Source: Caldisericia bacterium | Lineage (GTDB): Bacteria > Caldisericota > Caldisericia > JAAYUI01 | DNA: 64,000 nucleotides | Direction of reading: 5' to 3' | Assembly (NCBI GenBank): GCA_963674785.1 | Contig: OY771555.1 | Location: 1,632,001 to 1,696,000 of the forward strand | Shown here: one piece after another, positions 1 through 64,000 of the stretch | Position numbering within the stretch: position 1 is the stretch's first letter | How the letters are laid out: each line of letters starts with the position of its first letter | Program-made: the position numbers and the translations under genes | The notes under the pieces: generated by a model | The model's database searches: none | Told to the model about the DNA's origin: nothing | What the model saw: the letters and a program-made list of their open reading frames with translations, nothing else

Positions 1-1
1 G

Positions 2-370
2 AAGATCAAGGAGATTTCATACGCTCATTGCGAGGGAATGTACTCTGCTGAATTCAAACACGGCCCACTTGCAATCATTACAAAAGACTACCCTGTTCTT
101 TATCTCTCAACAACTGAGGATGAACATATGACACTCTCACATATTAATGAGGTCACATGTAGACACGGAGCCGCAATTACAATTGCACCAAAATCCGATC
201 TCCTTGAGAAGAATTCTACTCATTTCTATGAGCTGCCATATTCTGATTATTCTCTTGTGCCAATCTTGTCTGTTGTGTTTACACAGTTATTCTCGTATTA
301 TCTTACTGTTGAAAAAGGATATGATCCTGATTATCCGAGAAATTGCAGTAAGACAATTACCGTTGACTAG
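2..370 (+). CDS. glmS: 3' end of glucosamine-6-phosphate synthase (GlmS)-like SIS domain protein, truncated by window start
   Basis: Open frame from base 2: KIKEISYAHCEGMYSAEFKHGPLA...PDYPRNCSKTITVD resembles the GlmS C-terminus (KLKEISYIHAEGY.AGELKHGP...PRNLAKSVTVE). Confidence 0.75.
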   Translation, partial: KIKEISYAHCEGMYSAEFKHGPLAIITKDYPVLYLSTTEDEHMTLSHINEVTCRHGAAITIAPKSDLLEKNSTHFYELPYSDYSLVPILSVVFTQLFSYYLTVEKGYDPDYPRNCSKTITVD

Positions 371-388
371 ATAGTTTTTGGAGGATAC

Positions 389-1321
389 ATGCCAGAACAG
401 ATACCAACAAGATTTGGATATAGCGATGCGCTTTTAGAGCTTGGTGAAAAAGACGACAGAATTGTTGTTCTTGATGCAGACCTTGCAAAATCAACGACCT
501 CAATAAGATTCAAGGAAAGATTTCCTGACAGATTTTTTCAGATGGGGATTGCCGAACAAAACATGCTAAATGTTGCAGCAGGTCTCTCGATTGCTGGAAA
601 AATTCCATTTGCTTCGAGTTATGGTGTTTTTGTTACGGGTCGTGCATGGGAACAGATTCGAACAATGATCTCTTACTCGAACCTCAATGTCAACTTTGCT
701 GGTCATGCTGGAATTTCTGTCGGACCAGATGGTGCGACACATCAGGCACTCGAAGACATAGCGATAATTTCAGTTATCCCGAATACTTCTGTGTTTGTTC
801 CATGTGACCATATCGAAACAAAAAAAGCCACAATGGTCGCTGCTTATAATCCTGGCCCAAGTTTTATAAGGTTTGGTAGAGCACCAGTGCCTGTGATCAC
901 AAGCGAAGATGCTCCATTTGAATTTGGAAAAGCAAATGTTCTTCGTGAGGGCAATGATGTAACAATTGTTGCTTGTGGAATAATGGTAAACGAAGCGTTA
1001 ATTGCAGCTGACAATCTCAAATCGAAGGGTGTGAGTGCCGAGGTAATCAATCTCCATACTGTAAAACCAATGGATGAGGAGACAATTCTTGCGTCTGCTA
1101 AAAGAACAGGAAGAGTTGTTAGTGCTGAAGAGCATCAGCTTATACTTGGTGTTGGTTCAATGGTTTCATCACTCCTTGCAAGAAAACACCCTGTTCCAAT
1201 GGAGATGGTTGGTATGCCAAACAGATTCGGTGAATCGGGCGAACCAAATGAGTTGCTCGCGGAGTTTGGATGCACATCATGCAATATCTTTGATGCCGTT
1301 GAGAAGGTTATGAGAAGATAG
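389..1321 (+). CDS. Transketolase, C-terminal (pyrimidine-binding) subunit
   Basis: LDADLAKST, GIAEQNM, GPDGATHQALED, KPMD and EEHQ motifs; GGAGG SD upstream. Confidence 0.92.
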   Translation: MPEQIPTRFGYSDALLELGEKDDRIVVLDADLAKSTTSIRFKERFPDRFFQMGIAEQNMLNVAAGLSIAGKIPFASSYGVFVTGRAWEQIRTMISYSNLNVNFAGHAGISVGPDGATHQALEDIAIISVIPNTSVFVPCDHIETKKATMVAAYNPGPSFIRFGRAPVPVITSEDAPFEFGKANVLREGNDVTIVACGIMVNEALIAADNLKSKGVSAEVINLHTVKPMDEETILASAKRTGRVVSAEEHQLILGVGSMVSSLLARKHPVPMEMVGMPNRFGESGEPNELLAEFGCTSCNIFDAVEKVMRR

Positions 1322-1331
1322 TTGGAATTGG

Positions 1332-3659
1332 CTATTTAAAGGTCTCTACAACATAATTTCCGTCATCAATTATTATTGATATTGCACCGTAATTAGCGGT
1401 TGAAAGCACTGGGATATTTTGTTTCTCCAGTGCTTTTTCGGTTTTTAGGTTTGCACCAGTTCCAACTTTTGCTGCATCTGAATTGATAGCCAGTTTCGGG
1501 TTTACTTTTGTAAACCATGATGGAACCATGTTATTCCACCCTCCATGATGCGGAATCTTGACTATATCACAATCGAGATCTTTGAAATTTTCTATTTCAA
1601 ACCTCATCGCCTCTTCATGAATGTCGCCTGTCATAAATATTTTCACGCCTTCTATTTCAAGTATCCCTGCAACACTTCCATCGTTTGTTTGTGATTTTGA
1701 TTTTTCAATCGTTTCTTTATCAGGTGGTCCGAAGAATCTGAAGGATGTTTTTGAGTCGAGGTTTATCTTCTGTCCATATTCAGGAATAAGCGTCTTTTGA
1801 CTCCTTTTTATTAGGATACTAGATAAATCCTCTGAGCTAAACGTGTTGCTTTTTATTCCAGATTTTATATATGTTCCAACAGGAAACTCCGAGAGTACTG
1901 AGTACATACCACCGATATGATCCTGGTCTTGATGTGTTTCGATTACATAGTCGAGTTTGTTGATTCCTTTGTATCTTAAGAATGGCACGACAATTGTTGA
2001 TCCAGGGTTGAATGTGGAATATGGTGACGCCCCACCAGCATCAATTAACATTGTGGTTCCTTCTTTTGTGATTATGACACAAGAATCTCCGTGACCCACA
2101 TCAAGGAAATAAACCTCGGAGTTTGCTGGGTGATTTTTTCCGACAAACATGCCTGCCGTAAAAGAAATAAAGATTACAAGCATCACTTGAACCGCAATTC
2201 GATACTTTTGCTTTCTGAATTTTTCTGGTGGATTGAATCTGAGATATAGCAGGATGACTGTTACATAATAAGGAATCCACAAAAGCAACGGAAACACACC
2301 GGTCGAAACAACTGCCCAGAGTGGTGTTGAAAGCATTTTTAATCCAGATTTCAGAAGTATCAAGAGTGGCCATGAAAGCCAGCAAATAAATGCTCCGAGG
2401 GGTGGAATTATGACTCCGAGAATTGATGCGATTGCTCCCATTGGTATGAGAATCGTCGCAATTGGAATTGCTATAATGTTTGCAATCGGTGAGACTATTG
2501 AAAAATAGTGAAAGTGGTAGGCAAGGATGGGGATTGTAAGGATGTTTATCAGAACAGAGACCGCAATAATACTTAACAGATTTGAATACCAATTGTTATT
2601 TTTGAATCGTTTGTGAATTATCGGGTAGCCAATAAACAAAGCAAAACTCGATACGAAGGATAATTGAAAACCGATTGAATAGATACTTCTCGGATTCAGA
2701 AGTAAGATTATAATTACCGCACAGGCAAGCCCTGACCCCTTAGAATATGTCCGACCCAGAAGCATCCCTCCAAGTGTTAGGATGGCAAGAATGAATGCTC
2801 TTGTGATGGATGGGGTGAATCCAACGATTAGTGCGAAGACTATTGCAATTCCAATCCCAAAAAATATTGCGATCTTTTTGTTGCCAAAGATATACATCAC
2901 AAATAAGTAACCAGAGAATATGATTATCGAGATATGAAACCCGGACGCTGCAAGGATGTGAGATGTTCCCGATCTAGTAAAGATTGATTCTATCTCATCA
3001 GTTAGTTCGCGTTTACCAAATGTCATTCCAGAAAGCATTTTTGCGTATTCATCTGGGAGGTTGTCAGAAAATACTGAGGTTGCCCTTTCGCGCAAAAGAA
3101 GACCAAACTTCTTGAGTGAAAATCCACCTTCTTTGATGATAATGGGTTCATCATAATCCTTTATGTATCCAGGGATTCCAAGGGAATCAAGATATTTTTT
3201 AAAATCAAATTGACCAGGGTTGGTTGCACCTTTTGCTATGTAAAATGTGCCAGAAAGTTCTATTTGGTCAGCAATTTTTATATTTGTTGACTTGGTGTAA
3301 CATCTAAGAATGGTGCCTTCTAAGCCGTCTGGTTTTGAAGATACAACCTTTATGTGAAAGACTGATCTTTCTGTGCTGGATTCGACAATGGATGTAATAG
3401 TTCCTTTAATTTCAAAGCCCGATCCAGTAAAACTTTCAAATCGGTTATAGCTATCGCCTGTCGAGAAGCATGATAAAAGCAAACTTATTGCCAAAAATGC
3501 TGTGAAAAACTTTATTAGATCAACTTTTTTAATTGGAAGAATCACGAATGAAAAAAGAATTAGAGAAATTGATACAACGATAAGCGGGTTAATTCTTGTG
3601 TTTAAGCCAATGATTACACCGAGAACTGTACCAAAAGCTGAAACTATGGCTGGCTTCAT
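1332..3659 (-). CDS. comEC: Competence protein ComEC/Rec2 (DNA uptake channel with OB and metallo-beta-lactamase domains)
   Basis: NPGQFDFKKYL, SGTSHILAASGFH, IGFQLSF, FLDVGHGDS, THQDQDHIGG and KIPHHG motifs; many TM segments. Confidence 0.93.
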   Translation of the reverse strand: MKPAIVSAFGTVLGVIIGLNTRINPLIVVSISLILFSFVILPIKKVDLIKFFTAFLAISLLLSCFSTGDSYNRFESFTGSGFEIKGTITSIVESSTERSVFHIKVVSSKPDGLEGTILRCYTKSTNIKIADQIELSGTFYIAKGATNPGQFDFKKYLDSLGIPGYIKDYDEPIIIKEGGFSLKKFGLLLRERATSVFSDNLPDEYAKMLSGMTFGKRELTDEIESIFTRSGTSHILAASGFHISIIIFSGYLFVMYIFGNKKIAIFFGIGIAIVFALIVGFTPSITRAFILAILTLGGMLLGRTYSKGSGLACAVIIILLLNPRSIYSIGFQLSFVSSFALFIGYPIIHKRFKNNNWYSNLLSIIAVSVLINILTIPILAYHFHYFSIVSPIANIIAIPIATILIPMGAIASILGVIIPPLGAFICWLSWPLLILLKSGLKMLSTPLWAVVSTGVFPLLLWIPYYVTVILLYLRFNPPEKFRKQKYRIAVQVMLVIFISFTAGMFVGKNHPANSEVYFLDVGHGDSCVIITKEGTTMLIDAGGASPYSTFNPGSTIVVPFLRYKGINKLDYVIETHQDQDHIGGMYSVLSEFPVGTYIKSGIKSNTFSSEDLSSILIKRSQKTLIPEYGQKINLDSKTSFRFFGPPDKETIEKSKSQTNDGSVAGILEIEGVKIFMTGDIHEEAMRFEIENFKDLDCDIVKIPHHGGWNNMVPSWFTKVNPKLAINSDAAKVGTGANLKTEKALEKQNIPVLSTANYGAISIIIDDGNYVVETFK

Positions 3660-4246
3660 TTAATGTGGAAGTTTTCTCTTAGTCGTTCGACTGTTTTGGG
3701 GCCAACGCCTTTTAGGCTTAACAGTTCATCGAAGTTTGTGATTTTGTTCTTTTGTACGTGCTTGAAAACTGCATCTGCAGCATTCACTGAAACATACGGA
3801 ATTTTATCTATCTGGTCAAAGGTTGCGTCGAAAATTGAAATATCTCCAAAACCATCTTTGTATTCTTTTGAGCCAAGATTGGGGGCTATCTCTGATTTGA
3901 TCGGGGTTTCTATACTTGATAAATCAATACTTGTTGAGGTTGTTGTTTCTATGTCTTCAATTTTTTTGAAGTCATAATCAAACTTATTTTTAAGTGCATT
4001 TGACAGTTCCAGCTTTAGAGGAGTAAGTTCACTTATCCTTAAGTATGACTGTGTTTTGTTAGTGTATTCATCAAGCTTTATCCATCCAAGGGAAGCTGAT
4101 GCACTTGTTGCTCTTTCAAAGCTCTTTTCGGATTTATTGGGATTAGCAGAATCTGAAAGCATAATCCCAATAATAATTCCAATTGCTATACCGGCTGTTG
4201 CGCCGGTCAAAATCCATTTGAATTTTACGTCTTTTAAGTTTAACAC
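3656..4246 (-). CDS. ComEA-like membrane-anchored helix-hairpin-helix DNA-binding protein
   Basis: N-terminal TM helix; C-terminal HhH (DELLSLKGVGPKTVERLR); stop overlaps the comEC start. Confidence 0.72.
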   Translation of the reverse strand: MLNLKDVKFKWILTGATAGIAIGIIIGIMLSDSANPNKSEKSFERATSASASLGWIKLDEYTNKTQSYLRISELTPLKLELSNALKNKFDYDFKKIEDIETTTSTSIDLSSIETPIKSEIAPNLGSKEYKDGFGDISIFDATFDQIDKIPYVSVNAADAVFKHVQKNKITNFDELLSLKGVGPKTVERLRENFHIK

Positions 4247-4249
4247 CGA

Positions 4250-7200
4250 TTAGGGAGTGAATGTGAGAACAATCTTTTTTTCAGCTGCAATCCAGTCAAC
4301 ATTTGCTCCAAGGGATTCTGTGACAAACCTAAGAGGTAACATCGTTTTACTATTTACGATTGCAGGATAAAGCTTGTGCGAGTCATCAATCCAAACAGTT
4401 TCCCCGTCAACTTTTGCCTGTGTTTTTCCAATCCAAAGCTCAATACTCTTTGTTTTTCCGTTAATGTTTTGGTCGAGAGTAACTTTTCTTTCATCGCCGA
4501 CCCATCCAACTGTTACATAAAGAGCTTCCGCTACCTCTCTGATTGGCATGTATGTATTTCCTGCAAGTTCAGCAGGAAGTGGTGGCGAGCTTAAAACTGG
4601 TGCCTGAGGAAGAGTCAAGACTTCGCCATTTACCACCATTGAGTTCTTTCCAATCCAAAGCTCAATTGTTATTGACCTGGTAAGAATAAGCTTGAATTCT
4701 ACAGTCGTTTTCCTGCCCATTCTGTCTGTTGCTTCAAGTGTGATGATGTTTTCACCAGAGTCCAGCGTGATTGTTTTTTTGAATTCGTTGAATTCGCTAA
4801 GCTCTACTTGTTCTCCGTTCACATATGTTTCAGATGCTTCGTCTACCCATCCCTCAATCTCGATTGTTGCTTCATTGACTGTCTGACCATCTTTGAAGTT
4901 TGATATTCCAATCATTGGCGGAGTGCTATCTCTATTGATAATTATTTTTTTTGCGCTTGAAGTTCCAGTTTCGTCTTTCGCTATGATTACGAAAGTGTTG
5001 GGTCCTTCTCTTAATCTTGCTGAATACTCCCAAACACCTTCGCCAGTTAGTTTGATCTCTCTTCCATTTATTGAGAGAGACACAGGGTAGTCGGGATCGA
5101 CACTTTTTGCTGAACCTTTGATGATATAGTTTTCTTGGTCAACATATGCACCGTCATCGGCCTCAACGGTTAAAAGAGGTGGGGGAAGGTGAGAGATAAC
5201 ATCTATCTCCTGATGAGTACAACCTATATTTGAAAGGACGGAGTTGCCGTTTGGGTCAGTGGCTATAACATCACAAACCTCAATGCTTGTGCCTTTCTTT
5301 GTTACACCTTTAATACCTCTCATAACAACTGTGCAAAGCTTGCCTTTTCCGATTGCGACATCGCCGCTAATCTGAACGGTTATTTTCCCTTCAACTGATC
5401 TATCAAGGAAGTTGAATGATGAGTCAGAATAAACAAAGAAATCTCCAGCTTCATGATGGGTTACTGTTAAAATTGTTGGGTCGTATCTTACTGAAAACTG
5501 GATACTAGCAATCTCCATTGGAGAGTTGATCATGATGTCAACATTTGAACTGTGGCAAGCTTCGTTTTCTGAACAACTTATGATCTTAAGAGGAGATGCC
5601 GCAATCAAAACCTTTGCGTATTGAACGTCAACCTGGATGAGAGATTGATGTTCAATCTCTTCGCCAAAACTGGTGATACCTTTTGCAACCAGGCACAGGT
5701 TGTAATTGTCCACCTGGAGTTTGTCTCCTCCTGTGACTGTGACGTTTGTTTCAAATGGGGGAACACCGTTTGATGGACTAAATTCGACTTTTAAAGAAGG
5801 GTTTCCTGTGCAATCGGTTAGTGTCACTGGACCCGAAAACTCATTGATGGGATCGATTGTTATTTTGAATTCTTTTGTTTGACCTTTTGTGATTTCAACT
5901 CTATTTATATCTGGTTCAAATGTAAAATCTGGTGGAAGCCTTGGGATGGTTGTAACACTTACTAGATTATGTTTTTTGTCGTTTTCGTGGGTGCTTGTGA
6001 TGATGTCAAATGAAGCCTCGATGCCCGGCTCAGCATCTGCAGGTGGTGCTGTTTTAATGGAAATTGTTTTGCTTTCAAATGGTGAGAGATTAAGCATAAA
6101 GTCATCGATATCCGTTTCCACACCATCGATCTCGATAACATAGTCCCATCCATCAGCAGTGAACTCAGGAAGACATGAAAGGTCTAGTATATGGCTTGAA
6201 GTGTTTGTAACTCTGTATTGAAGTTCAGTATCACCTCCAACCTCAAGATTAACGACGTCGTTTACCCTTATTATTTCGTATGAGTTGATGACTGGTTGGT
6301 TATGGAATTTAGATATTGTTGTTTGGAGAACTGATTTTGAGCCATTGTTTTGTACCCAGACCACAAGTCCTGCGTTTTTTATGTTTACATAATCTGGAAT
6401 TTCAAGCTCCATCTGTCGTGTGAAGAGTTTACCTTCAACCAATTCAATCTCTTCGCCCAGTGGACTTGTATACATCTCACGAACTATCAGATTGTGCCAT
6501 TCGTCTGTATTCATTGCAGGGAATTCGATGTTATCCTCAGTTAAAACTACATACAGGTTTAGGTTCTTATTATTTGAAAGAGACTCTTTAAGTTCTATTT
6601 CGATGTTTGCTTTAATTGTTCTTCCATCAATCTTGGTGTCTGTAAAGATAGATATTGGAGCGGGGTTGGCAACAGTATTTAGTAGTTCTGTTTTGTATCT
6701 GTTATAGGTGTAAGTCGTACCAGAGAATTTGTCACATGATTGTTTATCTTCTGGTGGATCTTTTTTCTCCTCGTGATTATCTCCACCAACAACCGAATTC
6801 ATACCATCGAAGAATGTTGTTGGAAGACCCTGTCCAGGATACCATTTGTAACGTTTATCAGCGGGTGGATAATAAAGATATGCTTCGTCGATTTTTGGTG
6901 TTTCAACGTAATAGTTGAGCCACACAATATCTGTATTGCCGTATTCTTCAACAAGCCTTTCGGCGGCTCTGTGCGCATATGGACAGTTGATACACCATTC
7001 AGCAGTGTATGTCTCACCAAGTACAGTTCGAGGTTCGGTTTCTTGGCTTGCAGAAACAACCAACGAGAAGGTTGTGTAGGTTTCGTATTTTAACTTTGGT
7101 GTTTCACCTTTGAGTGTGATTGTGTATATTCCTGGAGTGATTCCATCTGAAGACCTTATTGAGAGTATACTCTCAGTACTATCTCCACTTTTGAGTTTGA

Positions 7201-9475
7201 GTAAACTGCTTGAAAACTGTCCGTAGGTTTTTGGTGGACTATTTTCAACGCTCAGAGCGACTGTGCTTGTAAATCCATTTTGAGGAACAACAGTCAAAGG
7301 GATTGTGATTTTTTTGTTTGATTCTCTGTAAACAATTGGGTTTGTTTTGATGATGTAGCTGTATGCTTCACCAACAGTTACTTTAACATGGATCATTGTT
7401 GGTTGATTATCATGATCTTTGTTTGTAGTTATGGAAACATCAGTTTCATAAACTCCATTTTCAAGACCTTTCGTATCGACAATGAAGTCAATTGGTTCTT
7501 TGTCGTTTGAGAATGAAGAATTTCTAACTGAGAGCCAGTTTGCTTTTGAATCAATATCGATAATACCAGTTATTTCGCCACCTGAAATGTTTTTGATCGT
7601 AACTTTTTGTTCAGAGATTGTTCCGTTTGGGACAACTCCAAAATCAAGGATTGATGGGGATAAAACAAAACTATATTCTTTAAAAATGCTTGTGTAATCA
7701 ACATATTGGATTCTTGAGTTGAATGAGTCTGCGACAAAACATCCAAAAGCATCGGCAAAAACGCCCTGTGGAAATTTGAAAAATCCTGGTGCAAGTGGAT
7801 CATGTTCTGGTGGTGGGCAGATTGCGGGCATCATATGGAACTGATCATCTGGACCGCCACACGTTCCGTATTTCCAATTGTAACCAGTTTCTGTATCAAA
7901 GATCATCAGTCTGTGGTTGTAAGAATCTGCTACATAAATCTTGCCATCAGAATCGTATGAGCAGTCTGTCACACCAAGAAGTTGCCCTCTTCCACGACCT
8001 CTTGAGCCAATGAAACTCATTGATTTTCCGGTGAGGCTGATCTCCTGAACTCTGCTGTTTCCGAAGTCAGTTACAAGTATCCTGTCTTCCCCTAAGTCGA
8101 TACCCATTGGCATAATAAACTGACCAGGTGCAGTTCCCCACTCTCCAAAGTAATCAATGAATTCACCGTCTGTTGAAAGAACCTGTATTCTATGGTTTTT
8201 TGTATCAGAGATGTAAAGTCTATTACTTATTGTGTCGATACAGATATCAGTTGGTTCTCTGAAAAAACCGCCAGTTGTACCCATTCCACCAATGGTTTTC
8301 AGATGTGTTCCATTTGAGTCATAAACCTTTATATTGTTATCCTTTTTGTCGACGACAAAGATATCACCGTTTTGACCAACACATACACCTGTTGGGTAAA
8401 CCAAAGAAACTTCTGCTTCCTTTCCGATTTCTTTTACAAATTGTCCACTCTTTTTGTAGACTAAAACAACTCTTCTACTTGAGTCAGGAATGTAGATATT
8501 GTCGCCATTAGAATAAACTCTCTCTGGTCTGGCCATTGAGCCTTTATCTGAAACCTCTGTGTTAAAATCACCGTAGTATGAGCCATCGGAATTCCAAACC
8601 TGAATTCTATCAGTCCCTTCTGATGATATGATTATTCTATTTGAAAGAATATCGATCCCTTTTGGGCTCGATAAAATGGTTTTTCCATTTTTGTCTTGTC
8701 CAAGTGTTTTTAGTATTTGACCATCGGCATCAAGAATATATCCAACATTTTTTTCGGGTGATGTTACAAGGAGTGTATCGTTATTTTCGTCGTACATTAC
8801 AGCATATGGATTTGAAATATCAAGCTTTTTAACAAAATTACCGTCGTAATCAAAAATGCCAATAACATCATGGGTGGGGTCTGTTACATATATACTATTC
8901 TCAAATGCGTCAATCCCTGTTGGATTTGTCAATCCGATTTCAAGACCTGAGATTGTGAATGCGTATGCTCCGTTTTCATCTGTAACGATTATGTTTCCAG
9001 CTCCACTGTTTGCGATATAAACTCTACCATTAAGATTTGTTATCCCGATTGGTCTGTCTAAGAGGGAGACACCATCTTTTGATTCAACAGAGAACTCTGA
9101 CTCATATTTTCCTGAGCCTGAAAACACAATAACTTTGTTGTTTTGGGTATCTGTTATGTACGGTTTGTTGCTAATTGTTGTTATGTCTCCTGGTGTGTGG
9201 ATCTGTCCATCATTCACACCGTATATGCCAAACCTGTAATCATTTTGATTTATAATATTTTGGATACTTGAGAGACCTTGGTCACATACAAGTAGTCTCG
9301 TGCCGGTAACATGAAGTGCTGTTGGTTTTGAAAATGTTCTGGCAGGAAGGGTGGCACCAATGACAAGTGGATACATTCCACCTGTTTGCACCTCTTCGCT
9401 TGCAAACATATTTGATGTTGGAGTAAGTTGTGCCAACAACAAAACTGCTATCAAAATTGCTAATGTTCTTCTCAT
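4250..9475 (-). CDS. Large secreted protein: NHL beta-propellers + Omp28/thioredoxin-like CxxC domain + cohesin-like + Ig-like + copper amine oxidase N (stalk) domain
   Basis: Signal peptide; NHL repeats (PTDICID..LYISDTKNHRIQV); TAEWCINCP...GLPTTFFDG; cohesin-like IQFSVRYDPTIL..AGDFF; stalk TYMPIREVAEAL...TMLPLRFVTESLGANVDW. Confidence 0.85.
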   Translation of the reverse strand: MRRTLAILIAVLLLAQLTPTSNMFASEEVQTGGMYPLVIGATLPARTFSKPTALHVTGTRLLVCDQGLSSIQNIINQNDYRFGIYGVNDGQIHTPGDITTISNKPYITDTQNNKVIVFSGSGKYESEFSVESKDGVSLLDRPIGITNLNGRVYIANSGAGNIIVTDENGAYAFTISGLEIGLTNPTGIDAFENSIYVTDPTHDVIGIFDYDGNFVKKLDISNPYAVMYDENNDTLLVTSPEKNVGYILDADGQILKTLGQDKNGKTILSSPKGIDILSNRIIISSEGTDRIQVWNSDGSYYGDFNTEVSDKGSMARPERVYSNGDNIYIPDSSRRVVLVYKKSGQFVKEIGKEAEVSLVYPTGVCVGQNGDIFVVDKKDNNIKVYDSNGTHLKTIGGMGTTGGFFREPTDICIDTISNRLYISDTKNHRIQVLSTDGEFIDYFGEWGTAPGQFIMPMGIDLGEDRILVTDFGNSRVQEISLTGKSMSFIGSRGRGRGQLLGVTDCSYDSDGKIYVADSYNHRLMIFDTETGYNWKYGTCGGPDDQFHMMPAICPPPEHDPLAPGFFKFPQGVFADAFGCFVADSFNSRIQYVDYTSIFKEYSFVLSPSILDFGVVPNGTISEQKVTIKNISGGEITGIIDIDSKANWLSVRNSSFSNDKEPIDFIVDTKGLENGVYETDVSITTNKDHDNQPTMIHVKVTVGEAYSYIIKTNPIVYRESNKKITIPLTVVPQNGFTSTVALSVENSPPKTYGQFSSSLLKLKSGDSTESILSIRSSDGITPGIYTITLKGETPKLKYETYTTFSLVVSASQETEPRTVLGETYTAEWCINCPYAHRAAERLVEEYGNTDIVWLNYYVETPKIDEAYLYYPPADKRYKWYPGQGLPTTFFDGMNSVVGGDNHEEKKDPPEDKQSCDKFSGTTYTYNRYKTELLNTVANPAPISIFTDTKIDGRTIKANIEIELKESLSNNKNLNLYVVLTEDNIEFPAMNTDEWHNLIVREMYTSPLGEEIELVEGKLFTRQMELEIPDYVNIKNAGLVVWVQNNGSKSVLQTTISKFHNQPVINSYEIIRVNDVVNLEVGGDTELQYRVTNTSSHILDLSCLPEFTADGWDYVIEIDGVETDIDDFMLNLSPFESKTISIKTAPPADAEPGIEASFDIITSTHENDKKHNLVSVTTIPRLPPDFTFEPDINRVEITKGQTKEFKITIDPINEFSGPVTLTDCTGNPSLKVEFSPSNGVPPFETNVTVTGGDKLQVDNYNLCLVAKGITSFGEEIEHQSLIQVDVQYAKVLIAASPLKIISCSENEACHSSNVDIMINSPMEIASIQFSVRYDPTILTVTHHEAGDFFVYSDSSFNFLDRSVEGKITVQISGDVAIGKGKLCTVVMRGIKGVTKKGTSIEVCDVIATDPNGNSVLSNIGCTHQEIDVISHLPPPLLTVEADDGAYVDQENYIIKGSAKSVDPDYPVSLSINGREIKLTGEGVWEYSARLREGPNTFVIIAKDETGTSSAKKIIINRDSTPPMIGISNFKDGQTVNEATIEIEGWVDEASETYVNGEQVELSEFNEFKKTITLDSGENIITLEATDRMGRKTTVEFKLILTRSITIELWIGKNSMVVNGEVLTLPQAPVLSSPPLPAELAGNTYMPIREVAEALYVTVGWVGDERKVTLDQNINGKTKSIELWIGKTQAKVDGETVWIDDSHKLYPAIVNSKTMLPLRFVTESLGANVDWIAAEKKIVLTFTP

Positions 9476-9679
9476 TAATTCTCCCCTTCAAAAAAAGGTT
9501 GTCTTGATAACAATTTATCGACAATCCCAGACTGTGCAAGTGTTCTTTGGTTTTTTTAAGGTTATTGGTAAGTTATATAACCTTTCCTTACAATGGTTCT
9601 AGTTGTTTTTAATTTCACCCATCCTATACTGCACTTTTAGAAATCGAATACACAGTGTTTCTTCAAGGAGGAGTAAACG

Positions 9680-12600
9680 ATGAAGTTATCGTTAAAAAGA
9701 CGACTCTCCGCCTTCGTAGCGGTTACAATTACTTTTGCTCTACTTTTCTCAGCTATTTCAGTTCCAGCAACTGTCAACGCTGAAGCGGTAGAATTCCTAC
9801 CATTCACAGTAGTTTTTACTGGTGGAATGCATGGTAATGTTGAGCCTTTTGATTTTGGTGGAGAAAGCAATTTTGGTGGATTTGCTAAAGCAAAAACAAA
9901 GATCGATGAAATCAGGAAAGAACTCGAAGAAGACAGAACCTGGTGGCGTTTTGGTGGTAACACCCTCGTTCTCGATGTTGGAAACGCAATCATGGGTAGC
10001 AAAACCGGTTCTTTGTTTGCAAGCAAAAACCTTCAGGATGTCCATCCAACAATCAGAGCAATGAACATGATCGGTTATGATGCCATGGTTTATGGTGCCG
10101 GCGAATTCTCAATGAATAAGTCAATCAGAGATGCGTTGGTTTCACAGTCAGACTTCCCATGGATAACCGCCAATGTTGTTGTTGGTAAAGAGAGAAATAA
10201 ACTTCCAAAGGGCGAATATGTCATGAAGGTTTACAAGATCCCAACTGCAGCACATCCACTCAGATACGGTGTCGTTGGCCTTACAAACCCAGCAGTTTTC
10301 ACTTGGGAAAACCCAGGCAACCTCATGCTTGGTTCAAATGAGCTTCAGCTTGAAGATTATGTAGACAAAGCACAGGAGCACGCAGAAACCCTTAAAGAGA
10401 CAGGTGAAAAAGCCGATTTCATTATTATCGCAACCGACCTTGGACTTGAAAAGAATGCAGATGGCTCATGGAAGGAAAACCTTCTTTGGGAGGCCATCCA
10501 GAATATTACACATATTGACTTTGTATGTTCATCATCAACAGGTGTTTCATTCCAGCAGGAAACAATCGTTGTTTCTGGTCTCGGTGGAAAACTTCACGAG
10601 ACAATGGTTTGCCAGCTTCCAGAAGATGGCGTAACGATGGGTAGAATGGATTTTGTTCTCGAAAAATGCACATGCCCAGTCAAGCCATATGTTTTCAGAA
10701 AAGTTAACAGCAGAAGACAGATGAAGTCTCGTTTTGTTTCACTTGACCAGTCTGTTACACCTAGTGCTGAAGTCATGCAGGATTTCAAATCAGCAAAGAT
10801 ACTTATGGATGATGAGTTCAGCCAGAAGATCGGTGAAGTCAATTGCACAATCGATACCACAAGCGCAAGAAGAGGCGACTCAGAAGTCGCACAGCTTGCA
10901 TGCGACATCATGATGCAGGAAACCGGTGCCCAGATCGCATTTACAGATATTTGGACAACATCTGCAAAGATTGACAAAGGATCATTCACACAGGGTGACC
11001 TTTTTGATATTTTCCCAAAAGACGCAAAGATTTACTCAATGAATCTTACTGGAGCACAGGTCAAAGCTGCACTTGAGCATTCAGCGTCACTTTTCAATAC
11101 TGAAGCAGATACAAACTTTATCGTTGCCAAAGGTGTCGATTACTACATCGATATCAGACCTGGTAAAGATAAAGTTGGATATATCAAAATAAATGGTGTC
11201 GACCTTGATATGAACAAAACATACAAGGTAGCAACCAACAGTTACATTGCACTTGGTCAGGGTGGTTATGACTTTAGTGGCGTTCAGATGACAGAACACA
11301 AAGATCTTAGCAAAACAATCCAAACCTATATCAGAAGAAATAGTGGAAAATGGGATTGTGGCCGTTCAAAGAATTGGTTTGTTGTTCCAGATTATCTTTA
11401 CCATTGGTCAAACCCATACGTAGATGTTCTTATGGAAAAATCAATTGTTAGTGGTGACCAGTTCGGAAGATATGAACCAGACAACTTTATCAACAGAGCA
11501 GCAGCTGCTGTTATGTGTCTCAATATCTATGACCATCCAAAAGCAACACCAGCAACCGGTCACTTTGCAGATGTCTCCACAAAACATTGGGCATACCCAT
11601 ATATTGAGGGTGGAGTTAACAAAGGAATGTGGTTCTGGTTATCAGGTAACTATGGACTAAATACAAATGCTACCAGAGAAGAAATCATGGTTAACATGGT
11701 TGTTTCATCTGGTGACAAAGCAAAAGCAGAATCACTTTCAGCAGAAGATATTGCTTACTTCGAGTCAAACTTTATTGATGCAAGTGAGTGTTCAGCTTGG
11801 GCAAAAAATTATGTTGCTTATGCCACAAAGATTGGTCTTGTTGCAGGATATGCAGCAGATGGCGGAAAGTTTAGCATCAAACCAAAAAACAATATCAGAC
11901 GTTCAGAGGTTGCAACCCTTATGGCCAGAGCAAGATTCCCAACTGTTGCAATTATGGGAACAGCTGATGTAAGAACAGAAGTTGACCAGTGGAGAATTGA
12001 CCCAGACGCAGACAAGCCAGTTGGTGGAGCTCAGGGTCTTGCATACACAATTGGTAATCTCAAAGGTTCATATGGTGCCAACTTGCTCGTTGATGCTGGT
12101 GGATTCTGCCAGGGAACAGCATGGGCAGAACTTGCAGATGGAACAATGGCAACTGGACTTATCAATACTCTCGGATATGATGCGGTAACATTTGGAACAC
12201 CAGAATTCTATCTTGGTAATGACGCAGTCAAAAAGCTCGTTGCAGATATTGAAGTACCTGTTCTTGCTGCCAATGTTGAAGGTGTTGACGGAACAGAGAA
12301 ATCCTTTATCAAGGAAATCAATGGAATCAAAGTCGGTGTTGTCGGAGCAGTTACACCTGACACAACAAAATATGTTTGCGAAGATGTCCTTGGTGGAGTA
12401 ACAATTTCTGACATGGCCGATGCAATTAATGCCGAAGCAACCTCACTTAAGTCAAATGGTGCAGAGATTGTTGTTGCTATCACATCAGCTCCTGGTTATA
12501 TCGAATTTGGACAGACACCAGAAGATGGATTTAACGGTCCAGCAGAAGAACTTGCTAGCAGTCTCAATGGCGTAAATATCATGTTTGTTTCTGGTTCACC

Positions 12601-13459
12601 AGAGCCATTCGTTGCCCCATCAGGAAATCTTTGGGTAATTGGTGCAGGAGCAGATGGTTCAACCCTCGGACTTGCAAAAGTAAGATTCGACACAAAAAAC
12701 AGAACCATTGACAATATTGACGCAACCAATGAATACACATTCAATGAGCCAGCATCAGTTAGTGCTACTGCAACAGAGCTTTGGAGCTCAGTTGAAAAGT
12801 TTGTTACCTCAAAGAAATCTGAACTCAAGTCAGCATACGAAAGAGTAATCGCTTCAACAGAAACAGGACTCAACCTTGACGATTCAAACGAATCAAGACT
12901 CGGTAACGTCATTACATCATCAGTTGCAGACGAACTCGGCGTTGATATTGTTATGCTTCCATCAGACTTTGCACGTGGAACAGGATTTGCCCCAGGAAAT
13001 ATTACAGTTGGAAATGTGTATGAATCACTTCCAGTCGAAGATACATGGGTAATCGGAACCGTTCAGGGTAAAAAACTCAAAGACATTGCAGAATCATCAG
13101 TTTCTGGTGAGCGTGCAGTCCTTCAGACACATGGTCTTGTCTTCCTCTTCTCAAGAAGCTCAGAACCAGGAAACCGTGTAACCGAGCTCTTCATTGGTAA
13201 AGGTATCACATACCAGCCAGACGAAGGAAACAGAGTTGGTGTCAAGTTCAACAGCAAAGATGAATTCAAGATTGCAATCCCAGCAAGCGAATTCTACACT
13301 CTTCCATCATTTGGTCACGAAGTGTTTGCCAAAGTTGTAACCGATGTTAAATCAGCTTGTGTTCCATTAAGATCAACATTTATCAAATACCTCGAAAGCA
13401 TGACAGAAGCTGGCGAAAAAGTAAATATGGAGATCGAAGAGCGCTTCAAAGAACCTTGA
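9680..13459 (+). CDS. Secreted tandem 5'-nucleotidase/metallophosphoesterase-like protein with three central SLH motifs; catalytic motifs degenerate
   Basis: Two CpdB/UshA-like modules (MNMIGYDAM, FPWITANV, YKVATNSYIALG; LGYDAV, PVLAANV, ESRLGNVI) flank SLH repeats (HWAYPYIE, SAWAKNYV, IRRSEVA; ~11402-11935). SD AAGGAGG. Confidence 0.85.
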   Translation: MKLSLKRRLSAFVAVTITFALLFSAISVPATVNAEAVEFLPFTVVFTGGMHGNVEPFDFGGESNFGGFAKAKTKIDEIRKELEEDRTWWRFGGNTLVLDVGNAIMGSKTGSLFASKNLQDVHPTIRAMNMIGYDAMVYGAGEFSMNKSIRDALVSQSDFPWITANVVVGKERNKLPKGEYVMKVYKIPTAAHPLRYGVVGLTNPAVFTWENPGNLMLGSNELQLEDYVDKAQEHAETLKETGEKADFIIIATDLGLEKNADGSWKENLLWEAIQNITHIDFVCSSSTGVSFQQETIVVSGLGGKLHETMVCQLPEDGVTMGRMDFVLEKCTCPVKPYVFRKVNSRRQMKSRFVSLDQSVTPSAEVMQDFKSAKILMDDEFSQKIGEVNCTIDTTSARRGDSEVAQLACDIMMQETGAQIAFTDIWTTSAKIDKGSFTQGDLFDIFPKDAKIYSMNLTGAQVKAALEHSASLFNTEADTNFIVAKGVDYYIDIRPGKDKVGYIKINGVDLDMNKTYKVATNSYIALGQGGYDFSGVQMTEHKDLSKTIQTYIRRNSGKWDCGRSKNWFVVPDYLYHWSNPYVDVLMEKSIVSGDQFGRYEPDNFINRAAAAVMCLNIYDHPKATPATGHFADVSTKHWAYPYIEGGVNKGMWFWLSGNYGLNTNATREEIMVNMVVSSGDKAKAESLSAEDIAYFESNFIDASECSAWAKNYVAYATKIGLVAGYAADGGKFSIKPKNNIRRSEVATLMARARFPTVAIMGTADVRTEVDQWRIDPDADKPVGGAQGLAYTIGNLKGSYGANLLVDAGGFCQGTAWAELADGTMATGLINTLGYDAVTFGTPEFYLGNDAVKKLVADIEVPVLAANVEGVDGTEKSFIKEINGIKVGVVGAVTPDTTKYVCEDVLGGVTISDMADAINAEATSLKSNGAEIVVAITSAPGYIEFGQTPEDGFNGPAEELASSLNGVNIMFVSGSPEPFVAPSGNLWVIGAGADGSTLGLAKVRFDTKNRTIDNIDATNEYTFNEPASVSATATELWSSVEKFVTSKKSELKSAYERVIASTETGLNLDDSNESRLGNVITSSVADELGVDIVMLPSDFARGTGFAPGNITVGNVYESLPVEDTWVIGTVQGKKLKDIAESSVSGERAVLQTHGLVFLFSRSSEPGNRVTELFIGKGITYQPDEGNRVGVKFNSKDEFKIAIPASEFYTLPSFGHEVFAKVVTDVKSACVPLRSTFIKYLESMTEAGEKVNMEIEERFKEP

Positions 13460-13485
13460 TCTTTGAAGAAACTTAGTTAATAAAC

Positions 13486-13514
13486 AAAAAGGCACCCGAG
13501 AGGGTGCCTTTTTT
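13486..13514 (+). terminator. Rho-independent terminator
   Basis: AAAAA-GGCACCC-GAGA-GGGTGCC-TTTTTT just after the 13459 stop. Confidence 0.9.
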
Positions 13515-13616
13515 ATTTGATTTGAACAGTCCTTCTTGAGTACAATTGTTTCTAATCAATCGGAGTTGGCTGTTGTCCAGTTTCAGAAAATCTTATAAGA
13601 AAGGAGTCAAAAACTC

Positions 13617-15530
13617 ATGAGAATAAAATCAAAGTTAGTAATTCTACTTACGCTAGCAATGTTAATGGTCACAATTAATATGAACTTTTCGAAAGGATTC
13701 TTGGCTCCTTCTTGGCCTATGTACTGTAAGGACTGCACCTTATCAAGTACTCAAGAAGGCTTCATCGAAGATGATATAGTATCTATTAGATTAGATTGGA
13801 TTTATGATGGATCTGAAGGGTACACATTTTATGATTTAAAATCACCTGTTTCAGCCAATGGAAAGGTAATTTTTGGAGACTCACAAGGATACTTAACATG
13901 TCTTTCTCTTGAGGATGGATCGTTTCTTTGGGGACATAATTATGCTGGAAGTATTTCTTCTGTACCAGCAATTAAAGATAAATGCGTGTATGTTACAAAT
14001 CGAACATATCTAAACTACCCAAAACAGAAACTTGATTGTTTGGATATAAATACTGGTGAAATCATATGGACTTATGAGGGTAAATATATTAGTCCAACTT
14101 CATATATTCCATTGGTAATCGATAATAAAGCTTTATACCATTGTACAAATGATGAAGACTTGAAAGTGATGTGTTTTTCAGCTGATGATGGAACCATTGT
14201 CTGGGAAAATCATCTTCATGCCAATGGTTCTATCAAGCTGCTCACGACCGAAGAAAATTATATTTATGTCGCCTATAAGTCAGAAACATTTTCAAAGTAT
14301 GTTATTGAATGTCTTGATAAAGAAACTGGTAAAACTATCAGAGAACTTAGTATTAATGATGAACTAAGAACCATCGCTGTTAATGGAAAAAACTTGTATG
14401 TCTCAAGTGGTGGGAAAACATACTGTTACGATAAAAAGAGCTTTAAAAAGAAATGGATACTTGATGAGTTTGGTTTCAATGCACAACCAGTTTTTGTTGA
14501 TGAAAATATGTATTTTTTATCATCAAAGGGATCAGGTCTTGATGCAGGAATATATTTTGTAATAGTTGATACTCTTGCGGGTGGTCTTAAATATGTTAAA
14601 AAATACAAACAATATTTACAGATTGGTGAAAGATATTTCAATTCATCAATCTCCAGGGGTGGTAAGTACTTGTTCTTTGGTAATCCAAATTCATACTTCA
14701 CATGTTTCGATAAGGAAAATGAAAGCTTTATTTGGTCATATCCTGATGTTGAATACATGGAAGACTCAGATGGAGGGATAAATTTTAATTCACCAGCAAT
14801 ACTCGAATCAAAAATACTAGCTTCTGGGGTAAATGGAAAAGTGTATTGCTTTGAAATAATTGATGAGTCACAGATAACAGATATTAGATTGAATACTGAA
14901 CATGTATATCTATACCCAAATAAAACGTTCGATTTTGATGTTGAAATGTACACAGATGACTTAGAAATTGATCCTCTTTCCCATATAGATGCGACCTGGT
15001 CTGTTGAACCTGAATCTCTGGGCATAATAGATGATAACGGTTTGTTCACTGCAGGAGAGGAATCAGGAGAAGGCTTTATTAGAGTAAAATTCAAAGACTT
15101 TGAAGCTACTGCAAAAATCACAATTGACAAAGAACCTGAAAAAAGGAATGTATTGAAATTTGTGCTTGGTGAGAAAGTCTATTTTTATAAGAGTGCAAAA
15201 AAAGAAATGGATTGCCCTCTGACGATTATAGATGGAAGAACTTTTATTGATGTTTCCATTATTCCAAATTCATTTTTTGGTGACTCCATATACATAGAAA
15301 CTGAAGATAGAGCAATGTGTCGCTTAGAAGCCAACAACATATGGTTTGAGAAAGATAACCCGGTTGCGATTCTTAATGGAAAACCGATTCAGATTGACCC
15401 ACACAACAAAAACTTATCTCCATACGAAATAAATGGTAGGTTACTTGTTCCTCTTCGGTTTCAGGCAGAGTCGCTTGGTTGTAAGACTAAATGGATAGCT
15501 GACACAAAAGAAGTTGAAGTTGAGTTTTAA
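13617..15530 (+). CDS. Secreted PQQ-like (BamB-type) beta-propeller protein with Ig-like and stalk domains
   Basis: Signal peptide; repeats such as SPVSANGKVIFG..LTCLSLEDGSFLW; C-terminal GRLLVPLRFQAESLGCKTKW. Confidence 0.82.
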   Translation: MRIKSKLVILLTLAMLMVTINMNFSKGFLAPSWPMYCKDCTLSSTQEGFIEDDIVSIRLDWIYDGSEGYTFYDLKSPVSANGKVIFGDSQGYLTCLSLEDGSFLWGHNYAGSISSVPAIKDKCVYVTNRTYLNYPKQKLDCLDINTGEIIWTYEGKYISPTSYIPLVIDNKALYHCTNDEDLKVMCFSADDGTIVWENHLHANGSIKLLTTEENYIYVAYKSETFSKYVIECLDKETGKTIRELSINDELRTIAVNGKNLYVSSGGKTYCYDKKSFKKKWILDEFGFNAQPVFVDENMYFLSSKGSGLDAGIYFVIVDTLAGGLKYVKKYKQYLQIGERYFNSSISRGGKYLFFGNPNSYFTCFDKENESFIWSYPDVEYMEDSDGGINFNSPAILESKILASGVNGKVYCFEIIDESQITDIRLNTEHVYLYPNKTFDFDVEMYTDDLEIDPLSHIDATWSVEPESLGIIDDNGLFTAGEESGEGFIRVKFKDFEATAKITIDKEPEKRNVLKFVLGEKVYFYKSAKKEMDCPLTIIDGRTFIDVSIIPNSFFGDSIYIETEDRAMCRLEANNIWFEKDNPVAILNGKPIQIDPHNKNLSPYEINGRLLVPLRFQAESLGCKTKWIADTKEVEVEF

Positions 15531-15584
15531 AGATTGATATTTTCAAAAAAGCTTTAATATTGCATAAAAGGAAGGGATTTATAT

Positions 15585-16310
15585 ATGCCTGGAAGACTGG
15601 TATTAACACACAAGATTGATGAGATACACCGAAGGTTTAAGGTAGAATTACCTTCTGTTTTCTGGGATATTCCTGGGCAAACAGATGATGAAAAAATCTT
15701 ATCAGATTCTATTGTTCCCAGGTATAATATTACTCCAACCCAAAACCTTCTATGTGTTACGGGGGATGAGGGGTTAAGAGAAACAAGATTCATGAAATGG
15801 GGGCTAGTTCCATTCTGGGCAAAAGACGTAAACATTGGCAATAAGATGATAAATGCAAGATCAGAAACCGTTTCATCGAAGCCAGCTTTCAGAAATTCGT
15901 TCAAAAGAAAAAGGTGTATTATTCCTATAACGGGCTTTTATGAGTGGAAAAACTCTGGATATGGGGCAAAGCAGCCTTATTATTTTAAAAAGAAAGATGA
16001 CAGCATAATATCATTTGCGGGGCTTTGGGAAAGCTGGACAGGTGATGGTAAGAATCACCTTTATACATGTTCGATTGTTACAACTGAACCGAATAAGCTT
16101 ATTGGGGAAATCCATCACCGAATGGGGCTTATTCTTCCGGAAAAGGGAGTGAATATTTGGTTATCACAGAACTCAAACAGGGATGATTTAAAAGAGCTGA
16201 TGAAGCCGTATGAAGCCAATGATCTTGAGTGTTATCCTGTGTCAAAGCTTTGTAATTCACCTGAGAACGATAACGTAGAATGTATTGAACCCGAAAAAAG
16301 GCTTATTTAG
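15585..16310 (+). CDS. SOS response-associated peptidase (SRAP/YedK/HMCES family), Pro2 variant
   Basis: PRYNITPTQ, MKWGLVPFW, INARSET, RCIIPITGFYEW, FAGLW and IHHRM motifs; N-terminus is MPGR, not MCGR. Confidence 0.92.
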   Translation: MPGRLVLTHKIDEIHRRFKVELPSVFWDIPGQTDDEKILSDSIVPRYNITPTQNLLCVTGDEGLRETRFMKWGLVPFWAKDVNIGNKMINARSETVSSKPAFRNSFKRKRCIIPITGFYEWKNSGYGAKQPYYFKKKDDSIISFAGLWESWTGDGKNHLYTCSIVTTEPNKLIGEIHHRMGLILPEKGVNIWLSQNSNRDDLKELMKPYEANDLECYPVSKLCNSPENDNVECIEPEKRLI

Positions 16311-17023
16311 GATTCAAGGATTTCTTCCAGGGCGTCCCTGGCTGCTTCCATTTCGGCAGCTTTTTTTGATTCACCTGTACCGAAAAAGCTCTTTTTGCCA
16401 ACGGTGACTTTGGCATCAAATGATGTGTTACTCCCATCGATTTTTTCTGAAATAATTTTGTAGTCTGGGTATCCAAGTTTTTTTTCGGCACTTATTCTCT
16501 GAAGTTTGCTCTTTGGATCTTCCGAGATATTCGCTTCAAGAAGAAGATCAAGCCTTGTGATCATATATTTTACAATGTTGAATCCACGTGATAAAAATAA
16601 AGCACCAATTACTGATTCAAACATGTCGCAAAGATTTGAGTCACGATTCCTTCCGCCTGTTGATTCTTCGCCAGAGCCAAGCCTCATACATTCCCCGACG
16701 CCGAGTCTCCTGGCGGAATCCGCAAGAGCATTTTTTGATACAATTGAAGCCCTCGCACGTGTCATTTTGCCTTCGTCCCACCCTGAGTGTTTATTAAAAA
16801 GGTTTTCAGCAGTATAGAGCCCTAAAACTGCATCACCGAGGAACTCGAGCCTTTGGTATGATTCACCACCATTTTCAGCGGTAAAGGATGGATGAGTAAG
16901 GGCTGTTAGAAAAATATCTTTGTCTTTTTTTGCAAATTTTAGTTTTCGAAAAAGAGTTCGTTGAGCAGGTGTTAATGAGATGTCAGGAAATTGCTTCTGA
17001 AATCTTTTCAACAAGTTTACCAT
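16307..17023 (-). CDS. rnc: Ribonuclease III
   Basis: ALTHPS, YQRLEFLGDAVL, DMFESVIGA; dsRBD DPKSKLQ...GESKKAAEMEAA. Start placed at ATG 17023 behind AGGTG. Confidence 0.95.
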   Translation of the reverse strand: MVNLLKRFQKQFPDISLTPAQRTLFRKLKFAKKDKDIFLTALTHPSFTAENGGESYQRLEFLGDAVLGLYTAENLFNKHSGWDEGKMTRARASIVSKNALADSARRLGVGECMRLGSGEESTGGRNRDSNLCDMFESVIGALFLSRGFNIVKYMITRLDLLLEANISEDPKSKLQRISAEKKLGYPDYKIISEKIDGSNTSFDAKVTVGKKSFFGTGESKKAAEMEAARDALEEILES

Positions 17024-17972
17024 CGGCACACCTGATCGCCTGTCTTATTGCTGATGCTATTGTTTTCCCGTCAGAAACGCCATGAGAAACAATTGATACA
17101 CCCTTTACACCCAAGAGAGGTGCTCCACCATACTCTGAATAGTCCAATAGTTTTTTAATTTTTGAGAAATGCTTTCTGATTAGAAGTCCACCAATTTTTG
17201 AAACAAATGTGGTCGATATAACTTCTTTAAACAGACCGATGAGGTCTTTGCCCATGCCTTCAACTGATTTGAGCAAGATGTTTCCAGAAAAGCCATCGGT
17301 CACAAGAACATCAGCTTCACCCCTAAGAATATGTCTTGACTCCATATTGCCGATGAAGTTTATGTTCTGGCTTTTTGAAAGCAATTTGTAGGCAGCTTTT
17401 GCGAGCTCCGAACCCTTTTCAGCCTCTTCGCCGACATTTAAAAGAGCTACTTTTGGTGATTCGATTCCGATTACGTGTTCAACGAAAGCTGAAGTCATAA
17501 CCGCAAAGTCGAGTATATTTTTTGGTTTAGCGTCAACAACTGTTCCACTATCACACATAAATGTGAACCCACCATTAATTGATGGAACCGCGGTCATGAT
17601 TCCGGGTCTGTCAACTCCCTTGATCCTTCCAAGGGTAAACAGTGCGCCGGCCATTTGTGCACCTGTGTTTCCAGCAGAAACCACAGCATCACACTTTCCA
17701 TCGGCAACCAATCTTGTCGCAACAAGAATTGAGGCATCTTTCTTTTTCCTGATTATCTCACTAGGTAAGTCAGCCATCGTGGCAACTTCTTCACAGTGAA
17801 CAATAGGAAAACTGAATGGAGAATTCTGATGTTTCAGAGTTCTCTCAATAACATCCCTGTCACCAACAAGTGTTATGTCTACGTCAAATTTTTTTCTGGC
17901 GAGGATAGCCCCAGCGATAATCTCGTCGGGGGCATTATCTCCACCCATCGCATCAAGAGCGACTTGAATCAA
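16983..17972 (-). CDS. plsX: Phosphate acyltransferase PlsX
   Basis: VALDAMGGDNAP, VSAGNTGA, LLNVGEEAEKG, TDGFSGN, YGGAPLLGV. Confidence 0.96.
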   Translation of the reverse strand: MIQVALDAMGGDNAPDEIIAGAILARKKFDVDITLVGDRDVIERTLKHQNSPFSFPIVHCEEVATMADLPSEIIRKKKDASILVATRLVADGKCDAVVSAGNTGAQMAGALFTLGRIKGVDRPGIMTAVPSINGGFTFMCDSGTVVDAKPKNILDFAVMTSAFVEHVIGIESPKVALLNVGEEAEKGSELAKAAYKLLSKSQNINFIGNMESRHILRGEADVLVTDGFSGNILLKSVEGMGKDLIGLFKEVISTTFVSKIGGLLIRKHFSKIKKLLDYSEYGGAPLLGVKGVSIVSHGVSDGKTIASAIRQAIRCADGKLVEKISEAIS

Positions 17973-18172
17973 ACTTCAGCCTTCTTTTCCTTCTTCACTT
18001 TTGGTGCGACAATAAGTTCACCACCATAGTAACCACAGAACGGACATACTCTATGAGAGTGGATTGGTTTTCCACAATTACTGCATGATGATAAGTTTGG
18101 AACGTCTATCTTCTGATGCGCCCTTCTAAGCCTGCGTCTTCTTGGCGTCTGTTTTTTCTTGGGCTGTGCCAT
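17969..18172 (-). CDS. rpmF: 50S ribosomal protein L32 (Zn-ribbon form)
   Basis: MAQPKKK...CSNCG..IHSHRVCPFCGYY; canonical rpmF-plsX order; GGAG SD. Confidence 0.95.
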   Translation of the reverse strand: MAQPKKKQTPRRRRLRRAHQKIDVPNLSSCSNCGKPIHSHRVCPFCGYYGGELIVAPKVKKEKKAEV

Positions 18173-18217
18173 ATTACATATCTCCAATCTTTGCCTTACT
18201 TAAATTAGCAACCAGCA

Positions 18218-18276
18218 AGTATATTTAATGGTTTTTGTCTGTCAAGCCTTGACAGGTGAGGGTTAGATTATAGAAT
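18218..18276. promoter_or_regulatory. Back-to-back divergent sigma70-type promoters for rpmF (-) and rpsT (+)
   Basis: Minus: TTGACA (18240-45), 16 bp, TATACT (18218-23). Plus: TTGACA (18249-54), 16 bp, TAGAAT (18271-76). Confidence 0.75.
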
Positions 18277-18312
18277 TGCTCTCGATATTTATCAAGGAGA
18301 AGGATGTATAAT

Positions 18313-18582
18313 ATGCCTCTTAGACATGATGCACAGTTAAAGTCTGTAAGACAGTCAAAAAGAAGAAGAATGCGCAATGTTTCTCAGAAGTCAGAAACAA
18401 AGACCGCACTTAAAAAAGCTCTCACTGCTCTCGGAACTGAGAATGCAGAAGATAGCGTAAGATATGCAATCAAAAAATTGGATAAGCTTGAAGCCCATGG
18501 CATTCTTCATAAAAACACAGTAGCGAGAAAAAAATCTCGTCTTATGAAAAGATTCAACAACTCCCTTAATAGCGAAGAATAA
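18313..18582 (+). CDS. rpsT: 30S ribosomal protein S20
   Basis: KSVRQSKRRRMRN..KSETKTALKK...LDKL...GILHKNTVARKKSRL. The start could instead be 18304. Confidence 0.95.
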   Translation: MPLRHDAQLKSVRQSKRRRMRNVSQKSETKTALKKALTALGTENAEDSVRYAIKKLDKLEAHGILHKNTVARKKSRLMKRFNNSLNSEE

Positions 18583-18597
18583 AAGTAGGCTTTTTAA

Positions 18598-18909
18598 ATG
18601 AGCTATCTGGTTCCTCTAATTATTAAGGGTGCGGTCATATTGACGATTGTTCTGACTCTTTTATTTGGATTTAGAGCGATCAGGGAGTTTAGACGAGGTT
18701 TGTTTGCTAGTTACTTCAAAGTGTTTATTGCTGGCATGTCGGTGATATTGCTCGCCTGGATTCTTGACTTAACCTTTACCCTTTCAAGTTTGACAGGTTT
18801 GTTATTGGTGCCAAGAATAGTCGATCTTATTGGGTTTCTAATCATTCTATTGTCAATAATCTTCCTTATTGGAAGATTACTTAATCCATATGATGGGGTT
18901 GGATTGTGA
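18598..18909 (+). CDS. Small three-TM hypothetical membrane protein
   Basis: Three hydrophobic segments; stop overlaps the next start codon. Confidence 0.7.
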   Translation: MSYLVPLIIKGAVILTIVLTLLFGFRAIREFRRGLFASYFKVFIAGMSVILLAWILDLTFTLSSLTGLLLVPRIVDLIGFLIILLSIIFLIGRLLNPYDGVGL

Positions 18910-19538
18910 TGTTTGACCCACCTAAAGGTTTTTTTGACCCACCAATTCTTGATATAAACATGGAGACTGGGATTGTCATGCCAAATTCTGGTATTAGAAC
19001 AATCATGATGGACGAGATGTTTATACTCGGTTTACAGAAGATGGTTGAGGATTTCACTGGCGAATCTGGTGGATTTATTCTTTATCATCTTGGGTATTGG
19101 TGGAGTAGAAAGCACCACGAGATGACTCTTACCCCAACTCTAAAGAGATTAGGATTCAATTCAGTTGATGAGATGCCTGAGGAAGCGTATTCCGTTGCTA
19201 TGGATAAATCCTTTGCAAGAGCCGGATTCGGAAGAGTTGAAGTAGAAGAGGGTTACAAAAAAGACAAAGAAATGTTTGAAATAAAGCTCTCAAATTCTGC
19301 CTATGCCGGTATCGTTGGCAATATTGGGAGACCTGCCTGTCACCTTTATGCAGGAATGTTCGCTGCATATTTTGAGGACTTTGTGGGGCATGAACTAGGT
19401 GTCATTGAAACAAAATGTCTTTCGACTGGTGATGATTATTGTCTGTTTGTTGCAGGACCAAGGAAGAAAATAAAAGCTGCAAGATTCTGGAAGAGTCACG
19501 GAATGACTTCAAAGGATTTTGCTAAAAAGATTAAGTAG
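18909..19538 (+). CDS. V4R (4-vinyl reductase) domain protein
   Basis: ILYHLGYWW, AGFGRVEV, RPACHLYAGMFAAYF, ETKCLSTGDDYCLF (three-Cys V4R pattern). Confidence 0.85.
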   Translation: MFDPPKGFFDPPILDINMETGIVMPNSGIRTIMMDEMFILGLQKMVEDFTGESGGFILYHLGYWWSRKHHEMTLTPTLKRLGFNSVDEMPEEAYSVAMDKSFARAGFGRVEVEEGYKKDKEMFEIKLSNSAYAGIVGNIGRPACHLYAGMFAAYFEDFVGHELGVIETKCLSTGDDYCLFVAGPRKKIKAARFWKSHGMTSKDFAKKIK

Positions 19539-19563
19539 AATATCTTTACAATTTGCAAGTTTT

Positions 19564-19595
19564 AGCCCTTCGGAAAAATACCGAAGGGCTTTTTT
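19564..19595 (+). terminator. Rho-independent terminator between convergent V4R and holA genes
   Basis: AGCCCTTCGG-AAAAATA-CCGAAGGGCT-TTTTT. Confidence 0.85.
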
Positions 19596-19602
19596 AATTT
19601 AA

Positions 19603-20586
19603 CTAAACAAGACTAAAAAGCGCACTTTCCAATGAGAAAAGTGCATCGGCTTTGCCAGTTTTAAAGCTTATCTCGGCATCTTGAAGACTTTCAAGATATC
19701 CCAGTAGTTCTTTTTTTGAAAATCTATTTGATGAACTGATAGCTTTCTTAGCAACAAAAGGATGGCACTTTAATTTTTGTGCAATCTCTTTTTGGTCGTA
19801 TCTCTTGTGTGACAGTTCACCTGCTAAAAGCACCTTCATGAAATGGTTGCTTATCATTGATAACGCTCGTTCAGGAGGTTCACCGTTGTGAATCATTGTA
19901 TGAATCAATCTTATTCCAACCGATGTTTTTTTGTCAGCAAGAGCATCTAAAACCTGGAAGATTATAAGGTCGATCTTTTTTGGAATGATTTCTTTGATAT
20001 GTGAGCTTTCAATCATCATGTCTTTTCCAGCAAATGCAACGAGCTTGTCAATTTCCATTGAAAGGGATAACATATCTCCACAAGTATGTTCGATAAGGAG
20101 GTGTGCAGCATCGGCACTGATTGAGCATTCATTATCTTTAAAACGCTTCTTTATCCAAGATAGAAGCATTCGTTCGTTAACTCCGCCTTCTGATATAACT
20201 TTTGCAGATTTGGTTAAGAATTTTCCGATGATCGTATTTTTTGCAATCCCTGTTTCTATAAATATTGCTACATTTCCTGGAATCATATTTTCAAAAGCAG
20301 AAACGATTTCCTTTGCTTTATTACCTTTAATCTTTCCAGCATCGGAAACCAGAATAACGTTGTTGCCCGAAAGCAGACTTCCAGAGCTTAGAAGCTCGTT
20401 TAGGTTATGAGGTTCAATCTCGTTTATATTTACTTTTTTTGCTGAAGATTTTGAACCTGTTGTTATGTTTACGATTTCATCAACAACCTGACGCTCAAGG
20501 TATGGAATGTTAGCCACCAGATGATAAATCTGATCAGGTGTTCCGCCATCTTTGAGTCTTTTTAGTTCGCTTACATATGAGATCAT
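19603..20586 (-). CDS. holA: DNA polymerase III delta subunit
   Basis: WIKKRF..ISADAAHLL..GDMLSLSMEIDKL..IFQVLDAL..HPFVAKK..KTG pattern; near rpsT, as is common. Confidence 0.85.
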   Translation of the reverse strand: MISYVSELKRLKDGGTPDQIYHLVANIPYLERQVVDEIVNITTGSKSSAKKVNINEIEPHNLNELLSSGSLLSGNNVILVSDAGKIKGNKAKEIVSAFENMIPGNVAIFIETGIAKNTIIGKFLTKSAKVISEGGVNERMLLSWIKKRFKDNECSISADAAHLLIEHTCGDMLSLSMEIDKLVAFAGKDMMIESSHIKEIIPKKIDLIIFQVLDALADKKTSVGIRLIHTMIHNGEPPERALSMISNHFMKVLLAGELSHKRYDQKEIAQKLKCHPFVAKKAISSSNRFSKKELLGYLESLQDAEISFKTGKADALFSLESALFSLV

Positions 20587-21869
20587 GGATAGATGTGTTC
20601 AAGCATTCTTGGGAATGGTGATGCTTCTCTAACATGTGCAGCTCCAGCTAACCATCCAACCATTCTTTCGATTCCAAGACCAAATCCTGAATGTGGGAAG
20701 CTACCGTATCTTCTGAGATCGAGATACCATTCAAAAGTAGACATATCGAGATTGTGTGCTTTAATTCGTTCAACCAGAAGATTGATATCATCTTCTCTTT
20801 GAGAACCACCTATAATTTCACCAACACCTTCCGGAGCGATCATGTCGTCGCAAAGAGCAACCTTTGGGTTTTCAGGGTCACGTTTCATATAAAACGCTTT
20901 AACCTCAACCGGATATTTTTCGATGATGAGTGGTCTTTCGTGCATCTCGGAAAGAATGGTTTCATCAGGAGCACCAAAATCGCTTCCCCATTCGATTTCT
21001 GAACCCTTTCTTTTGAGAATATCCACAGCTTCAGTATATGTCATTCTAGGGAATGGTGTAACGATGTTTTCAAGTTTTGAAATATCTCGTTCAAGAACCT
21101 CAAGTTCTGTTTTGCAGTTTTTCAAAACATCAGAAACGAGGTATGAAAGGAATCTTTCTTGAAGGTTCATGTTCTCTTCATGGGTCAAAAATGCAGCTTC
21201 GGGCTCAACCTGCCAGAACTCAATAAGATGTCTTCTTGTTTTACTTTTTTCTGCTCTAAAAACTGGACCAAAACAGTAAACTTTTCCAAATGCAGCAGCG
21301 GTTGCCTCGTTGTAAAGCTGACCTGATTGGCTCAGATACGCAGATTTTCCAAAGTAATCTGTCTCAAAAAGTGTCGTTGTACCTTCACAAGCACTTGGTG
21401 TGAGACACGGGGCATCGATGTTAACGAATCCTTCTTCATCGAGGAAATCCCTAATTGCTTTTGTTAATCTAGATCTGATTCGAAGAGTTGCCCATTGTTT
21501 TTGTGAACGTAACCAAAGATGCCTGTTTGAAACAAGAAAGCCCGTGCCGTGTTCTTTTGGACTGATTGGATAATCTGTACTGCTTCCAATAAGTGATGCA
21601 TGTTCAATATCAAGTTCAAATACACCCTGTTTTTTTGGATGTTCTTTGACTATTCCGGTTATCTCAACGGAGCTTTCTTGGGTATAAGCTTTTATCTCGT
21701 TAAATAGTTCTTCGTTAAGGTTTCCCTTGAATGCGACGCACTGACAAAGACCCGTTCCATCTCTTAAGACTAAAAAAACAAGCTTACCAGAAGACCTTGA
21801 GTTATAAACCCATCCACAGAGCTTCACGCTCTCTCCAACATGTTTACCAAGTTCAGATATAGTTACCAT
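20583..21869 (-). CDS. asnS: Asparagine--tRNA ligase
   Basis: GWVYNSRSSGKL, NRHLWLRS, ACEGTTTLF, FRAEKSKTRRHLIEFW, EIIGGSQRE, PHSGFGLGIER; AAGGAGG SD before ATG 21869. Confidence 0.95.
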   Translation of the reverse strand: MVTISELGKHVGESVKLCGWVYNSRSSGKLVFLVLRDGTGLCQCVAFKGNLNEELFNEIKAYTQESSVEITGIVKEHPKKQGVFELDIEHASLIGSSTDYPISPKEHGTGFLVSNRHLWLRSQKQWATLRIRSRLTKAIRDFLDEEGFVNIDAPCLTPSACEGTTTLFETDYFGKSAYLSQSGQLYNEATAAAFGKVYCFGPVFRAEKSKTRRHLIEFWQVEPEAAFLTHEENMNLQERFLSYLVSDVLKNCKTELEVLERDISKLENIVTPFPRMTYTEAVDILKRKGSEIEWGSDFGAPDETILSEMHERPLIIEKYPVEVKAFYMKRDPENPKVALCDDMIAPEGVGEIIGGSQREDDINLLVERIKAHNLDMSTFEWYLDLRRYGSFPHSGFGLGIERMVGWLAGAAHVREASPFPRMLEHIYP

Positions 21870-22050
21870 AGGTAACCTCCTTACCAAAAATCGACTAATT
21901 TTTCTGTATATTAGCACCATTTTATTCGACAATACAACTATGTTTTTTTCTATCGGTTAAACACTTTATAAAATAGACCTTGAACATTGTTTAATGATTT
22001 GGTATAAACTTCTTTCGTTAAAGATATGACGTGAGACAAGGAGTAGTAAC

Positions 22051-22284
22051 TTGTTTAAGATAATAATGATAACAATTTCAGTAGTGACAGGAATCGGGTT
22101 GACCGTTGGTTACCTTCTCCAGTCACCAAAGGCATCCGGTCTCGGAGCAATTGGTGGAACAGCTCACCAGTTCAAAATGAGATCAGGTAGAGATGCCTTT
22201 TATGATAAACTTATTGTTTGGTGTGCGGTTATTTTTGGGATTTCAATCTTCCTCCTTTCCATTTGGAATCCAGCAATTTGGTGA
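22051..22284 (+). CDS. secG: Preprotein translocase subunit SecG
   Basis: Two TMs around LLQSPKASGLGAIGG; followed by tRNA-Leu, a common arrangement; AAGGAG SD with TTG start. Confidence 0.88.
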   Translation: MFKIIMITISVVTGIGLTVGYLLQSPKASGLGAIGGTAHQFKMRSGRDAFYDKLIVWCAVIFGISIFLLSIWNPAIW

Positions 22285-22310
22285 TTGAATAACTGATTTT
22301 TTTTAAAAGT

Positions 22311-22395
22311 GCCGAGGTGGCGGAATTGGTAGACGCGTACGTTTAAGGTGCGTATGTCCAGCGACGTGGGGGTTCGAGTCCCCCCTTCGGCACCA
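22311..22395 (+). tRNA. tRNA-Leu (anticodon AAG)
   Basis: Acceptor GCCGAGG/CTTCGGC+ACCA; anticodon stem TACGT/GCGTA with loop TT-AAG-GT (anticodon 22345-47); long variable arm; T-arm GGGGG-TTCGAGT-CCCCC. Confidence 0.93.
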
Positions 22396-22417
22396 CTTTT
22401 TTTCATCAACGAGATTC

Positions 22418-22492
22418 GGGCGGATAGTTCAGCGGTAGAACGCTTGCCTTACACGCAAGAAGTCACAGGTTCGAATCCTGTTTCGCCCACCA
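22418..22492 (+). tRNA. tRNA-Val (TAC)
   Basis: Acceptor GGGCGGA/TTCGCCC+ACCA; anticodon arm CTTGC-CTTACAC-GCAAG; TTCGAAT T-loop. Confidence 0.96.
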
Positions 22493-22512
22493 CTTTCAAG
22501 CTTTCCCTTAAT

Positions 22513-22537
22513 CGATCCATTTTTGGGTCGTTTTTTT
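22513..22537 (+). terminator. Terminator after the secG-tRNA-Leu-tRNA-Val unit
   Basis: CGATCCA-TTTT-TGGGTCG followed by T7. Confidence 0.7.
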
Positions 22538-22675
22538 ATTTATGGACTTTTTAACAGAAATCTTTTTCAATTACTTATCACTAAAACTTTCCTGTTCGAT
22601 TAACCCCAAAAATCTATCTATTTCTTAAAATAATATCTTGGATGCAGGCGTTGATGATATATTTTTGAAAGTTAA

Positions 22676-22703
22676 TTGACAGTAGAATTCAATTCGCTAG
22701 AAT
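22676..22703 (+). promoter_or_regulatory. Sigma70-type promoter for tRNA-Asp
   Basis: TTGACA, 16 bp, TAGAAT, ending 17 bp before the tRNA. Confidence 0.75.
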
Positions 22704-22720
22704 TCTATTTCGTTATTTGC

Positions 22721-22796
22721 GGGGTCGTGGTGTAGCGGTTAACACGCCAGCCTGTCACGCTGGAGATCGGGGGTTCGATTCCCCTCGACCTCGCCA
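22721..22796 (+). tRNA. tRNA-Asp (GTC)
   Basis: Acceptor GGGGTCG/CGACCTC+GCCA; anticodon arm CCAGC-CTGTCAC-GCTGG. Confidence 0.96.
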
Positions 22797-22880
22797 TCTA
22801 ACAAATGACTCGTTTCTTAAGAACCCAAAACCCTTGAAACATTATTTTATTTGTATAGTTTTTTATTTTGGAGGTTCTGT

Positions 22881-25800
22881 TTGAAGAAAAGAGTTCTCGT
22901 TTCAATAGCGATAGTAATTTTTGCCCTCTCGGCACAGTTCCCAGTCTTGCTCGCAAGTGATCATGTCGAATATGTTGACGTCCTTATTACGCTCAACGGA
23001 CCATGTGTTTCAAATCTTTTGCCGAGTAATTACACTGACTCTAATTCTCGATTGTTTGATAAAAATGTTTTCATAACTTCGGATATGATTTCGGATTCCG
23101 TCTCATCTTTTGTAAACTCTTATGATTTATATTTCGATGAGGTGTACCAAGGTTACTCCATTTTGATGAGGGGTTTCTCCTGCAGAATTCAGAAAAGAAA
23201 TATCAATAAGATTCAAGAATTAGTGGCGGTTTCATCGGTTTTAATTCTGCCCGAATACAAACTTGATCTGGATACTTCCGTTCCAGTGATTAAAGCTGAT
23301 CAGGTTTGGGACATGGAAAACGATTTTGGTGAACATATTGATGGAACTGGAACAAAAATTGGAATCATAGATTCAGGTCTGGACTATACAAATCCTGATT
23401 TGGGTGGTGGTGCTGGACCAGGAAGAAAAGTTATCGAGGCATATGATTACGCTGATAATCTCGACGTTGCAAGAGACGGGCAGAACCACGGAACCCATGT
23501 TGCAGGAATCTGTGCTGCAGATGGCAAAGTAAAAGGTGTTGCTCCAAAGGCAAATCTAGTTGCTTTCAAAGTTTTTTCATCAGAAGGCAGACGAACGAAC
23601 GTTGGTGCAAATATCATAAAGGCTCTTGAACAGGCTCTCCTTTCAAAATGTGATGTTGTCAATCTATCTCTTGGTTCAATAGCTACTGACCCAGGTACAG
23701 ATGCTGATTCAATTTACAATAATGCTGTTGATGCCGGAATGGTTATCTGTGCATCGTCAGGCAATAATGGAGCAAGAGCACCAGGGAAAGGTTTTCCAAT
23801 CGGTTATCCCAGCAGTATTGAATCAGTGATTTCTGTTGCTGCATCGGACGATTCATTGAAAATGTTTGGTGAAGTGATTGAGCCTGATGATGTAAATATC
23901 AAATTTGAGATAATGCCTTTCGTTTTATCACCCGAATGGATAGGTGGAGAATTTGAGATTGTGGATTGTGGATATGGAAACTCTGAAGATGATTTTGCTG
24001 GTAAGAACCTTAAAGGGAAAATTGCACTGATCCAACGAGGTGGTGTTTCAAATATTGAATCTGCTTATTTCAAATACAAGGTTATTAATGCTGGAAAAGC
24101 TGGAGCATCTGCGTGTATAATCTATAATAATAGATTTGGTGGTTACAATAATGTTGCATTAACTGTACCTGATGAAGAAAACAATAAAGATGATCGATTT
24201 CTTGTTCCAACCTCTTCTATGTCAAACCTTCAAGGCGAGGAGCTGTTGAGGTTAATGGAAAAAGGAACCTGCAAAATATTGGTGTCCGTGGGTAAACAAA
24301 CTGATTCAATGGCTTATTTTTCATCTTCTGGTCCAAGTTCCTTGATTGGTTTCAAACCAGATGTTGCAGCACCAGGCGTTAATATCTACAGCACACTGAG
24401 GACAGAAAAAGAAGATACTCCTTCGTGGGGGTATAAGAATGGCACATCGATGGCTTGTCCTCATGTCAGTGGTGCTGTTGCTCTTATAAAACAGGCTTAT
24501 CCTGATGCCTCTCCAATTGAGGTTAAATCACGGCTTATGGGAAGTGCAACTTTATTGTGGAACGATATGGCAAACGAGTATCTTCCTCTAACGATGCAGG
24601 GAGCCGGAAGAATTGACATAAAAAAAGCAATTGAAACCGAGTCAATCTTTTCCCCGCCCGGTGGTGCTGTAATTGCTGATTACAGCGGTAAGGCTGAGTT
24701 TGAGTTTTCCATTCATAACCTCTCCTCTAAAAATCAGAGTGTTGAGCTTTCTTATTATTCCATCGGTAGAGATACAGAAGCAGAATTTGAGTTTGATCGT
24801 TTATCTATTAAACCCCGTGGAATTGTAAACTCGACAGTAAAGATAAGCTGTACAAATGGGATTGAAGGGATTCTTGAGGGGGTTATTTTTGCAGAAATAA
24901 ATGGCGAAAAGATCCATCTCCCATTGATGATTCAACATCAAAGCAGTTATTTGCCTCCTCAGCTATCGTATCTTAGAGTCACTGATAACAACCATCTTGA
25001 TGTATCAAATGATGATTCTGAGGTTTTTTTAACGTTTAAACTCAATTATGGAAGCTTTATTACTTCGATCGACAGCCCCGGTGATTTTATAACAAGCACG
25101 TTTGCTGCTGCAAAAATTGGTACTATTAATGATGAAAAAAAAGAACTTGGAACGATACTGTACGAAGATTACATTCCAATCGGATATTATCACATACCAT
25201 GGAATGGAAGAGATATTGCTGAAAGCTTAATTGCTCATAATGGAAAAAATCGAATTCAAGGTCAGGGAATAAGAACGATCGAATATAACAATGGTGAAGC
25301 CCCAACGGTTATCCAGCAACGACCAGCGGCAGCAACGATTGTTAATGTAGAAGGGTCGCCGTTATTAGAAACCCAAAATATTGGAATCCTGCTGGCACCT
25401 GAAAAACCTGGTTTAAACGATGATTTTGAGATCAGAATTTATTTATCAGAAACGGTTGGGGTTAGAGAGTTTGATTTTGAGTTAAACTACCCTTCCGAAT
25501 TTATTGAGATTGTAGATATTCATCCAGATAGAATCTTTGGTGACTCCGGAAGGTTAAATTTTGAAGATAATAAAACCAGAAATAAGTTGATTGTTCACGT
25601 TGAAACCGATGAAGACATGGTCGATTGGCATAAAGGGACAGCGATTTCAATCCTCGCAAAAATGATAAAAACCTCTGATAACATCCTACCTATGGGTTTT
25701 CTTTCTGCATCAGTATTAATTGATTATGACCGAGTTAAACTTCCGTTATCCCACTTCCTTATAAGAAACATACCAAAGATAAGCTGTTTTGACTTGAATG

Positions 25801-25961
25801 ATGATAATGTTGTAAATATTATCGATTTTGCTATACTTTCAGAGCATGTCGGTTCTTTCAAAGGTCAGCCATTGTACGAAAGTGCGATGGATTTTGATTT
25901 AGATGGAAGGATTGATTTTTACGATGTCTCTATTTTTGCAAAAAGAGTGACATCTGAGTAG
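22881..25961 (+). CDS. Secreted S8 (Vpr-like) subtilase with PA domain, C-terminal cohesin-like and dockerin domains
   Basis: Triad IGIIDSG / HGTHVAG / GTSMACPHVSG; oxyanion SSGN; PA domain KGKIALIQRG; dockerin FDLNDDNVVNIIDF...MDFDLDGRIDFYD. TTG start behind GGAGG. Confidence 0.92.
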   Translation: MKKRVLVSIAIVIFALSAQFPVLLASDHVEYVDVLITLNGPCVSNLLPSNYTDSNSRLFDKNVFITSDMISDSVSSFVNSYDLYFDEVYQGYSILMRGFSCRIQKRNINKIQELVAVSSVLILPEYKLDLDTSVPVIKADQVWDMENDFGEHIDGTGTKIGIIDSGLDYTNPDLGGGAGPGRKVIEAYDYADNLDVARDGQNHGTHVAGICAADGKVKGVAPKANLVAFKVFSSEGRRTNVGANIIKALEQALLSKCDVVNLSLGSIATDPGTDADSIYNNAVDAGMVICASSGNNGARAPGKGFPIGYPSSIESVISVAASDDSLKMFGEVIEPDDVNIKFEIMPFVLSPEWIGGEFEIVDCGYGNSEDDFAGKNLKGKIALIQRGGVSNIESAYFKYKVINAGKAGASACIIYNNRFGGYNNVALTVPDEENNKDDRFLVPTSSMSNLQGEELLRLMEKGTCKILVSVGKQTDSMAYFSSSGPSSLIGFKPDVAAPGVNIYSTLRTEKEDTPSWGYKNGTSMACPHVSGAVALIKQAYPDASPIEVKSRLMGSATLLWNDMANEYLPLTMQGAGRIDIKKAIETESIFSPPGGAVIADYSGKAEFEFSIHNLSSKNQSVELSYYSIGRDTEAEFEFDRLSIKPRGIVNSTVKISCTNGIEGILEGVIFAEINGEKIHLPLMIQHQSSYLPPQLSYLRVTDNNHLDVSNDDSEVFLTFKLNYGSFITSIDSPGDFITSTFAAAKIGTINDEKKELGTILYEDYIPIGYYHIPWNGRDIAESLIAHNGKNRIQGQGIRTIEYNNGEAPTVIQQRPAAATIVNVEGSPLLETQNIGILLAPEKPGLNDDFEIRIYLSETVGVREFDFELNYPSEFIEIVDIHPDRIFGDSGRLNFEDNKTRNKLIVHVETDEDMVDWHKGTAISILAKMIKTSDNILPMGFLSASVLIDYDRVKLPLSHFLIRNIPKISCFDLNDDNVVNIIDFAILSEHVGSFKGQPLYESAMDFDLDGRIDFYDVSIFAKRVTSE

Positions 25962-26024
25962 CAAGATTGGAAATAGTGCAAACTTTGGTTATAATGGTTG
26001 GATACATAAGCTCAAGGAGTTGAG

Positions 26025-29000
26025 ATGCGAAGGAAACTGACTTTAGTCCTTGTATTGTTTTTGGTTTTTTCGGTTGCAACAGTTTCTGTTCAAGGAGTCA
26101 ATCCCGGTGAATCTGATGAGTTGGTACGAGTTGTTGTTACGTTCGACGAATTCAGATCGGTTGATTCCAATCAGGAAATCCCAGGTCTCGGTGATATCGT
26201 TCATTCGAATAGCCGTGCCGTTGTAGCACTTTATGAAGATGAGCTCGTCGCTAGATTTCCTGAGGTGGCTATCAGACATAAAGTTGACTTCCTGTTTCCC
26301 GGTATTTCTATGGATGCAAAAGAAGATATCGTATCATCTGTTTCCTCTTTACCTTTTGTTGCAGATATTTTTACAGTTTCTGACTATGTCCCAACCGGAA
26401 ATTTTGATCCTAACCAGATAATAAACGCTAGTGCTGTATACGATATGGTGGATTCTTCAAACGTTTCAGTTAATGGTTCTGGAATCCTTGTAGGTGTTAT
26501 TGATAGTGGAATTGACTACAATCATAAACATCTTGGAGATGGCATTTATGGTGAGGCCGGCAAGGTTGTTGGCGGAACAAACTATGTTGAAAGAGGCGAA
26601 GAACCTGTTGATGATTCACCGATTTGTCATGGAACAAGTGTTGCTGGTCTTATTGCTGCAAGCAGGGACTCTGTTTCAATCGCCTCGGGTGCTAAGCTTA
26701 TGTCTTACAGGGTTTACTCGAACAAAAATCCTAAAGTTTCTGAAGATACTATTGTTAAAGCGATTGACCAGGCGGTTAAAGATGGTTGTCAAGTTATCAA
26801 TGTTTCACTCTCCACTCCCGGTGGTGACTCTTCAAAACCATCTGCGGTTGGAAAAGCAGTGAATAAAGCTTTGAATTCTGGAGTCGTAGTTGTTGGTTCT
26901 GCTGGGGAATTTGGTACTTATTGCAACCACTCTGACAAGGGAACTGTTGGCGGTGCTGGGTTATCTACAGATGCCATTTCAGTCGGAGCAATGGACTCAA
27001 GACCAGGTTTTAAGATTTTGATTAACGATGAACTTTATGTAAATGCAATGGCCTCCACTCCATATTCAAAATTTAGCACAGGCAAAGGAATGCAACTTGT
27101 TGATGGGGGTTATGGTTCAGAAGATGAACTGAGCTCCGTTTCCATGCGCGGGAAGATTGTTTTGGTTGAGCGTGGTCCATCGATTGGAAGATCGATTCCT
27201 TTCTATAAGAAAATGCTTAACGCCAAACGTAAAGGTGCAGAGGGTGTGATTTGTTGGAACGATTCACCTGGTGAACTCGTTAGTATGCAAGTTGGATATG
27301 ACTATGAGCTTGGCAACGACGTAAGAGACAAAGACATGATTCCAACGTGTTTTGTGTCAAATAAAGACGGAGAATTGTTAAAAAGGTTAGTGCTTCAGGG
27401 TGAGGTTAACTTATCTATTGACGAAATGAATTTTGACACAATAACTCGAACAACCTCTATTGGACCTGCTGAAGACTTAACCTTTAAACCTGATGTTTGT
27501 GCACCTGGAATGGGTCTAACAGCTCCCCTTTCAGTTTCCGTTGGATCCGGTGATATACCTTATACCGTTGGTTTTAATGGAACATCTGCGAGTACCGGAA
27601 TTGTTTCGGGTGCAGCAGCTCTTCTAAAGCAATATCATCCTGAATGGACACCTTCACAAGTAAGGCTTGCCTTGATGAATACATCTGTTCCAGTAAGAAA
27701 CCTTTCAAACAATAGCTATGCTAGTTTTTTAATTCAGGGGGCCGGAAGAGTTAATGTTGATGCGGCTGCCAATATTTCTGCATTTATTTCACCTGGTGGT
27801 GTTATTGCCAAACCAAATGAAAAGATTACCCTTGATGTTGAGGGAATCGGTTCGGATACCACATTCAATGTGAGCATCGAAGTTCCCGAGACATTGTCAG
27901 AATATGTTGAATTTGATATTTCAGCAGAATCCGTAAAGGTTGAGTCTGGAAGTGCTGCAAGCCTTGATATAACTCCATATTTTAATCAGAGCAAAATGCC
28001 ATGCAATATCGAGTGTGTTGTTTGGTTTGAAGCAGGTAGCTCAAAACTTCATGTTCCCCTGATCTGTTGGAAAGAATTTAGTTCGGTTTCCAGATCGGGT
28101 TTTACTGGCTTACAGGTTGCTGGTGATAAGATCGATTATAATGCATCAGGCAACGAGATATCCGTTGATTATAACATCGCTCTTGGTGATCTCTATAGTT
28201 ATAAACCATTTGCCTATGGTGAGTATGGTAGCTCAACTGAGGAAACTGATACAAACCAAACGATTCTTTCAAGGTGTCAGATCGATTTGGTTGATGGCAA
28301 CAATGATTCTTGGATATCTATTTCTCAGTGCGAAAATGCCGAATATGGTAACTATCGAGTTTCCTGGGATGGCTTAGACCCTGTAACTGGTGATCAAATT
28401 CCAAATGGAGATTATAAGATCAAACTTACTAGAGTTGAATCTAGGGTTCAGGAATCTGGAAGTTTTGGTGGCTATATAGAATCAATTACCGCTGAACAAC
28501 CAATCAAGATTGTTGGAAGCAAAGTGCCATCTCCACCAAAGTTTGTGCTCTATTCCAGACCCGGTAATCCTTCGATTGAACAAAAATTTATCATCGATCT
28601 CTACCTTACCAATGCAAGAGATGTATCTAGTTTTAGTATGGATATTGTTTACCCGACAGATGAAATCGAAATTCTTGATGTAATCCCTGGTGATTTTATG
28701 GGTTTGGATGGTGTTGCGGTTGAGGATGATATGTTCAACGAAGAAGAAGAGGGAAAGATACGACTCTTCTCTAAACGAATGGGTGAAAGTGGTATAAGTG
28801 GACATGGTCTGATTGCAAGGTTTGTAGCCAGATGTGACGATGTCGTTTACCCAACGATTGGCTACTCATCTAAACGTCTTTTGGACTCAGACGGTAATTT
28901 GATTAGACATATGAGTTATCCGTTAGAACTTGAGATTACTGAAGATGAATTTGTTGAAGGCGACCTTAATTTTGATGGCGTTGTTGACGGATATGATGTG

Positions 29001-29135
29001 CTAATTTTTGCACGTTCTTTTGGTTTAACAACGAGACATCCTGATTATAACATTGTAGCGGATATTAACGACGACGGAAGGGTCGACCAGAAAGACTATA
29101 AAAAATTGATAGCCAACTTTGGCAAACATAACTAG
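26025..29135 (+). CDS. Second S8 subtilase paralog (PA, cohesin-like, dockerin) with a divergent active-site context
   Basis: VGVIDSG / HGTSVAG / GTSASTGIVSG; SAGE in place of SxGN; dockerin GDLNFDGVVDGYD...ADINDDGRVDQKD. Confidence 0.9.
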   Translation: MRRKLTLVLVLFLVFSVATVSVQGVNPGESDELVRVVVTFDEFRSVDSNQEIPGLGDIVHSNSRAVVALYEDELVARFPEVAIRHKVDFLFPGISMDAKEDIVSSVSSLPFVADIFTVSDYVPTGNFDPNQIINASAVYDMVDSSNVSVNGSGILVGVIDSGIDYNHKHLGDGIYGEAGKVVGGTNYVERGEEPVDDSPICHGTSVAGLIAASRDSVSIASGAKLMSYRVYSNKNPKVSEDTIVKAIDQAVKDGCQVINVSLSTPGGDSSKPSAVGKAVNKALNSGVVVVGSAGEFGTYCNHSDKGTVGGAGLSTDAISVGAMDSRPGFKILINDELYVNAMASTPYSKFSTGKGMQLVDGGYGSEDELSSVSMRGKIVLVERGPSIGRSIPFYKKMLNAKRKGAEGVICWNDSPGELVSMQVGYDYELGNDVRDKDMIPTCFVSNKDGELLKRLVLQGEVNLSIDEMNFDTITRTTSIGPAEDLTFKPDVCAPGMGLTAPLSVSVGSGDIPYTVGFNGTSASTGIVSGAAALLKQYHPEWTPSQVRLALMNTSVPVRNLSNNSYASFLIQGAGRVNVDAAANISAFISPGGVIAKPNEKITLDVEGIGSDTTFNVSIEVPETLSEYVEFDISAESVKVESGSAASLDITPYFNQSKMPCNIECVVWFEAGSSKLHVPLICWKEFSSVSRSGFTGLQVAGDKIDYNASGNEISVDYNIALGDLYSYKPFAYGEYGSSTEETDTNQTILSRCQIDLVDGNNDSWISISQCENAEYGNYRVSWDGLDPVTGDQIPNGDYKIKLTRVESRVQESGSFGGYIESITAEQPIKIVGSKVPSPPKFVLYSRPGNPSIEQKFIIDLYLTNARDVSSFSMDIVYPTDEIEILDVIPGDFMGLDGVAVEDDMFNEEEEGKIRLFSKRMGESGISGHGLIARFVARCDDVVYPTIGYSSKRLLDSDGNLIRHMSYPLELEITEDEFVEGDLNFDGVVDGYDVLIFARSFGLTTRHPDYNIVADINDDGRVDQKDYKKLIANFGKHN

Positions 29136-29147
29136 GAGTGATTGAGA

Positions 29148-32100
29148 ATGAGAAGATTTTTGAATTTAACGTTGGTTTTTATGCTGATTTGCACGCTCTC
29201 TTTTGTAGGTGTGTATGCAAGCTCAGTTGATGAGAGTGATTTTAAAACTGAGATGGTTTTTGGAGTTATGGAAGATGATTATGTTGGTTCATTTATGCTC
29301 TTCCCGCCAAACACTGTTGAAAGAGATTACACTTCTGCATTCTATTTTCCAATGTGCGGAATGACCGTGACAATGGATGACAAGCTTTTGCTTGCCGATA
29401 CTCAGTATGGAAGAATCCATGTCTATGATTCTGATTTGGGTCATCAAGATTCGTTTGGATCTCTTGGTTATGGTGATGGAAAACTGAACTACCCAGTTGA
29501 TATTGCCGAAGATGACGAAGGAAATCTTTATATTGCAGATTTCTTCAATATGTATATCGCAAAGTTTTCTGCCTCTGGTGAATTTCTTGGAAGATTTGGC
29601 ACTGAGGGCGATGAAAATGGTCAGTTCATAGGACCGGGCGGAGTCGCTGTTGACTCTGATGGTTATATCTATGTTTCCGACTGCACAACAGGAAGAGTTC
29701 AGAAATTTGATAGCAGTTTCAATTTTGTAAAACTCTTTAACAGTGGAGATGGAGAAATTGCTCCACTTTCTTCCCCTGGCGCAATTAGAATTGGTTCGAA
29801 TGGAAACGTCTATGTTGCAGAGATGTCAAGCGGTCAGATTTATATCTTTAATAAAAACGGAGATTATATAAGACCTGCTCTTAAAAAAGGCGATGAGTCA
29901 ATTTCAAAATGCGGAGTTTTTGAGATCGATGGTTCAGGTAAGTTTTATATACATGACAGGGCACCAGCATCAAAGATTGTAAGAGTTTTCGATGCAAGTG
30001 GTAATTTTGAGAGTTCATTCCAGAATGTCTTTAGTTCAGATGTTATGTCAGACGGATTTGCTCTTGCAAATGATGGTACTATGTTCCTTCACTCATATGG
30101 TACACCAGTGCCAGGTGCAGATTTTAATCCTGAAAGTCCATTTATTTGCGGAAATTCTATGGAACTTGTTCATGTTAATGAATCTGGAAAAAAAATTGGA
30201 TCATCAGAAATATTTGATCCAAAAGAGTATGGACGAGCTGGTGACATGACCGATTGCGCAGTTTCACAGAGTGGTAAAGTCTATGGTTTATCGACCAGTA
30301 TTGTTGATTCGTCATTGATAACAGAGAGCAGAATCTTTGTGTGGGATCAAGATGGGGATTTACTTGATGTCCTTTCACCAGACGATTTTGAATTGAGCTC
30401 TGATTCAAGCTTAACTTCAATCGCCCTTGATTCTTTTGACAATGTTTTTGTTGGGGCGCTGGAAGAAAATATTGGCAAAATTCTAAAACTTGATATTGAA
30501 TCTGATAAGATTTCTGAGATTGGTGCAGATTTTGTAGGTTCACCTGAATCAATTGCGGTTGATAGAATGGACAACATATATGTTGCTGACTCGACAAGGT
30601 CTTCGGTTTTGGTTTTTACTAATGCTGGAAGATTTAGAAATGAGTTTAAATTCAACTTTAGCCCAAGATCTGTTGATGTTGACGAGTTTAGAAATGTCTG
30701 TGTTTCTGCGGAAAACCAGATTGTTGTAATTAATAGAAAAGGTAGAGAGATTGCCGTTTTTGGTGGACAAGGTAGAAGAGAAGGATCGGTCTATTACCCT
30801 GAGGGAATCGCGTTTACAGCTTCAGGCGACATTATTGTTTCCGATACTGAAAACTGCAGACTTCAGATTTTCTCAAAATCTGAAGGATCATCCTATGAGT
30901 TTAATTCTTCCTCAAAAAGAATGCTTGGTCTTTGTAAGGGTATTGCTTGGGGTAGTGACAATATGCTTTATGTGGCCGATGGATTCCATGGCGTTGTGCA
31001 TAAGGTATCAATTGATGGTCAGGCTGGACCTGCATCAGGTGAAGGTGAAGGCTCAGAGCCACCAGTGCCACCAGAGCCACCAGAAAATGAGACAATTCTT
31101 TCTGATGGAGAAATCATTTTCAATCCAGAGGATGTAAAGATTCAGTCTGGTTCAATTGCAGAAATTGACATCAAGATTGATTTTGCCTCAAACGTTTTTG
31201 GGTTGGGAATGACCGTTAAATATGATACTTCGTATCTTAAGCTTGAGGATTGTAAACCTGGTGATTTCCTTTCATCAGATGGAAATGAAAATCTCTTCCA
31301 TTTTACTGATTCACCTTTGGGAACAATCAATATCGCAGGTCCAACAAGAACAGGTGTTGCAGGTGGAATGAATGGAACCGGAACCCTCATTAAACTTAAA
31401 TTCTCTGGTGTTAACGAAGGAGATACTGTAATCGAGCTTGAGGATGTGATCGTTAAAGATCCACACCTTAACAATATCCAAGTTGTTACTAAACCATGTG
31501 ATGTCGAGGTTATGGCAATGGATGCTCAGCCTCCTGAGATTAGTGTCGAAGTTCCAGCTTGTTCATACTCAACTGACTATGTTTTAGAAGGAAAAACAGA
31601 GCGAGGCGCAAAACTTCAGATTGAGATTAATGGAAAAAAATCTGATATTTCGGTCAAACCAGATGGATCGTTCTCTTACAAGATGACTCTTGGGAATGGC
31701 GACAATAAATTCAAACTAATCGCAACAGATAGCGCTGGAAACAAGTTTGACGACGAATACACTATCAATCTCAGACCTAGAAATGTTATTATAATGTGGG
31801 TTGGAAAATCAGATTATATTTTTGGTAGCACACCAGACAAATTTGAAGTTCCTCCACAGATTATCGATGGTTCAACATATGTCCCACTTAGAGCCCTTGG
31901 TGACCTCTTAGGTTGTCAGACCGATTGGATTGGTGACGAAAGAAAAGTTATTTATACTTATGTTGATCCATGTACATCAAGTAAAACTGTCCTTGAAATC
32001 TGGATTGGAAAACAAGTAGGAAAAAAGAATGGACAAACCTGGGACATGGGAAAAGCACCTCAGATCGTGAATGGAAGATCATTGGTTCCTCTTAGAGCGA

Positions 32101-32177
32101 TCTCAGAAGGTCTTGGTGCAGATGTTGGTTGGGAAGGCGCAACAAAGAAAATCACAATCACTCACCCAAAACAGTAA
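29148..32177 (+). CDS. Secreted NHL-repeat protein with cohesin, Ig-like and stalk domains
   Basis: NHL repeats (PVDIAEDDEGNLYIAD; PGGVAVDSDGYIYVSD); Pro-rich linker; cohesin VKYDTSYLKL..PGDFLSSDG..GTGTLIKLKF; stalk STYVPLRALGDLLG...SLVPLRAISEGLGADVGW. Confidence 0.88.
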   Translation: MRRFLNLTLVFMLICTLSFVGVYASSVDESDFKTEMVFGVMEDDYVGSFMLFPPNTVERDYTSAFYFPMCGMTVTMDDKLLLADTQYGRIHVYDSDLGHQDSFGSLGYGDGKLNYPVDIAEDDEGNLYIADFFNMYIAKFSASGEFLGRFGTEGDENGQFIGPGGVAVDSDGYIYVSDCTTGRVQKFDSSFNFVKLFNSGDGEIAPLSSPGAIRIGSNGNVYVAEMSSGQIYIFNKNGDYIRPALKKGDESISKCGVFEIDGSGKFYIHDRAPASKIVRVFDASGNFESSFQNVFSSDVMSDGFALANDGTMFLHSYGTPVPGADFNPESPFICGNSMELVHVNESGKKIGSSEIFDPKEYGRAGDMTDCAVSQSGKVYGLSTSIVDSSLITESRIFVWDQDGDLLDVLSPDDFELSSDSSLTSIALDSFDNVFVGALEENIGKILKLDIESDKISEIGADFVGSPESIAVDRMDNIYVADSTRSSVLVFTNAGRFRNEFKFNFSPRSVDVDEFRNVCVSAENQIVVINRKGREIAVFGGQGRREGSVYYPEGIAFTASGDIIVSDTENCRLQIFSKSEGSSYEFNSSSKRMLGLCKGIAWGSDNMLYVADGFHGVVHKVSIDGQAGPASGEGEGSEPPVPPEPPENETILSDGEIIFNPEDVKIQSGSIAEIDIKIDFASNVFGLGMTVKYDTSYLKLEDCKPGDFLSSDGNENLFHFTDSPLGTINIAGPTRTGVAGGMNGTGTLIKLKFSGVNEGDTVIELEDVIVKDPHLNNIQVVTKPCDVEVMAMDAQPPEISVEVPACSYSTDYVLEGKTERGAKLQIEINGKKSDISVKPDGSFSYKMTLGNGDNKFKLIATDSAGNKFDDEYTINLRPRNVIIMWVGKSDYIFGSTPDKFEVPPQIIDGSTYVPLRALGDLLGCQTDWIGDERKVIYTYVDPCTSSKTVLEIWIGKQVGKKNGQTWDMGKAPQIVNGRSLVPLRAISEGLGADVGWEGATKKITITHPKQ

Positions 32178-32216
32178 ATAGTGATACCCCTTAAATTGGG
32201 TGCCACTTGAAATAAT

Positions 32217-32257
32217 AAAAACCGAGGATAACTTTTTCGTTGACCTCGGTTTTTTTA
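32217..32257 (+). terminator. Hairpin terminator after the protease/NHL cluster
   Basis: AAAAACCGAGG...CCTCGGTTTTTTT. Confidence 0.7.
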
Positions 32258-32275
32258 TAGGAAGAAGGTGGATCA

Positions 32276-33259
32276 ATGTTTAAGAGAAGAAAAAAGAAGA
32301 ATGAAATTGTCCAAAAGAAGCCAAAAAAGGGTTGGTTTAATAGGTTCACCTTAGCTAAACTGAAACGATCAGTTGCTAGTGAATTCGGAAGATTCTTTCT
32401 TATTGCTCTAGGTTCAGTTATCAGTGGTGTTGCTGCAGCAATTTTTTTCATTCCGAATCATATTTCGCCTGGTGGGTTGAATAGTATCGGTATCATTTTG
32501 AACCATGCATTTGGTTTGAAGGTTGGTATTGCATATATCTTGATGAATATTCCATTTTTCACATGGGCTCTTTTTCTTCTGGGGTATAGATATTTGCTTA
32601 GAACAGCTTTTGCGATATTGATTTTTATGTTCGCAATTGATTTTACACCTGTGCTTCTTGGATCGTATATTGATGCATTTGCTCAATTTGACTTGGTACT
32701 CGCATCTGTTTTTGGGGGTGCGATGACAGGGCTTGGAATAGGTATCGTTTATAAAAATGGTGCAAGTATGGGTGGAACCGATATAATCTCTCAACTCGTC
32801 AGCTTCTCAACGAATATGCCCTATGGGTCAGCTGTGCTTTTCTTTGACTCTCTGATGATTCTTACTCTCACAACATATTTCGTTTTTGCGGGTGGAGTTT
32901 TTGATCTTGGTCGAATCGAGCTTGCTCTTTATTCTGGTGTAGCTCTTTTTGTTAGCTCAAGAGTTATTGATACTGTTCAAGCAGGAATGACTGCAACAAA
33001 GATGGTGATTATAATCACTAATCAGATCGAACCTGTCAGAAGGGCTATTCTTCACAGAATAGACAAAGGTGTAACAATTCTCGAAGGTATGGGTGGATAT
33101 AGTCTTGAAAAAAGAAATATGGTTTTTTGTGCAATCCCAAGGTCACAGATTGGTAGAGTCAAAGAAGTAATTTCTACAATTGACCCAAATGCGTTTATCA
33201 TGGTTACGAATCTTTCAGAGACTAAGGGTAAGGGTTTTGAAAAGAAGCTCCCTAAATAA
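32276..33259 (+). CDS. YitT family membrane protein (DUF161 + DUF2179)
   Basis: FFIPNHISPGGL, MNIPFF, GASMGGTDII, KGVTILEGMGGYS, IDPNAF, GKGF. Confidence 0.92.
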   Translation: MFKRRKKKNEIVQKKPKKGWFNRFTLAKLKRSVASEFGRFFLIALGSVISGVAAAIFFIPNHISPGGLNSIGIILNHAFGLKVGIAYILMNIPFFTWALFLLGYRYLLRTAFAILIFMFAIDFTPVLLGSYIDAFAQFDLVLASVFGGAMTGLGIGIVYKNGASMGGTDIISQLVSFSTNMPYGSAVLFFDSLMILTLTTYFVFAGGVFDLGRIELALYSGVALFVSSRVIDTVQAGMTATKMVIIITNQIEPVRRAILHRIDKGVTILEGMGGYSLEKRNMVFCAIPRSQIGRVKEVISTIDPNAFIMVTNLSETKGKGFEKKLPK

Positions 33260-33358
33260 TCATCTGTTTTTATTGATGTGACATATACTTTCGTCTTGAG
33301 ATCGATAAGAGTTACATGTATTTTTTTGAATACCAAGTGAAAGCAAAATCCATGTTGA

Positions 33359-33408
33359 CTTATATTCATACTCTATTAAAGGATACTTTAATAGAGTATG
33401 AATATAAG
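33359..33408. repeat. Perfect 23-bp AT-rich inverted repeat with 4-nt spacer
   Basis: CTTATATTCATACTCTATTAAAG-GATA-CTTTAATAGAGTATGAATATAAG. Confidence 0.9.
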
Positions 33409-33447
33409 AATTAACCCTCTAATCATAACTAATTCTTTTGATAAAAT

Positions 33448-33484
33448 AAAAATGGGGGAGAAACATTTTTCTCCCCCATTTTTT
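33448..33484. terminator. Bidirectional terminator
   Basis: AAAAATGGGGGAGAAA...TTTCTCCCCCATTTTT between convergent genes. Confidence 0.85.
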
Positions 33485-33501
33485 GGATTTGTAAATCTAT
33501 T

Positions 33502-36500
33502 CTACGGCTCCATCTTCAATGTCATCGTAATAGTCTTTGTTGCACCATCCCATCCAACCTCTGCTCCAAGTGCCTCAGCAATAAACCTAAATGGTAACAT
33601 TGTAGAACCTGAAACAATCTGAGGTGCTGGACTAACCTTTCTAGATTCATTATTAACCATAGCATCCTCAGAGTTTACATAGAGTATAATAGTTGAATCA
33701 CCAAGAGTAATAATAACAGACTTAGTAGAAGCAACCCATTCAACTTCAGCACCAAATGCCTCAGATACAGCCCTTACTGGAACCATAGTGCTTCCAGAGA
33801 TAACTGTTGGAGGAGGATTAATACTTTTATCTTCACCAGATACTGTCATCACATTAGAACCAATCTGCATAGTAACAACTAACTCATAAAGGTTTGTAAC
33901 AGAAATACTTGTCCTTGTCTCATTATCGGACATATCCGTTGCTATCACTTCAAACTCATTGATGCTTGGAGCTGCTTCGACTGGGACGGATACTTTGTAT
34001 ATATATTTTTCTTTATCGGATGTTCTCTCTCCAACCCCTTTTCCGATAACAATCAAGCATGGTTCGTCAACCTCAATTGTTACTTCAAAAGATTTTGCAT
34101 TTTTAATGACCTTTTCAGCACTGATATCTTTGATCTTTGGTTTTACTGTGTCTGGAGGGGTTGTAAAGCTCACAGGCACAACAAGTCTTCCACCTTTTCT
34201 CCATTCAAGGATTATTTTCCCGTTGTATTTTTGACCATAGAGCAGACCACTTGTGTTGACTGAGAAAGAAACCTCATTATTTGATTTGTCTTGTACGGTT
34301 ATTTCTTTTGTCTCAATTTCTAACCAAGCAGCATCGCATGAGGCGGTTATGTCTAGCCATATATCTGCTGTGTTATTGATCGAAAGCTTATCTTTGAAGT
34401 CATAAGTTTCGCCAACCTCTAGTTCTCCCAGATCAAATTCATTTGGGCTGACCATTGGCCCCTTAGTTTGTGCTCTGACCCAAATCTCTGAGCTTCCATA
34501 ACTCCAATCAACAATTATCTTTGCTTCAAGAGTCGCACCCAATGTAAGCTCTTTTTTATTGACCTTGAGAAGCAACAAACCAGATCCTTTTCTGATAAGG
34601 CTGAATCTGTCATGATCAAGTTTAAGCCATTTGCTTTCGCATTCAAGTCTAACCTTTATTGGTCTAACAGAGCGGTTTTTAAACATTATTTCCGTCTCGG
34701 GTTCATCTTCTGAATCAAGCAATCCAAAATCAATTTTCTCTATGAACTCGGGTGATATTCTGTCAACAACCTTTACGGTTACGACTTCTTTTGCATCCCT
34801 ATGTTGAATATAAACATAGCATTTTCCAGTTCCTTTTGCGGTGATCACTCCATTTGTATCAACTGAACATATGTTGTCGTTTGAGGATGCAAAAGAAACA
34901 ATTGGGTCGGCAATCTTGTATCCATTTTCATCAATAACTGCTGGCTCGAGTTGATATGTATCATCCAATTCAACTCCGACACTTTTACTTGGAATATCTA
35001 TCTTTGTTGGTTCGCCATATGGAATCCCTTTGAATTTGTAAAGAATATGTTTGCCATCAACATTTTTATTTTTTTGCGTAACAATTAGAAATCTACCATT
35101 CGTAATAATTGGTTCAGCACGAGAGTAACCTAATATTTTCTTTTCCCATGTTTTTTCACCAGTTTTCCTGTCAACTCTATACAGAAGAGTTTTTCCTTCA
35201 TTATTGGCTCGAGCAGTTATGTACAGACCATATTTTGTTATTAGGGGTGGTGCATAGATTGGATAGGTCTTTTCAAAGTGTCTGTGTTTCCATAAAACTT
35301 CATTATCGATAATATCGATGTTATAAATTTCACCATCTTCAGTTCCAAAATAAAGGTTATTCCCAAAAATTGAAAACTCTCCCACTGTTCCTACAATTCT
35401 TTTTTTCCATAATAAATTACCCGTTTCTATGTTAATTACATGGATATCTGATACTCCGCTATCTGGGTCATCTTCAATCAAATGTTTATTGCATAGAACA
35501 ATATAATTCCCATTAGAAACCATATAAGAATAATTGACAAATGGATAGTTCCAATTTTCAATTCCGCTTGATTTGCTTATGCTTTTTACATATCCATTGT
35601 AGCCATCGTCCATGTGGTCAAAAATAACAGCATCTTTTGTTGTAATGGGGTGTGTCCAAATTGTATACCTTGTTTCTCTGTCAGTGAAAAGATTAGATAG
35701 TTCTTTTGTTTTTACATTAAATCTATAGAATTCATTGTCAAATGAAAAGAAGATATTATCACTACTAATTGTTAATTGGGGATTACCGATAAATGTAGAA
35801 GTATTAAAAAATCGGCTTGTGAGTTTCTTGTAGAATACTTCTCTTCCTGTTTTTAGCTCCAAGCATTTTATTCCTCTCATGCAACCAAAATAAATCTTAT
35901 CGTCTGATCTTACGATTCCACCCAAGTATCCAAGCCATAAATCTTCTGTCTTCCATCGGTGAGCTCCGTCATCAAAATTTAAGCAGTGTAAATCAAAGCC
36001 ATGGAGAATAATTTTATTATCAAAACAGTATATGTGGTTTATGAATTTATATTGATCATCATACCAATCGTAGGTGATCTCAAAGTCTTTTGACCATTCT
36101 TTTTCTAGTCCTGGTGCATTTATTGAACACTCAAATGGCACGGTGTTTGAGTTATTATTGTCGTAACCAAGTTCATTCCATCCCTCGCATTCATCAAAAT
36201 TCTCCTCCTCCAAGTCATCGATTTGATTTATATAAGCTCTTACGCTGATATTTCTTTTGATGTCGCCTGTTTTTACTGTAATTAATCCAGCTAAGAGGTT
36301 CGAGTCATTTGGAGTGCTTCCGTAGCTGATCGAGGTTTCAATAGTTTTTTTATCCCCTGGTTTAATTGTAAAGGATGTGGATGTAAGTTTTATCCACGGT
36401 TTATCAGGAGTCAATCGGTATGACTGTTTCTTTTCTGTGTCGTTTTTAAAAGTTATCTCTTCGTAAATGTTATCTCCAAGTTCAATACTTCCAAAGTTTA

Positions 36501-37722
36501 CGGTTGATGGATAGATACTTGAGACCTCGTAACACTCGATATCACCTTTTGTTGAGATTGTGTAAACTTTTTCATTTGCAACAATTGGATTTGATGCATG
36601 TGGATTTATCGAGTCGGTTTCCCAGTATACCTCACCAGTTTTTTTGTCACATACCATCATTGTTGTATCAGAAACTGTGTATAGGAAGTTATCGGTTACG
36701 GTCGGACTTCCAACTGGATACCTGGATTCTGTTTTCCAAACTAGTTTTCCGGTGTCTTTGTTTAGGCAAGAGAGGTGATAGATATCAAACATTGAATAAT
36801 TAAGAGATTTTTCATTACATCCTGTGTAGAAGTATACATGATCATCGTCGATTGTTGGAGATTTATAAATCCCAATATCTGTATCGAATGTCCAGTTGAT
36901 TGAGCCATCTTCAGCGCTCAGGGAATAAAGTCCGCCTTTGTCTGATCCAACGTAGATAATATAATCATTGAATGTAATTTCTGATCCAAATTCTTCTAGG
37001 TTTACCCTTTTTTTGGATGTCCAATTATTCTTTCCGCTATCTGCGTGTATGCTTCTAACGAAACCATTTGTATCAACAAAAAAAATGAATCCATTTGTAC
37101 AAATCAATGGTGCATCTGAACACTCGAAGTCTTGAATCCACTTCTTTGTGCCGTCTTTTGCAGATAAACACCCAATATAACCCTCTGAATTATTGAAGAA
37201 AAGATTTCCATTCGAATCAATTATCGGATCACTTGAAAACTTATATTCCGAACTGTAAATCCAAGAGACCGCGCCATTACTGGAGTCAAAACCAACTATG
37301 ACATTGTTTTGTGCTTCTGTTTCGTTGTGCGAAGACCCAATGTAAGCGGTTGTTTCATCAAAGTAGACACCTGAAGAAAACCAGTCACAGTAAAATGGAA
37401 ACTCAGTTTTCCAAACTTCTTTTCCGCTTTCAGAGTCAATACAAACTGAATTAATTTGTTTTGATCCGATTTCATGTGTTAAGGAGTAGATTTTTTTATT
37501 TGCGATAATCGGCGTCTTCTGGTTTGTTTCACCATTATTTGAGTACCATAACTGAGATAGTTCCGCAATCTCTGGGCCACACTTTATGTATGGATTTCTG
37601 CTCCCATTGTATCCCGACATTATCCATTCACAGCTATTAGTTTCCGCAATTGTAGGATTATTCTGAATTACGACAATTGAAAGCAAGAGCACGAAACTAA
37701 GTAAAATTCTTGATATTTTCAT
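33502..37722 (-). CDS. Large secreted double PQQ-like beta-propeller protein with Ig-like/BACON-like and stalk domains (paralog A)
   Basis: Signal peptide after GGAGG SD; two propeller blocks; Big_2-like FASSNDNICSVDTNGVITAKGTG; stalk STMVPVRAVSEAFGAEVEW. Confidence 0.87.
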   Translation of the reverse strand: MKISRILLSFVLLLSIVVIQNNPTIAETNSCEWIMSGYNGSRNPYIKCGPEIAELSQLWYSNNGETNQKTPIIANKKIYSLTHEIGSKQINSVCIDSESGKEVWKTEFPFYCDWFSSGVYFDETTAYIGSSHNETEAQNNVIVGFDSSNGAVSWIYSSEYKFSSDPIIDSNGNLFFNNSEGYIGCLSAKDGTKKWIQDFECSDAPLICTNGFIFFVDTNGFVRSIHADSGKNNWTSKKRVNLEEFGSEITFNDYIIYVGSDKGGLYSLSAEDGSINWTFDTDIGIYKSPTIDDDHVYFYTGCNEKSLNYSMFDIYHLSCLNKDTGKLVWKTESRYPVGSPTVTDNFLYTVSDTTMMVCDKKTGEVYWETDSINPHASNPIVANEKVYTISTKGDIECYEVSSIYPSTVNFGSIELGDNIYEEITFKNDTEKKQSYRLTPDKPWIKLTSTSFTIKPGDKKTIETSISYGSTPNDSNLLAGLITVKTGDIKRNISVRAYINQIDDLEEENFDECEGWNELGYDNNNSNTVPFECSINAPGLEKEWSKDFEITYDWYDDQYKFINHIYCFDNKIILHGFDLHCLNFDDGAHRWKTEDLWLGYLGGIVRSDDKIYFGCMRGIKCLELKTGREVFYKKLTSRFFNTSTFIGNPQLTISSDNIFFSFDNEFYRFNVKTKELSNLFTDRETRYTIWTHPITTKDAVIFDHMDDGYNGYVKSISKSSGIENWNYPFVNYSYMVSNGNYIVLCNKHLIEDDPDSGVSDIHVINIETGNLLWKKRIVGTVGEFSIFGNNLYFGTEDGEIYNIDIIDNEVLWKHRHFEKTYPIYAPPLITKYGLYITARANNEGKTLLYRVDRKTGEKTWEKKILGYSRAEPIITNGRFLIVTQKNKNVDGKHILYKFKGIPYGEPTKIDIPSKSVGVELDDTYQLEPAVIDENGYKIADPIVSFASSNDNICSVDTNGVITAKGTGKCYVYIQHRDAKEVVTVKVVDRISPEFIEKIDFGLLDSEDEPETEIMFKNRSVRPIKVRLECESKWLKLDHDRFSLIRKGSGLLLLKVNKKELTLGATLEAKIIVDWSYGSSEIWVRAQTKGPMVSPNEFDLGELEVGETYDFKDKLSINNTADIWLDITASCDAAWLEIETKEITVQDKSNNEVSFSVNTSGLLYGQKYNGKIILEWRKGGRLVVPVSFTTPPDTVKPKIKDISAEKVIKNAKSFEVTIEVDEPCLIVIGKGVGERTSDKEKYIYKVSVPVEAAPSINEFEVIATDMSDNETRTSISVTNLYELVVTMQIGSNVMTVSGEDKSINPPPTVISGSTMVPVRAVSEAFGAEVEWVASTKSVIITLGDSTIILYVNSEDAMVNNESRKVSPAPQIVSGSTMLPFRFIAEALGAEVGWDGATKTITMTLKMEP
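33503..33987. repeat. 485-bp direct repeat, copy 1 (stalk-domain coding region)
   Basis: Reads identical by eye to 37940-38424 (offset 4437). Confidence 0.92.
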
Positions 37723-37889
37723 GATTCCTCCGATTTGATGTTTTGAATCAAACAATTCTTATGGGGTTGGATGCCTTGAGTTAAAATATCCACGAATGAT
37801 AAATATACACAAAATGACTTAAAACTCAACATTTATCACCTGAAAGTTATAAGCTAATTGTAAACAAATTTTAAAATCTCCCAACTGGA

Positions 37890-37919
37890 CTACCCTGGGA
37901 GGCAATCCTCCCAGGGTAG
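37890..37919 (-). terminator. GC-rich hairpin downstream of paralog B
   Basis: CTACCCTGGGAGG-CAAT-CCTCCCAGGGTAG; U-tract weak. Confidence 0.65.
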
Positions 37920-37938
37920 AAATTATTACTATCTTCTC

Positions 37939-40900
37939 TTACGGCTCCATCTTCAATGTCATCGTAATAGTCTTTGTTGCACCATCCCATCCAACCTCTG
38001 CTCCAAGTGCCTCAGCAATAAACCTAAATGGTAACATTGTAGAACCTGAAACAATCTGAGGTGCTGGACTAACCTTTCTAGATTCATTATTAACCATAGC
38101 ATCCTCAGAGTTTACATAGAGTATAATAGTTGAATCACCAAGAGTAATAATAACAGACTTAGTAGAAGCAACCCATTCAACTTCAGCACCAAATGCCTCA
38201 GATACAGCCCTTACTGGAACCATAGTGCTTCCAGAGATAACTGTTGGAGGAGGATTAATACTTTTATCTTCACCAGATACTGTCATCACATTAGAACCAA
38301 TCTGCATAGTAACAACTAACTCATAAAGGTTTGTAACAGAAATACTTGTCCTTGTCTCATTATCGGACATATCCGTTGCTATCACTTCAAACTCATTGAT
38401 GCTTGGAGCTGCTTCGACTGGGACAGTTGCTATATAGATGTACTCTGATCTATCTTCATCTTCAACAGGATCCTTTATGGTAGGATCTGTTATTTCATCA
38501 GATGGCTCTATCTCATCATTTTCATCAATTGGTTCCTCGACTACCTCATCAGGATCAGTATCTTCAGATTCATCGTCCACGTCTTCTTCCTCGACCGTTT
38601 CCTCATCGGGTTCAGCCAGTGGGTCAATCGCCTCGATTTCACCGACCATCACAACACAAGGTTCGTCAGTTGTTATTCTTATTTCACATTCGGATGCGTT
38701 TACAAGTTCTCCAACTTCAATATCAATAATTTCAGGTGAGACATCATCGGGTGGAGTAACAAAAGTTATTGGGATTTCGATGTGTCCACCTTTTCTCCAA
38801 GACAAAACGACATTTCCATTATAGGTTTTTCCAAGTTTCAGTCCCTCTGTGTTTATGGAAACTGAAAGTTTTTCGTCTTTCATTTTTTCGAGTGTAAACT
38901 CTTCTGGTTTAACTGTTAACCATGGAGCATCTGTGTCTGCAGTTACGTCTACCCATATTGATGCAGTATTGTTTATAAGGATTGAATCTTCAAAATCAAA
39001 CTCTTCATTAAGTCTAAGTTCTTCAAGCTCCAATTCATTTGGACTAGCTTGTGGTCCTTTGGTTTTTACTTTTACCAGAACCTCAGAAGTCCCATATCCC
39101 CAGTCGACACTAATCTTTGTCTGAAGTTCGGCACCCAATGTAAGCTCTGTGCTTTCAAGACTTAAAACCAGCATTCCTGAACCTTTGCTAATCATCTTGA
39201 ATTTATCATGATCAAGAGAAAGCCAACCACATTCGTTTTCAAGTTTGACTGTGATTGGTTTAATAGATTTATTTTGGATTACCAATTCTATCTGTGGGTT
39301 TTCATCAACATCTATTAGACCAAAATCAACTTCTGTTTCGAATTCTGGATCGATTTCAGCAACTACCTCAATGCTAACCGTGGTTTTTACGGTTCCAATA
39401 GTTATGGTTATCTCGCAAGTTCCAACTGCTTTTGCTTCAATTGTTCCATCTTCGGAAACTGTACAGATTTCTTCATCGCTTGATTCAAAAATGAGTTCAG
39501 GATTAGGAATAGTGTAGCCATTTTCATCTTTTACACTTAAATCAAGAGCAAGTGTGTCTTCAATCTCTATTGTTATTTTTTCTTCATCAATTTTAATCTC
39601 AGCAGGATCACCGATTGGTGCACCTTTGAAGTTATAGATTCTTTGAGAGCCTTCACCTTCAGTCATTACCAAAACCCTGCCGTCGGCAATAGCAATATTT
39701 CCGATTGGTTCACCTTTTAATCTGTCATACTTCCAAGTAACATCTCCCATTCTTTCAATATCAAGCCTATAAATGGTAGAAAAATCATCATCTTCATTTG
39801 AAGCCGCAACAAATAGACCTCCATTTGTCACAATGCAGTCTAGCTGTATAGTTCCGCTAAGATGTTTTTTCCATTTTACAACATATTTATCTAGTGATGT
39901 ACAAATCACATCGCCGTCATGTGTTGCAAACATTAGTGCATCCTCAGTTACTGCGAAAGAGCTATATATCTCGGATTTGAACTCAGTCTTCCATACTTCT
40001 TTTTTTGTTTTAATATCAAGGCATGCGATTGTTGAGTTTTCGATTTTTCCATTCTCAAGCTCTTCATCGGTTCTCTTTTTTGCCTTGTTAACAAACAGAT
40101 ATTTTTCGTTCGCGGCTAATCCTCTATACATGTAATCATCTGATTCATTGAGAGACCATTCTTTTTTATTAGTTTTTTTATTCAAGCAAATCGTATCACC
40201 ATTATTGCTTATGATAATGTACTTATCGGTGACTATTGGGTGTGTTTCTAAAACGAATGCATCTTCGTCGGTATATATCAATTCTGCTTCTTTGCTAGAG
40301 GTTGGCATGGCGTATAAAGAGTTTTCAAAGGTGAAGTATATAGTATCATCAAATACTGTCGGTTGAGGTTGGGTATATATTGTGGTAAAGTTGAAGAGAT
40401 CATCGTTGATGATTTCTTCGAAAGTTTTCCTTCCTGTGTCTTGGTTAACGCTGCTTATCCCCTCAGGTGTTCCAAAGTAAATGCTACCATCATGCCTTAC
40501 GATAGAACAATCCTCGGCAAGCTCCTCTTCGGTTGTATTCCACCTTTTCTTAAATGTTTGAAGATTGTGGCAATACAAGTCTTCTCCTCTAAGAACAATC
40601 TTGTTATCGAAGGCATAGACATTCCTAATCTCATCTTTTGTGTTTATCTTCTGCTCCCACTCAAGATCTAAAACAGGTGAAATTGGAGCACATGGACTGT
40701 CAATTGAGTTTGAGTCGTAACTGTCTGAGTTAAGCTCATTCCACCCGTCACATTCTGTGAAATCTCCTTGTGAGCCGTCATCAGGTCTCTTGATATAGGC
40801 GTCAACACTTATATCTTTTGAGTTCCCATCCCATTTAACCGTGATTTTTCCGTATAAGATGTTTTCATCCTTAGGAATTCTATCATAATCAAGTGTAACA

Positions 40901-42333
40901 TTCACAGACATTTTTTTACCGGTATTGATTTTTAATTCGTCTTTTGATAGTTTTATCCATGATTTATTTGCAGAGAGTTCGTATGTTTGTGTTTCCTTTG
41001 AATCATTTTTTATTTCAAGCTTTCTGGTGATTGTCTCTCCCAACTCAATACTACCAAAATCTATAGAGGTTGGATTAATACTTATATTTGGGAGCCCATA
41101 ACACTCTACGCTGTCTGTTGTCGTTACATAAACTTTTCCATCGTAAATTGCTGGTGATGTTGAATAAAGAGCAATTGAGCTTGAAGACCAAAGCTTGTCG
41201 CCAGTTTTTTTGTTGTATACACAGAATTCAAATCCGCTTGTAACATATAAGTAGTCTCCACATATTGATGGAGATGACATCGTGTAGTCTGAAGAATCTT
41301 CCCAAACCAACTCCCCAGTTTCGGCATTTATACACAGAAGTGAAAAATTGCTAAAAAAAGAGAAATCTGCGGCATCTGTGAGTGAGCCCGTTATGACATA
41401 CACATACTTACCATCAGTAGACGGTTTGTTCCAAACCTTTTCATCTGTTTTGTATTCCCATTTATAATCTTTGTCTTTGATATCGTAAGCGTAAAGATTT
41501 TTTTTGTCTGAGCCAACATATAGAACTCCATCGTGATATGTAAGAGATGATCCATAAAGATCTTTGTTTACTTTTTTCCCAGTGTGTGATGATCTTCCTG
41601 TGCTGGCGTCTATGCCCCTAATTTCACCCAACATATCGACGAAATAAAGAGAACCCCCACCCTTTGCCATCGAACATGCGGCAGGAGCATAAGATTGTTT
41701 CCATTTTTTTGTTCCGTTTTTGATAGAATATGAATAGTAGTTTCCGAAGGTGTCGTTAAAGTATGCTGTATCACCATTGCTTAAAGGGGATGCCAAAAGA
41801 AATACACTATCAGCCTTAAGTTTCCAATCAATTTTTCCTGTGGCGGCTTTATAGCAAACTGCATAGCATTTATCATTTATGGAAGACTCTTTCTCAATAT
41901 CTGGAGTGGTTAAATAAAGAACTCTTCCATTATCATAAACTGGAGTTGTATTACTTCCGTATCCAGTTACAAGATCGTCTTCCCAGATAACTTTTCCTGT
42001 ATCTGCATCCAAGCAATATGCATCACCTTTTTTTGAATCCCCATATTTTACTGTAGAAACAAAAACTTTGCCATCAGCGACGATTGGAGAACCAAAACCA
42101 AGATTCTCGTTAAAAGGCGTTGACCAAAGCTTTTTAAACTGCTTGAAGTCATTATCACTTGACGCCAATGGTCCACAGCTTTCATTTATTTCAGATGTTC
42201 TTTCAGGGTTGCAGCCAAACATCGGCCAATCACAAGTGATTTCTTTTGCTGTAGCTTTATTAAAACTGATTCCGCTACCAAAAATGAGCGACAGGACAAG
42301 CAAAAAGCACAAGATCGATTTAACAGGTTTCAT
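37939..42333 (-). CDS. Large secreted double PQQ-like beta-propeller protein with Ig-like and stalk domains (paralog B)
   Basis: Same architecture as 33502-37722; DWPMFGCNPERTS; acidic insertion near the C-terminus. Confidence 0.87.
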   Translation of the reverse strand: MKPVKSILCFLLVLSLIFGSGISFNKATAKEITCDWPMFGCNPERTSEINESCGPLASSDNDFKQFKKLWSTPFNENLGFGSPIVADGKVFVSTVKYGDSKKGDAYCLDADTGKVIWEDDLVTGYGSNTTPVYDNGRVLYLTTPDIEKESSINDKCYAVCYKAATGKIDWKLKADSVFLLASPLSNGDTAYFNDTFGNYYSYSIKNGTKKWKQSYAPAACSMAKGGGSLYFVDMLGEIRGIDASTGRSSHTGKKVNKDLYGSSLTYHDGVLYVGSDKKNLYAYDIKDKDYKWEYKTDEKVWNKPSTDGKYVYVITGSLTDAADFSFFSNFSLLCINAETGELVWEDSSDYTMSSPSICGDYLYVTSGFEFCVYNKKTGDKLWSSSSIALYSTSPAIYDGKVYVTTTDSVECYGLPNISINPTSIDFGSIELGETITRKLEIKNDSKETQTYELSANKSWIKLSKDELKINTGKKMSVNVTLDYDRIPKDENILYGKITVKWDGNSKDISVDAYIKRPDDGSQGDFTECDGWNELNSDSYDSNSIDSPCAPISPVLDLEWEQKINTKDEIRNVYAFDNKIVLRGEDLYCHNLQTFKKRWNTTEEELAEDCSIVRHDGSIYFGTPEGISSVNQDTGRKTFEEIINDDLFNFTTIYTQPQPTVFDDTIYFTFENSLYAMPTSSKEAELIYTDEDAFVLETHPIVTDKYIIISNNGDTICLNKKTNKKEWSLNESDDYMYRGLAANEKYLFVNKAKKRTDEELENGKIENSTIACLDIKTKKEVWKTEFKSEIYSSFAVTEDALMFATHDGDVICTSLDKYVVKWKKHLSGTIQLDCIVTNGGLFVAASNEDDDFSTIYRLDIERMGDVTWKYDRLKGEPIGNIAIADGRVLVMTEGEGSQRIYNFKGAPIGDPAEIKIDEEKITIEIEDTLALDLSVKDENGYTIPNPELIFESSDEEICTVSEDGTIEAKAVGTCEITITIGTVKTTVSIEVVAEIDPEFETEVDFGLIDVDENPQIELVIQNKSIKPITVKLENECGWLSLDHDKFKMISKGSGMLVLSLESTELTLGAELQTKISVDWGYGTSEVLVKVKTKGPQASPNELELEELRLNEEFDFEDSILINNTASIWVDVTADTDAPWLTVKPEEFTLEKMKDEKLSVSINTEGLKLGKTYNGNVVLSWRKGGHIEIPITFVTPPDDVSPEIIDIEVGELVNASECEIRITTDEPCVVMVGEIEAIDPLAEPDEETVEEEDVDDESEDTDPDEVVEEPIDENDEIEPSDEITDPTIKDPVEDEDRSEYIYIATVPVEAAPSINEFEVIATDMSDNETRTSISVTNLYELVVTMQIGSNVMTVSGEDKSINPPPTVISGSTMVPVRAVSEAFGAEVEWVASTKSVIITLGDSTIILYVNSEDAMVNNESRKVSPAPQIVSGSTMLPFRFIAEALGAEVGWDGATKTITMTLKMEP
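37940..38424. repeat. 485-bp direct repeat, copy 2
   Basis: Reads identical by eye to 33503-33987. Confidence 0.92.
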
Positions 42334-42564
42334 AGATTCCTCCGGGATTTTTTGAGACTAAACATATCAGATTTGAAATATCAAAGAATTTCAAACAATA
42401 TTCACTTTTTTGACACCTAATCTAAGACTATTTATCCTCACTGACCTCCAATTGTCTTTAATGGTTTAAATACTACGACTCAATATAAGAAAATCAACCC
42501 AGGTAGATTCAAGTTATTAACAAACTGTAAATTTTTACAAAAAAATTGTTCGAATTGTTATAAA

Positions 42565-42598
42565 AAAAGCGACCCACATACGCTAAGGGGTCGCTTTT
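42565..42598 (-). terminator. Terminator of the rpoB-EF-G2-rpoC operon
   Basis: AAAAGCGACCC...GGGTCGCTTTT; the A-run gives a U-tract on the minus strand. Confidence 0.8.
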
Positions 42599-42618
42599 GA
42601 TTTTAAAAAAAAATTCAA

Positions 42619-45600
42619 TTATGAAGCTGGGGTTTCCTCAACTTCCATTATTACCTGTTCATCATCGTTTTCATGTTCTGAGACCACTTCGTATCCAAGG
42701 TAGTCCTCGATACCCGTTCCCGATGGAATCAATTGACCAACAATAATAGCCTCTTTGAGACCATGGATTGGGTCAATCTTTCCTTCTGCGGCTGCTTTGG
42801 AAAGCACCCTTGGAGTTTCCTGGAAACTTGCGGCTGAAAGGAATGAATCTGACGTGATAGCTGATTTTGTTACCCTTTGAAGGACTGGCTCGAATGTTAC
42901 AGGTTTTTTATTCTGGCTTTCAAGCATTCTATTTACTTCTTCGACCTCGAGTTTGTCATGGATTTCCCTTGGAATAAGATCAGAATCACCAGGATCGTTG
43001 ATTTGTACACGCCTCAACAGCTGATGGATGATTATTTCAATATGTTTGTCGTTAATATCCTGACCTTGAGATTTGTAGACCTTCTGAATTGAGGTGATCA
43101 GGTATTTTTGAGTTGCATTCATACCTTTGATCCTAAGAAGTTCATGAGGGTCAACCGGACCATCTGAAAGGTTTTGTCCTGCTTCAATTTCATCACCATC
43201 TGCAACAAGAAGTCTGACAGTGTGTGGAAGCTTATATGTTTTCTTTGTATCATCTTTGCTTGTGATTGTTATGTTCACAATATCCTGTTCTTGTTCAAGA
43301 CTCACAACACCAGAGATATCAGAGATTGGTGCCTCACCTTTTGGTTTTCGGGCTTCAAAGAGCTCCTCAACCCTTGGAAGACCAGATGTAATATCTAATC
43401 CAGCAGCACCACCAGAGTGGAATGTTTTTAGTGTGAGCTGTGTTCCAGGTTCTCCGATTGATTGAGCGGCAACAACGCCAACAGCTTCACCCATATCAAC
43501 AAGGTTTCTTGTTGATAGGTCTCTGCCATAGCATTTTGCACAAACACCCATACCGCTCTTACATGTCATTGGTGATCTTACAACAACGTGTCTTATTCCA
43601 GATTTAACTATTTCTGTGACAGCCTTTTCATCAATAATTTCGTTGTAAGGAACAACGACTTCTGCTTTGCCATTTGCAACATTGATCTCTGTGTATCCGA
43701 GGGCTTTTGCTTTCTTAAGAGTTGTTGCAGAAATCTTGCTTCCAGCCTCGTAAATCACCTCATCACGATTCATGATGTCCTGGGCAAGTGTGTCGCCGAC
43801 GATTTTTTTGTCATCAACTGAATGAGTTTTGAACTTCCAAACTTTTATATCTTCGGCAGCAGTTCTACCAAGGATTCTCTCATCGAGTTCTTCTACTATA
43901 GAATTTTCATCATATAGAGGTGTAAGTGTGATTCCTGTGATTGAGTCAACAACAACTGCTTCTTTTACACCCGCATCATCCAATTCCATAGCTTTTTTAT
44001 ACGTAATCTTTTTCCCGGCTTTGACGATTACTTCGCCAGTTAATGGGTCGTTTATATCTTCGTGAGCCTTCTTACCAACGGCCTGAATTGAGATTGGTTT
44101 GATAACTTTGCCTGCAACTATGATTGGTTTGATAACACTTTCTGTGCAATCTCTTTCTCTGATGATGACATCATGAGATACATCAACAAGTCTTCTTGTG
44201 AGGTACCCAGCATCAGAGGTTCTAAGAGCTGTGTCAGCAAGTCCCTTTCTTGTTCCTGATGTTGAGATGAAATATTCGAGAATATCGAGACCCTCTTTGA
44301 AGTTCGATTTGATTGGGAACTCAATAATCTTATTTGTTGGGTCAGCCATCAGACCTTTCATTCCACAGAGCTGACTGAGCTGTCCGGGGCTTCCACGAGC
44401 GCCGGATGTAACCATCATGTGAATTGGGTCGCCATCTTTGAAGTAAGTAGAAACCTTCTCTTTAATATCATCGGAAGCATCACGCCAAAGATCAACTACA
44501 CTTTGGTATCTTTCATCTTCTGAGATGAGTCCCTGTTCGTAGTATTCAAAAATTGAGTCGATTTTTTTCTCATTGGCTTTGATGATCTCGTCTCTTGCGG
44601 GAGGGATTACTAGATCAGAAACGCTCATTGAAATTCCGCCAGCAGTTGCCCACTCGAAACCTGTTTCCTTGATTTTATCAAGCAAAACTGCGGTAACAGC
44701 AGAACCATTGAGCCTGAAGCACTCAAGAATCTGACTCCTAAGATTATTTTTTGTCATGGATTCATTGTAGTAGGGTAGATTCCATTTTCCTGTGTATGAG
44801 TCATCGTTTGCCTGTCGGTAGACTCGACCCCTGTGAGCAACAGTAGGTTCAAGGGCTTCTCTGATGATTCCGTTGTAAAGCGCTTGTCCAACTGATGTTG
44901 TAATTGTGGTGCCGTTTCTGTCTGTTACTTCGTAGAGTTTTCCGTTTTCTCTGTAAGATTCACCGTATGGAATTCTGAATTTGATTCCATCTCGAAGCTT
45001 GAAATATCCGTGGTTATAGGCGTTATTGATTTCGTAGAAGTTGTTATAGATTTTTTCATCTGGCTCGGTGGTTGGACCCATTGTAAGATAGTAAGAGCCG
45101 AGAATAATATCTTCCTGAGGCATCATGACGGGGTTACCAGATGCTGGTGAAAGAATGGATCTTGAAGAAAGCATTAGAACCCTTGTTTCCATCTGGGCAG
45201 AAAGTGTTAGAGGAACATGAACAGCCATCTGGTCACCGTCAAAGTCGGCGTTGAAAGGGTCACAGACAAGAGGTGGGATCTGGATAGCTTTTCCTTCGCA
45301 AAGGATTGGGTCGAATGCTTCGATTCCGAGTCTGTGAAGTGTTGGAGCACGGTTGAGTAGAACTGGATGACCTTTTACAACTTCTGAAAGAATCCTGTAA
45401 ACCTCAGGATTTCTTTGTTCAACCATCGATCTGGCTTGTCTTAAGCTCTGTGTTAAACCACTTCTTACGAGTCCTTCCATCACGAAAGGTTTGAAAAGCT
45501 CAAGAGCCATTTCCTTAGGGATGCCGCACTGGTCAATCTCGAGTCTCGGATTAACAACGATTACAGAACGACCTGAGTAGTCAACACGTTTTCCAAGGAG

Positions 45601-46572
45601 GTTCTGTCTAAATCGACCTTCTTTTCCTTTGAGGGTATCAGAAAGTGATTTAAGTGGTCTGTTTGCTGTACCAAGGATTGGTCTATCTCTTTTTGAGTTG
45701 TCAAAGAGTGCGTCAACTGATTCCTGAAGCATTCGTTTTTCATTCTGAATCATGATGTCAGGAGCTTTGACTTCCATGAGCTTTTTGAGTCTTGTATTTC
45801 TGTTGATAACTCTCTGGTAAAGATCATTAAGGTCGGCGGTTGCAAATCTTCCACCATCAAGCTGAAGAAGTGGTCTGAGGTCTGGTGGGATTACAGGGAT
45901 AACATCAAGTATCATGTTTGTTGGTGTACGATTTGTATCCTTAAACGCTTTGATAACCTTGAGTCTTTTGATTGCTTTGGCTTTTTTCTGTTTTGAGGTT
46001 TCTTCAAGAACTAAAAGAAGTTCCTCTTCAAGTTTGTCAAGATCGATTTCTGAAAGAAGATCGATGATTGCCTCAGCACCTTTTTTTGCAACAAAATCAT
46101 ATTGCCTACTGTACTCACGGTATTCTTCATCTGTGAGAAGTTGCATCTTCTTAAGTGGTGCATCCATTGGGTCAACAACGACATAATTGATGAAGTAAGC
46201 AATCTTTGTGAGGACTTTGCTGGTAACGTTCAAAAGAAGTGCGATATAATGAACTGTTTTGAGATACCATGTGTGAACAACAGGTGCTGCTAGCTCGATA
46301 TGTCCAAAGCGTTCACGTCGGACTTTGTTGATTGTTACCTCAACACCACATCTATCACAGATGACGCCCTTATATCTGGCACCCTTAAATTTACCACAGC
46401 GACATTCATAATCTCTCTGTGGTCCAAAAATCTTTTCACAGAAGAGTCCGTCTGGCTCTGGCTTGAAGTTTCTGTAAGAGATGGTCTCTGATTTTTTGAC
46501 CTCTCCATGACTCCAAGACCTAATCTCTTCTGGTGAGGCAAGCAGTATCCTTACTGCTGTGTTTTTCTCCAC
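42619..46572 (-). CDS. rpoC: DNA-directed RNA polymerase beta' subunit
   Basis: Zn finger CRCG...CDRCG; GRFRQNLLGKRVDYSGR; NRAPTLHRLG; catalytic FNADFDGDQMAVH; GTG start behind AAGGGAG. Confidence 0.99.
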   Translation of the reverse strand: MEKNTAVRILLASPEEIRSWSHGEVKKSETISYRNFKPEPDGLFCEKIFGPQRDYECRCGKFKGARYKGVICDRCGVEVTINKVRRERFGHIELAAPVVHTWYLKTVHYIALLLNVTSKVLTKIAYFINYVVVDPMDAPLKKMQLLTDEEYREYSRQYDFVAKKGAEAIIDLLSEIDLDKLEEELLLVLEETSKQKKAKAIKRLKVIKAFKDTNRTPTNMILDVIPVIPPDLRPLLQLDGGRFATADLNDLYQRVINRNTRLKKLMEVKAPDIMIQNEKRMLQESVDALFDNSKRDRPILGTANRPLKSLSDTLKGKEGRFRQNLLGKRVDYSGRSVIVVNPRLEIDQCGIPKEMALELFKPFVMEGLVRSGLTQSLRQARSMVEQRNPEVYRILSEVVKGHPVLLNRAPTLHRLGIEAFDPILCEGKAIQIPPLVCDPFNADFDGDQMAVHVPLTLSAQMETRVLMLSSRSILSPASGNPVMMPQEDIILGSYYLTMGPTTEPDEKIYNNFYEINNAYNHGYFKLRDGIKFRIPYGESYRENGKLYEVTDRNGTTITTSVGQALYNGIIREALEPTVAHRGRVYRQANDDSYTGKWNLPYYNESMTKNNLRSQILECFRLNGSAVTAVLLDKIKETGFEWATAGGISMSVSDLVIPPARDEIIKANEKKIDSIFEYYEQGLISEDERYQSVVDLWRDASDDIKEKVSTYFKDGDPIHMMVTSGARGSPGQLSQLCGMKGLMADPTNKIIEFPIKSNFKEGLDILEYFISTSGTRKGLADTALRTSDAGYLTRRLVDVSHDVIIRERDCTESVIKPIIVAGKVIKPISIQAVGKKAHEDINDPLTGEVIVKAGKKITYKKAMELDDAGVKEAVVVDSITGITLTPLYDENSIVEELDERILGRTAAEDIKVWKFKTHSVDDKKIVGDTLAQDIMNRDEVIYEAGSKISATTLKKAKALGYTEINVANGKAEVVVPYNEIIDEKAVTEIVKSGIRHVVVRSPMTCKSGMGVCAKCYGRDLSTRNLVDMGEAVGVVAAQSIGEPGTQLTLKTFHSGGAAGLDITSGLPRVEELFEARKPKGEAPISDISGVVSLEQEQDIVNITITSKDDTKKTYKLPHTVRLLVADGDEIEAGQNLSDGPVDPHELLRIKGMNATQKYLITSIQKVYKSQGQDINDKHIEIIIHQLLRRVQINDPGDSDLIPREIHDKLEVEEVNRMLESQNKKPVTFEPVLQRVTKSAITSDSFLSAASFQETPRVLSKAAAEGKIDPIHGLKEAIIVGQLIPSGTGIEDYLGYEVVSEHENDDEQVIMEVEETPAS

Positions 46573-46587
46573 GAGATACTCCCTTCC

Positions 46588-48672
46588 TTATGCCTGGTTC
46601 TCTTTTTCAAGTTTTGCTTTTGCGATGACTTCTTCAGAAAGTTTTGGAGGAGCAATTTCGTAGTGATCAAATTCCATGAAGAATGAGCCACGTCCACCTG
46701 TGATCTGGTTGAGGTCGATTGCATATCTCTGAACCTCATAAAGAGGTGCTTCAGCGCTGATGACCTGTGTTCCTGCTGAAACTTCAGAACCAAGAATTCT
46801 TCCTCTCTTTGAGGAAATATCACCCATGATATCACCCATGTACTGATCTGGGACTGTGATTGTCATCTTGTAGATTGGCTCAAGGATAACAACGGTTGAT
46901 TCTTCCATTGCTTTTCTATAGGCAAGGTTTGCAGCCATTTTGAATGCCATTTCTGATGAGTCAACGGCGTGGTATGAACCATCATCAACGTTTACGTGAA
47001 TATCAACAACTGGGAATCCAGCGAGTCTACCTTCAAGGATTGCTTCTCTCCAGCCCTTCTCGATTGCAGGAAGGTAGTTTTTTGGAATTGATCCACCAAA
47101 GATTGTTTCTGTGAACTTGAAACCTTCGCCTCTTGGCAATGGTTTAACTTCACACCAGCAATCACCAAACTGACCATGTCCACCTGTCTGTTTTTTGTGT
47201 CTTCCCTGAACTCTGACAGGTTTTGTGATTGTCTCTCTGTATGGGATTTTTGGAATCTCAAGACCAATGTTTACACCGAATTTTTCAGAAAGTTTCTGAA
47301 CAGATGCCTGAAGATGGGCTTCTCCAAGTCCGCCAAGGAGGGACTCTCTGGTGTCCTCTGTTCTTCTGTAGGAGAGACTTGGGTCTTCTTCGATGAGTTT
47401 CTTGATTGCAGTACCAATTTTGTCTTCGTCTGATTTGGTTTTTGCCTTCATACTCATCTCAAGAACTGGTCTTGGGAAGTCGATTTCTTCAATTTTGATT
47501 GAATTGGCTTTATCGGCAAGTGTGTCGTTTGTAAGGGTAACTGCAAGTTTTGTCAAAACACCAATGTCGCCTGCTGCAACAAAGTCAACTGCTTCCTGTT
47601 TTTTGCCAAATGGAACACCGATAGCACTGATTCTCTCTGGCTTATCTTTGTTAATGTTTATTGGTTTTGCATTTGAGTCCATTTTGCCAGTTACAACTTT
47701 GTAGTAACTAACTCTTCCAACAAATGGGTCTGCTGATGTTTTAAAGACAAGTGATGAAAGAGGTTTTCCTTCATCGTATGCAACTTCAATTTCTTTACCT
47801 GAGGTGTCTGTTGCTTTTTCTGCTGGTCTTGCGTCTGCTGATGGAAGAAGATTTACCACACCATCAAGAATGTTTGTGACACCGATATTGTTTGTGCTTG
47901 ATGCAGCAAAAATAGGATACACGAGTCCATCTTTAATGGCTTTATTTAAAGCAGAAATAAGCTGTTCTGGTGAAGGTTCTTTGTCTTCAAGATATGCTTC
48001 CATAAGTGCTTCGTCTGTCTCGACAACAACCTCAACAAGACTTGCATAATATTCATCACGTTTGGAAACGAGGTCTGCTGGGATGTCTTCGGCTTTCATT
48101 TTCTTGCCGTTGTCTGTGAATGTGTAGGCTTTTCCGGACACTACATCGATAACACCTTTGAAGTTCTCAGCCTCACCCCATGGGAATGTGAGAACCAGTG
48201 CTGATTTTGAAAGATTCTCTGTGATTCCTTCAAGAGCCTCGTCAAAGCTAGCATTTTCTCTATCCATTTTGTTGACGACAATAAATCTTGGAAGATTTCT
48301 GTCTTCACAGAGTTTCCACATCTTTTCAGTTCCAACCTGAACTCCGCCAAGAACGTCAACAAAAATCATTGCTGAATCTGCTGCTCTGATTCCTGAAAGA
48401 GCCTCGCCAAGAAAGTCAAAGAAACCGGGAGTGTCAATAATGTTGATCTTTGTGTTTTTGTGGACAACTGGAGCAACGGTCATGTTGATTGAAATGCCTC
48501 TTTTGATTTCCTCTGGATCAAAATCTGAAATCGTGTTTCCAGATGCGGTTGATCCCATTTTATCAATGGCACCAGAATTAAAAGCAGCTGCTTCAATCCA
48601 TGTTGTTTTACCGGCTCCACCGTGTGAGCAAAGCACTACGTTTCTAATGTCTTTTGTTTCAAATGTCTTCAT
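46588..48672 (-). CDS. fusA: Elongation factor G-like protein (EF-G2 type)
   Basis: Full EF-G architecture; G1 SHGGAGKTT, G2 RGISI, G3 DTPGFFDF, G4 NKMD; domain IV KKQTGGHGQFG and DGSYHAVDSSEMAFK. Confidence 0.92.
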   Translation of the reverse strand: MKTFETKDIRNVVLCSHGGAGKTTWIEAAAFNSGAIDKMGSTASGNTISDFDPEEIKRGISINMTVAPVVHKNTKINIIDTPGFFDFLGEALSGIRAADSAMIFVDVLGGVQVGTEKMWKLCEDRNLPRFIVVNKMDRENASFDEALEGITENLSKSALVLTFPWGEAENFKGVIDVVSGKAYTFTDNGKKMKAEDIPADLVSKRDEYYASLVEVVVETDEALMEAYLEDKEPSPEQLISALNKAIKDGLVYPIFAASSTNNIGVTNILDGVVNLLPSADARPAEKATDTSGKEIEVAYDEGKPLSSLVFKTSADPFVGRVSYYKVVTGKMDSNAKPININKDKPERISAIGVPFGKKQEAVDFVAAGDIGVLTKLAVTLTNDTLADKANSIKIEEIDFPRPVLEMSMKAKTKSDEDKIGTAIKKLIEEDPSLSYRRTEDTRESLLGGLGEAHLQASVQKLSEKFGVNIGLEIPKIPYRETITKPVRVQGRHKKQTGGHGQFGDCWCEVKPLPRGEGFKFTETIFGGSIPKNYLPAIEKGWREAILEGRLAGFPVVDIHVNVDDGSYHAVDSSEMAFKMAANLAYRKAMEESTVVILEPIYKMTITVPDQYMGDIMGDISSKRGRILGSEVSAGTQVISAEAPLYEVQRYAIDLNQITGGRGSFFMEFDHYEIAPPKLSEEVIAKAKLEKENQA

Positions 48673-48690
48673 ATAAAATTCCTTCCTTGG

Positions 48691-51600
48691 CTATTCGTTC
48701 TTATCCATTATGCTTTCGAGTTCTTCCTCGAAATCAAGTGTTTCTGCTGTTGGTACATCCATCTCATCACTATCCATGAGACCTTCTCCGTCAGGAAGTT
48801 CAACAATCATCTGAGGCTCATCGGATTTTTGCATCTCTTGAGTATCGATATGGTGTAGGTCAATACAGAGTCCTTTAAGTTCTCTCTGAATAACCTTGAA
48901 TGATTCAGGTGTTCCTGATTCTGGGATTGGTTTACCTCGACAGATTGCTTCGTATGCCTTAATTCTTCCTTCAGTATCGTCAGATTTAAGGGTAAGCATT
49001 TCTTTAAGAGTATGTGCTGCTCCGTATGCCTGAAGTGCCCAAACTTCCATTTCACCAAGTCTCTGTCCACCAAATTGAGCTTTTCCGCCCAATGGCTGTT
49101 GAGTGATAAGAGCATATGGACCAGTTGACCTTGCGTGGATTTTGTCTTCAACAAGATGGTCAAGTTTCAAAATATATGCGTAACCAACGGTTACTCTCTG
49201 ATGGAATGCTTCACCTGTATATCCATCATAGAGTGTCATTTTGCCATCAGTTGGAAGCCCCGCTTTTTCAAGAGTATCAAATACATCCTGCTCAGATGCT
49301 CCATAGAAAACTGGTGTTGCAAAATACACACCGAGTTTTTTTGCAGCAAAGCCGAGGTTTGTTTCGTAGACCTGTCCGAGATTCATTCGGGAGTGGACAC
49401 CAAGTGGTGAAAGGATGATGTCGACGGGAGTTCCATCTTCCATGTATGGCATGTCATATCTTGGTAGAATTTTTGAGATAACACCCTTGTTTCCGTGTCT
49501 ACCTGACATCTTATCGCCGACCTGGATTTTTCTCTTTTGGGCAACATAAACTTTTGCCTGCATGTTGACACCCACCGGAAGCTCATCAGATTTCTCGCGT
49601 TTGTAAAGCTGTGTATCAATTACGATTCCGGTTTCACCTGGGTCAACTCGTTTTGAAGAGTCTCTGACATCTTGTCCTTTTCTGTCAAACATCGCACGCC
49701 AAAGCTTCATCTCCGGAGTAAACTCTGATTCAGCCTTTGGGGTTACTTTTCCAACAAGAATGTCGCCTGGTCCAACTTCAGTACCAATTCTGATAATTCC
49801 ACGATCATCAAGATTTTTCAGAAGTTCTTCAGAGACATTTGGAATCTCTCGTGTGAGTTCCTCTGGACCAACCTTGGTATCCCTTACCTGATGTTTGTAT
49901 TCTTTGATATGTATTGAGGTGTATACATCATCATAAACTAGTCTTTCATTAATGATGATAGCATCAAGATAGTTGAAACCTCTCCACGGAAGATATGCAA
50001 CGAGAACGTTCTGACCGATTGCAAGATCGCCTCTGTCGCATGCCTGACCATCAATGATTACATCACCGGCTGATACAAAGTCACCCTTTCTTACGAGTGA
50101 ATGCTGGTTGATACAGATATCCTGGTTTGATCTGAAGAATTTCTGGAGTGAATATGTGCTTTCATGTGAGACCTTAAGCTCGTCAACACCCGATCCTGCG
50201 AGCTTTTTAAGGAGATCCATTGTAAGATAAGAGCCTTGATATGCGATGACCTCATCGCCTTCTTCAATATCTTCGGCAAGAATTCTTGATGATTCGAGAA
50301 GATGTCCGTCAAATACAAACACATCATTTTCCTCAAGGGACATGATGTCAACAATTCTTATTGTCTCTACATCATTTGTCAAAAGCTGTCTGATTACATC
50401 TTCAGTTAGAAATGAAGAGTCGATCTGTTCGTAGGTTTTTGATTCTTTTGCATCTGGGAGAAGAATCTTACCAAGGAAACTACTCTTTTTTGCGCCTATC
50501 TTAAGACTAGATACAGGAAGAACTTCTGTTGAATCCTCAAGGTGTACTGAAACCTCATTAATATTTGCTTTGAAAAGCTTTTCAAGCCCCGCTTTGGTGA
50601 GTTTCTTCTCTGCTGCGATGACTGTTTTTCCAGTTGAATCAAGTGCTGGTTCTGCAAGCTTAAGACCAATTAGATTAATGTTCTTCTCAATACTAACAAA
50701 TTCCTGTAGGTTTATTGTTTCAACGTCGTCACGTCTGATTGTTCTTACTTTGAAATGGTTTTCCTGGACAAGCTTTCTTGCAACCGATCCATCAATAAGT
50801 TCACCGATTCTGCCAATTCCTTCGATATCTTCGCCAAGGAATCTATACAGGATGTCGCGGTTTACTGTACCAAGCTGGAAATTCTCAGGAGGAGCGTCAA
50901 GTGATGCAATCTTAATTGTTCCAGCATCGACGTATGAGACAACTCCGGATTCCTTTGCAAGAACAACTGAGCAGTTATCCACAACAATCCTGTGTTCCAT
51001 TCCAGTTCCAACTCTTGGTGCCTCTGGCTGAATAAGTGGAACAGCCTGATGCTGCTGGTTACATCCCATAAGAGCCCTTTTTGCGTCGTTATGTTCAAGG
51101 AACGGAATCAACGATGCAGCAACAGAGAAAACCTGGTTTGGTGAGATGTCAATATAATCAATCTCTTTACCAGGTATTTCTGAGAATGATGATTTGTATC
51201 TGGTTATGTTTTCACCAATGATTTCTTCGTCTTTGGTAAGCTCGGTGTTGGCCTGAGCGATTTTGAAGGTTTCTTCGTCATCGGCAAGAATATAATCGGA
51301 TTCATTTCCAACAATGCCATCTTTTACCCTAAGGTATGGAGCCTGAATAAAACCATATCTATCAATAATTGCATATGTTGCAAGGGAGTTGATAAGTCCA
51401 ACGTTTCCACCTTCTGGGGTTTCGATTGGACAGATTCTACTGTAGTGTGAGTTGTGGACGTCTCTAACATCAGCACCGGCGCGTTCTCTGTTGAGTCCGC
51501 CTGGCCCAAGTGATGAGAGTTTTCTTTTGTGTGTGATTTCTGCAACAGGGTTTGTTTGATCCATGAACTGTGAAAGCTGTCCAAGTCCAAAGAATTCTTT

Positions 51601-52890
51601 GATTGCGACAGTTATAGGTCTGACATTAATGATATTCTGAACAGTGAGGTCTTCATCAGGTAATGTGATGATCTTTTCCCTGACGATCTTGAGCATCCTG
51701 AGGAAACCAATACGAAGTTTATTGGAAAGTAGCTCACCAACCGATCGGACTCTCTTGTTTGCAAGATGATCCTTATTGTCAGGGTCAACGTTTCTTAGAT
51801 GGAGCTGATAGAGGTGATGAAGAATAGCACGGATATCTTCAAGAGTTACGAGGTTTGAATCAAGGTTTAGACCAAGCTTCTTGTTGATTTTGAATCTACC
51901 AACATCTGAAAGATTATTTCTTCTTGGATCCCTTAAGAATGTGTGGATGAGGTTCTCAGCATTTTCTGTAGTTGGACGTTCACCTGGTCTGATATGCTTA
52001 AACATATCAATAAGGGCTTCTTCACGTGTTTTTGTTTGATCCGCTTCGAGTGTGTGAACAATAAAGTCTGCAATGTCTGTATCGTTATAATGAATGTTTT
52101 CAATATCCAAACGTTTAATTTCATCGACGATGATTGGTGTGAGAGTTGTTCCTTCTGGGTAGAGATCGTGTCCTGTTGTAGGATGGAGAATCATTTCTGC
52201 AAGAGTTTTGCCTTGCACTCTCTGAAGCATATCTTTGTCAGCTACGTTTGCAGTGACAACAATTTCTTCGATAAAAAGCTCTTTGATTTCATCATCGGTG
52301 TAATCACCCATGACTCTCAAAAGCTCAGTGACAGGGAATTTTTTGGATTTCTTGTCAATTTTAACGTAGGCGATCTTATCATCATCCATCTCGAATTCGA
52401 GCCACGAACCACGATCAGGAATGACAGTTGCCATAGCTTTCGGTCTAACTGATGTGTGGATTTTTTCGTACTCAAAATAAACTCCTGGAGCTCTGACAAG
52501 CTGAGAAACAACAACCCTTTCAACGCCATTAACAATGAAGGTTCCTGCTTCTGTCATCTGGGGAAGCTCACCACAGAAAAGCTCCTGCTCCTTAATTTCA
52601 CCAGTTTCCTTGTTGATAAGTCGAACGGTTAATTTAAGGGGTACAGTAAATGTTAAATTTCTAGCTTTACATTCGAGTGGAGTGTGAGTTGGACTGCCAA
52701 GACTATAATCAACAAATTCAACCTCAACTTTTCCTGATTCACGAAGTGATCGATCCTGATTAAGTGACTCGATAAGGAAACGTAAATCCTCATCAAGAAA
52801 TCGCTGATACGAGTCGAGTTGAATGTTAATAAGATTTGGCGGTTCGCTCTTTGGTCTACGTTTGCTAAACCAAACCCGGTCTATTCTCAT
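48691..52890 (-). CDS. rpoB: DNA-directed RNA polymerase beta subunit, with lineage-specific insertions
   Basis: NGVERVVVSQL, QLSQFMDQTNP, CPIETPEG, GDKMSGRHGNKG, KIHARSTGPY, GGQRLGEMEVW. Confidence 0.99.
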   Translation of the reverse strand: MRIDRVWFSKRRPKSEPPNLINIQLDSYQRFLDEDLRFLIESLNQDRSLRESGKVEVEFVDYSLGSPTHTPLECKARNLTFTVPLKLTVRLINKETGEIKEQELFCGELPQMTEAGTFIVNGVERVVVSQLVRAPGVYFEYEKIHTSVRPKAMATVIPDRGSWLEFEMDDDKIAYVKIDKKSKKFPVTELLRVMGDYTDDEIKELFIEEIVVTANVADKDMLQRVQGKTLAEMILHPTTGHDLYPEGTTLTPIIVDEIKRLDIENIHYNDTDIADFIVHTLEADQTKTREEALIDMFKHIRPGERPTTENAENLIHTFLRDPRRNNLSDVGRFKINKKLGLNLDSNLVTLEDIRAILHHLYQLHLRNVDPDNKDHLANKRVRSVGELLSNKLRIGFLRMLKIVREKIITLPDEDLTVQNIINVRPITVAIKEFFGLGQLSQFMDQTNPVAEITHKRKLSSLGPGGLNRERAGADVRDVHNSHYSRICPIETPEGGNVGLINSLATYAIIDRYGFIQAPYLRVKDGIVGNESDYILADDEETFKIAQANTELTKDEEIIGENITRYKSSFSEIPGKEIDYIDISPNQVFSVAASLIPFLEHNDAKRALMGCNQQHQAVPLIQPEAPRVGTGMEHRIVVDNCSVVLAKESGVVSYVDAGTIKIASLDAPPENFQLGTVNRDILYRFLGEDIEGIGRIGELIDGSVARKLVQENHFKVRTIRRDDVETINLQEFVSIEKNINLIGLKLAEPALDSTGKTVIAAEKKLTKAGLEKLFKANINEVSVHLEDSTEVLPVSSLKIGAKKSSFLGKILLPDAKESKTYEQIDSSFLTEDVIRQLLTNDVETIRIVDIMSLEENDVFVFDGHLLESSRILAEDIEEGDEVIAYQGSYLTMDLLKKLAGSGVDELKVSHESTYSLQKFFRSNQDICINQHSLVRKGDFVSAGDVIIDGQACDRGDLAIGQNVLVAYLPWRGFNYLDAIIINERLVYDDVYTSIHIKEYKHQVRDTKVGPEELTREIPNVSEELLKNLDDRGIIRIGTEVGPGDILVGKVTPKAESEFTPEMKLWRAMFDRKGQDVRDSSKRVDPGETGIVIDTQLYKREKSDELPVGVNMQAKVYVAQKRKIQVGDKMSGRHGNKGVISKILPRYDMPYMEDGTPVDIILSPLGVHSRMNLGQVYETNLGFAAKKLGVYFATPVFYGASEQDVFDTLEKAGLPTDGKMTLYDGYTGEAFHQRVTVGYAYILKLDHLVEDKIHARSTGPYALITQQPLGGKAQFGGQRLGEMEVWALQAYGAAHTLKEMLTLKSDDTEGRIKAYEAICRGKPIPESGTPESFKVIQRELKGLCIDLHHIDTQEMQKSDEPQMIVELPDGEGLMDSDEMDVPTAETLDFEEELESIMDKNE

Positions 52891-52965
52891 AAGACTCCCT
52901 TTCCATGCCTATAGCCTCTCTAGAGCATAGCCATAGCAATTGCTGGGCATTATAATCGAATAGCA

Positions 52966-52994
52966 ATATTAATAGACCCAGCACACGGAGTCAA
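52966..52994 (-). promoter_or_regulatory. Probable rpoB promoter
   Basis: Minus strand TTGACT, 17 bp, TAATAT, ~75 bp upstream of rpoB. Confidence 0.55.
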
Positions 52995-53078
52995 CAATAT
53001 ATGGTTAAGCACTTCTAACTAAGTAAAAGTGCTTGAGTTTTTAAATTTAGATAGACTATAGCAAGAAGTTGAAAAAAA

Positions 53079-56000
53079 TCAAGGCATCCAAATTCTAGCT
53101 ATAGTAATCTCGCCAGTAACAGCATTTGTTGTAATTTCGCAATCGAATACTTGCTCAACTATTTCAGGTGATATGAAAAGCATGCCATTTTCGATTGTTG
53201 GTGTTGATGGAAGTGTTATTGATTCACCCGAAACAAGACCATCTCTACTTCCGTTTTCAAAAACATATTTGTTTCCAAAAAGGTTAACTTCACATATTCC
53301 AAGGGACTCAATAACCTTATATTCAGCACCAAAAAGGGATTCAAAGATAGAAATGGGAAGTTTATTCACACTTGTTACTGGATTTCTAAGTTGACCAATT
53401 GGTAACCCTTCACTATCAACAATACTTGCCTCACCAACAATAAGTTTACCCCATATCCTCTTATAAACAGGGATAATCATTGTTTTTTCAGTGATATTTC
53501 CAGCAGCATCTATTACATTGAACTTGATTTCATTCTTACCTGGGATCAACTGAACATCAACTGAGAACATATCGTAAACAACCTTTGCAGGTTGCCCATT
53601 CGCGGTGACAACACAATTTGGTTCAACTCTTCCTTTAAGGGTAAATGTCTGTTTTCCAATAAGTTCTGGCAGTTTTGGTAGAAGAATCTCAGGAGGAATT
53701 GCATCAACGGAAATTGTAACAACCTTTGAGGTTGGTGGAAGATTTCCAACAGTTGAGATGATGTTGATAGTATTTATTCCATCAACAAGAGTAACAGATG
53801 TTTCGAATCTTCCAGTTGATGAAACTGTGACTTTTGTACCATTGATTCTAAGGTCTGCTCCTGGCGTAGTTTCTCCGCTGATTTTTGTTGTGTAAGAGTT
53901 TGTTATTGTTCTCACCTCGTCGATAATTAGATGCGGAGGTGTAGTCTGTGGACCAGGTCTTAGAGAAAGGTCTCCAGAAACATAACCACCTGCAGTTGCG
54001 GTGACAATAAGCTTGGTGTCTTTTTCGGGCACAAATGTAAACTCGATATCTCCAGTAACGTTTGTTGTTCCATCAAGGTCTATTTCTCCACCCTGGATTC
54101 TAACTCTTGCATTTTCAACCAATGCTCCAGTTGAGATATCGACAATTTTAAGTTTAACAGTATTTTCTACACTTTCGGTGATCGTCTCTGGCTCAACAAG
54201 TTTGATCTGCAAACCTGGTGAGGAGTCAAATGAGCTTATTGGATAAATTGAGTAATATTGTGGGGAATCTGCAAGTGTTAGGTTGTATGGTTCAGCATTC
54301 AACCATGTATTTGGGCATTTGTATCCAAGATAGATAACCTCTTCACCATGTCCTGTTGGTGTAAGTGTCATATAGGTAACTGGATGGATGTTGTTGTCCA
54401 ACATAACAAACCCACCCTGAGAAAGCTCATTATGGTTTGCGCCACTTGCGATAATTGATGACCCTTGTTCCATAGGAAGATCTCTGTCATCGGCGGGATG
54501 AAGTTCAATGAGGAGTGGGTTATCAACACCATATGCGAGGTCAAATGATGCAGGGTCAAATAGTTCTGAACTCAGAGGTTTGCCTGTTCTTGCAGATTTG
54601 AGAGTGATTTTTGGTGCTGCAACTTTGAGAAGATTTCCTGACATTGCATCCCAGTCAAGGAAGAATGTTCCATCTCTGCTACCCATATCTGAGCCTGCAA
54701 GAGCATATCCAGTTGTGAAATACTTGTATCTTGTCCCAATAAAGCCTGGGTCTGTATAGTATGGGAGTGGTGCACCAGCGACATCACCAAACTTTGTGCT
54801 TGCTGAGTACGGGTTACATCCTACAAGTCCACCAATCAGACAAACATCTTCTGCAAAAATTGTAAACGAGCATGATCCGAGTTCATCAAGAGGCAGATAG
54901 TCATGGAAGTTAATCAAACCGTCTTTGTGTCTGTCTGCAAACAGATATGTTCCTTCGTAAGGATGGTTGTATATAGCGCCAAGTCCCCATCCCTTTGTTG
55001 TTGTATCCATATCTGTATCAACCATTATCAATGGTTTTCTGGAGAATGTGTTATCTGAGTAGTGTTCATTTGTCGTGGTATAATAAACGGTTGTACCCTG
55101 TCTTACGACATCAGCCGATAGGGTCTCATCGTTCCAGGTGAAGTATTCACGTTTAGTTTTTGCTCCACCAAACAAGAAGATTTCATCATTACCGCTTTGA
55201 ATAACTCCATCCTCATTTGTGTCAAACCCAACATGGACTCCGTAGTTTATTTCACATTCATTGCAAGGGAACCATTGCCTTGGTTTCTGATTTGCAGGGA
55301 CATTAATAAACGGCATAAAGTGAGCTGGATAATTAATGTATTCATTACAAACGCTCATACCTTCAGGCTGTTGAGCGATCAAGGCGCCCTGTGAATTTCT
55401 GCAGGTTGCTGTTATGTTATAAATTCTATTTGATCCCGCTGTAAGAAGGAAGTCTGGTTCAGCAGGCGACATGAATACTTTTTGTTCTGGATCTTGGATG
55501 TTGACGACACTATATTCGACATCAGGTAAGGCAAATTTGACCTTTGTTGTTCCGATATTTCTCCTGTCAGGAGTATAGACTGTTAAGTCAAATTCGCCGG
55601 CATCATTTGCGCAGAATCCTGTAATCTTATAGATACCTTCTTTTGCTCCTGAAAAGTCAACATCGATAGGTTGGAATGCTTGATCTTCCCAATCACTGAA
55701 GAGATAAACATTCTGATGCAAATCAAGTGATAAATTATGAAGGTCAGTTCTTACCCAATAATACTGAGGTAATCTTGCCCCTTTTCCATAGAAAGCTTCT
55801 TGATCAGGATGCCAATCTTTAAAGAGATGTTCAAGTGCCTGGTCTTCTTCTACCTCTCTGTCGCCAAGAACGTCTGGTACCCCTTCGAGTAGGTTTACAG
55901 GATCGCCGAAAGAGTCGGTTACCTTAACTGTCAGTGGTTCAGTTGGACTGACAAGCTCATTAACAACACCTGCTGTAAGAGGTTGAGGAGAAATCTCAAT

Positions 56001-59000
56001 GTTTAGGGTATCGTTTGGTACAATGTTTGCTCTTGCTTCACCTGACATGTAAACTTCGTGTGTGTAGGCGACCTCAAAAAACTCCATCTTGGCGTATGGT
56101 GCAAAGGATCTATCGCTATTGTCATCACCATATTTATATGCGTTCACATAAACTGGAGCATGTTCTACTTCACTGACAATGTGGTCGCTACCGGTTGTCA
56201 TTCTTCCGCCACCGCGTCTAGGTCTGAATCCACCGATGTCAATTCCTATATCAGTTATCTGACATCCAGCTTCTTCTACGAGATCGAGATGATACATTCC
56301 ATCATTGTAGTTTTGGGTTCGACCGTCAACCATACCGCCAATCCAGGTATTTGATGCGAGGTCATATGTCCCGATAATCTCTGTTTCCCATTCAGAAAAA
56401 CTGATTTTTCCATTTTCATTAAAGTCAAAGAAATCTGGATACATTGCTGCACCAGTATAGTGAGCGTTTCTTAATGGCCATGGTGGGAAGAACATGTTTG
56501 TGTCACCCTGTCCGATGTGGAGTGGTTCATCTAATCCGTCAATACTAAAGGCTACACCTCTATCTTGCCAAACGAGAACAAAGGCGTTATTACAAGCCAT
56601 CTCAACCTGCATTGGATGTTCTTCGGTTATCTGAACATCAAAATGATGGTCTTGTCCAACAGGAATTGTTTCAGGAAGACCAGTGATGGTAAGTCCATGA
56701 ACCTTAATTCCAAATGGTGTATACTCATCACAGCAATCTTGGAAAACTTTTACAGTGCCATCAAACATCGTTACTTCGATTTGAATCATTCCACTTGAAA
56801 TCGGAATAAGCTCATCAATTTTAATAACATTTGAGATGCCAGTGTAGTTCAATCTGTGGTTCCAAATGAGGAATTCGTTCCAGTCTTGTGGATCGAATTC
56901 AATCGTATTGTCACCAAATCCGATTTCTCCGACAAAATCTTTTCCATCGTATTCATACCATTCCCAATTGGAGTTATCTACAATTACTGCACCACTATAA
57001 TCATATGAGAGAGGTCTATTGTGTCTCCCGTTATATTCAAATCCAGTTGTGAGTCTTCCGCCAGCAAGATCTTTGATTTCAGGAGTTTTAAATGGTCCTG
57101 TGACCTTTATTTGTTTTATGTGATATTTTTGAGGGGTTGGGTTTGAAATGGTTCCGGGGTCAAAAGTCATGTGGTTACCATTTGCGTCTTTAAGAACAAA
57201 ATACAATCCATAATCTGTGAGTGGCAGGAATTCGATACCAAGTTTGTTGAAGTTAACAGTGTGTTTTTCTTTATCTCTTTCCGGATCAACTCCGACTTTG
57301 TCACTGGATTTGTTATATCTTTGTCCCCACTCAGACCAAATGGCAGGGTAGGAACAGAAGCCGTGCATCATCGCTCTTGACTGACTGTTGCCTGGTCTTC
57401 TATGAGCCCTACCAAAATGAGTTTGTCCACCAGGATAAACTCTAAAATCATCCTGAAGGTTTCTAAGGATGGGATTATATGGCCTTTGAATCTGTGGTGA
57501 TGGGAATGGAAGAGGGTTTGTGGTGTAGTCTGGATCACCATTTGTATAATCTTGGATAGAGAACTCTAATCCTCTGTCAACAATTTGGAATTCGGAGAAG
57601 TTGAGCAATCCATCCATCTCCGGGACTTTAATCTTAATTATACCTGAGTAGTCCATAGCTTTATGGCTCTCATAGATATAGTTTGCAGGGTGATAATCCC
57701 TTTTGCTATTGTAGTCCCACATAATATCGAAGCTGGTGAATCTAGTACTAATGTCTCCACCTTGGAGTGGTTTTACAAGACCGAGTGCCCATCCACCGAC
57801 ATCAGTTTCTGAGAATGTTCCCCATGAGGTAATGTATGTCCATACACCCCATGTCTCAATTTCACCAAATGTGTCACCGGTTAACGGGTCAACGGTTTTA
57901 CCGTCAAAGATGCCGAGATGATCACCCTTTGTAACAACTCCCCATCTAATAAAGTTGTCATCATTTAGAGTTGGTCTTGTTCTTGATGCTGAGTCGTCAT
58001 TGTCAACAAGCTGTGCGTGCGATGAAACCTCGACTGGCATCTGGGTACCAATAAATGCTGGTGGCATAAAGCCAGGATTGTTTCCAACATAATCAAAGGA
58101 ATCGAGAGCACCGGGAATTGTGCCGACATCGTTCCAATACCAGAAAGCATAAGTTCTGTTCTGGTTATACTGAATGATGTATCTCTGACCACTTCCACCT
58201 ACCGCTGTAGCCATCCATTTTATTCCACATCCATTTGCGTTATAAAGAACCAACGTGTGTTCATCACGTCCAAGGGCAAAAGGGATACAACATGGGTCAT
58301 TAACATCTGATACATTATCACCATTGTAGCATTCGATACTAAGGTTTGGATATCTTTCCTCGAGTTGATCAAGACATTTTCTTGTTGAGGCCATATCAAG
58401 TCTCTCACAGGATACTTCGAGATAACACTCATCCCATGAATCGTACTCATCAGCAATTGAGAGACCAAGTGTTGGTTGTGGCCATGGATCAGGAACTCTT
58501 GTCACAAATTGTCCTGGATTTTGAATGTTTGAAGTCTGGATATATTTTGTCAAATAGAATCTGTCTTGGTAGGCACCATCTTCAGGCGTAGGTCTTCCCT
58601 CGATGCCACCAAAGTCTCCATATGCTGTAACAACAACTGGATCATATGTGCCATCAACATTCAATGACCCACGGTAAGGGGTCATCTCAAATTCAACAGT
58701 TGTTTGACCTTCGCCGATCGTCAGATATTGCTCATAAGGAACCGTTCCCTCACAAACAAGGTTTTTGACAATAATGTGAATCTTGTCATCACCGTGAAGT
58801 GTTGCACCAGTTTTCACGGTCATGTGAGATGTTTGTTCAACTCTCAAATATCTATCGGTCTTTACAGTAACTCCAAGGTCTCCAGGAAGTGCTGGGATAT
58901 CAATTGCGGTAGGATCACCACATTTGCCCATGCTTAGACCATGGACTTCATAATCATGAACCCATATTCCAATCTCATCAACAACGTCACCACACTGATA

Positions 59001-61238
59001 TGAATATCTGTCGATTTTCATATCGCTCATTCGGATATCGCCATAGTCAACAACAAGATTGGCATTTAGGTCATTATAGATGTTTTCGTCTGGATTATAG
59101 ACTCCATCAGGCTTATCGTCACCATGATTTATGTCGTAGAAACAAAGTGTCGCAGGAAGATTTGAAAGTGCAACCCCAACATCAGAGTCTCCGGATGCGA
59201 CGATGCTTCCTGCTTCATACGTGACCTCAAATCCATTTCTGATTGTGGTCATTCTGAAGTGTCTCATGTCACCAGGCTCAACGGTGTTTGCACCTGCTGC
59301 ATACTGTTTGCTATAGATTTTTTCAGCACAACCGTAACCTGTGCCACCATCATCAAGAAATCTGTACCTTATATCAAAAGCAACCAAACCCTCTGGATTT
59401 GTTGCGGACTGTGCAGATATGCCTGCATCAGGACAAGCCAGTTGATATTTGGCACCAATAAATGATTCCGATTGTCTTGCTGCCCAGTAGTCAGTATCTC
59501 CATTTAAAGCATTTGTCTCAGTGCCGACTCCGAAACTATTATCAACACCATTATCGTTCCAAACTGAGATTCCGTAGAAGGATCTGAAATCAGCTTTTAC
59601 ATCAAAGAATATAGTCATCGGAAGATTGTTTTCCAATGCATTTTCACCAAGATATGATGACTTGTTTATTGACTGTGTTCCCTTAAGTGCTTCCCCGTAT
59701 GGATTAAAAAGAGCAGTTTTTGCTGATGATGGCATATTTCCCATCCAAACATCAGATTCAACCATGTAGTTGTACTCTGGCGCAAGTGGACCAGACTTGA
59801 TTGTTTCAACAAGAAGGAGTAAGTCTCCTTCAACACATCCGCCAATACTGCATATGCCGTCAGCATTTACATTCTCCGGTCTATGAGAATTTGTATTTAC
59901 ATCGGTTAAGGCGTAGTCATTGATCGTGACGTTTCCCGAATCATCACCTTTTCTATAGATAAACTCGTCAATGTCATAAATCAAGTTTGAGTCTACATTT
60001 TCAGTATGACGTTCATCACCTGTGACAGGTGATCCAGTTCCACCAGCATTCACAAACTGAATCAAATCAGCAGCAACATCAAGATCATCACCTGGGTCTT
60101 GCATTCCGTAAGGAGGAGCATCAACAACAACAGATCCCGCTTTGTATGTTCGTGTTGTTCCGTTCGCAGTACTGATTATCACATCGGTCAATCTTATGTC
60201 TCCATTACTTACAACTGGAGCGGTGAACAATGGATCAACTCTTCTATAAATCCATTCAGCTGGCGTATATCTTCCATCAATATTTATATTTTCTGCGTGC
60301 CATTCTTCATCTGCAGTGAAATCAGCATCAGCGTTATCGACAAATGACTGAAGATTAAGATCAATGTCCCATCTCTCAATGATCCCTGAATCGACGGCTC
60401 TAGGCTTTAATGTTGTTCCGATTGTTGAAATAATTGGATAATCGATACTTGGAGAGCGATCTTGAATGAGAGGGAAATCTGGCATATCAGACCAACCAAG
60501 CTGGAAGAGTCTTGTTTTTGTTGGTGGTTCTGTATTTAAAGGGGTTGGCGTGAAACCATCATAATCTTTTTTATCGTATCTAAAATAGATTGGCTCATCT
60601 TCAAGGTAACCAGGCTGGACATCTCCATTTGCCTTGGTTGGGAAAAGATAATATGGTCCCTGAGTATTGTTGGCACTCATGGGGTCAACATAACAATTCT
60701 TGTTATAAAAAATGTTGTCGTTTGAAGATGGAATTGGATTATTTCTATAAAGTGGATCGTTCGGATCTGCATAACCATAATGTCTGCAGTCATTGAATCT
60801 TCCATCTGGATCAAACCATATCTGACCAGCATTGTCAACCACTGCGAACATCTTCTCAGATAAGGCTTTTGGTGTTTCATAATCATACTCGGAGTTCAAA
60901 TAAAAAATACAATAATAAAGAGGAAGAACTGAGTTATTATCATCTGCGGGAATATTATAAAGATTTGTGTCCACTGCAAACTCAGCATCTGGCATCTGGT
61001 ATTCTTCTCGACCCCAGCTTGTTTGAGCAGAATCTGAGTTGAATCCAAAATCTGGTGCGACGACCAGATCATTACCACTCCAGCTCATACCAACGGGAGT
61101 CCATCTGACGGCAACAAAACACGCAATTTCATTACCAAAGGTATTTGCAGATGTTCCTGGTACAAAGCCAACCATCTGCAATAACAACAAAACCCCCAAA
61201 AAAACAGCGACAAATTTAAATTTTCTCATATTTCTCAT
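53079..61238 (-). CDS. Giant (~2700 aa) secreted hypothetical surface protein with Asp-rich repeats, C-terminal Ig-like domains and a degenerate stalk domain
   Basis: Signal peptide MR(NMR)KFKFVAVFLGVLLLL...SA; C-terminal ISGETTPGADLRING / LKGRVEPN Ig-like repeats and PTIENGMLFI. Start is 61238 or 61229. Confidence 0.8.
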   Translation of the reverse strand: MRNMRKFKFVAVFLGVLLLLQMVGFVPGTSANTFGNEIACFVAVRWTPVGMSWSGNDLVVAPDFGFNSDSAQTSWGREEYQMPDAEFAVDTNLYNIPADDNNSVLPLYYCIFYLNSEYDYETPKALSEKMFAVVDNAGQIWFDPDGRFNDCRHYGYADPNDPLYRNNPIPSSNDNIFYNKNCYVDPMSANNTQGPYYLFPTKANGDVQPGYLEDEPIYFRYDKKDYDGFTPTPLNTEPPTKTRLFQLGWSDMPDFPLIQDRSPSIDYPIISTIGTTLKPRAVDSGIIERWDIDLNLQSFVDNADADFTADEEWHAENINIDGRYTPAEWIYRRVDPLFTAPVVSNGDIRLTDVIISTANGTTRTYKAGSVVVDAPPYGMQDPGDDLDVAADLIQFVNAGGTGSPVTGDERHTENVDSNLIYDIDEFIYRKGDDSGNVTINDYALTDVNTNSHRPENVNADGICSIGGCVEGDLLLLVETIKSGPLAPEYNYMVESDVWMGNMPSSAKTALFNPYGEALKGTQSINKSSYLGENALENNLPMTIFFDVKADFRSFYGISVWNDNGVDNSFGVGTETNALNGDTDYWAARQSESFIGAKYQLACPDAGISAQSATNPEGLVAFDIRYRFLDDGGTGYGCAEKIYSKQYAAGANTVEPGDMRHFRMTTIRNGFEVTYEAGSIVASGDSDVGVALSNLPATLCFYDINHGDDKPDGVYNPDENIYNDLNANLVVDYGDIRMSDMKIDRYSYQCGDVVDEIGIWVHDYEVHGLSMGKCGDPTAIDIPALPGDLGVTVKTDRYLRVEQTSHMTVKTGATLHGDDKIHIIVKNLVCEGTVPYEQYLTIGEGQTTVEFEMTPYRGSLNVDGTYDPVVVTAYGDFGGIEGRPTPEDGAYQDRFYLTKYIQTSNIQNPGQFVTRVPDPWPQPTLGLSIADEYDSWDECYLEVSCERLDMASTRKCLDQLEERYPNLSIECYNGDNVSDVNDPCCIPFALGRDEHTLVLYNANGCGIKWMATAVGGSGQRYIIQYNQNRTYAFWYWNDVGTIPGALDSFDYVGNNPGFMPPAFIGTQMPVEVSSHAQLVDNDDSASRTRPTLNDDNFIRWGVVTKGDHLGIFDGKTVDPLTGDTFGEIETWGVWTYITSWGTFSETDVGGWALGLVKPLQGGDISTRFTSFDIMWDYNSKRDYHPANYIYESHKAMDYSGIIKIKVPEMDGLLNFSEFQIVDRGLEFSIQDYTNGDPDYTTNPLPFPSPQIQRPYNPILRNLQDDFRVYPGGQTHFGRAHRRPGNSQSRAMMHGFCSYPAIWSEWGQRYNKSSDKVGVDPERDKEKHTVNFNKLGIEFLPLTDYGLYFVLKDANGNHMTFDPGTISNPTPQKYHIKQIKVTGPFKTPEIKDLAGGRLTTGFEYNGRHNRPLSYDYSGAVIVDNSNWEWYEYDGKDFVGEIGFGDNTIEFDPQDWNEFLIWNHRLNYTGISNVIKIDELIPISSGMIQIEVTMFDGTVKVFQDCCDEYTPFGIKVHGLTITGLPETIPVGQDHHFDVQITEEHPMQVEMACNNAFVLVWQDRGVAFSIDGLDEPLHIGQGDTNMFFPPWPLRNAHYTGAAMYPDFFDFNENGKISFSEWETEIIGTYDLASNTWIGGMVDGRTQNYNDGMYHLDLVEEAGCQITDIGIDIGGFRPRRGGGRMTTGSDHIVSEVEHAPVYVNAYKYGDDNSDRSFAPYAKMEFFEVAYTHEVYMSGEARANIVPNDTLNIEISPQPLTAGVVNELVSPTEPLTVKVTDSFGDPVNLLEGVPDVLGDREVEEDQALEHLFKDWHPDQEAFYGKGARLPQYYWVRTDLHNLSLDLHQNVYLFSDWEDQAFQPIDVDFSGAKEGIYKITGFCANDAGEFDLTVYTPDRRNIGTTKVKFALPDVEYSVVNIQDPEQKVFMSPAEPDFLLTAGSNRIYNITATCRNSQGALIAQQPEGMSVCNEYINYPAHFMPFINVPANQKPRQWFPCNECEINYGVHVGFDTNEDGVIQSGNDEIFLFGGAKTKREYFTWNDETLSADVVRQGTTVYYTTTNEHYSDNTFSRKPLIMVDTDMDTTTKGWGLGAIYNHPYEGTYLFADRHKDGLINFHDYLPLDELGSCSFTIFAEDVCLIGGLVGCNPYSASTKFGDVAGAPLPYYTDPGFIGTRYKYFTTGYALAGSDMGSRDGTFFLDWDAMSGNLLKVAAPKITLKSARTGKPLSSELFDPASFDLAYGVDNPLLIELHPADDRDLPMEQGSSIIASGANHNELSQGGFVMLDNNIHPVTYMTLTPTGHGEEVIYLGYKCPNTWLNAEPYNLTLADSPQYYSIYPISSFDSSPGLQIKLVEPETITESVENTVKLKIVDISTGALVENARVRIQGGEIDLDGTTNVTGDIEFTFVPEKDTKLIVTATAGGYVSGDLSLRPGPQTTPPHLIIDEVRTITNSYTTKISGETTPGADLRINGTKVTVSSTGRFETSVTLVDGINTINIISTVGNLPPTSKVVTISVDAIPPEILLPKLPELIGKQTFTLKGRVEPNCVVTANGQPAKVVYDMFSVDVQLIPGKNEIKFNVIDAAGNITEKTMIIPVYKRIWGKLIVGEASIVDSEGLPIGQLRNPVTSVNKLPISIFESLFGAEYKVIESLGICEVNLFGNKYVFENGSRDGLVSGESITLPSTPTIENGMLFISPEIVEQVFDCEITTNAVTGEITIARIWMP

Positions 61239-61290
61239 ATTTCCGTCCAATACTCTATATACCATAATAAAACAGTCAAGTGAGCAAAGC

Positions 61291-61746
61291 TCACCTGGTC
61301 GCACCTGATAGAATTCTATTAACTTCTTTCAGATGTTTAATCACCTCTTGTGTATTTTTTTCATCCAAATGCTTAACGGATTCAAAGATAGTATCCATCA
61401 TGATATTTTCTCGATATTTTGCCTTTTCGATACCCTTTTCTGTTAAATAAATAATCTTTTTTCTTCTATCTGTTTTTTCGCTCTTTATTACTACGAAATC
61501 ATTTTCGGATAAAAACTCAACAATTGCTGTCATTGTACTCTTCCGAACATCCATAAGTTTTCCAAGCTCAGAGGGAGTCATCGGTCCCTTGTGATTTAGA
61601 ATAAAGAGTGTCCTTACAATATTCTTCTTCTCTCGGTCATTTTGATCTCGACCAAGTTTCCTAAAACCCTTACCCAGATGGTGATTCAGATTGAGTTTCA
61701 TATTGATCAACTCATCATGGAGCAGTTTTAAATTCTTTCTATCCAA
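61291..61746 (-). CDS. MarR family transcriptional regulator
   Basis: GPMTPSELGKLMDVRKSTMTAIVEFL...DRRKKIIYLTEKG; GGAG SD with TTG start. Confidence 0.9.
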   Translation of the reverse strand: MDRKNLKLLHDELINMKLNLNHHLGKGFRKLGRDQNDREKKNIVRTLFILNHKGPMTPSELGKLMDVRKSTMTAIVEFLSENDFVVIKSEKTDRRKKIIYLTEKGIEKAKYRENIMMDTIFESVKHLDEKNTQEVIKHLKEVNRILSGATR

Positions 61747-61778
61747 GTCTTTTCTCCATAATCACAAAGAATGGTTTG

Positions 61779-61807
61779 ATTATGAACTAATACTACAACT
61801 ATGTCAA
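61779..61807 (-). promoter_or_regulatory. Probable promoter of the MarR gene
   Basis: Minus strand TTGACA, 17 bp, CATAAT. Confidence 0.6.
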
Positions 61808-61833
61808 GAGAAAATATCATTCAAACCTCATCC

Positions 61834-61861
61834 TTGCAAAAGAAAATGAAAATATTAGAAT
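61834..61861 (+). promoter_or_regulatory. Promoter of the C25 peptidase gene (possibly leaderless)
   Basis: TTGCAA, 16 bp, TAGAAT, ending 6 bp before ATG 61868; no SD. Confidence 0.6.
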
Positions 61862-61867
61862 TAGCAC

Positions 61868-64000
61868 ATGAGGACATCCAGAATTGTAATTATTTTGATA
61901 ATGTTTGCTTTCTTTCTCTCCCCAGGTTTTGGGTTTGTGTTTGCATCTGATCAAGCAGATGGATACTTGATTATTTCAAATGTTTCCAAAACTTCACTAG
62001 ATCCTTTGATTAAGTATAGAGAATCGAAAGGTTTGAATGTTTATTATGTTCAAGCAAACGATATAGATGATAAAATATCCCCACAAAAAATCAGAGATTT
62101 CTTACTTGAGAAGAAAGATGAATGGAATCTAAAATTCTTGCTTATCGCAGGAACTCATGAAAAGATTCCGATGCTTGTTACCAGCCCAGACCCTGGTAGC
62201 ACCTCACATTCAATGGTCACAAATACTCCTACTGATTACTATTATGCAACTCCATCCGCAAACTGGGATAAGGACGGTGATGGAGTGTTTGGTGAACTAA
62301 AAGATGACGGAATTGCATCATTCGAACCTGAGATTTTTGTTGGTAGGATCCCCTTTGATACCGATGAAGATGTTTTGAAGATATCACATTACATCTCAAA
62401 ATTTGATTCAAGTTCAGATGCTGAAAAGGCAAAATGTTTGTTTCCTGGAGGAATGCTAAGTTACAAAGGTCAACTGTGGGAAGGTGGACCAATGGAGCGT
62501 GGAGATGGTGGGTACTTCTCAGAGCTCGTTTACACTGACCATCTTAAAGATAGCTTTTCAAGGTATCGAATGTATGAATCCGAAGGATTTTTGAAATCTC
62601 CATTCATCTGTGAAGATGATCTTACAAACACAAATCTGAAAAGACATTTTTCAAAAAAATATGGTCTTGTTTGTTGGACAGGTCACGGAAGCCCAGACAG
62701 AGTCGTCAGAACTGTTTGGAATACAAGAGCTGGTGGGAAAACAATACCTGGGAAAGATGAGGTTGAAGAACCAAAACTTCTTCACGCAAGTGAGTTAAAA
62801 CGAACTGACATAAACTGGGGTGTTGTCGTAGCTGCATCCTGTAGCACGAGCAATCCTCGCATGAGATACAATCTCGGGGCTTCAACCCTTAGGTCAGGCT
62901 GTATCTCTTATGTTGGGTCAACTGGTGTTGCATGGGGACCGTCATATTGGAGAAAACCTGAGGATGGTGGTATGGACACAATCCTTTATCTCTTTTTGGA
63001 AAACCTAAAGATTCCAGGTACCACCACCGGTGAGGCACTTGATAATGCACTTTATGACTTTTCCAGATTATATTTCTGGGGTGATACTGAAGATCCACCT
63101 GAGGCCTCACAGATGAATATTTTTAATTTCAATCTCTATGGTGATCCTGCTGCAACTTTAGTTAGTGGAGACGATTCTCCTCGAGTTGTTGTGACAGAAC
63201 CCAGTATTTTTGTTGAAGAAGGTGGCAAGGCTGTTTGGAAAGGGCAAGTTTTGGGCAGTATTGAAGAAATCCAAAAACCGTCTGTTATCCCTGCAATTGA
63301 AGATGTTTCCTGGGCAACCCCAAAGCTGGAACTAGATTCTACGGATAACTCATGGAGAATTGAAGCCAATTTGCCAGATGATGTCAATATTGGTAAACGA
63401 GAGTGGTTTCTTAGCTATAATGTTGATGGCGAAAAGATTATCATCAATCTTGTTTTGAATGTGACAAAAAAGGAGGAAGGTTTCTTTTCATATGAAGTAC
63501 TTCCAAGAAATGTCGCACCTTTCAGATCATTCAGTCTAAATCTGAAATCAGAATCAGATTTCAATACAACTAACTTTATGGTTAAGTTTAACCCATATGT
63601 ACTGGAATTACTCGAGATTAAACATGATGGCGTAAAGGGTAATGGTGGGTGGTCATACATTGATAACCATTTTGGAATGGCTGTTTTTTCATCCGGGGTG
63701 AAAGGTAATGATGTTTTTTGCACATTGAGTTTTTTACCAAAAGGTGAGTTTGAATCTGATGATGTTTCATTCATTGATTTGGCAGTAAGAGATAGCGAAA
63801 GTAAAAAGGTTTTATGTCTTCCAAGGAAAGTAAAGATTGTTGCAGACCAGGAAGAGATATGCAGATCAAAAGCTGATTTTAACAAATCTGGATACGTCGA
63901 TTACTCAGATATAACAATGCTGGTTTTGATGTTTGGATGTACTGAGGGTCAAAGCTCATGGAATCCAGATTTTGATCTACATAAAGATGGTGTCATCAAT
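61868..64000 (+). CDS. Secreted C25 (gingipain-like) cysteine peptidase with cohesin-like and dockerin domains; runs off the window end and is absent from the ORF track
   Basis: Translated by hand: signal peptide MRTSRIVIILIMFAFF; FLLIAG..IP, TDYYYA..NWDKDGDGVFGE, FVGRIP, catalytic WTGHG and AASC, NLYGDP; ends ADFNKSGYVDYSD...NPDFDLHKDGVIN (dockerin). Confidence 0.88.
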   Translation, partial: MRTSRIVIILIMFAFFLSPGFGFVFASDQADGYLIISNVSKTSLDPLIKYRESKGLNVYYVQANDIDDKISPQKIRDFLLEKKDEWNLKFLLIAGTHEKIPMLVTSPDPGSTSHSMVTNTPTDYYYATPSANWDKDGDGVFGELKDDGIASFEPEIFVGRIPFDTDEDVLKISHYISKFDSSSDAEKAKCLFPGGMLSYKGQLWEGGPMERGDGGYFSELVYTDHLKDSFSRYRMYESEGFLKSPFICEDDLTNTNLKRHFSKKYGLVCWTGHGSPDRVVRTVWNTRAGGKTIPGKDEVEEPKLLHASELKRTDINWGVVVAASCSTSNPRMRYNLGASTLRSGCISYVGSTGVAWGPSYWRKPEDGGMDTILYLFLENLKIPGTTTGEALDNALYDFSRLYFWGDTEDPPEASQMNIFNFNLYGDPAATLVSGDDSPRVVVTEPSIFVEEGGKAVWKGQVLGSIEEIQKPSVIPAIEDVSWATPKLELDSTDNSWRIEANLPDDVNIGKREWFLSYNVDGEKIIINLVLNVTKKEEGFFSYEVLPRNVAPFRSFSLNLKSESDFNTTNFMVKFNPYVLELLEIKHDGVKGNGGWSYIDNHFGMAVFSSGVKGNDVFCTLSFLPKGEFESDDVSFIDLAVRDSESKKVLCLPRKVKIVADQEEICRSKADFNKSGYVDYSDITMLVLMFGCTEGQSSWNPDFDLHKDGVIN

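Follow-up and report, generated by a model that had tools for sequence, protein, structure and literature searches.

Non-cellulosomal cohesins and dockerins are widespread and, to our knowledge, their partners and functions are mostly unknown. The closest described relatives of the locus analysed here are OlpC of Clostridium/Acetivibrio thermocellus and ScaG of A. cellulolyticus and A. clariflavus, which pair a single cohesin with the stalk module PF07833, a published cell-wall anchor. A type II dockerin that follows a beta-sandwich domain and docks on a wall-anchored cohesin at the latter's 8-3-6-5 face is described for the XDoc module of CipA/ScaA with SdbA/ScaF (PMC5141474, in the sections consulted). 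The amylosome of Ruminococcus bromii is non-cellulolytic and made of single-cohesin proteins, among them the enzyme Amy4, which ends in a cohesin and then a dockerin, and the wall anchor Sca2, which also binds peptidase dockerins (PMC4611034, in the sections consulted). Surface degradation of polypeptides by cohesin and dockerin proteins was also put forward, from genomes alone, as the 'Planctosome' hypothesis for freshwater Nemodlikiaceae of the Planctomycetes (PMC6461901, in the part consulted). Our literature search found nothing on such a system in Caldisericia; supplementary cohesin tables (e.g. PMC11557425) could list such proteins.

The window is a stretch of 64,000 nucleotides from a Caldisericia bacterium (GCA_963674785.1 OY771555.1:1632001-1696000), and its relevant features are collected in Table 1. 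The co-oriented cluster of two S8 proteases, each with a cohesin and a dockerin, followed by an NHL protein with a cohesin and a stalk, was confirmed by ORFs, Pfam and local profiles. S8, PA and Dockerin_1 score above the Pfam cut-off in both proteases (Dockerin_1 at 32.0 and 31.3 bits; cut-off 22.9), and the NHL protein yields NHL, Cohesin (24.4 against a cut-off of 24.1), Glucodextran_B Ig and Cu_amine_oxidN1, with no dockerin. Pfam also agrees that both dockerin-less cohesin carriers of the window, this protein and that at 4250..9475, end in a stalk. Signal-like peptides are seen at the N-termini of all three cluster proteins. S8 #1 has alternative starts at 22851 and 22881 (TTG), the latter being the better one because a GGAGG site precedes it, and the NHL protein may start at 29142 (TTG) or 29148 (ATG). 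In the gap ahead of S8 #2, TATAAT is found in five of eight relatives. Scans of promoters (29 sites against 31.0 in shuffles) and of terminators (10 against 7.5) gave no excess, and the hairpin downstream of the cluster is absent from the terminator list owing to its long loop.

Table 1. Coordinates of the cluster, its domains and the related genes in the window.
Feature	Position	Strand	Description
S8 protease #1	22881..25961	+	1026 aa; signal peptide, S8 with PA insert, Ig-like middle, degenerate cohesin, dockerin
Cohesin-like domain of S8 #1	25383..25745	+	local profile; fast-evolving, degenerate
Dockerin of S8 #1	25776..25958	+	Pfam, local profile; both Ca loops intact
Promoter-like site	25967..25995	+	10/12 consensus; gap ahead of S8 #2; weak
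S8 protease #2	26025..29135	+	1036 aa; domain order as in S8 #1
Cohesin-fold domain of S8 #2	28545..28946	+	predicted structure; abuts dockerin directly
Dockerin of S8 #2	28947..29129	+	type II-like; modelled contact with NHL cohesin mainly via helix 1
NHL protein (putative anchor/receptor)	29142..32177	+	~1010 aa; signal peptide, NHL propeller region, acidic/Pro linker, cohesin, Ig, stalk (PF07833); no dockerin
Receptor-type cohesin of NHL protein	31116..31520	+	8-3-6-5 face, strand-3 (Y/F)-G-x-G motif
Stalk / copper-amine-oxidase-N (PF07833)	31794..32165	+	Pfam; cell-surface-binding module of OlpC/ScaG
Terminator-like hairpin	32212..32258	+	T run at end; z -4.1 vs shuffles
NHL + Omp28 + cohesin + Ig + stalk protein	4250..9475	-	1741 aa; cohesin 5201-5590; Pfam Cohesin 25.8
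C25 peptidase	61868..64000	+	728 aa, continues to 64054; cohesin-like 63479-63847, dockerin from 63860

The arrangement probably represents a monovalent, Ca-dependent and non-cellulolytic tethering of hydrolases to the cell wall by cohesin and dockerin. All three proteins would be exported, and by homology to OlpC the NHL protein would hold the wall through its C-terminal stalk. In the presence of Ca, its single cohesin would capture the S8 protease of the same operon by its dockerin, so that one protease per anchor would be kept beside the NHL propellers, which, as a guess, may present substrate. S8 #1, C25 and M6-like peptidases, esterases and PQQ-type propellers would be held by the same kind of dockerin plug, each on one of some nine stalk proteins with a single cohesin, and the likely purpose would be surface digestion of polymers, protein included.

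Both proteases contain the Asp/His/Ser triad in order, with Pfam S8 above cut-off. In S8 #1 the triad and oxyanion Asn are intact (D174/H213/N305/S533, numbered from the start at 22851). S8 #2 also retains the triad and carries Glu in place of the Asn, at a position which we take to be the oxyanion-hole residue; here, nine aligned S8 #2 orthologues have Asp and the remaining 67 of 77 alignment rows Asn. Judged from this change in sequence, S8 #2 may be a weak protease. A search for related loci with S8 #2 in genome contigs gave a single dockerin-only match and was uninformative.

The cohesins of the NHL protein and of S8 #2 were modelled. The predicted NHL fold best matches 5nrk (Z 17.9, rmsd 1.9, 132 aligned); the first 20 rows of this search are cohesins and the first non-cohesin appears at Z 10.0. 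For S8 #2 the best match is 4dh2 (Z 17.8, rmsd 2.0, 132 aligned), with the first non-cohesin at Z 11.6. Furthermore, all 35 sequence matches of the NHL-cohesin profile among solved structures are cohesin-bearing chains. The original prediction had allowed that its cohesin-like domains might turn out to be generic Ig folds; the fold matches and the NHL-cohesin profile rule this out for the two modelled domains, which share the nine-stranded cohesin jelly-roll and homology to solved cohesins. Both span about 135 aa, with type I and archaeal cohesins ranking first among their fold matches, and neither contains a helix of at least four residues, a type II cohesin feature. On the whole proteins, Pfam calls no cohesin in S8 #1 or S8 #2; local profiles, made from sequences of the genome and of related ones, detect them at E 1.7e-20 and 3.4e-33, although these very domains went into the profile.

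The two F-hand Ca loops (Asp1, Asp/Asn/Ser5, Asp12) are kept in all 79 distinct dockerins, and the helix after each loop is present in the model. Among solved structures, the best sequence matches are the type II dockerins 2y3n_B (5e-18), 3kcp, 2b59_B and 4u3s_B, above type I; the dockerin of S8 #1 has its more hydrophobic recognition helix in the second repeat. The X-module found upstream of type II dockerins is absent, and the domain before the S8 #2 dockerin has a cohesin fold. From its position and conservation, it is proposed that this domain more likely serves as an X-module-like brace, which would stabilise the dockerin and space off the catalytic domain. Half of the ten dockerin carriers in the genome contain no cohesin.

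Structure prediction of a cohesin-dockerin pair, a check suggested alongside the original prediction, gave a confident complex in which the NHL cohesin carries the S8 #2 dockerin, with a score of 0.72 and a best control of 0.01. Among solved pairs 116 of 157 attain this mark, against 2 of 215 among mismatched ones, counts that hold only roughly with own alignments and Ca. The runs agree in 100% of contacts, the partner pLDDT is at least 91, and all confident partner contacts lie in the dockerin, although the S8 #2 cohesin was also offered. The pair is a textbook one, and the model may pass through likeness to solved structures. Seven of the ten stalk-enriched columns (among the top 12, ranked before the model) fall in the modelled interface. 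The excess in conservation of this interface over the remainder of the domain is not significant in family f1 (0.60 vs 0.50, p 0.18) and reaches significance only in f3 (p 0.005, three sequences); in f4B and, at 0.30 vs 0.47, in the f1 Coh-Ig-stalk group, the interface is the less conserved part.

The residue conservation of the cohesins bears on whether enzymes chain onto one another. A reading that we regard as unlikely is that enzyme-borne cohesins are receptors: Coh-Doc enzymes would stack (e.g. S8 #1 on S8 #2, itself on the NHL anchor), and hydrolases with only a dockerin would be recruited to them. The full cohesin fold of S8 #2 fits such stacking, as does the fall of identity between genera in gene order (NHL cohesin 51%, S8 #2 cohesin 41%, S8 #1 cohesin 18%), as if S8 #1 capped the chain; Amy4 offers a precedent of an enzyme whose cohesin binds its own dockerin (PMC4611034, in the sections consulted). 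The catalytic domain of S8 #1 is 46% identical between genera, against 18% for its own cohesin, and the NHL region 44%, against 51% for its cohesin. With faces defined after inspecting residue conservation and two structural columns excluded, the NHL cohesin of f1 has a conserved canonical face (0.64 vs 0.28 for the opposite face, p 0.005), one of six stalk-cohesin groups to reach significance. In none of the five S8 cohesin groups does conservation favour the canonical over the opposite face (canonical/opposite 0.26/0.38, 0.10/0.18, 0.16/0.14, 0.12/0.18 and 0.11/0.17), the modelled interface shows no enrichment in any of them, and the invariant residues of S8 #2 lie on strands 2 and 9, away from the canonical face. 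Chaining through S8 cohesins is thus unsupported, since their dockerin-binding face is not conserved. The strand-3 Gly occurs in 44 of 57 stalk-borne and 8 of 74 dockerin-side cohesins, and the preceding Tyr in 32 of 57 and 0 of 74 (kin, not independent), the latter also speaking against receptors on enzymes; the Tyr-Gly motif is missing from the NHL cohesins of f5. A quick cohesin tree splits stalk side from dockerin side (SH-aLRT 92) with exceptions, and owing to these and its few columns is a mere hint. The PQQ-Coh-Doc cohesins lean towards conservation of the canonical face (0.39 vs 0.28, p 0.19; 0.32 vs 0.10, p 0.05), and tandem arrays of three to four S8-Coh-Doc genes without an adjacent anchor (L077, L078) would likewise suit stacking. 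Extended to the class, this would be a cellulase-free 'peptidosome' that lacks a multi-cohesin scaffold and in which single-cohesin stalk anchors start chains through Coh-Doc enzymes (S8, PQQ-type) that end in dockerin-only peptidases and esterases, the order S8 #1, S8 #2, anchor mirroring the chain. Such an assembly appears improbable, and it is more likely that the cohesin fold was reused as an X-module to stabilise a type II-like dockerin.

The pairing of protease and cohesin-stalk genes is conserved across the class. In 21 of the 28 related genomes examined, drawn from four of five families, S8-Coh-Doc lies immediately upstream of NHL-Coh-stalk; the gaps at these 23 loci range from -53 to +16 bp (longest-ORF starts), and cultured Caldisericum exile has the operon twice (BAL81672/BAL81671 and BAL81004/BAL81003). 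Nearly every f2 genome with a match has one Pfam dockerin and two cohesins, which in the four genomes fetched are those of the S8/NHL operon. Both genes are kept and unlinked in f3 (adjacent in 0/4 genomes), and in f5 three of five genomes have no adjacency at the loci fetched. In a second, independent pair, a Coh-stalk gene lies directly upstream of PQQ-Coh-Doc at 13/13 fetched loci and in the source genome. Two of the genome's ten dockerin genes directly adjoin a cohesin-stalk gene (expected 0.22, p ~0.01) and five lie within five genes of one (expected 0.91, p ~0.0005), expectations that come from shuffling the cohesin label over the stalk genes; the five are not independent, two being the tandem S8 pair. 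For both the NHL protein and the S8-Coh-Doc tail, the full-length relatives among the matches listed carry mainly Caldisericia-type names, where named; these searches were length-limited and capped at 8000 candidates, and say nothing on absence elsewhere.

This pattern also argues against a lack of binding in trans, in which Coh-Doc would be a Ca-stabilised tail or bind a non-cohesin surface, cohesins would be spacers, and genes of secreted proteins would merely cluster. The separation of the f3 genes agrees with that reading, as do the variable recognition helices of many dockerins, 15 of 79 having no clearly hydrophobic one by a crude score, and the signature-less cohesin-like domains of some stalk proteins (4250-9475, C25-Coh-stalk, PQQ-Coh-stalk). 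It is nevertheless very unlikely given two separate pairs conserved across families, a gene neighbourhood beyond the shuffle, an NHL cohesin better conserved than the adjoining propeller and Ig domains, and the confident modelled interface.

The stalk is not special to this system, since it is the C-terminal tag of about 122 proteins in the genome, several of 2000-4700 aa. Docking might serve envelope upkeep rather than feeding, with a tethered S8 maturing, trimming or shedding stalk-tagged surface proteins within a general two-step route of wall display. The operon's retention in f2 with the sole Pfam dockerin, the SpoIID-type domain that adjoins or is fused with the anchor of the second pair, and the change of the S8 #2 oxyanion residue shared by all 10 members, a hint of specialised activity, point this way. 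We nonetheless hold it to be distinctly unlikely: S8-PA-Fn3 proteases of this sort are annotated as Vpr-like extracellular proteases, which have broad specificity, and the many S8-Coh-Doc copies in f1 and f5, with the same plug on other hydrolases, fit nutrient scavenging. No protein has both tails (0/83 dockerin, 0/204 stalk proteins) and C25 paralogues in the genome swap them; it is proposed that dockerin and stalk are alternative tails for indirect and direct wall attachment. Omp85 was not found in the genome, which has polysaccharide pyruvyl transferase and SLH proteins, a combination that fits a wall-polymer anchor. The NHL substrate cannot be named because solved matches are generic NHL propellers only and none of the NCBIfam models reaches cut-off for the nine proteins scanned.

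Of the surface-tethered protein-degrading complex originally predicted, the tether finds support in the published stalk anchor, the conserved pair and the docking model; its cellulosome-like scaffold and protease-only loading were not borne out. The genome's 14 cohesin proteins have one cohesin each, as do all but one of 134 examined, those of relatives being counted at fetched loci. The exception, the 2092-aa double S8-Coh-Doc frame of L052, is probably an assembly error that fuses two genes, in view of an extra C in a C run relative to L050 and the second gene's internal signal peptide; no genuine multi-cohesin scaffold was found among these proteins. Every dockerin carrier is a peptidase in the window (3/3), which falls to 5/10 in the genome; esterases and PQQ-type propellers make up the other half and rule out protease-only cargo. 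Within the C25 peptidase the dockerin is recovered by local profile (E 1e-16), below the Pfam cut-off, and the cohesin-like part is weak (E 1.8e-4). For 4250..9475, Pfam bears out the NHL/cohesin/stalk architecture; its equivalence as a scaffold is doubtful because the cohesin lacks the receptor signature, and this cohesin groups with dockerin-side cohesins in the quick tree.

The favoured tether would be a minimal two-gene system conserved in most families of the class, one of which retains, as counted by Pfam, a single dockerin and two cohesins, and would provide Caldisericia with a concrete way of digesting protein at the surface. The conserved pair, the reduced f2 set and the two copies in cultured Caldisericum exile make protease tethering, pair specificity and stalk anchoring directly testable, and a type I-like cohesin with a type II-like dockerin would be a new pair for protein engineering. 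The system looks like known parts on a known principle, a one-to-one surface tether and not a large chained protease complex, which limits its surprise. Single cohesin plus PF07833 in a secreted protein, as in OlpC and ScaG, recurs in the NHL protein and eight more proteins of the genome, and both modelled cohesins have that of OlpC (4dh2) near the top of their fold matches. In comparison with OlpC/ScaG, the Caldisericia anchor adds NHL propellers and Ig with the stalk C-terminal, and its cargo is a same-operon protease with a type II-like dockerin; neither cellulases nor multi-cohesin scaffoldins turned up, GH9, GH5 and CBM3 being absent from searches of the genome (92% complete) and GH domains from its ten dockerin carriers. 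The likeness to the XDoc dyad is by sequence and model, and the preceding domain here has the nine-stranded cohesin fold, whereas the X-module described there is seven-stranded. Unlike type II cohesins, the NHL receptor has no crown helix and resembles type I and Archaeoglobus cohesins. The amylosome, as far as its report was consulted, acts on starch with a sortase anchor and its Amy4 cohesin is a proven receptor (PMC4611034), whereas the Caldisericia system would act on protein with a stalk anchor and its S8 cohesins have no conserved receptor face. The 'Planctosome', in the part of its report consulted, differs in phylum, lamin-tail anchor, M12B and M14 peptidases and an adaptor protein (PMC6461901).

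Relatives of the window proteins that could be named in the homologue comparison come from Caldisericia. In the genome, a single contig of 2.23 Mb (92% complete) of which the window covers positions 1,632,001-1,696,000, the original prediction of a three-gene cluster is borne out by open reading frames, Pfam domains and local profiles. Its features are collected below.

Features of the proposed protease-anchor operon (window coordinates)
Feature	Position	Orientation or location	Domains (Pfam)
S8#1 (first S8 protease)	22881-25961	co-oriented with the next two	S8, PA, dockerin
S8#2 (second S8 protease)	26025-29135	co-oriented	S8, PA, dockerin
NHL protein	29142-32177	co-oriented	NHL, cohesin, Ig, PF07833 stalk
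Terminator-like hairpin	32212-32258	3' of the NHL protein gene	

Profiles derived from domains of this genome and extended with relatives place a cohesin directly N-terminal of each S8 dockerin, and a basic-hydrophobic, signal-like peptide begins all three proteins (3/3). The domain description of the 1741-aa protein at 4250-9475 (NHL, Omp28, cohesin, stalk) likewise holds, while for the C25 gene at 61868, for which both a cohesin-like domain and a dockerin had been claimed, the dockerin is clear and the cohesin-like part only weak. Catalytic triads are intact in both S8 proteases. At the oxyanion position, Asn is replaced by Glu or Asp in 10/10 aligned S8#2 members, the remaining 67 of 77 rows having Asn; orthologues of S8#2 in family f1 keep the triad although all of them carry Asp or Glu there. 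S8#2, the immediate neighbour of the anchor gene in f1, may, judging by its sequence, be attenuated or specialised. Genes for tRNA-Leu, tRNA-Val and tRNA-Asp lie within 21932-22881, just 5' of the operon, after a short ORF that, we presume, resembles SecG.

The AlphaFold model of the NHL cohesin (pLDDT 90.7) matches a solved cohesin with Z 17.9 (rmsd 1.9, 132 aligned) and that of the S8#2 cohesin-dockerin tail (pLDDT 94.8) with Z 17.8 (rmsd 2.0, 132 aligned); non-cohesin folds first appear at Z 10.0 for the NHL cohesin and at Z 11.6 for the S8#2 cohesin. When the NHL-cohesin profile was compared with solved structures, 35/35 sequence matches were cohesin-bearing chains, led by the Archaeoglobus cohesin 2xdh. 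For the dockerins, the best sequence matches are type II dockerins, and both Ca loops are kept in 79/79 distinct sequences. A crown helix is described as a feature of type II cohesins (PMC5141474), from which the modelled Caldisericia cohesins differ in lacking it. Fold and sequence matches, together with this absence, thus identify a type I/archaeal-like cohesin paired with a type II-like dockerin.

The feature is real and conserved. Pfam dockerins occur in 80 of 93 genomes of the phylum (80/84 within the class, 0/9 outside it), and cohesins in 75/93. Forty neighbourhoods were fetched, the majority selected as top S8#2 matches, and yielded S8-cohesin-dockerin loci in 28 genomes; being chosen by query, they are a biased sample of relatives and no census. 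In 21 of these 28 genomes the S8-cohesin-dockerin gene stands immediately 5' of an NHL-cohesin-stalk gene, the adjacency being found in 10/10 genomes of f1, 4/4 of f2, 5/5 of f4, 2/5 of f5 and 0/4 of f3, where the NHL-cohesin-stalk gene is present but elsewhere in the genome. At one f4 locus (L056) a C25-dockerin gene is inserted between the two, and Caldisericum exile has the operon in two copies. A second pair, in which a cohesin-stalk gene lies directly upstream of a PQQ-cohesin-dockerin gene, was found at 13/13 loci fetched and in this genome. Here its operon (L008:1465-9721; G000:C1:1335465-1343721) consists of a SpoIID-type gene, a cohesin-Ig-stalk gene and a PQQ-propeller-cohesin-dockerin gene; this arrangement is conserved, with further loci at L080, L081 and L092-L102, and in f5 a single protein unites a SpoIID domain with cohesin and stalk. 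A 2092-aa frame with two S8-cohesin-dockerin genes (L052:4482-10760) was set aside as a probable assembly error, with one extra C in a homopolymer.

Ten proteins of the genome carry dockerins. Five are peptidases, namely three S8, one C25 and one M6-like (an assignment below the NCBIfam cut-off); the others are three BD-FAE-type esterases and two PQQ-type propellers. Searches for GH9, GH5 and CBM3 in the 92% complete genome found none; given this and the esterase and PQQ dockerin carriers, the system is neither a cellulosome nor protease-only. Cohesins are found in 14 proteins, one in each, of which five (one weak) also have a dockerin and nine a stalk. Among 134 cohesin proteins from this genome and all fetched loci, which partly overlap, a dockerin accompanies the cohesin in 75 and a stalk in 58; the remaining protein is truncated at a contig end. 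Dockerin and stalk tails are mutually exclusive, the stalk being absent from all 83 dockerin proteins. With 148 matches in about 122 proteins, PF07833 is the common C-terminal tag of the secretome of this 2.2-Mb genome, and on sequence grounds appears to be its main C-terminal surface tag; some single ORFs hold several copies. One protein (L001:2297-5476; G000:C1:288297-291476) has its cohesin at the C terminus, together with PEGA domains and a stalk that is internal; a dockerin esterase is encoded two genes away, with a 966-aa protein without a Pfam match standing between them. Elsewhere, precomputed Pfam annotation of P0208, P0209 and P0210 presumably reflects multiheme-cytochrome-type proteins bearing cohesin-dockerin-like tails, and a TIR-domain protein with a cohesin.

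Stalk-borne and dockerin-side cohesins differ. Between f1 genera, identity is 51% for the NHL cohesin, 44% for the propellers and 37% for the Ig domain of the NHL protein; it is 41% for the S8#2 cohesin and 18% for that of S8#1. Dockerins are described as binding the 8-3-6-5 face of cohesins (PMC5141474). In the NHL cohesin, conservation of this face is 0.64 versus 0.28 for the other (p 0.005), with faces drawn after the conserved columns had been seen and two columns judged structural left out; the effect is significant in one of six stalk groups and reversed in two. A strand-3 Gly occurs in 44/57 stalk-borne versus 8/74 dockerin-side cohesins, and a preceding Tyr in 32/57 versus 0/74, counts in which relatives are non-independent and p-values overstated; the motif is absent from the 4250-9475 cohesin and both f5 NHL partners. 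The originally predicted chained, protease-only complex is unsupported, as esterases and PQQ-type propellers carry dockerins and the S8 cohesin face is unconserved: values for the 8-3-6-5 and the other face are 0.26/0.38 and 0.10/0.18, and no S8 group shows the effect. Chaining, in which enzymes are linked through their own cohesins, is unlikely, though the most probable of the alternatives to the favoured reading.

The complex was modelled from the NHL cohesin, the entire S8#2 cohesin-dockerin tail and two Ca. It scored 0.72 against 0.01 for the best of three controls, the mark of the test being reached by 116/157 solved and 2/215 mismatched pairs. Contacts were identical in 100% between runs, with partner pLDDT of at least 91. 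Confident partner contacts are all predicted within the S8#2 dockerin, mostly in helix 1, and those on the NHL cohesin would involve F30, G31, G33, E60, L62, H64, T66, N74, A76, G77, T79-V83, I114, K116, P118 and L120, which include seven of the ten stalk-enriched columns among the top 12 stalk-versus-dockerin columns. Since cohesin-dockerin complexes have been solved many times, the pass may reflect likeness to these instead of binding by this copy. Measured against all other positions of the domain, including the core, the modelled interface shows a non-significant conservation excess in f1 (p 0.18); in two stalk groups its conservation is lower. That no binding in trans occurs is the least probable of the readings considered.

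We favour, with some reserve, a monovalent, Ca-dependent cohesin-dockerin tether of hydrolases to the wall. The NHL protein would sit on the cell wall and hold one protease via the latter's dockerin, while the remaining dockerin hydrolases would use it or other single-cohesin stalk proteins. By analogy with X-modules, which are described as bracing type II dockerins (PMC5141474), the protease's own cohesin would brace its dockerin. The PF07833 domain of OlpC is reported to bind secondary cell-wall polymers, OlpC and ScaG being single-cohesin anchors (PMC4582956, PMC3413522), and Cu-amine-oxidase-like domains are named in a scaffoldin classification (PMC11557425). Pyruvyl transferase and SLH proteins are present in the genome, and a search of it for Omp85 found none. 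The putative purpose of the tether is likely feeding on protein; service of the tethered protease in envelope upkeep is an improbable alternative, somewhat less so than an absence of binding in trans.

Several other features of the window and genome were observed. The usually adjacent genes rpoB and rpoC (42619-52890) are separated here by an elongation-factor-G gene (46588-48672) of the same strand. The 4250-9475 protein has its Omp28-like domain between NHL repeats and cohesin, in a genome without Omp85. Two tandem PQQ-type propeller, Ig and stalk proteins (1417 and 1464 aa) occupy 33502-42333. At 53079-61304 lies a stalk-tagged protein of 2741 aa, hardly any of it covered by Pfam; it is one of many secreted proteins of 2000-4700 aa in the genome, several of them in tandem (e.g. 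G000:C1 686386-781660). The protein at 9680-13459 combines SLH repeats with two 5'-nucleotidase C-terminal stretches; only one further SLH protein was found in the genome.

In the main texts of freely readable papers, no account of this system in Caldisericia was found; a peptide-degrading cohesin-dockerin complex, the 'planctosome', was proposed earlier from genomes (PMC6461901). The evidence leans towards a monovalent cohesin-dockerin route, present across the class, by which proteases and other hydrolases are displayed; this reading is open to testing in the cultured strain. The Caldisericia system does not qualify as a cellulosome. It would work like the OlpC/ScaG anchors and the amylosome of R. 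bromii, where Amy4, an enzyme with cohesin and dockerin, is described as binding others of its kind, and peptidase dockerins are among those accepted by a single-cohesin anchor (PMC4611034).

Follow-up and report, generated by a model that had tools for sequence, protein, structure and literature searches.

An elongation factor G paralog of the EF-G2 type encoded between rpoB and rpoC in the Caldisericia

Anatomy of the rpoB-EFG2-rpoC locus

The window analyzed here is a stretch of 64,000 nucleotides from contig OY771555.1 of a Caldisericia bacterium (assembly GCA_963674785.1). Its minus strand carries three consecutive genes: (i) rpoB (48691-52890), encoding the 1399-aa beta subunit of RNA polymerase (TIGR02013, 1475 bits); (ii) EFG2 (46588-48672), encoding P0001, a 694-aa elongation factor G paralog of the EFG II / EF-G2 type, recognized by its five EF-G domains and the EFG II diagnostic positions; and (iii) rpoC (42619-46572), which starts with GTG and encodes the 1317-aa beta' subunit (TIGR02386, 1546 bits). 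Pfam and NCBIfam agree on the identity of all three, and a search of the 2.23-Mb single-contig genome found one copy each of rpoB and rpoC. Both spacers were read directly and each holds a Shine-Dalgarno (SD) site. The rpoB-EFG2 junction reads TAG-CCAAGGAAGGAATTTTAT-ATG, with a spacer of 18 nt (AAGGAAGG; 48673-48690, minus strand), and the EFG2-rpoC junction reads TAA-GGAAGGGAGTATCTC-GTG, with a spacer of 15 nt (GGAAGGGAG; 46573-46587, minus strand). The unit has a single terminator, 3' of rpoC (42562-42598, minus strand), which lies about 20 nt past the rpoC stop codon and consists of a 7-bp G+C stem (GCGACCC / GGGTCGC) followed by T7. It folds at -19.9 kcal/mol (z = -3.86), and 0 of 200 shuffles were equally stable. 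The open reading frames, gaps, SD sites and lone terminator are exactly as given in the preliminary description of this DNA.

Upstream of rpoB, a 188-nt intergenic region (52891-53078) contains a promoter-like site, TTGACT-17-TAATAT (52966-52994, minus strand), which is a consensus match only; in a consensus scan, such sites were no commoner upstream of rpoB than in shuffles (18 vs. 21.4 +/- 4.7). The genes flanking the unit encode giant surface proteins, and not rplKAJL or rpsL-rpsG. A canonical fusA, for which a search had been proposed, is present in an rpsL-rpsG-fusA-tuf operon at 1.393-1.397 Mb, 284 kb from EFG2. The composition of EFG2 is the same as that of the neighboring genes.

Subfamily assignment of EFG2

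EFG2 has the architecture of EF-G (G with G', II, III, IV, and V): it scores over the Pfam cut-offs for GTP_EFTU, EF-G_D2, EFG_III, EFG_IV, and EFG_C, and Pfam detects no domain beyond these five. The motifs first noticed in this protein, SHGGAGKTT, RGISI, and DTPGFFDF, are all found in its translation. In the P-loop (residues 16-24; 48601-48627, minus strand), SHGGAGKTT has Gly where canonical AHIDAGKTT has Asp, while in G3 / switch II (residues 80-87; 48412-48435, minus strand), DTPGFFDF places Phe84 where the catalytic His would be. Domain IV (residues 474-592; 46897-47253, minus strand; PF03764) contains an RHKKQTGGHGQ loop and a SYHAVDSS motif. A relaxed RGITI with Ser at its fourth place has been described for EFG II (Margus et al., 2011; PMC3150367), and replacement of the P-loop Asp by Gly is a trait of EFGII (Atkinson, 2015; PMC4342817); the RGISI and SHGGAGKTT of EFG2 agree with both. 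Among 151 aligned sequences (the query and 150 cluster representatives), His is kept at the catalytic position in only 5. The 40 EFG2 sequences of the phylum have Y, F, A, S, or L there and never His, and we take the residue of Thermus thermophilus EF-G2 to be Tyr. The altered G motifs thus mark the EFG II class, as had been proposed, but the Phe in itself is not special.

Six type I positions, numbered after T. thermophilus EF-G1, separate EFG I (residue given first) from EFG II (residue given second): 19 (A/G), 28 (T/L), 64 (T/S), 316 (I/T), 360 (A/G), and 379 (G in EFG I, K or R in EFG II) (PMC3150367). P0001 agrees exactly with EFG II at four of them, having S at 64, T at 316, G at 360, and K at 379; the deviations are Ser at position 19 and Trp, a hydrophobic residue, at position 28. 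Among 34 sequences of the class, S61, T312, and K375 are present in 34/34 and G356 and K493 in 33/34; the nine canonical fusA products of the phylum have T (at 61), I/V/L/T (312), A/S (356), G (375), and I/V (493). The type II positions conserved in EFG II are D224, V258, L272, K498, K499, E543, and G633 (PMC3150367); P0001 has the same residue at five of these and a conservative Ile at the other two, 258 and 272. EFG II is described as always paired with EFG I in the same genome (PMC3150367). Nearly all genomes of the phylum have two EF-G-type matches each, and a canonical fusA with AHIDAGKTT, RGITI, DTPGHVDF, and NKxD was found in 10/10 genomes checked from the family of the window (f1), as well as in the operon loci. 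The diagnostic positions bear out the earlier placement of EFG2 in the EF-G2 type rather than with the EF-G of the str operon.

EFG2 stays under the cut-offs of both the Thermus-type EF-G2 equivalog (NF009377, 616.9 vs. 890 bits) and EFG2_Bacteroid (NF058620, 563.9 vs. 1000 bits). It passes NF009381 at 870 bits, but this model does not discriminate, being passed also by canonical fusA (761.6 bits) and in 10/14 control genomes. Canonical Thermus EF-G is matched at 569 bits by P0001 and at 921 bits by a profile of its 58 nearest representatives, and the solved EF-G2 proteins match P0001 or its profile less well (473 to 788 bits). In a FastTree of 199 sequences, including 150 cluster representatives and 9 fusA, with EFG II members recognized by motifs alone, the 40 EFG2 sequences of the phylum fall into a single clade together with representative P0024 (SH-like support 90), which speaks for one origin; they group with the 150 EFG II-motif representatives and apart from the 9 fusA, whose split has a support of 94. 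Two other identities were rejected: that of a canonical EF-G (EFG I), since EFG2 misses the TIGR00484 cut-off (622.6 vs. 659.4 bits), has altered motifs, and lies outside the str operon; and that of a tetracycline ribosomal protection protein of the Tet(M)/Tet(O) type (NF012153, 317.2 bits vs. a cut-off of 775).

Conservation of the arrangement and codon adaptation

The order rpoB-EFG2-rpoC, with both junctions verified, is present in 34/34 Caldisericia genomes examined, which represent six families and comprise the window, 29/29 loci of relatives, and four further genomes. The survey of relatives suggested in the preliminary description therefore shows that this is not a recent neutral insertion. 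In 21 additional genomes, rpoB is directly upstream of EFG2, judged from coordinates alone. In the other class of the phylum, the EFG2 ortholog is located elsewhere in 6/6 loci, and rpoB and rpoC are adjacent in 5/5 genomes. Neither rpoB nor rpoC was found near any of 80 other EFG II loci from metagenomes (0/80), 66 of which had at least 500 nt on both sides. EFG2 is unusual by its position between rpoB and rpoC rather than by its motifs. We found no paper describing an EF-G paralog between rpoB and rpoC in the Caldisericia, and the terms rpoB, rpoC, and RNA polymerase have 0 occurrences in the text of PMC3150367.

Across the 34 genomes, the gap from rpoB to EFG2 ranges from -29 to +26 nt, the two genes overlapping in 23/34, and that from EFG2 to rpoC from 9 to 78 nt, with 18 nt or less in 26/34; an SD site precedes each gene of the unit. 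The flanks have been reshuffled around this kept unit. Family f3 has the order nusG-rplKAJL-rpoB-EFG2-rpoC and families f2, f4, f5, and f6 have rpoB-EFG2-rpoC-rpsL-rpsG-fusA. Most families have lost the upstream rplKAJL, and f1 and f3 no longer have the str operon downstream. The absence of rplKAJL and rpsL-rpsG that was first remarked upon is thus true at the window, but it reflects a rearrangement of the window's family. A lineage-specific insert of 246 aa was also seen in rpoB; family f3 has no such insert, yet has rpoB-EFG2-rpoC. In an RNA library of a relative of about 91% identity (run X9), contigs span both junctions, which is weak evidence for a single transcript and not proof of one, since RNA contigs alone cannot prove it and the library may contain DNA.

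The codon adaptation index (CAI) was computed against 25 ribosomal-protein-cluster genes and 1617 ORFs were ranked. EFG2 has a CAI of 0.750 and is 10th of 1617 in the window genome, alongside the tuf genes (0.741 and 0.737), with rpoB ranked 147, rpoC 240, and canonical fusA 364; the index is a proxy for expression only, and codon selection can be weak in the genomes of slow growers. In four other genomes, with small backgrounds of 36 to 73 ORFs and, in G019, a reference of only 11 genes, the CAI of EFG2 is higher than that of fusA in three and equal in one. Within family f1, EFG2 is conserved more than fusA in 40/45 genome pairs. Across families, its mean identity is 50.0% vs. 59.2% for fusA, and it is the lower of the two in 35/36 pairs. 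Domain IV is the best-conserved part of EFG2, with a mean identity over nine genomes of 70.8% (58.5% in canonical fusA), as opposed to 43.4% in the G domain (60.8% in canonical fusA). What is new about EFG2 is this codon adaptation level with tuf, a conservation in its own family exceeding that of fusA, and a domain IV that is the best-kept part. Judged from these sequence features, EFG2 looks like a highly expressed housekeeping gene and not like a stress-only accessory such as its studied relatives. It is plausible that EFG2 has the housekeeping role initially proposed from co-expression with RNA polymerase, a view backed by the 34/34 genomes, the translationally coupled junctions, and a CAI in the top 1%.

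Proposed function and comparison with known EF-G systems

The explanation that we favor as a whole, and consider reasonably probable, is that EFG2 is a vertically inherited member of the known EFG II subfamily, co-transcribed with rpoB and rpoC and serving as an abundant translocase with slow or no GTP hydrolysis. An EFG II gene would have moved into the rpoB/rpoC junction in the stem lineage of the Caldisericia and stayed there since. The rpoB promoter would give one rpoB-EFG2-rpoC message, in most families continuing into rpsL-rpsG-fusA-tuf, and translation of EFG2 would be coupled to termination at rpoB. EFG2 is proposed to bind the ribosome as EF-G does, with the conserved domain IV driving tRNA-mRNA translocation, and to act with slow or no GTP hydrolysis, like Bacteroides EF-G2, because the catalytic His is missing and the G domain is relaxed. 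In contrast to its studied relatives, EFG2 would be made constitutively and abundantly, beside an intact canonical EF-G. EFG2 is thus most likely a constitutive, abundant translocation factor without His-catalyzed GTP hydrolysis, and the "low-GTP translocation" of the preliminary description appears, by analogy with relatives, to be the best available model.

Several reports bear on this mechanism. Bacteroides EF-G2 (Han et al., 2023) is reported, according to bioRxiv 10.64898/2026.05.25.727771 and PMC12775393, to be a slow translocase that does not hydrolyze GTP, and the latter cites an EF-G paralog whose translocation is independent of GTP hydrolysis. Mycobacterium smegmatis EF-G2, with Tyr for His, is described as having no ribosome-dependent GTPase, and an H88Y substitution in EF-G1 nearly abolishes GTPase (bioRxiv 10.64898/2026.05.25.727771). 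The H92A mutant of Escherichia coli EF-G is still multi-turnover in translocation, with release from the ribosome taking about 20 s (PMC12775393). A slow exit from the ribosome is expected of an EF-G lacking the His, and would fit bulk production badly unless the factor is released otherwise. Loss of the His need not mean loss of hydrolysis, because ribosome-dependent GTPase has been reported for T. thermophilus EF-G2 (bioRxiv 10.64898/2026.05.25.727771).

EFG2 could instead be a ribosome-trapping regulator like mycobacterial EF-G2, which would hold post-translocation ribosomes and slow synthesis. The two share the subfamily traits of a missing His and a relaxed G domain, and M. smegmatis EF-G2 is described as holding the post-translocated ribosome without GTPase (bioRxiv 10.64898/2026.05.25.727771). 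We regard such a role as rather improbable for EFG2, as a brake on translation is unexpected in an rpoBC operon, translationally coupled, and among the ten most codon-adapted genes. Furthermore, the decoding-center loops of domain IV belong to the best-conserved part of EFG2, whereas those of M. smegmatis EF-G2 are reported to be shifted off the tRNA (bioRxiv 10.64898/2026.05.25.727771).

The gene order might also be a frozen accident, EFG2 being an ordinary EF-G2 accessory factor that only receives transcription from the rpoB promoter. This would accord with the sister-class ortholog, which works from another site beside DtxR/FeoA-FeoB, and with EFG II genes occurring in many contexts, none of the 80 loci being near rpoBC. 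However, the arrangement has survived in all 34 genomes and six families despite the reshuffled flanks, its junctions have been kept tight or overlapping, and EFG2 far exceeds rpoB and rpoC in codon adaptation, which speaks for selection acting on the output of EFG2 itself; an accident is accordingly unlikely. A role in transcription-translation coupling, as initially suggested, with EFG2 on the ribosome trailing RNA polymerase or binding the polymerase itself, is unsupported and in our judgment very unlikely. Only the position of the gene speaks for it, together with a translational coupling that would tie EFG2 synthesis to beta; on the other hand, EFG2 has only the five EF-G domains, the sister class keeps its ortholog far from rpoBC, none of the 80 other EFG II loci is near rpoB or rpoC, the rpoB insert and the arrangement do not vary together, and the codon adaptation suggests far more EFG2 than RNA polymerase would need. 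An assembly artefact, or an insertion recent to the window genome, is ruled out with near certainty by the same order in 33 other genomes of six families, by the matching composition of EFG2, and by a 3845-nt Logan contig (45228-49072) that covers both junctions with 0 differences, its run X1 possibly being the source sample.

The favored reading, that of an abundant translocase, has a bolder form, which we hold to be unlikely though worth stating. In the Caldisericia, and most clearly in the family of the window, EFG2 might be the principal or an equal-rank translocase in growth, with canonical EF-G as a lower-abundance partner, for instance in recycling. If so, a free-living bacterial lineage would run bulk protein synthesis without the canonical His-activated GTPase mechanism, and the dosage of its bulk translocase would be tied to RNA polymerase through operon structure.

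Compared with the EFG II subfamily as described by Margus et al. (2011; PMC3150367) and Atkinson (2015; PMC4342817), EFG2 is alike in its five-domain architecture, the Ser in G2, the P-loop Gly, the diagnostic Thr, Gly, and Lys of domain II, the Lys-Lys of loop I in domain IV, the EFG I companion, and a domain IV that is conserved where domains I to III are relaxed. It differs at position 19 (Ser, not Gly) and at position 28, which is Trp in the window's genus and Leu in 99% of EFG II. Moreover, EFG II is described as fast-evolving, whereas EFG2 in family f1 is more conserved than EFG I. The EF-G2 of Bacteroides thetaiotaomicron (fusA2, BT2167) is likewise a second EF-G, present beside a fusA that is essential (PMC6989115). 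However, fusA2 is driven by a dedicated promoter and hardly expressed during growth, and carbon limitation raises it more than 200-fold as fusA declines (PMC6989115); EFG2 lies inside the RNA polymerase operon with no room for a promoter of its own.

M. smegmatis EF-G2 (PDB 9K0Z/9K10) resembles EFG2 in an aromatic residue (Tyr98) for the catalytic His and in altered G1, G2, G4, and G5 motifs, but is reported to be non-essential and stress-related, to trap ribosomes, and to be capable of neither translocation nor recycling (bioRxiv 10.64898/2026.05.25.727771). EFG2, by contrast, has a highly conserved domain IV and a codon usage that suggests strong constitutive expression. P0001 is matched at 472.8 bits by T. 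thermophilus EF-G2 (PDB 1WDT/2DY1), the structural prototype of EFG II, for which intrinsic and ribosome-dependent GTPase as well as translocation activity have been reported (bioRxiv 10.64898/2026.05.25.727771). Finally, the split-function pairs of spirochaetes (spdEFG1/spdEFG2) and mitochondria (mtEF-G1/mtEF-G2) also retain two EF-G paralogs, with a possible division of labor between translocation and recycling (PMC3150367). These pairs, however, take the place of EFG I and still have the catalytic His (His145 in mtEF-G2; bioRxiv 10.64898/2026.05.25.727771), whereas the Caldisericia keep a canonical EFG I beside an EFG2 that has no such His.

Anatomy of the rpoB-EFG2-rpoC locus

According to open reading frames and Pfam/NCBIfam matches, three genes follow one another on the minus strand of the window: rpoB (48691-52890; 1399 aa), an EF-G-like gene termed EFG2 (46588-48672; 694 aa, protein P0001), and rpoC (42619-46572; 1317 aa, GTG start). 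The spacers, read directly, are 18 nt between rpoB and EFG2 and 15 nt between EFG2 and rpoC, each with a Shine-Dalgarno (SD) sequence, and one strong intrinsic terminator (GCGACCC/GGGTCGC plus T7; -19.9 kcal/mol, z = -3.86) follows rpoC. The gene order, gaps, SD sequences, and single terminator of the preliminary description are therefore real. The window corresponds to G000:C1:1632001-1696000 of the genome, a single contig of 2.23 Mb in which rpoB and rpoC are the sole copies. No Rfam family matches positions 42000-53500 at E ≤ 0.1. A consensus scan returned 18 promoter-like sites, which is not above chance (21.4 ± 4.7 in shuffles); the 1.6 kb preceding the EFG2 start contain none. Terminator-like matches inside the operon genes numbered 17 (8.9 ± 3.1 in shuffles), all of them weak stems. 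Internal promoters and terminators were rejected, since the former occur at chance level and the latter are weak. Two adjacent TTGACA-17-nt promoter-like sites at 50323-50382 (minus strand), approximately 1.65 kb upstream of the EFG2 start, are consensus matches only, in a region whose count is not above chance.

These two sites lie inside a lineage-specific rpoB insert of 246 aa (residues 664-909; 50164-50901, minus strand), which has no Pfam match (best E = 0.1). Below, f1 to f6 denote the families of the class Caldisericia (f1 being the window's own) and f7 the sister class within the phylum Caldisericota. With this query, the insert was found in f1, f4, f5, and f6 (52 of 93 phylum genomes) and not in f2 (rpoB still ~1395 aa), f3 (whose rpoB, at 1141 aa, lacks it), or f7 (0/9), and its distribution does not follow that of the EFG2 insertion. 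The immediate neighbors of the operon are giant surface proteins, as judged by Pfam. Six large predicted surface proteins of 637-2741 aa (4250-9475, 13617-15530, 29142-32177, 33502-37755, 37939-42333, and 53079-61304) end in Cu_amine_oxidN1, in many cases with Glucodextran_B before it, and contain beta-propellers of the NHL or PQQ-like type. The Cu_amine_oxidN1 domain, which also occurs beside rpoB in an f5 genome (locus L055), appears to be a C-terminal anchoring module common to this lineage. Two tandem S8 subtilases of 1036 aa (22851-25961 and 26025-29135, plus strand) have a PA domain and, at the C terminus, a type I dockerin domain; L055:3266-4651 holds a further dockerin.

Junction distances were obtained in 34 genomes by a script that located stop codons and took the start codon nearest to the alignment-expected start, so that start positions are approximate. 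The rpoB-to-EFG2 distance ranges from -29 to +26 nt, with an overlap in 23/34 genomes, usually of ATGA or 1 nt (seen on direct reading as well), and the EFG2-to-rpoC distance from 9 to 78 nt (≤18 nt in 26/34). GGAGG-like SD sites precede both EFG2 and rpoC in this set; EFG2 starts with ATG in 30 of the 34 genomes, and rpoC with GTG or TTG in 32. Neither junction has room for a promoter or a terminator. In genus g9, a genome search displayed EFG2 plus rpoC as a 1987-aa open frame. A fusion was rejected, as a TAG stop (11103-11105 in locus L056, genome G038; also in genome G080) lies between the two genes, which share a frame, and rpoC has its own SD and TTG start; an EFG2-beta' chimera would result if stop read-through occurred.

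Logan contigs from sequencing runs were compared with the region, a comparison in which uncovered parts carry no meaning. Both junctions lie within one contig of run X1 that shows 0 differences, which addresses misassembly at these points, although X1 may be the source sample. Run X3, an independent sample, supplied a 777-nt contig (47944-48720, 2 differences) that crosses the EFG2 start and the spacer and extends 30 nt into rpoB, one short of the bridging rule. Run X9, an RNA library of a relative ~91% identical, has one contig of 2067 nt over EFG2-rpoC and one of 433 nt over rpoB-EFG2; these lend weak support to co-transcription, as such contigs neither prove a single transcript nor exclude the presence of DNA. 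Run X8 (RNA) gave short pieces only.

Membership of EFG2 in the EFG II subfamily

P0001 has all five EF-G domains (Pfam). In NCBIfam it fits no equivalog, scoring below the cut-offs for canonical EF-G (TIGR00484; 622.6 bits, cut-off 659.4), Thermus-type EF-G2 (NF009377; 616.9, cut-off 890), Bacteroides EF-G2 (NF058620; 563.9, cut-off 1000), and Tet protection (NF012153; 317, cut-off 775). It passes NF009381, which was set aside as a paralog marker since the canonical fusA product and 10/14 control genomes pass as well. As NCBIfam placed it in no equivalog, P0001 was tested at positions reported to separate EFG II from canonical EFG I (Margus, Remm and Tenson, 2011; PMC3150367), mapped via a phmmer alignment to Thermus thermophilus EF-G. 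At 64, 316, 360, and 379 it agrees with EFG II (Ser, Thr, Gly, and Lys, respectively), whereas it has a hydrophobic Trp in place of the EFG II Leu at 28 and Ser in place of the EFG II Gly at 19. Of the seven type II positions, five match exactly, among them the Lys-Lys pair in loop I of domain IV. Among 34 distinct class sequences, the diagnostic residues are kept in 34 (Ser), 34 (Thr), 33 (Gly), 34 (Lys), and 33 (Lys493), and the canonical fusA products of the phylum (n = 9) have the EFG I residues. The P-loop of P0001 has Gly in place of Asp, as is stated for EFGII (Atkinson, 2015; PMC4342817). A scan of 1.84 billion cluster representatives yielded the 150 nearest relatives, which with the query form an alignment of 151 sequences; it has Gly at position 19 in 114, Leu at 28 in 121, and Ser in G2 in 116. 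The EF-G2 class first proposed from motifs thus holds on diagnostic positions and the P-loop Gly, and bit scores nonetheless favor the solved canonical Thermus EF-G. P0001 aligns to the latter over its full length at 569 bits and a 59-sequence group profile at 921, with solved EF-G2 structures (Bacteroides, Mycobacterium, Thermus) lower at 473-788, and the top residue-level alignments of both the single sequence and the profile are all to canonical Thermus EF-G.

The motifs SHGGAGKTT, RGISI, and DTPGFFDF, noted earlier as departures from canonical EF-G, are present in the P0001 translation. They do mark the EF-G2 class and are family traits. In the 151-sequence alignment the place of the catalytic His (DTPGH in EFG I) is taken by Tyr in 69 sequences, Phe in 37, Asp in 10, Ala in 6, Leu in 6, Asn in 5, His in 5, and Ser in 5. 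As only five retain His, its loss is the norm of the EFG II family rather than something special to this gene. The residue varies even within the phylum (Tyr 22, Phe 9, Ala 2, and Ser 1 in the class; Phe 4 and Leu 2 in the sister class), and His is kept in 9/9 canonical fusA sequences of the phylum. Some families show further decay of the EFG2 G motifs: in f3 (loci L023, L026, L029, L030, L032, L033) NKxD reads SRMD, with both guanine-specificity residues changed, and in f2 (L035, L038, L061, L062) the P-loop His is replaced by Gln (GQGG/GQGS). Canonical fusA from f2 loci L061 and L062 keeps all motifs; none was recovered from the f3 loci.

Distribution and origin of the arrangement

P0001 has a match in 91 of the 93 phylum genomes collected, the two others being 74% complete. 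The order rpoB C-terminus, EFG2, rpoC N-terminus is found in 29/29 loci fetched from relatives and in longer stretches of four further genomes (f2, f6). In total, the synteny check recovered the arrangement in 34 genomes of six families with no exception among those examined, and in 21 more genomes the coordinates of the rpoB segment and EFG2 place rpoB directly upstream. Pfam annotation of the flanks gives nusG-rplK-rplA-rplJ-rplL-rpoB-EFG2-rpoC in f3; rpoB-EFG2-rpoC-rpsL-rpsG-fusA(-tuf) in f2, f4, f5, and f6 (the f4 set including one complete genome of 1,558,103 bp); and rpoB-EFG2-rpoC with neither flank in f1. The lack of rplKAJL and rpsL-rpsG remarked on in the preliminary description is accordingly true of f1 but not general. 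Since the other families keep one flank, it is a later rearrangement of one family. A canonical fusA was sought elsewhere in the genome and found, outside the window, in an rpsL-rpsG-fusA-tuf cluster at 1.393-1.397 Mb (fusA at G000:C1:1394140-1396221). Its product is 36% identical to P0001 and has all GTPase motifs intact. The two tuf copies (G000:C1:1396266-1397471 and 1497998-1499203) are likewise outside the window. The fusA of f1 is ~50-52% identical to that of other families, one pair of which is at 69%.

In the sister class, the EFG2 ortholog (43-46% identical) is sited elsewhere, with neither rpoB nor rpoC beside it in 6/6 loci, and rpoB and rpoC are directly adjacent in 5/5 genomes. 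One such ortholog (L047:6172-8822, genome G084) is immediately followed, on its own strand, by a DtxR-type iron repressor with a fused FeoA domain and then by FeoB. A FastTree phylogeny of 199 sequences, made up of EFG2 and canonical fusA products of the phylum and the 150 cluster representatives, places all EFG2 sequences from the phylum (n = 40), along with one representative, in a single clade (SH-like 90); the position of f7 inside it has a support of 48. The simplest reading is a single relocation of the phylum's one ancestral EFG II gene to the rpoB-rpoC junction, on the Caldisericia stem; an ancestral insertion with subsequent loss in f7 takes two events. Outside the phylum, the arrangement occurs in 0/4 Dehalococcoidia and Bacteroidia loci and in 0/80 metagenome EFG II loci (66 with at least 500 nt on both sides), a sample not exhaustive of bacteria. 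No description of it was found in the literature; papers on the stretch separating these two genes, judged by title and abstract, do not concern an inserted gene, and the main text of PMC3150367 mentions neither rpoB, rpoC, nor RNA polymerase. As a rare genomic change that cleanly defines the class, the insertion could be of use as a marker in Caldisericota systematics.

Codon adaptation, conservation, and proposed function

The codon adaptation index (CAI) was computed against 25 ribosomal-protein-cluster genes, leaving out fusA and tuf, for 1617 non-overlapping ORFs of the genome. EFG2 ranks 10th (0.750) and is high in both halves. The two tuf copies rank 16th (0.741) and 23rd (0.737), both in the top 2% of this 2.2-Mb genome, followed by rpoB (0.672; 147th), rpoC (0.651; 240th), and an unremarkable canonical fusA (0.635; 364th). 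In four other genomes, for which reference and background sets were smaller, EFG2 exceeds fusA in three (0.703 vs. 0.679; 0.796 vs. 0.693; 0.715 vs. 0.705) and equals it in one (0.797 vs. 0.798). In 40 of the 45 genome pairs within f1 (10 genomes), EFG2 shows stronger conservation than canonical fusA (means 70.8 vs. 68.4%), and fusA has its motifs intact in 10/10. Across families, EFG2 has a mean identity of 50.0% vs. 59.2% for fusA and is lower in 35/36 pairs. The G domain is relaxed in EFG2 (43.4 vs. 60.8%), whereas domain IV, the part of EF-G that reaches the decoding center, is better kept (70.8 vs. 58.5%); this contrast matches, in a more pronounced form, what Margus et al. describe for EFG II. 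An EFG II gene is thus permanently built into the rpoBC operon, tight against or overlapping rpoB, under strong purifying selection and with EF-Tu-like codon optimization. The housekeeping role suggested earlier remains plausible, with the class-wide operon position and the CAI rank in its favor.

On balance, EFG2 is likely to be an EFG II translocation factor that is constitutive and abundant and acts without His-catalyzed hydrolysis. It would be co-transcribed with beta and beta', its translation would be coupled to rpoB termination, and the protein would be plentiful in growing cells; by analogy, GTP hydrolysis without the His would be slow or absent. An EF-G paralog that translocates without hydrolysis was reportedly described by Han et al. 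in 2023. Such a paralog is cited in PMC12775393, where E. coli EF-G H92A sustains multi-turnover translocation with slow departure from the ribosome. In M. smegmatis, EF-G2 has Tyr for His and is described as lacking ribosome-dependent GTPase activity, and H88Y nearly abolishes EF-G1 activity (bioRxiv 10.64898/2026.05.25.727771). The same preprint states that Thermus EF-G2 is an active ribosome-dependent GTPase, which counts against a simple "no GTPase" reading of EFG2, and the role of EFG II is called unknown in PMC4342817. The three studied members have given three answers, namely an active GTPase (Thermus), a starvation-induced translocase without GTP hydrolysis (Bacteroides), and a ribosome trap (mycobacteria).

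That EFG2 is itself a ribosome-trapping regulator appears unlikely, as its conserved domain IV points to an action of the translocation type and not simply to a block. That its place is a gene-order accident without functional meaning we also consider improbable. The preliminary description had raised transcription-translation coupling; a physical or functional link between RNA polymerase and the ribosome is very unlikely, gene position being the sole evidence for it and the sister class, whose ortholog is not beside rpoB or rpoC, speaking against it. An artefact or a recent insertion has a negligible probability.

If the proposed translocation factor carries a large share of elongation, it bears on the translation economy of energy-limited anaerobes, as well as on the debate over the need for EF-G GTP hydrolysis (PMC12775393). 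Caldisericia offer a natural case of an EFG II paralog that is apparently constitutive, inside one of the most conserved operons of bacteria. With Caldisericum exile in culture, transcript mapping, proteomics, and biochemistry are feasible, and what a His-less EF-G does outside a stress role is directly testable.

Bacteroides fusA2 is reported to have its own regulated promoter and to be nearly silent in growth, with a >200-fold induction on carbon limitation while fusA falls (PMC6989115), and mycobacterial EF-G2 is described as dispensable and stress-related (bioRxiv 10.64898/2026.05.25.727771). These studied EFG II members are accessory factors. On the other hand, Caldisericia EFG2 is embedded in an operon, in a position kept throughout the class, and, unlike them, is better codon-adapted than the canonical factor. 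The protein belongs to a known subfamily; in Caldisericia this EF-G2 has become an operon-fixed, apparently constitutive, and probably abundant component throughout the class.
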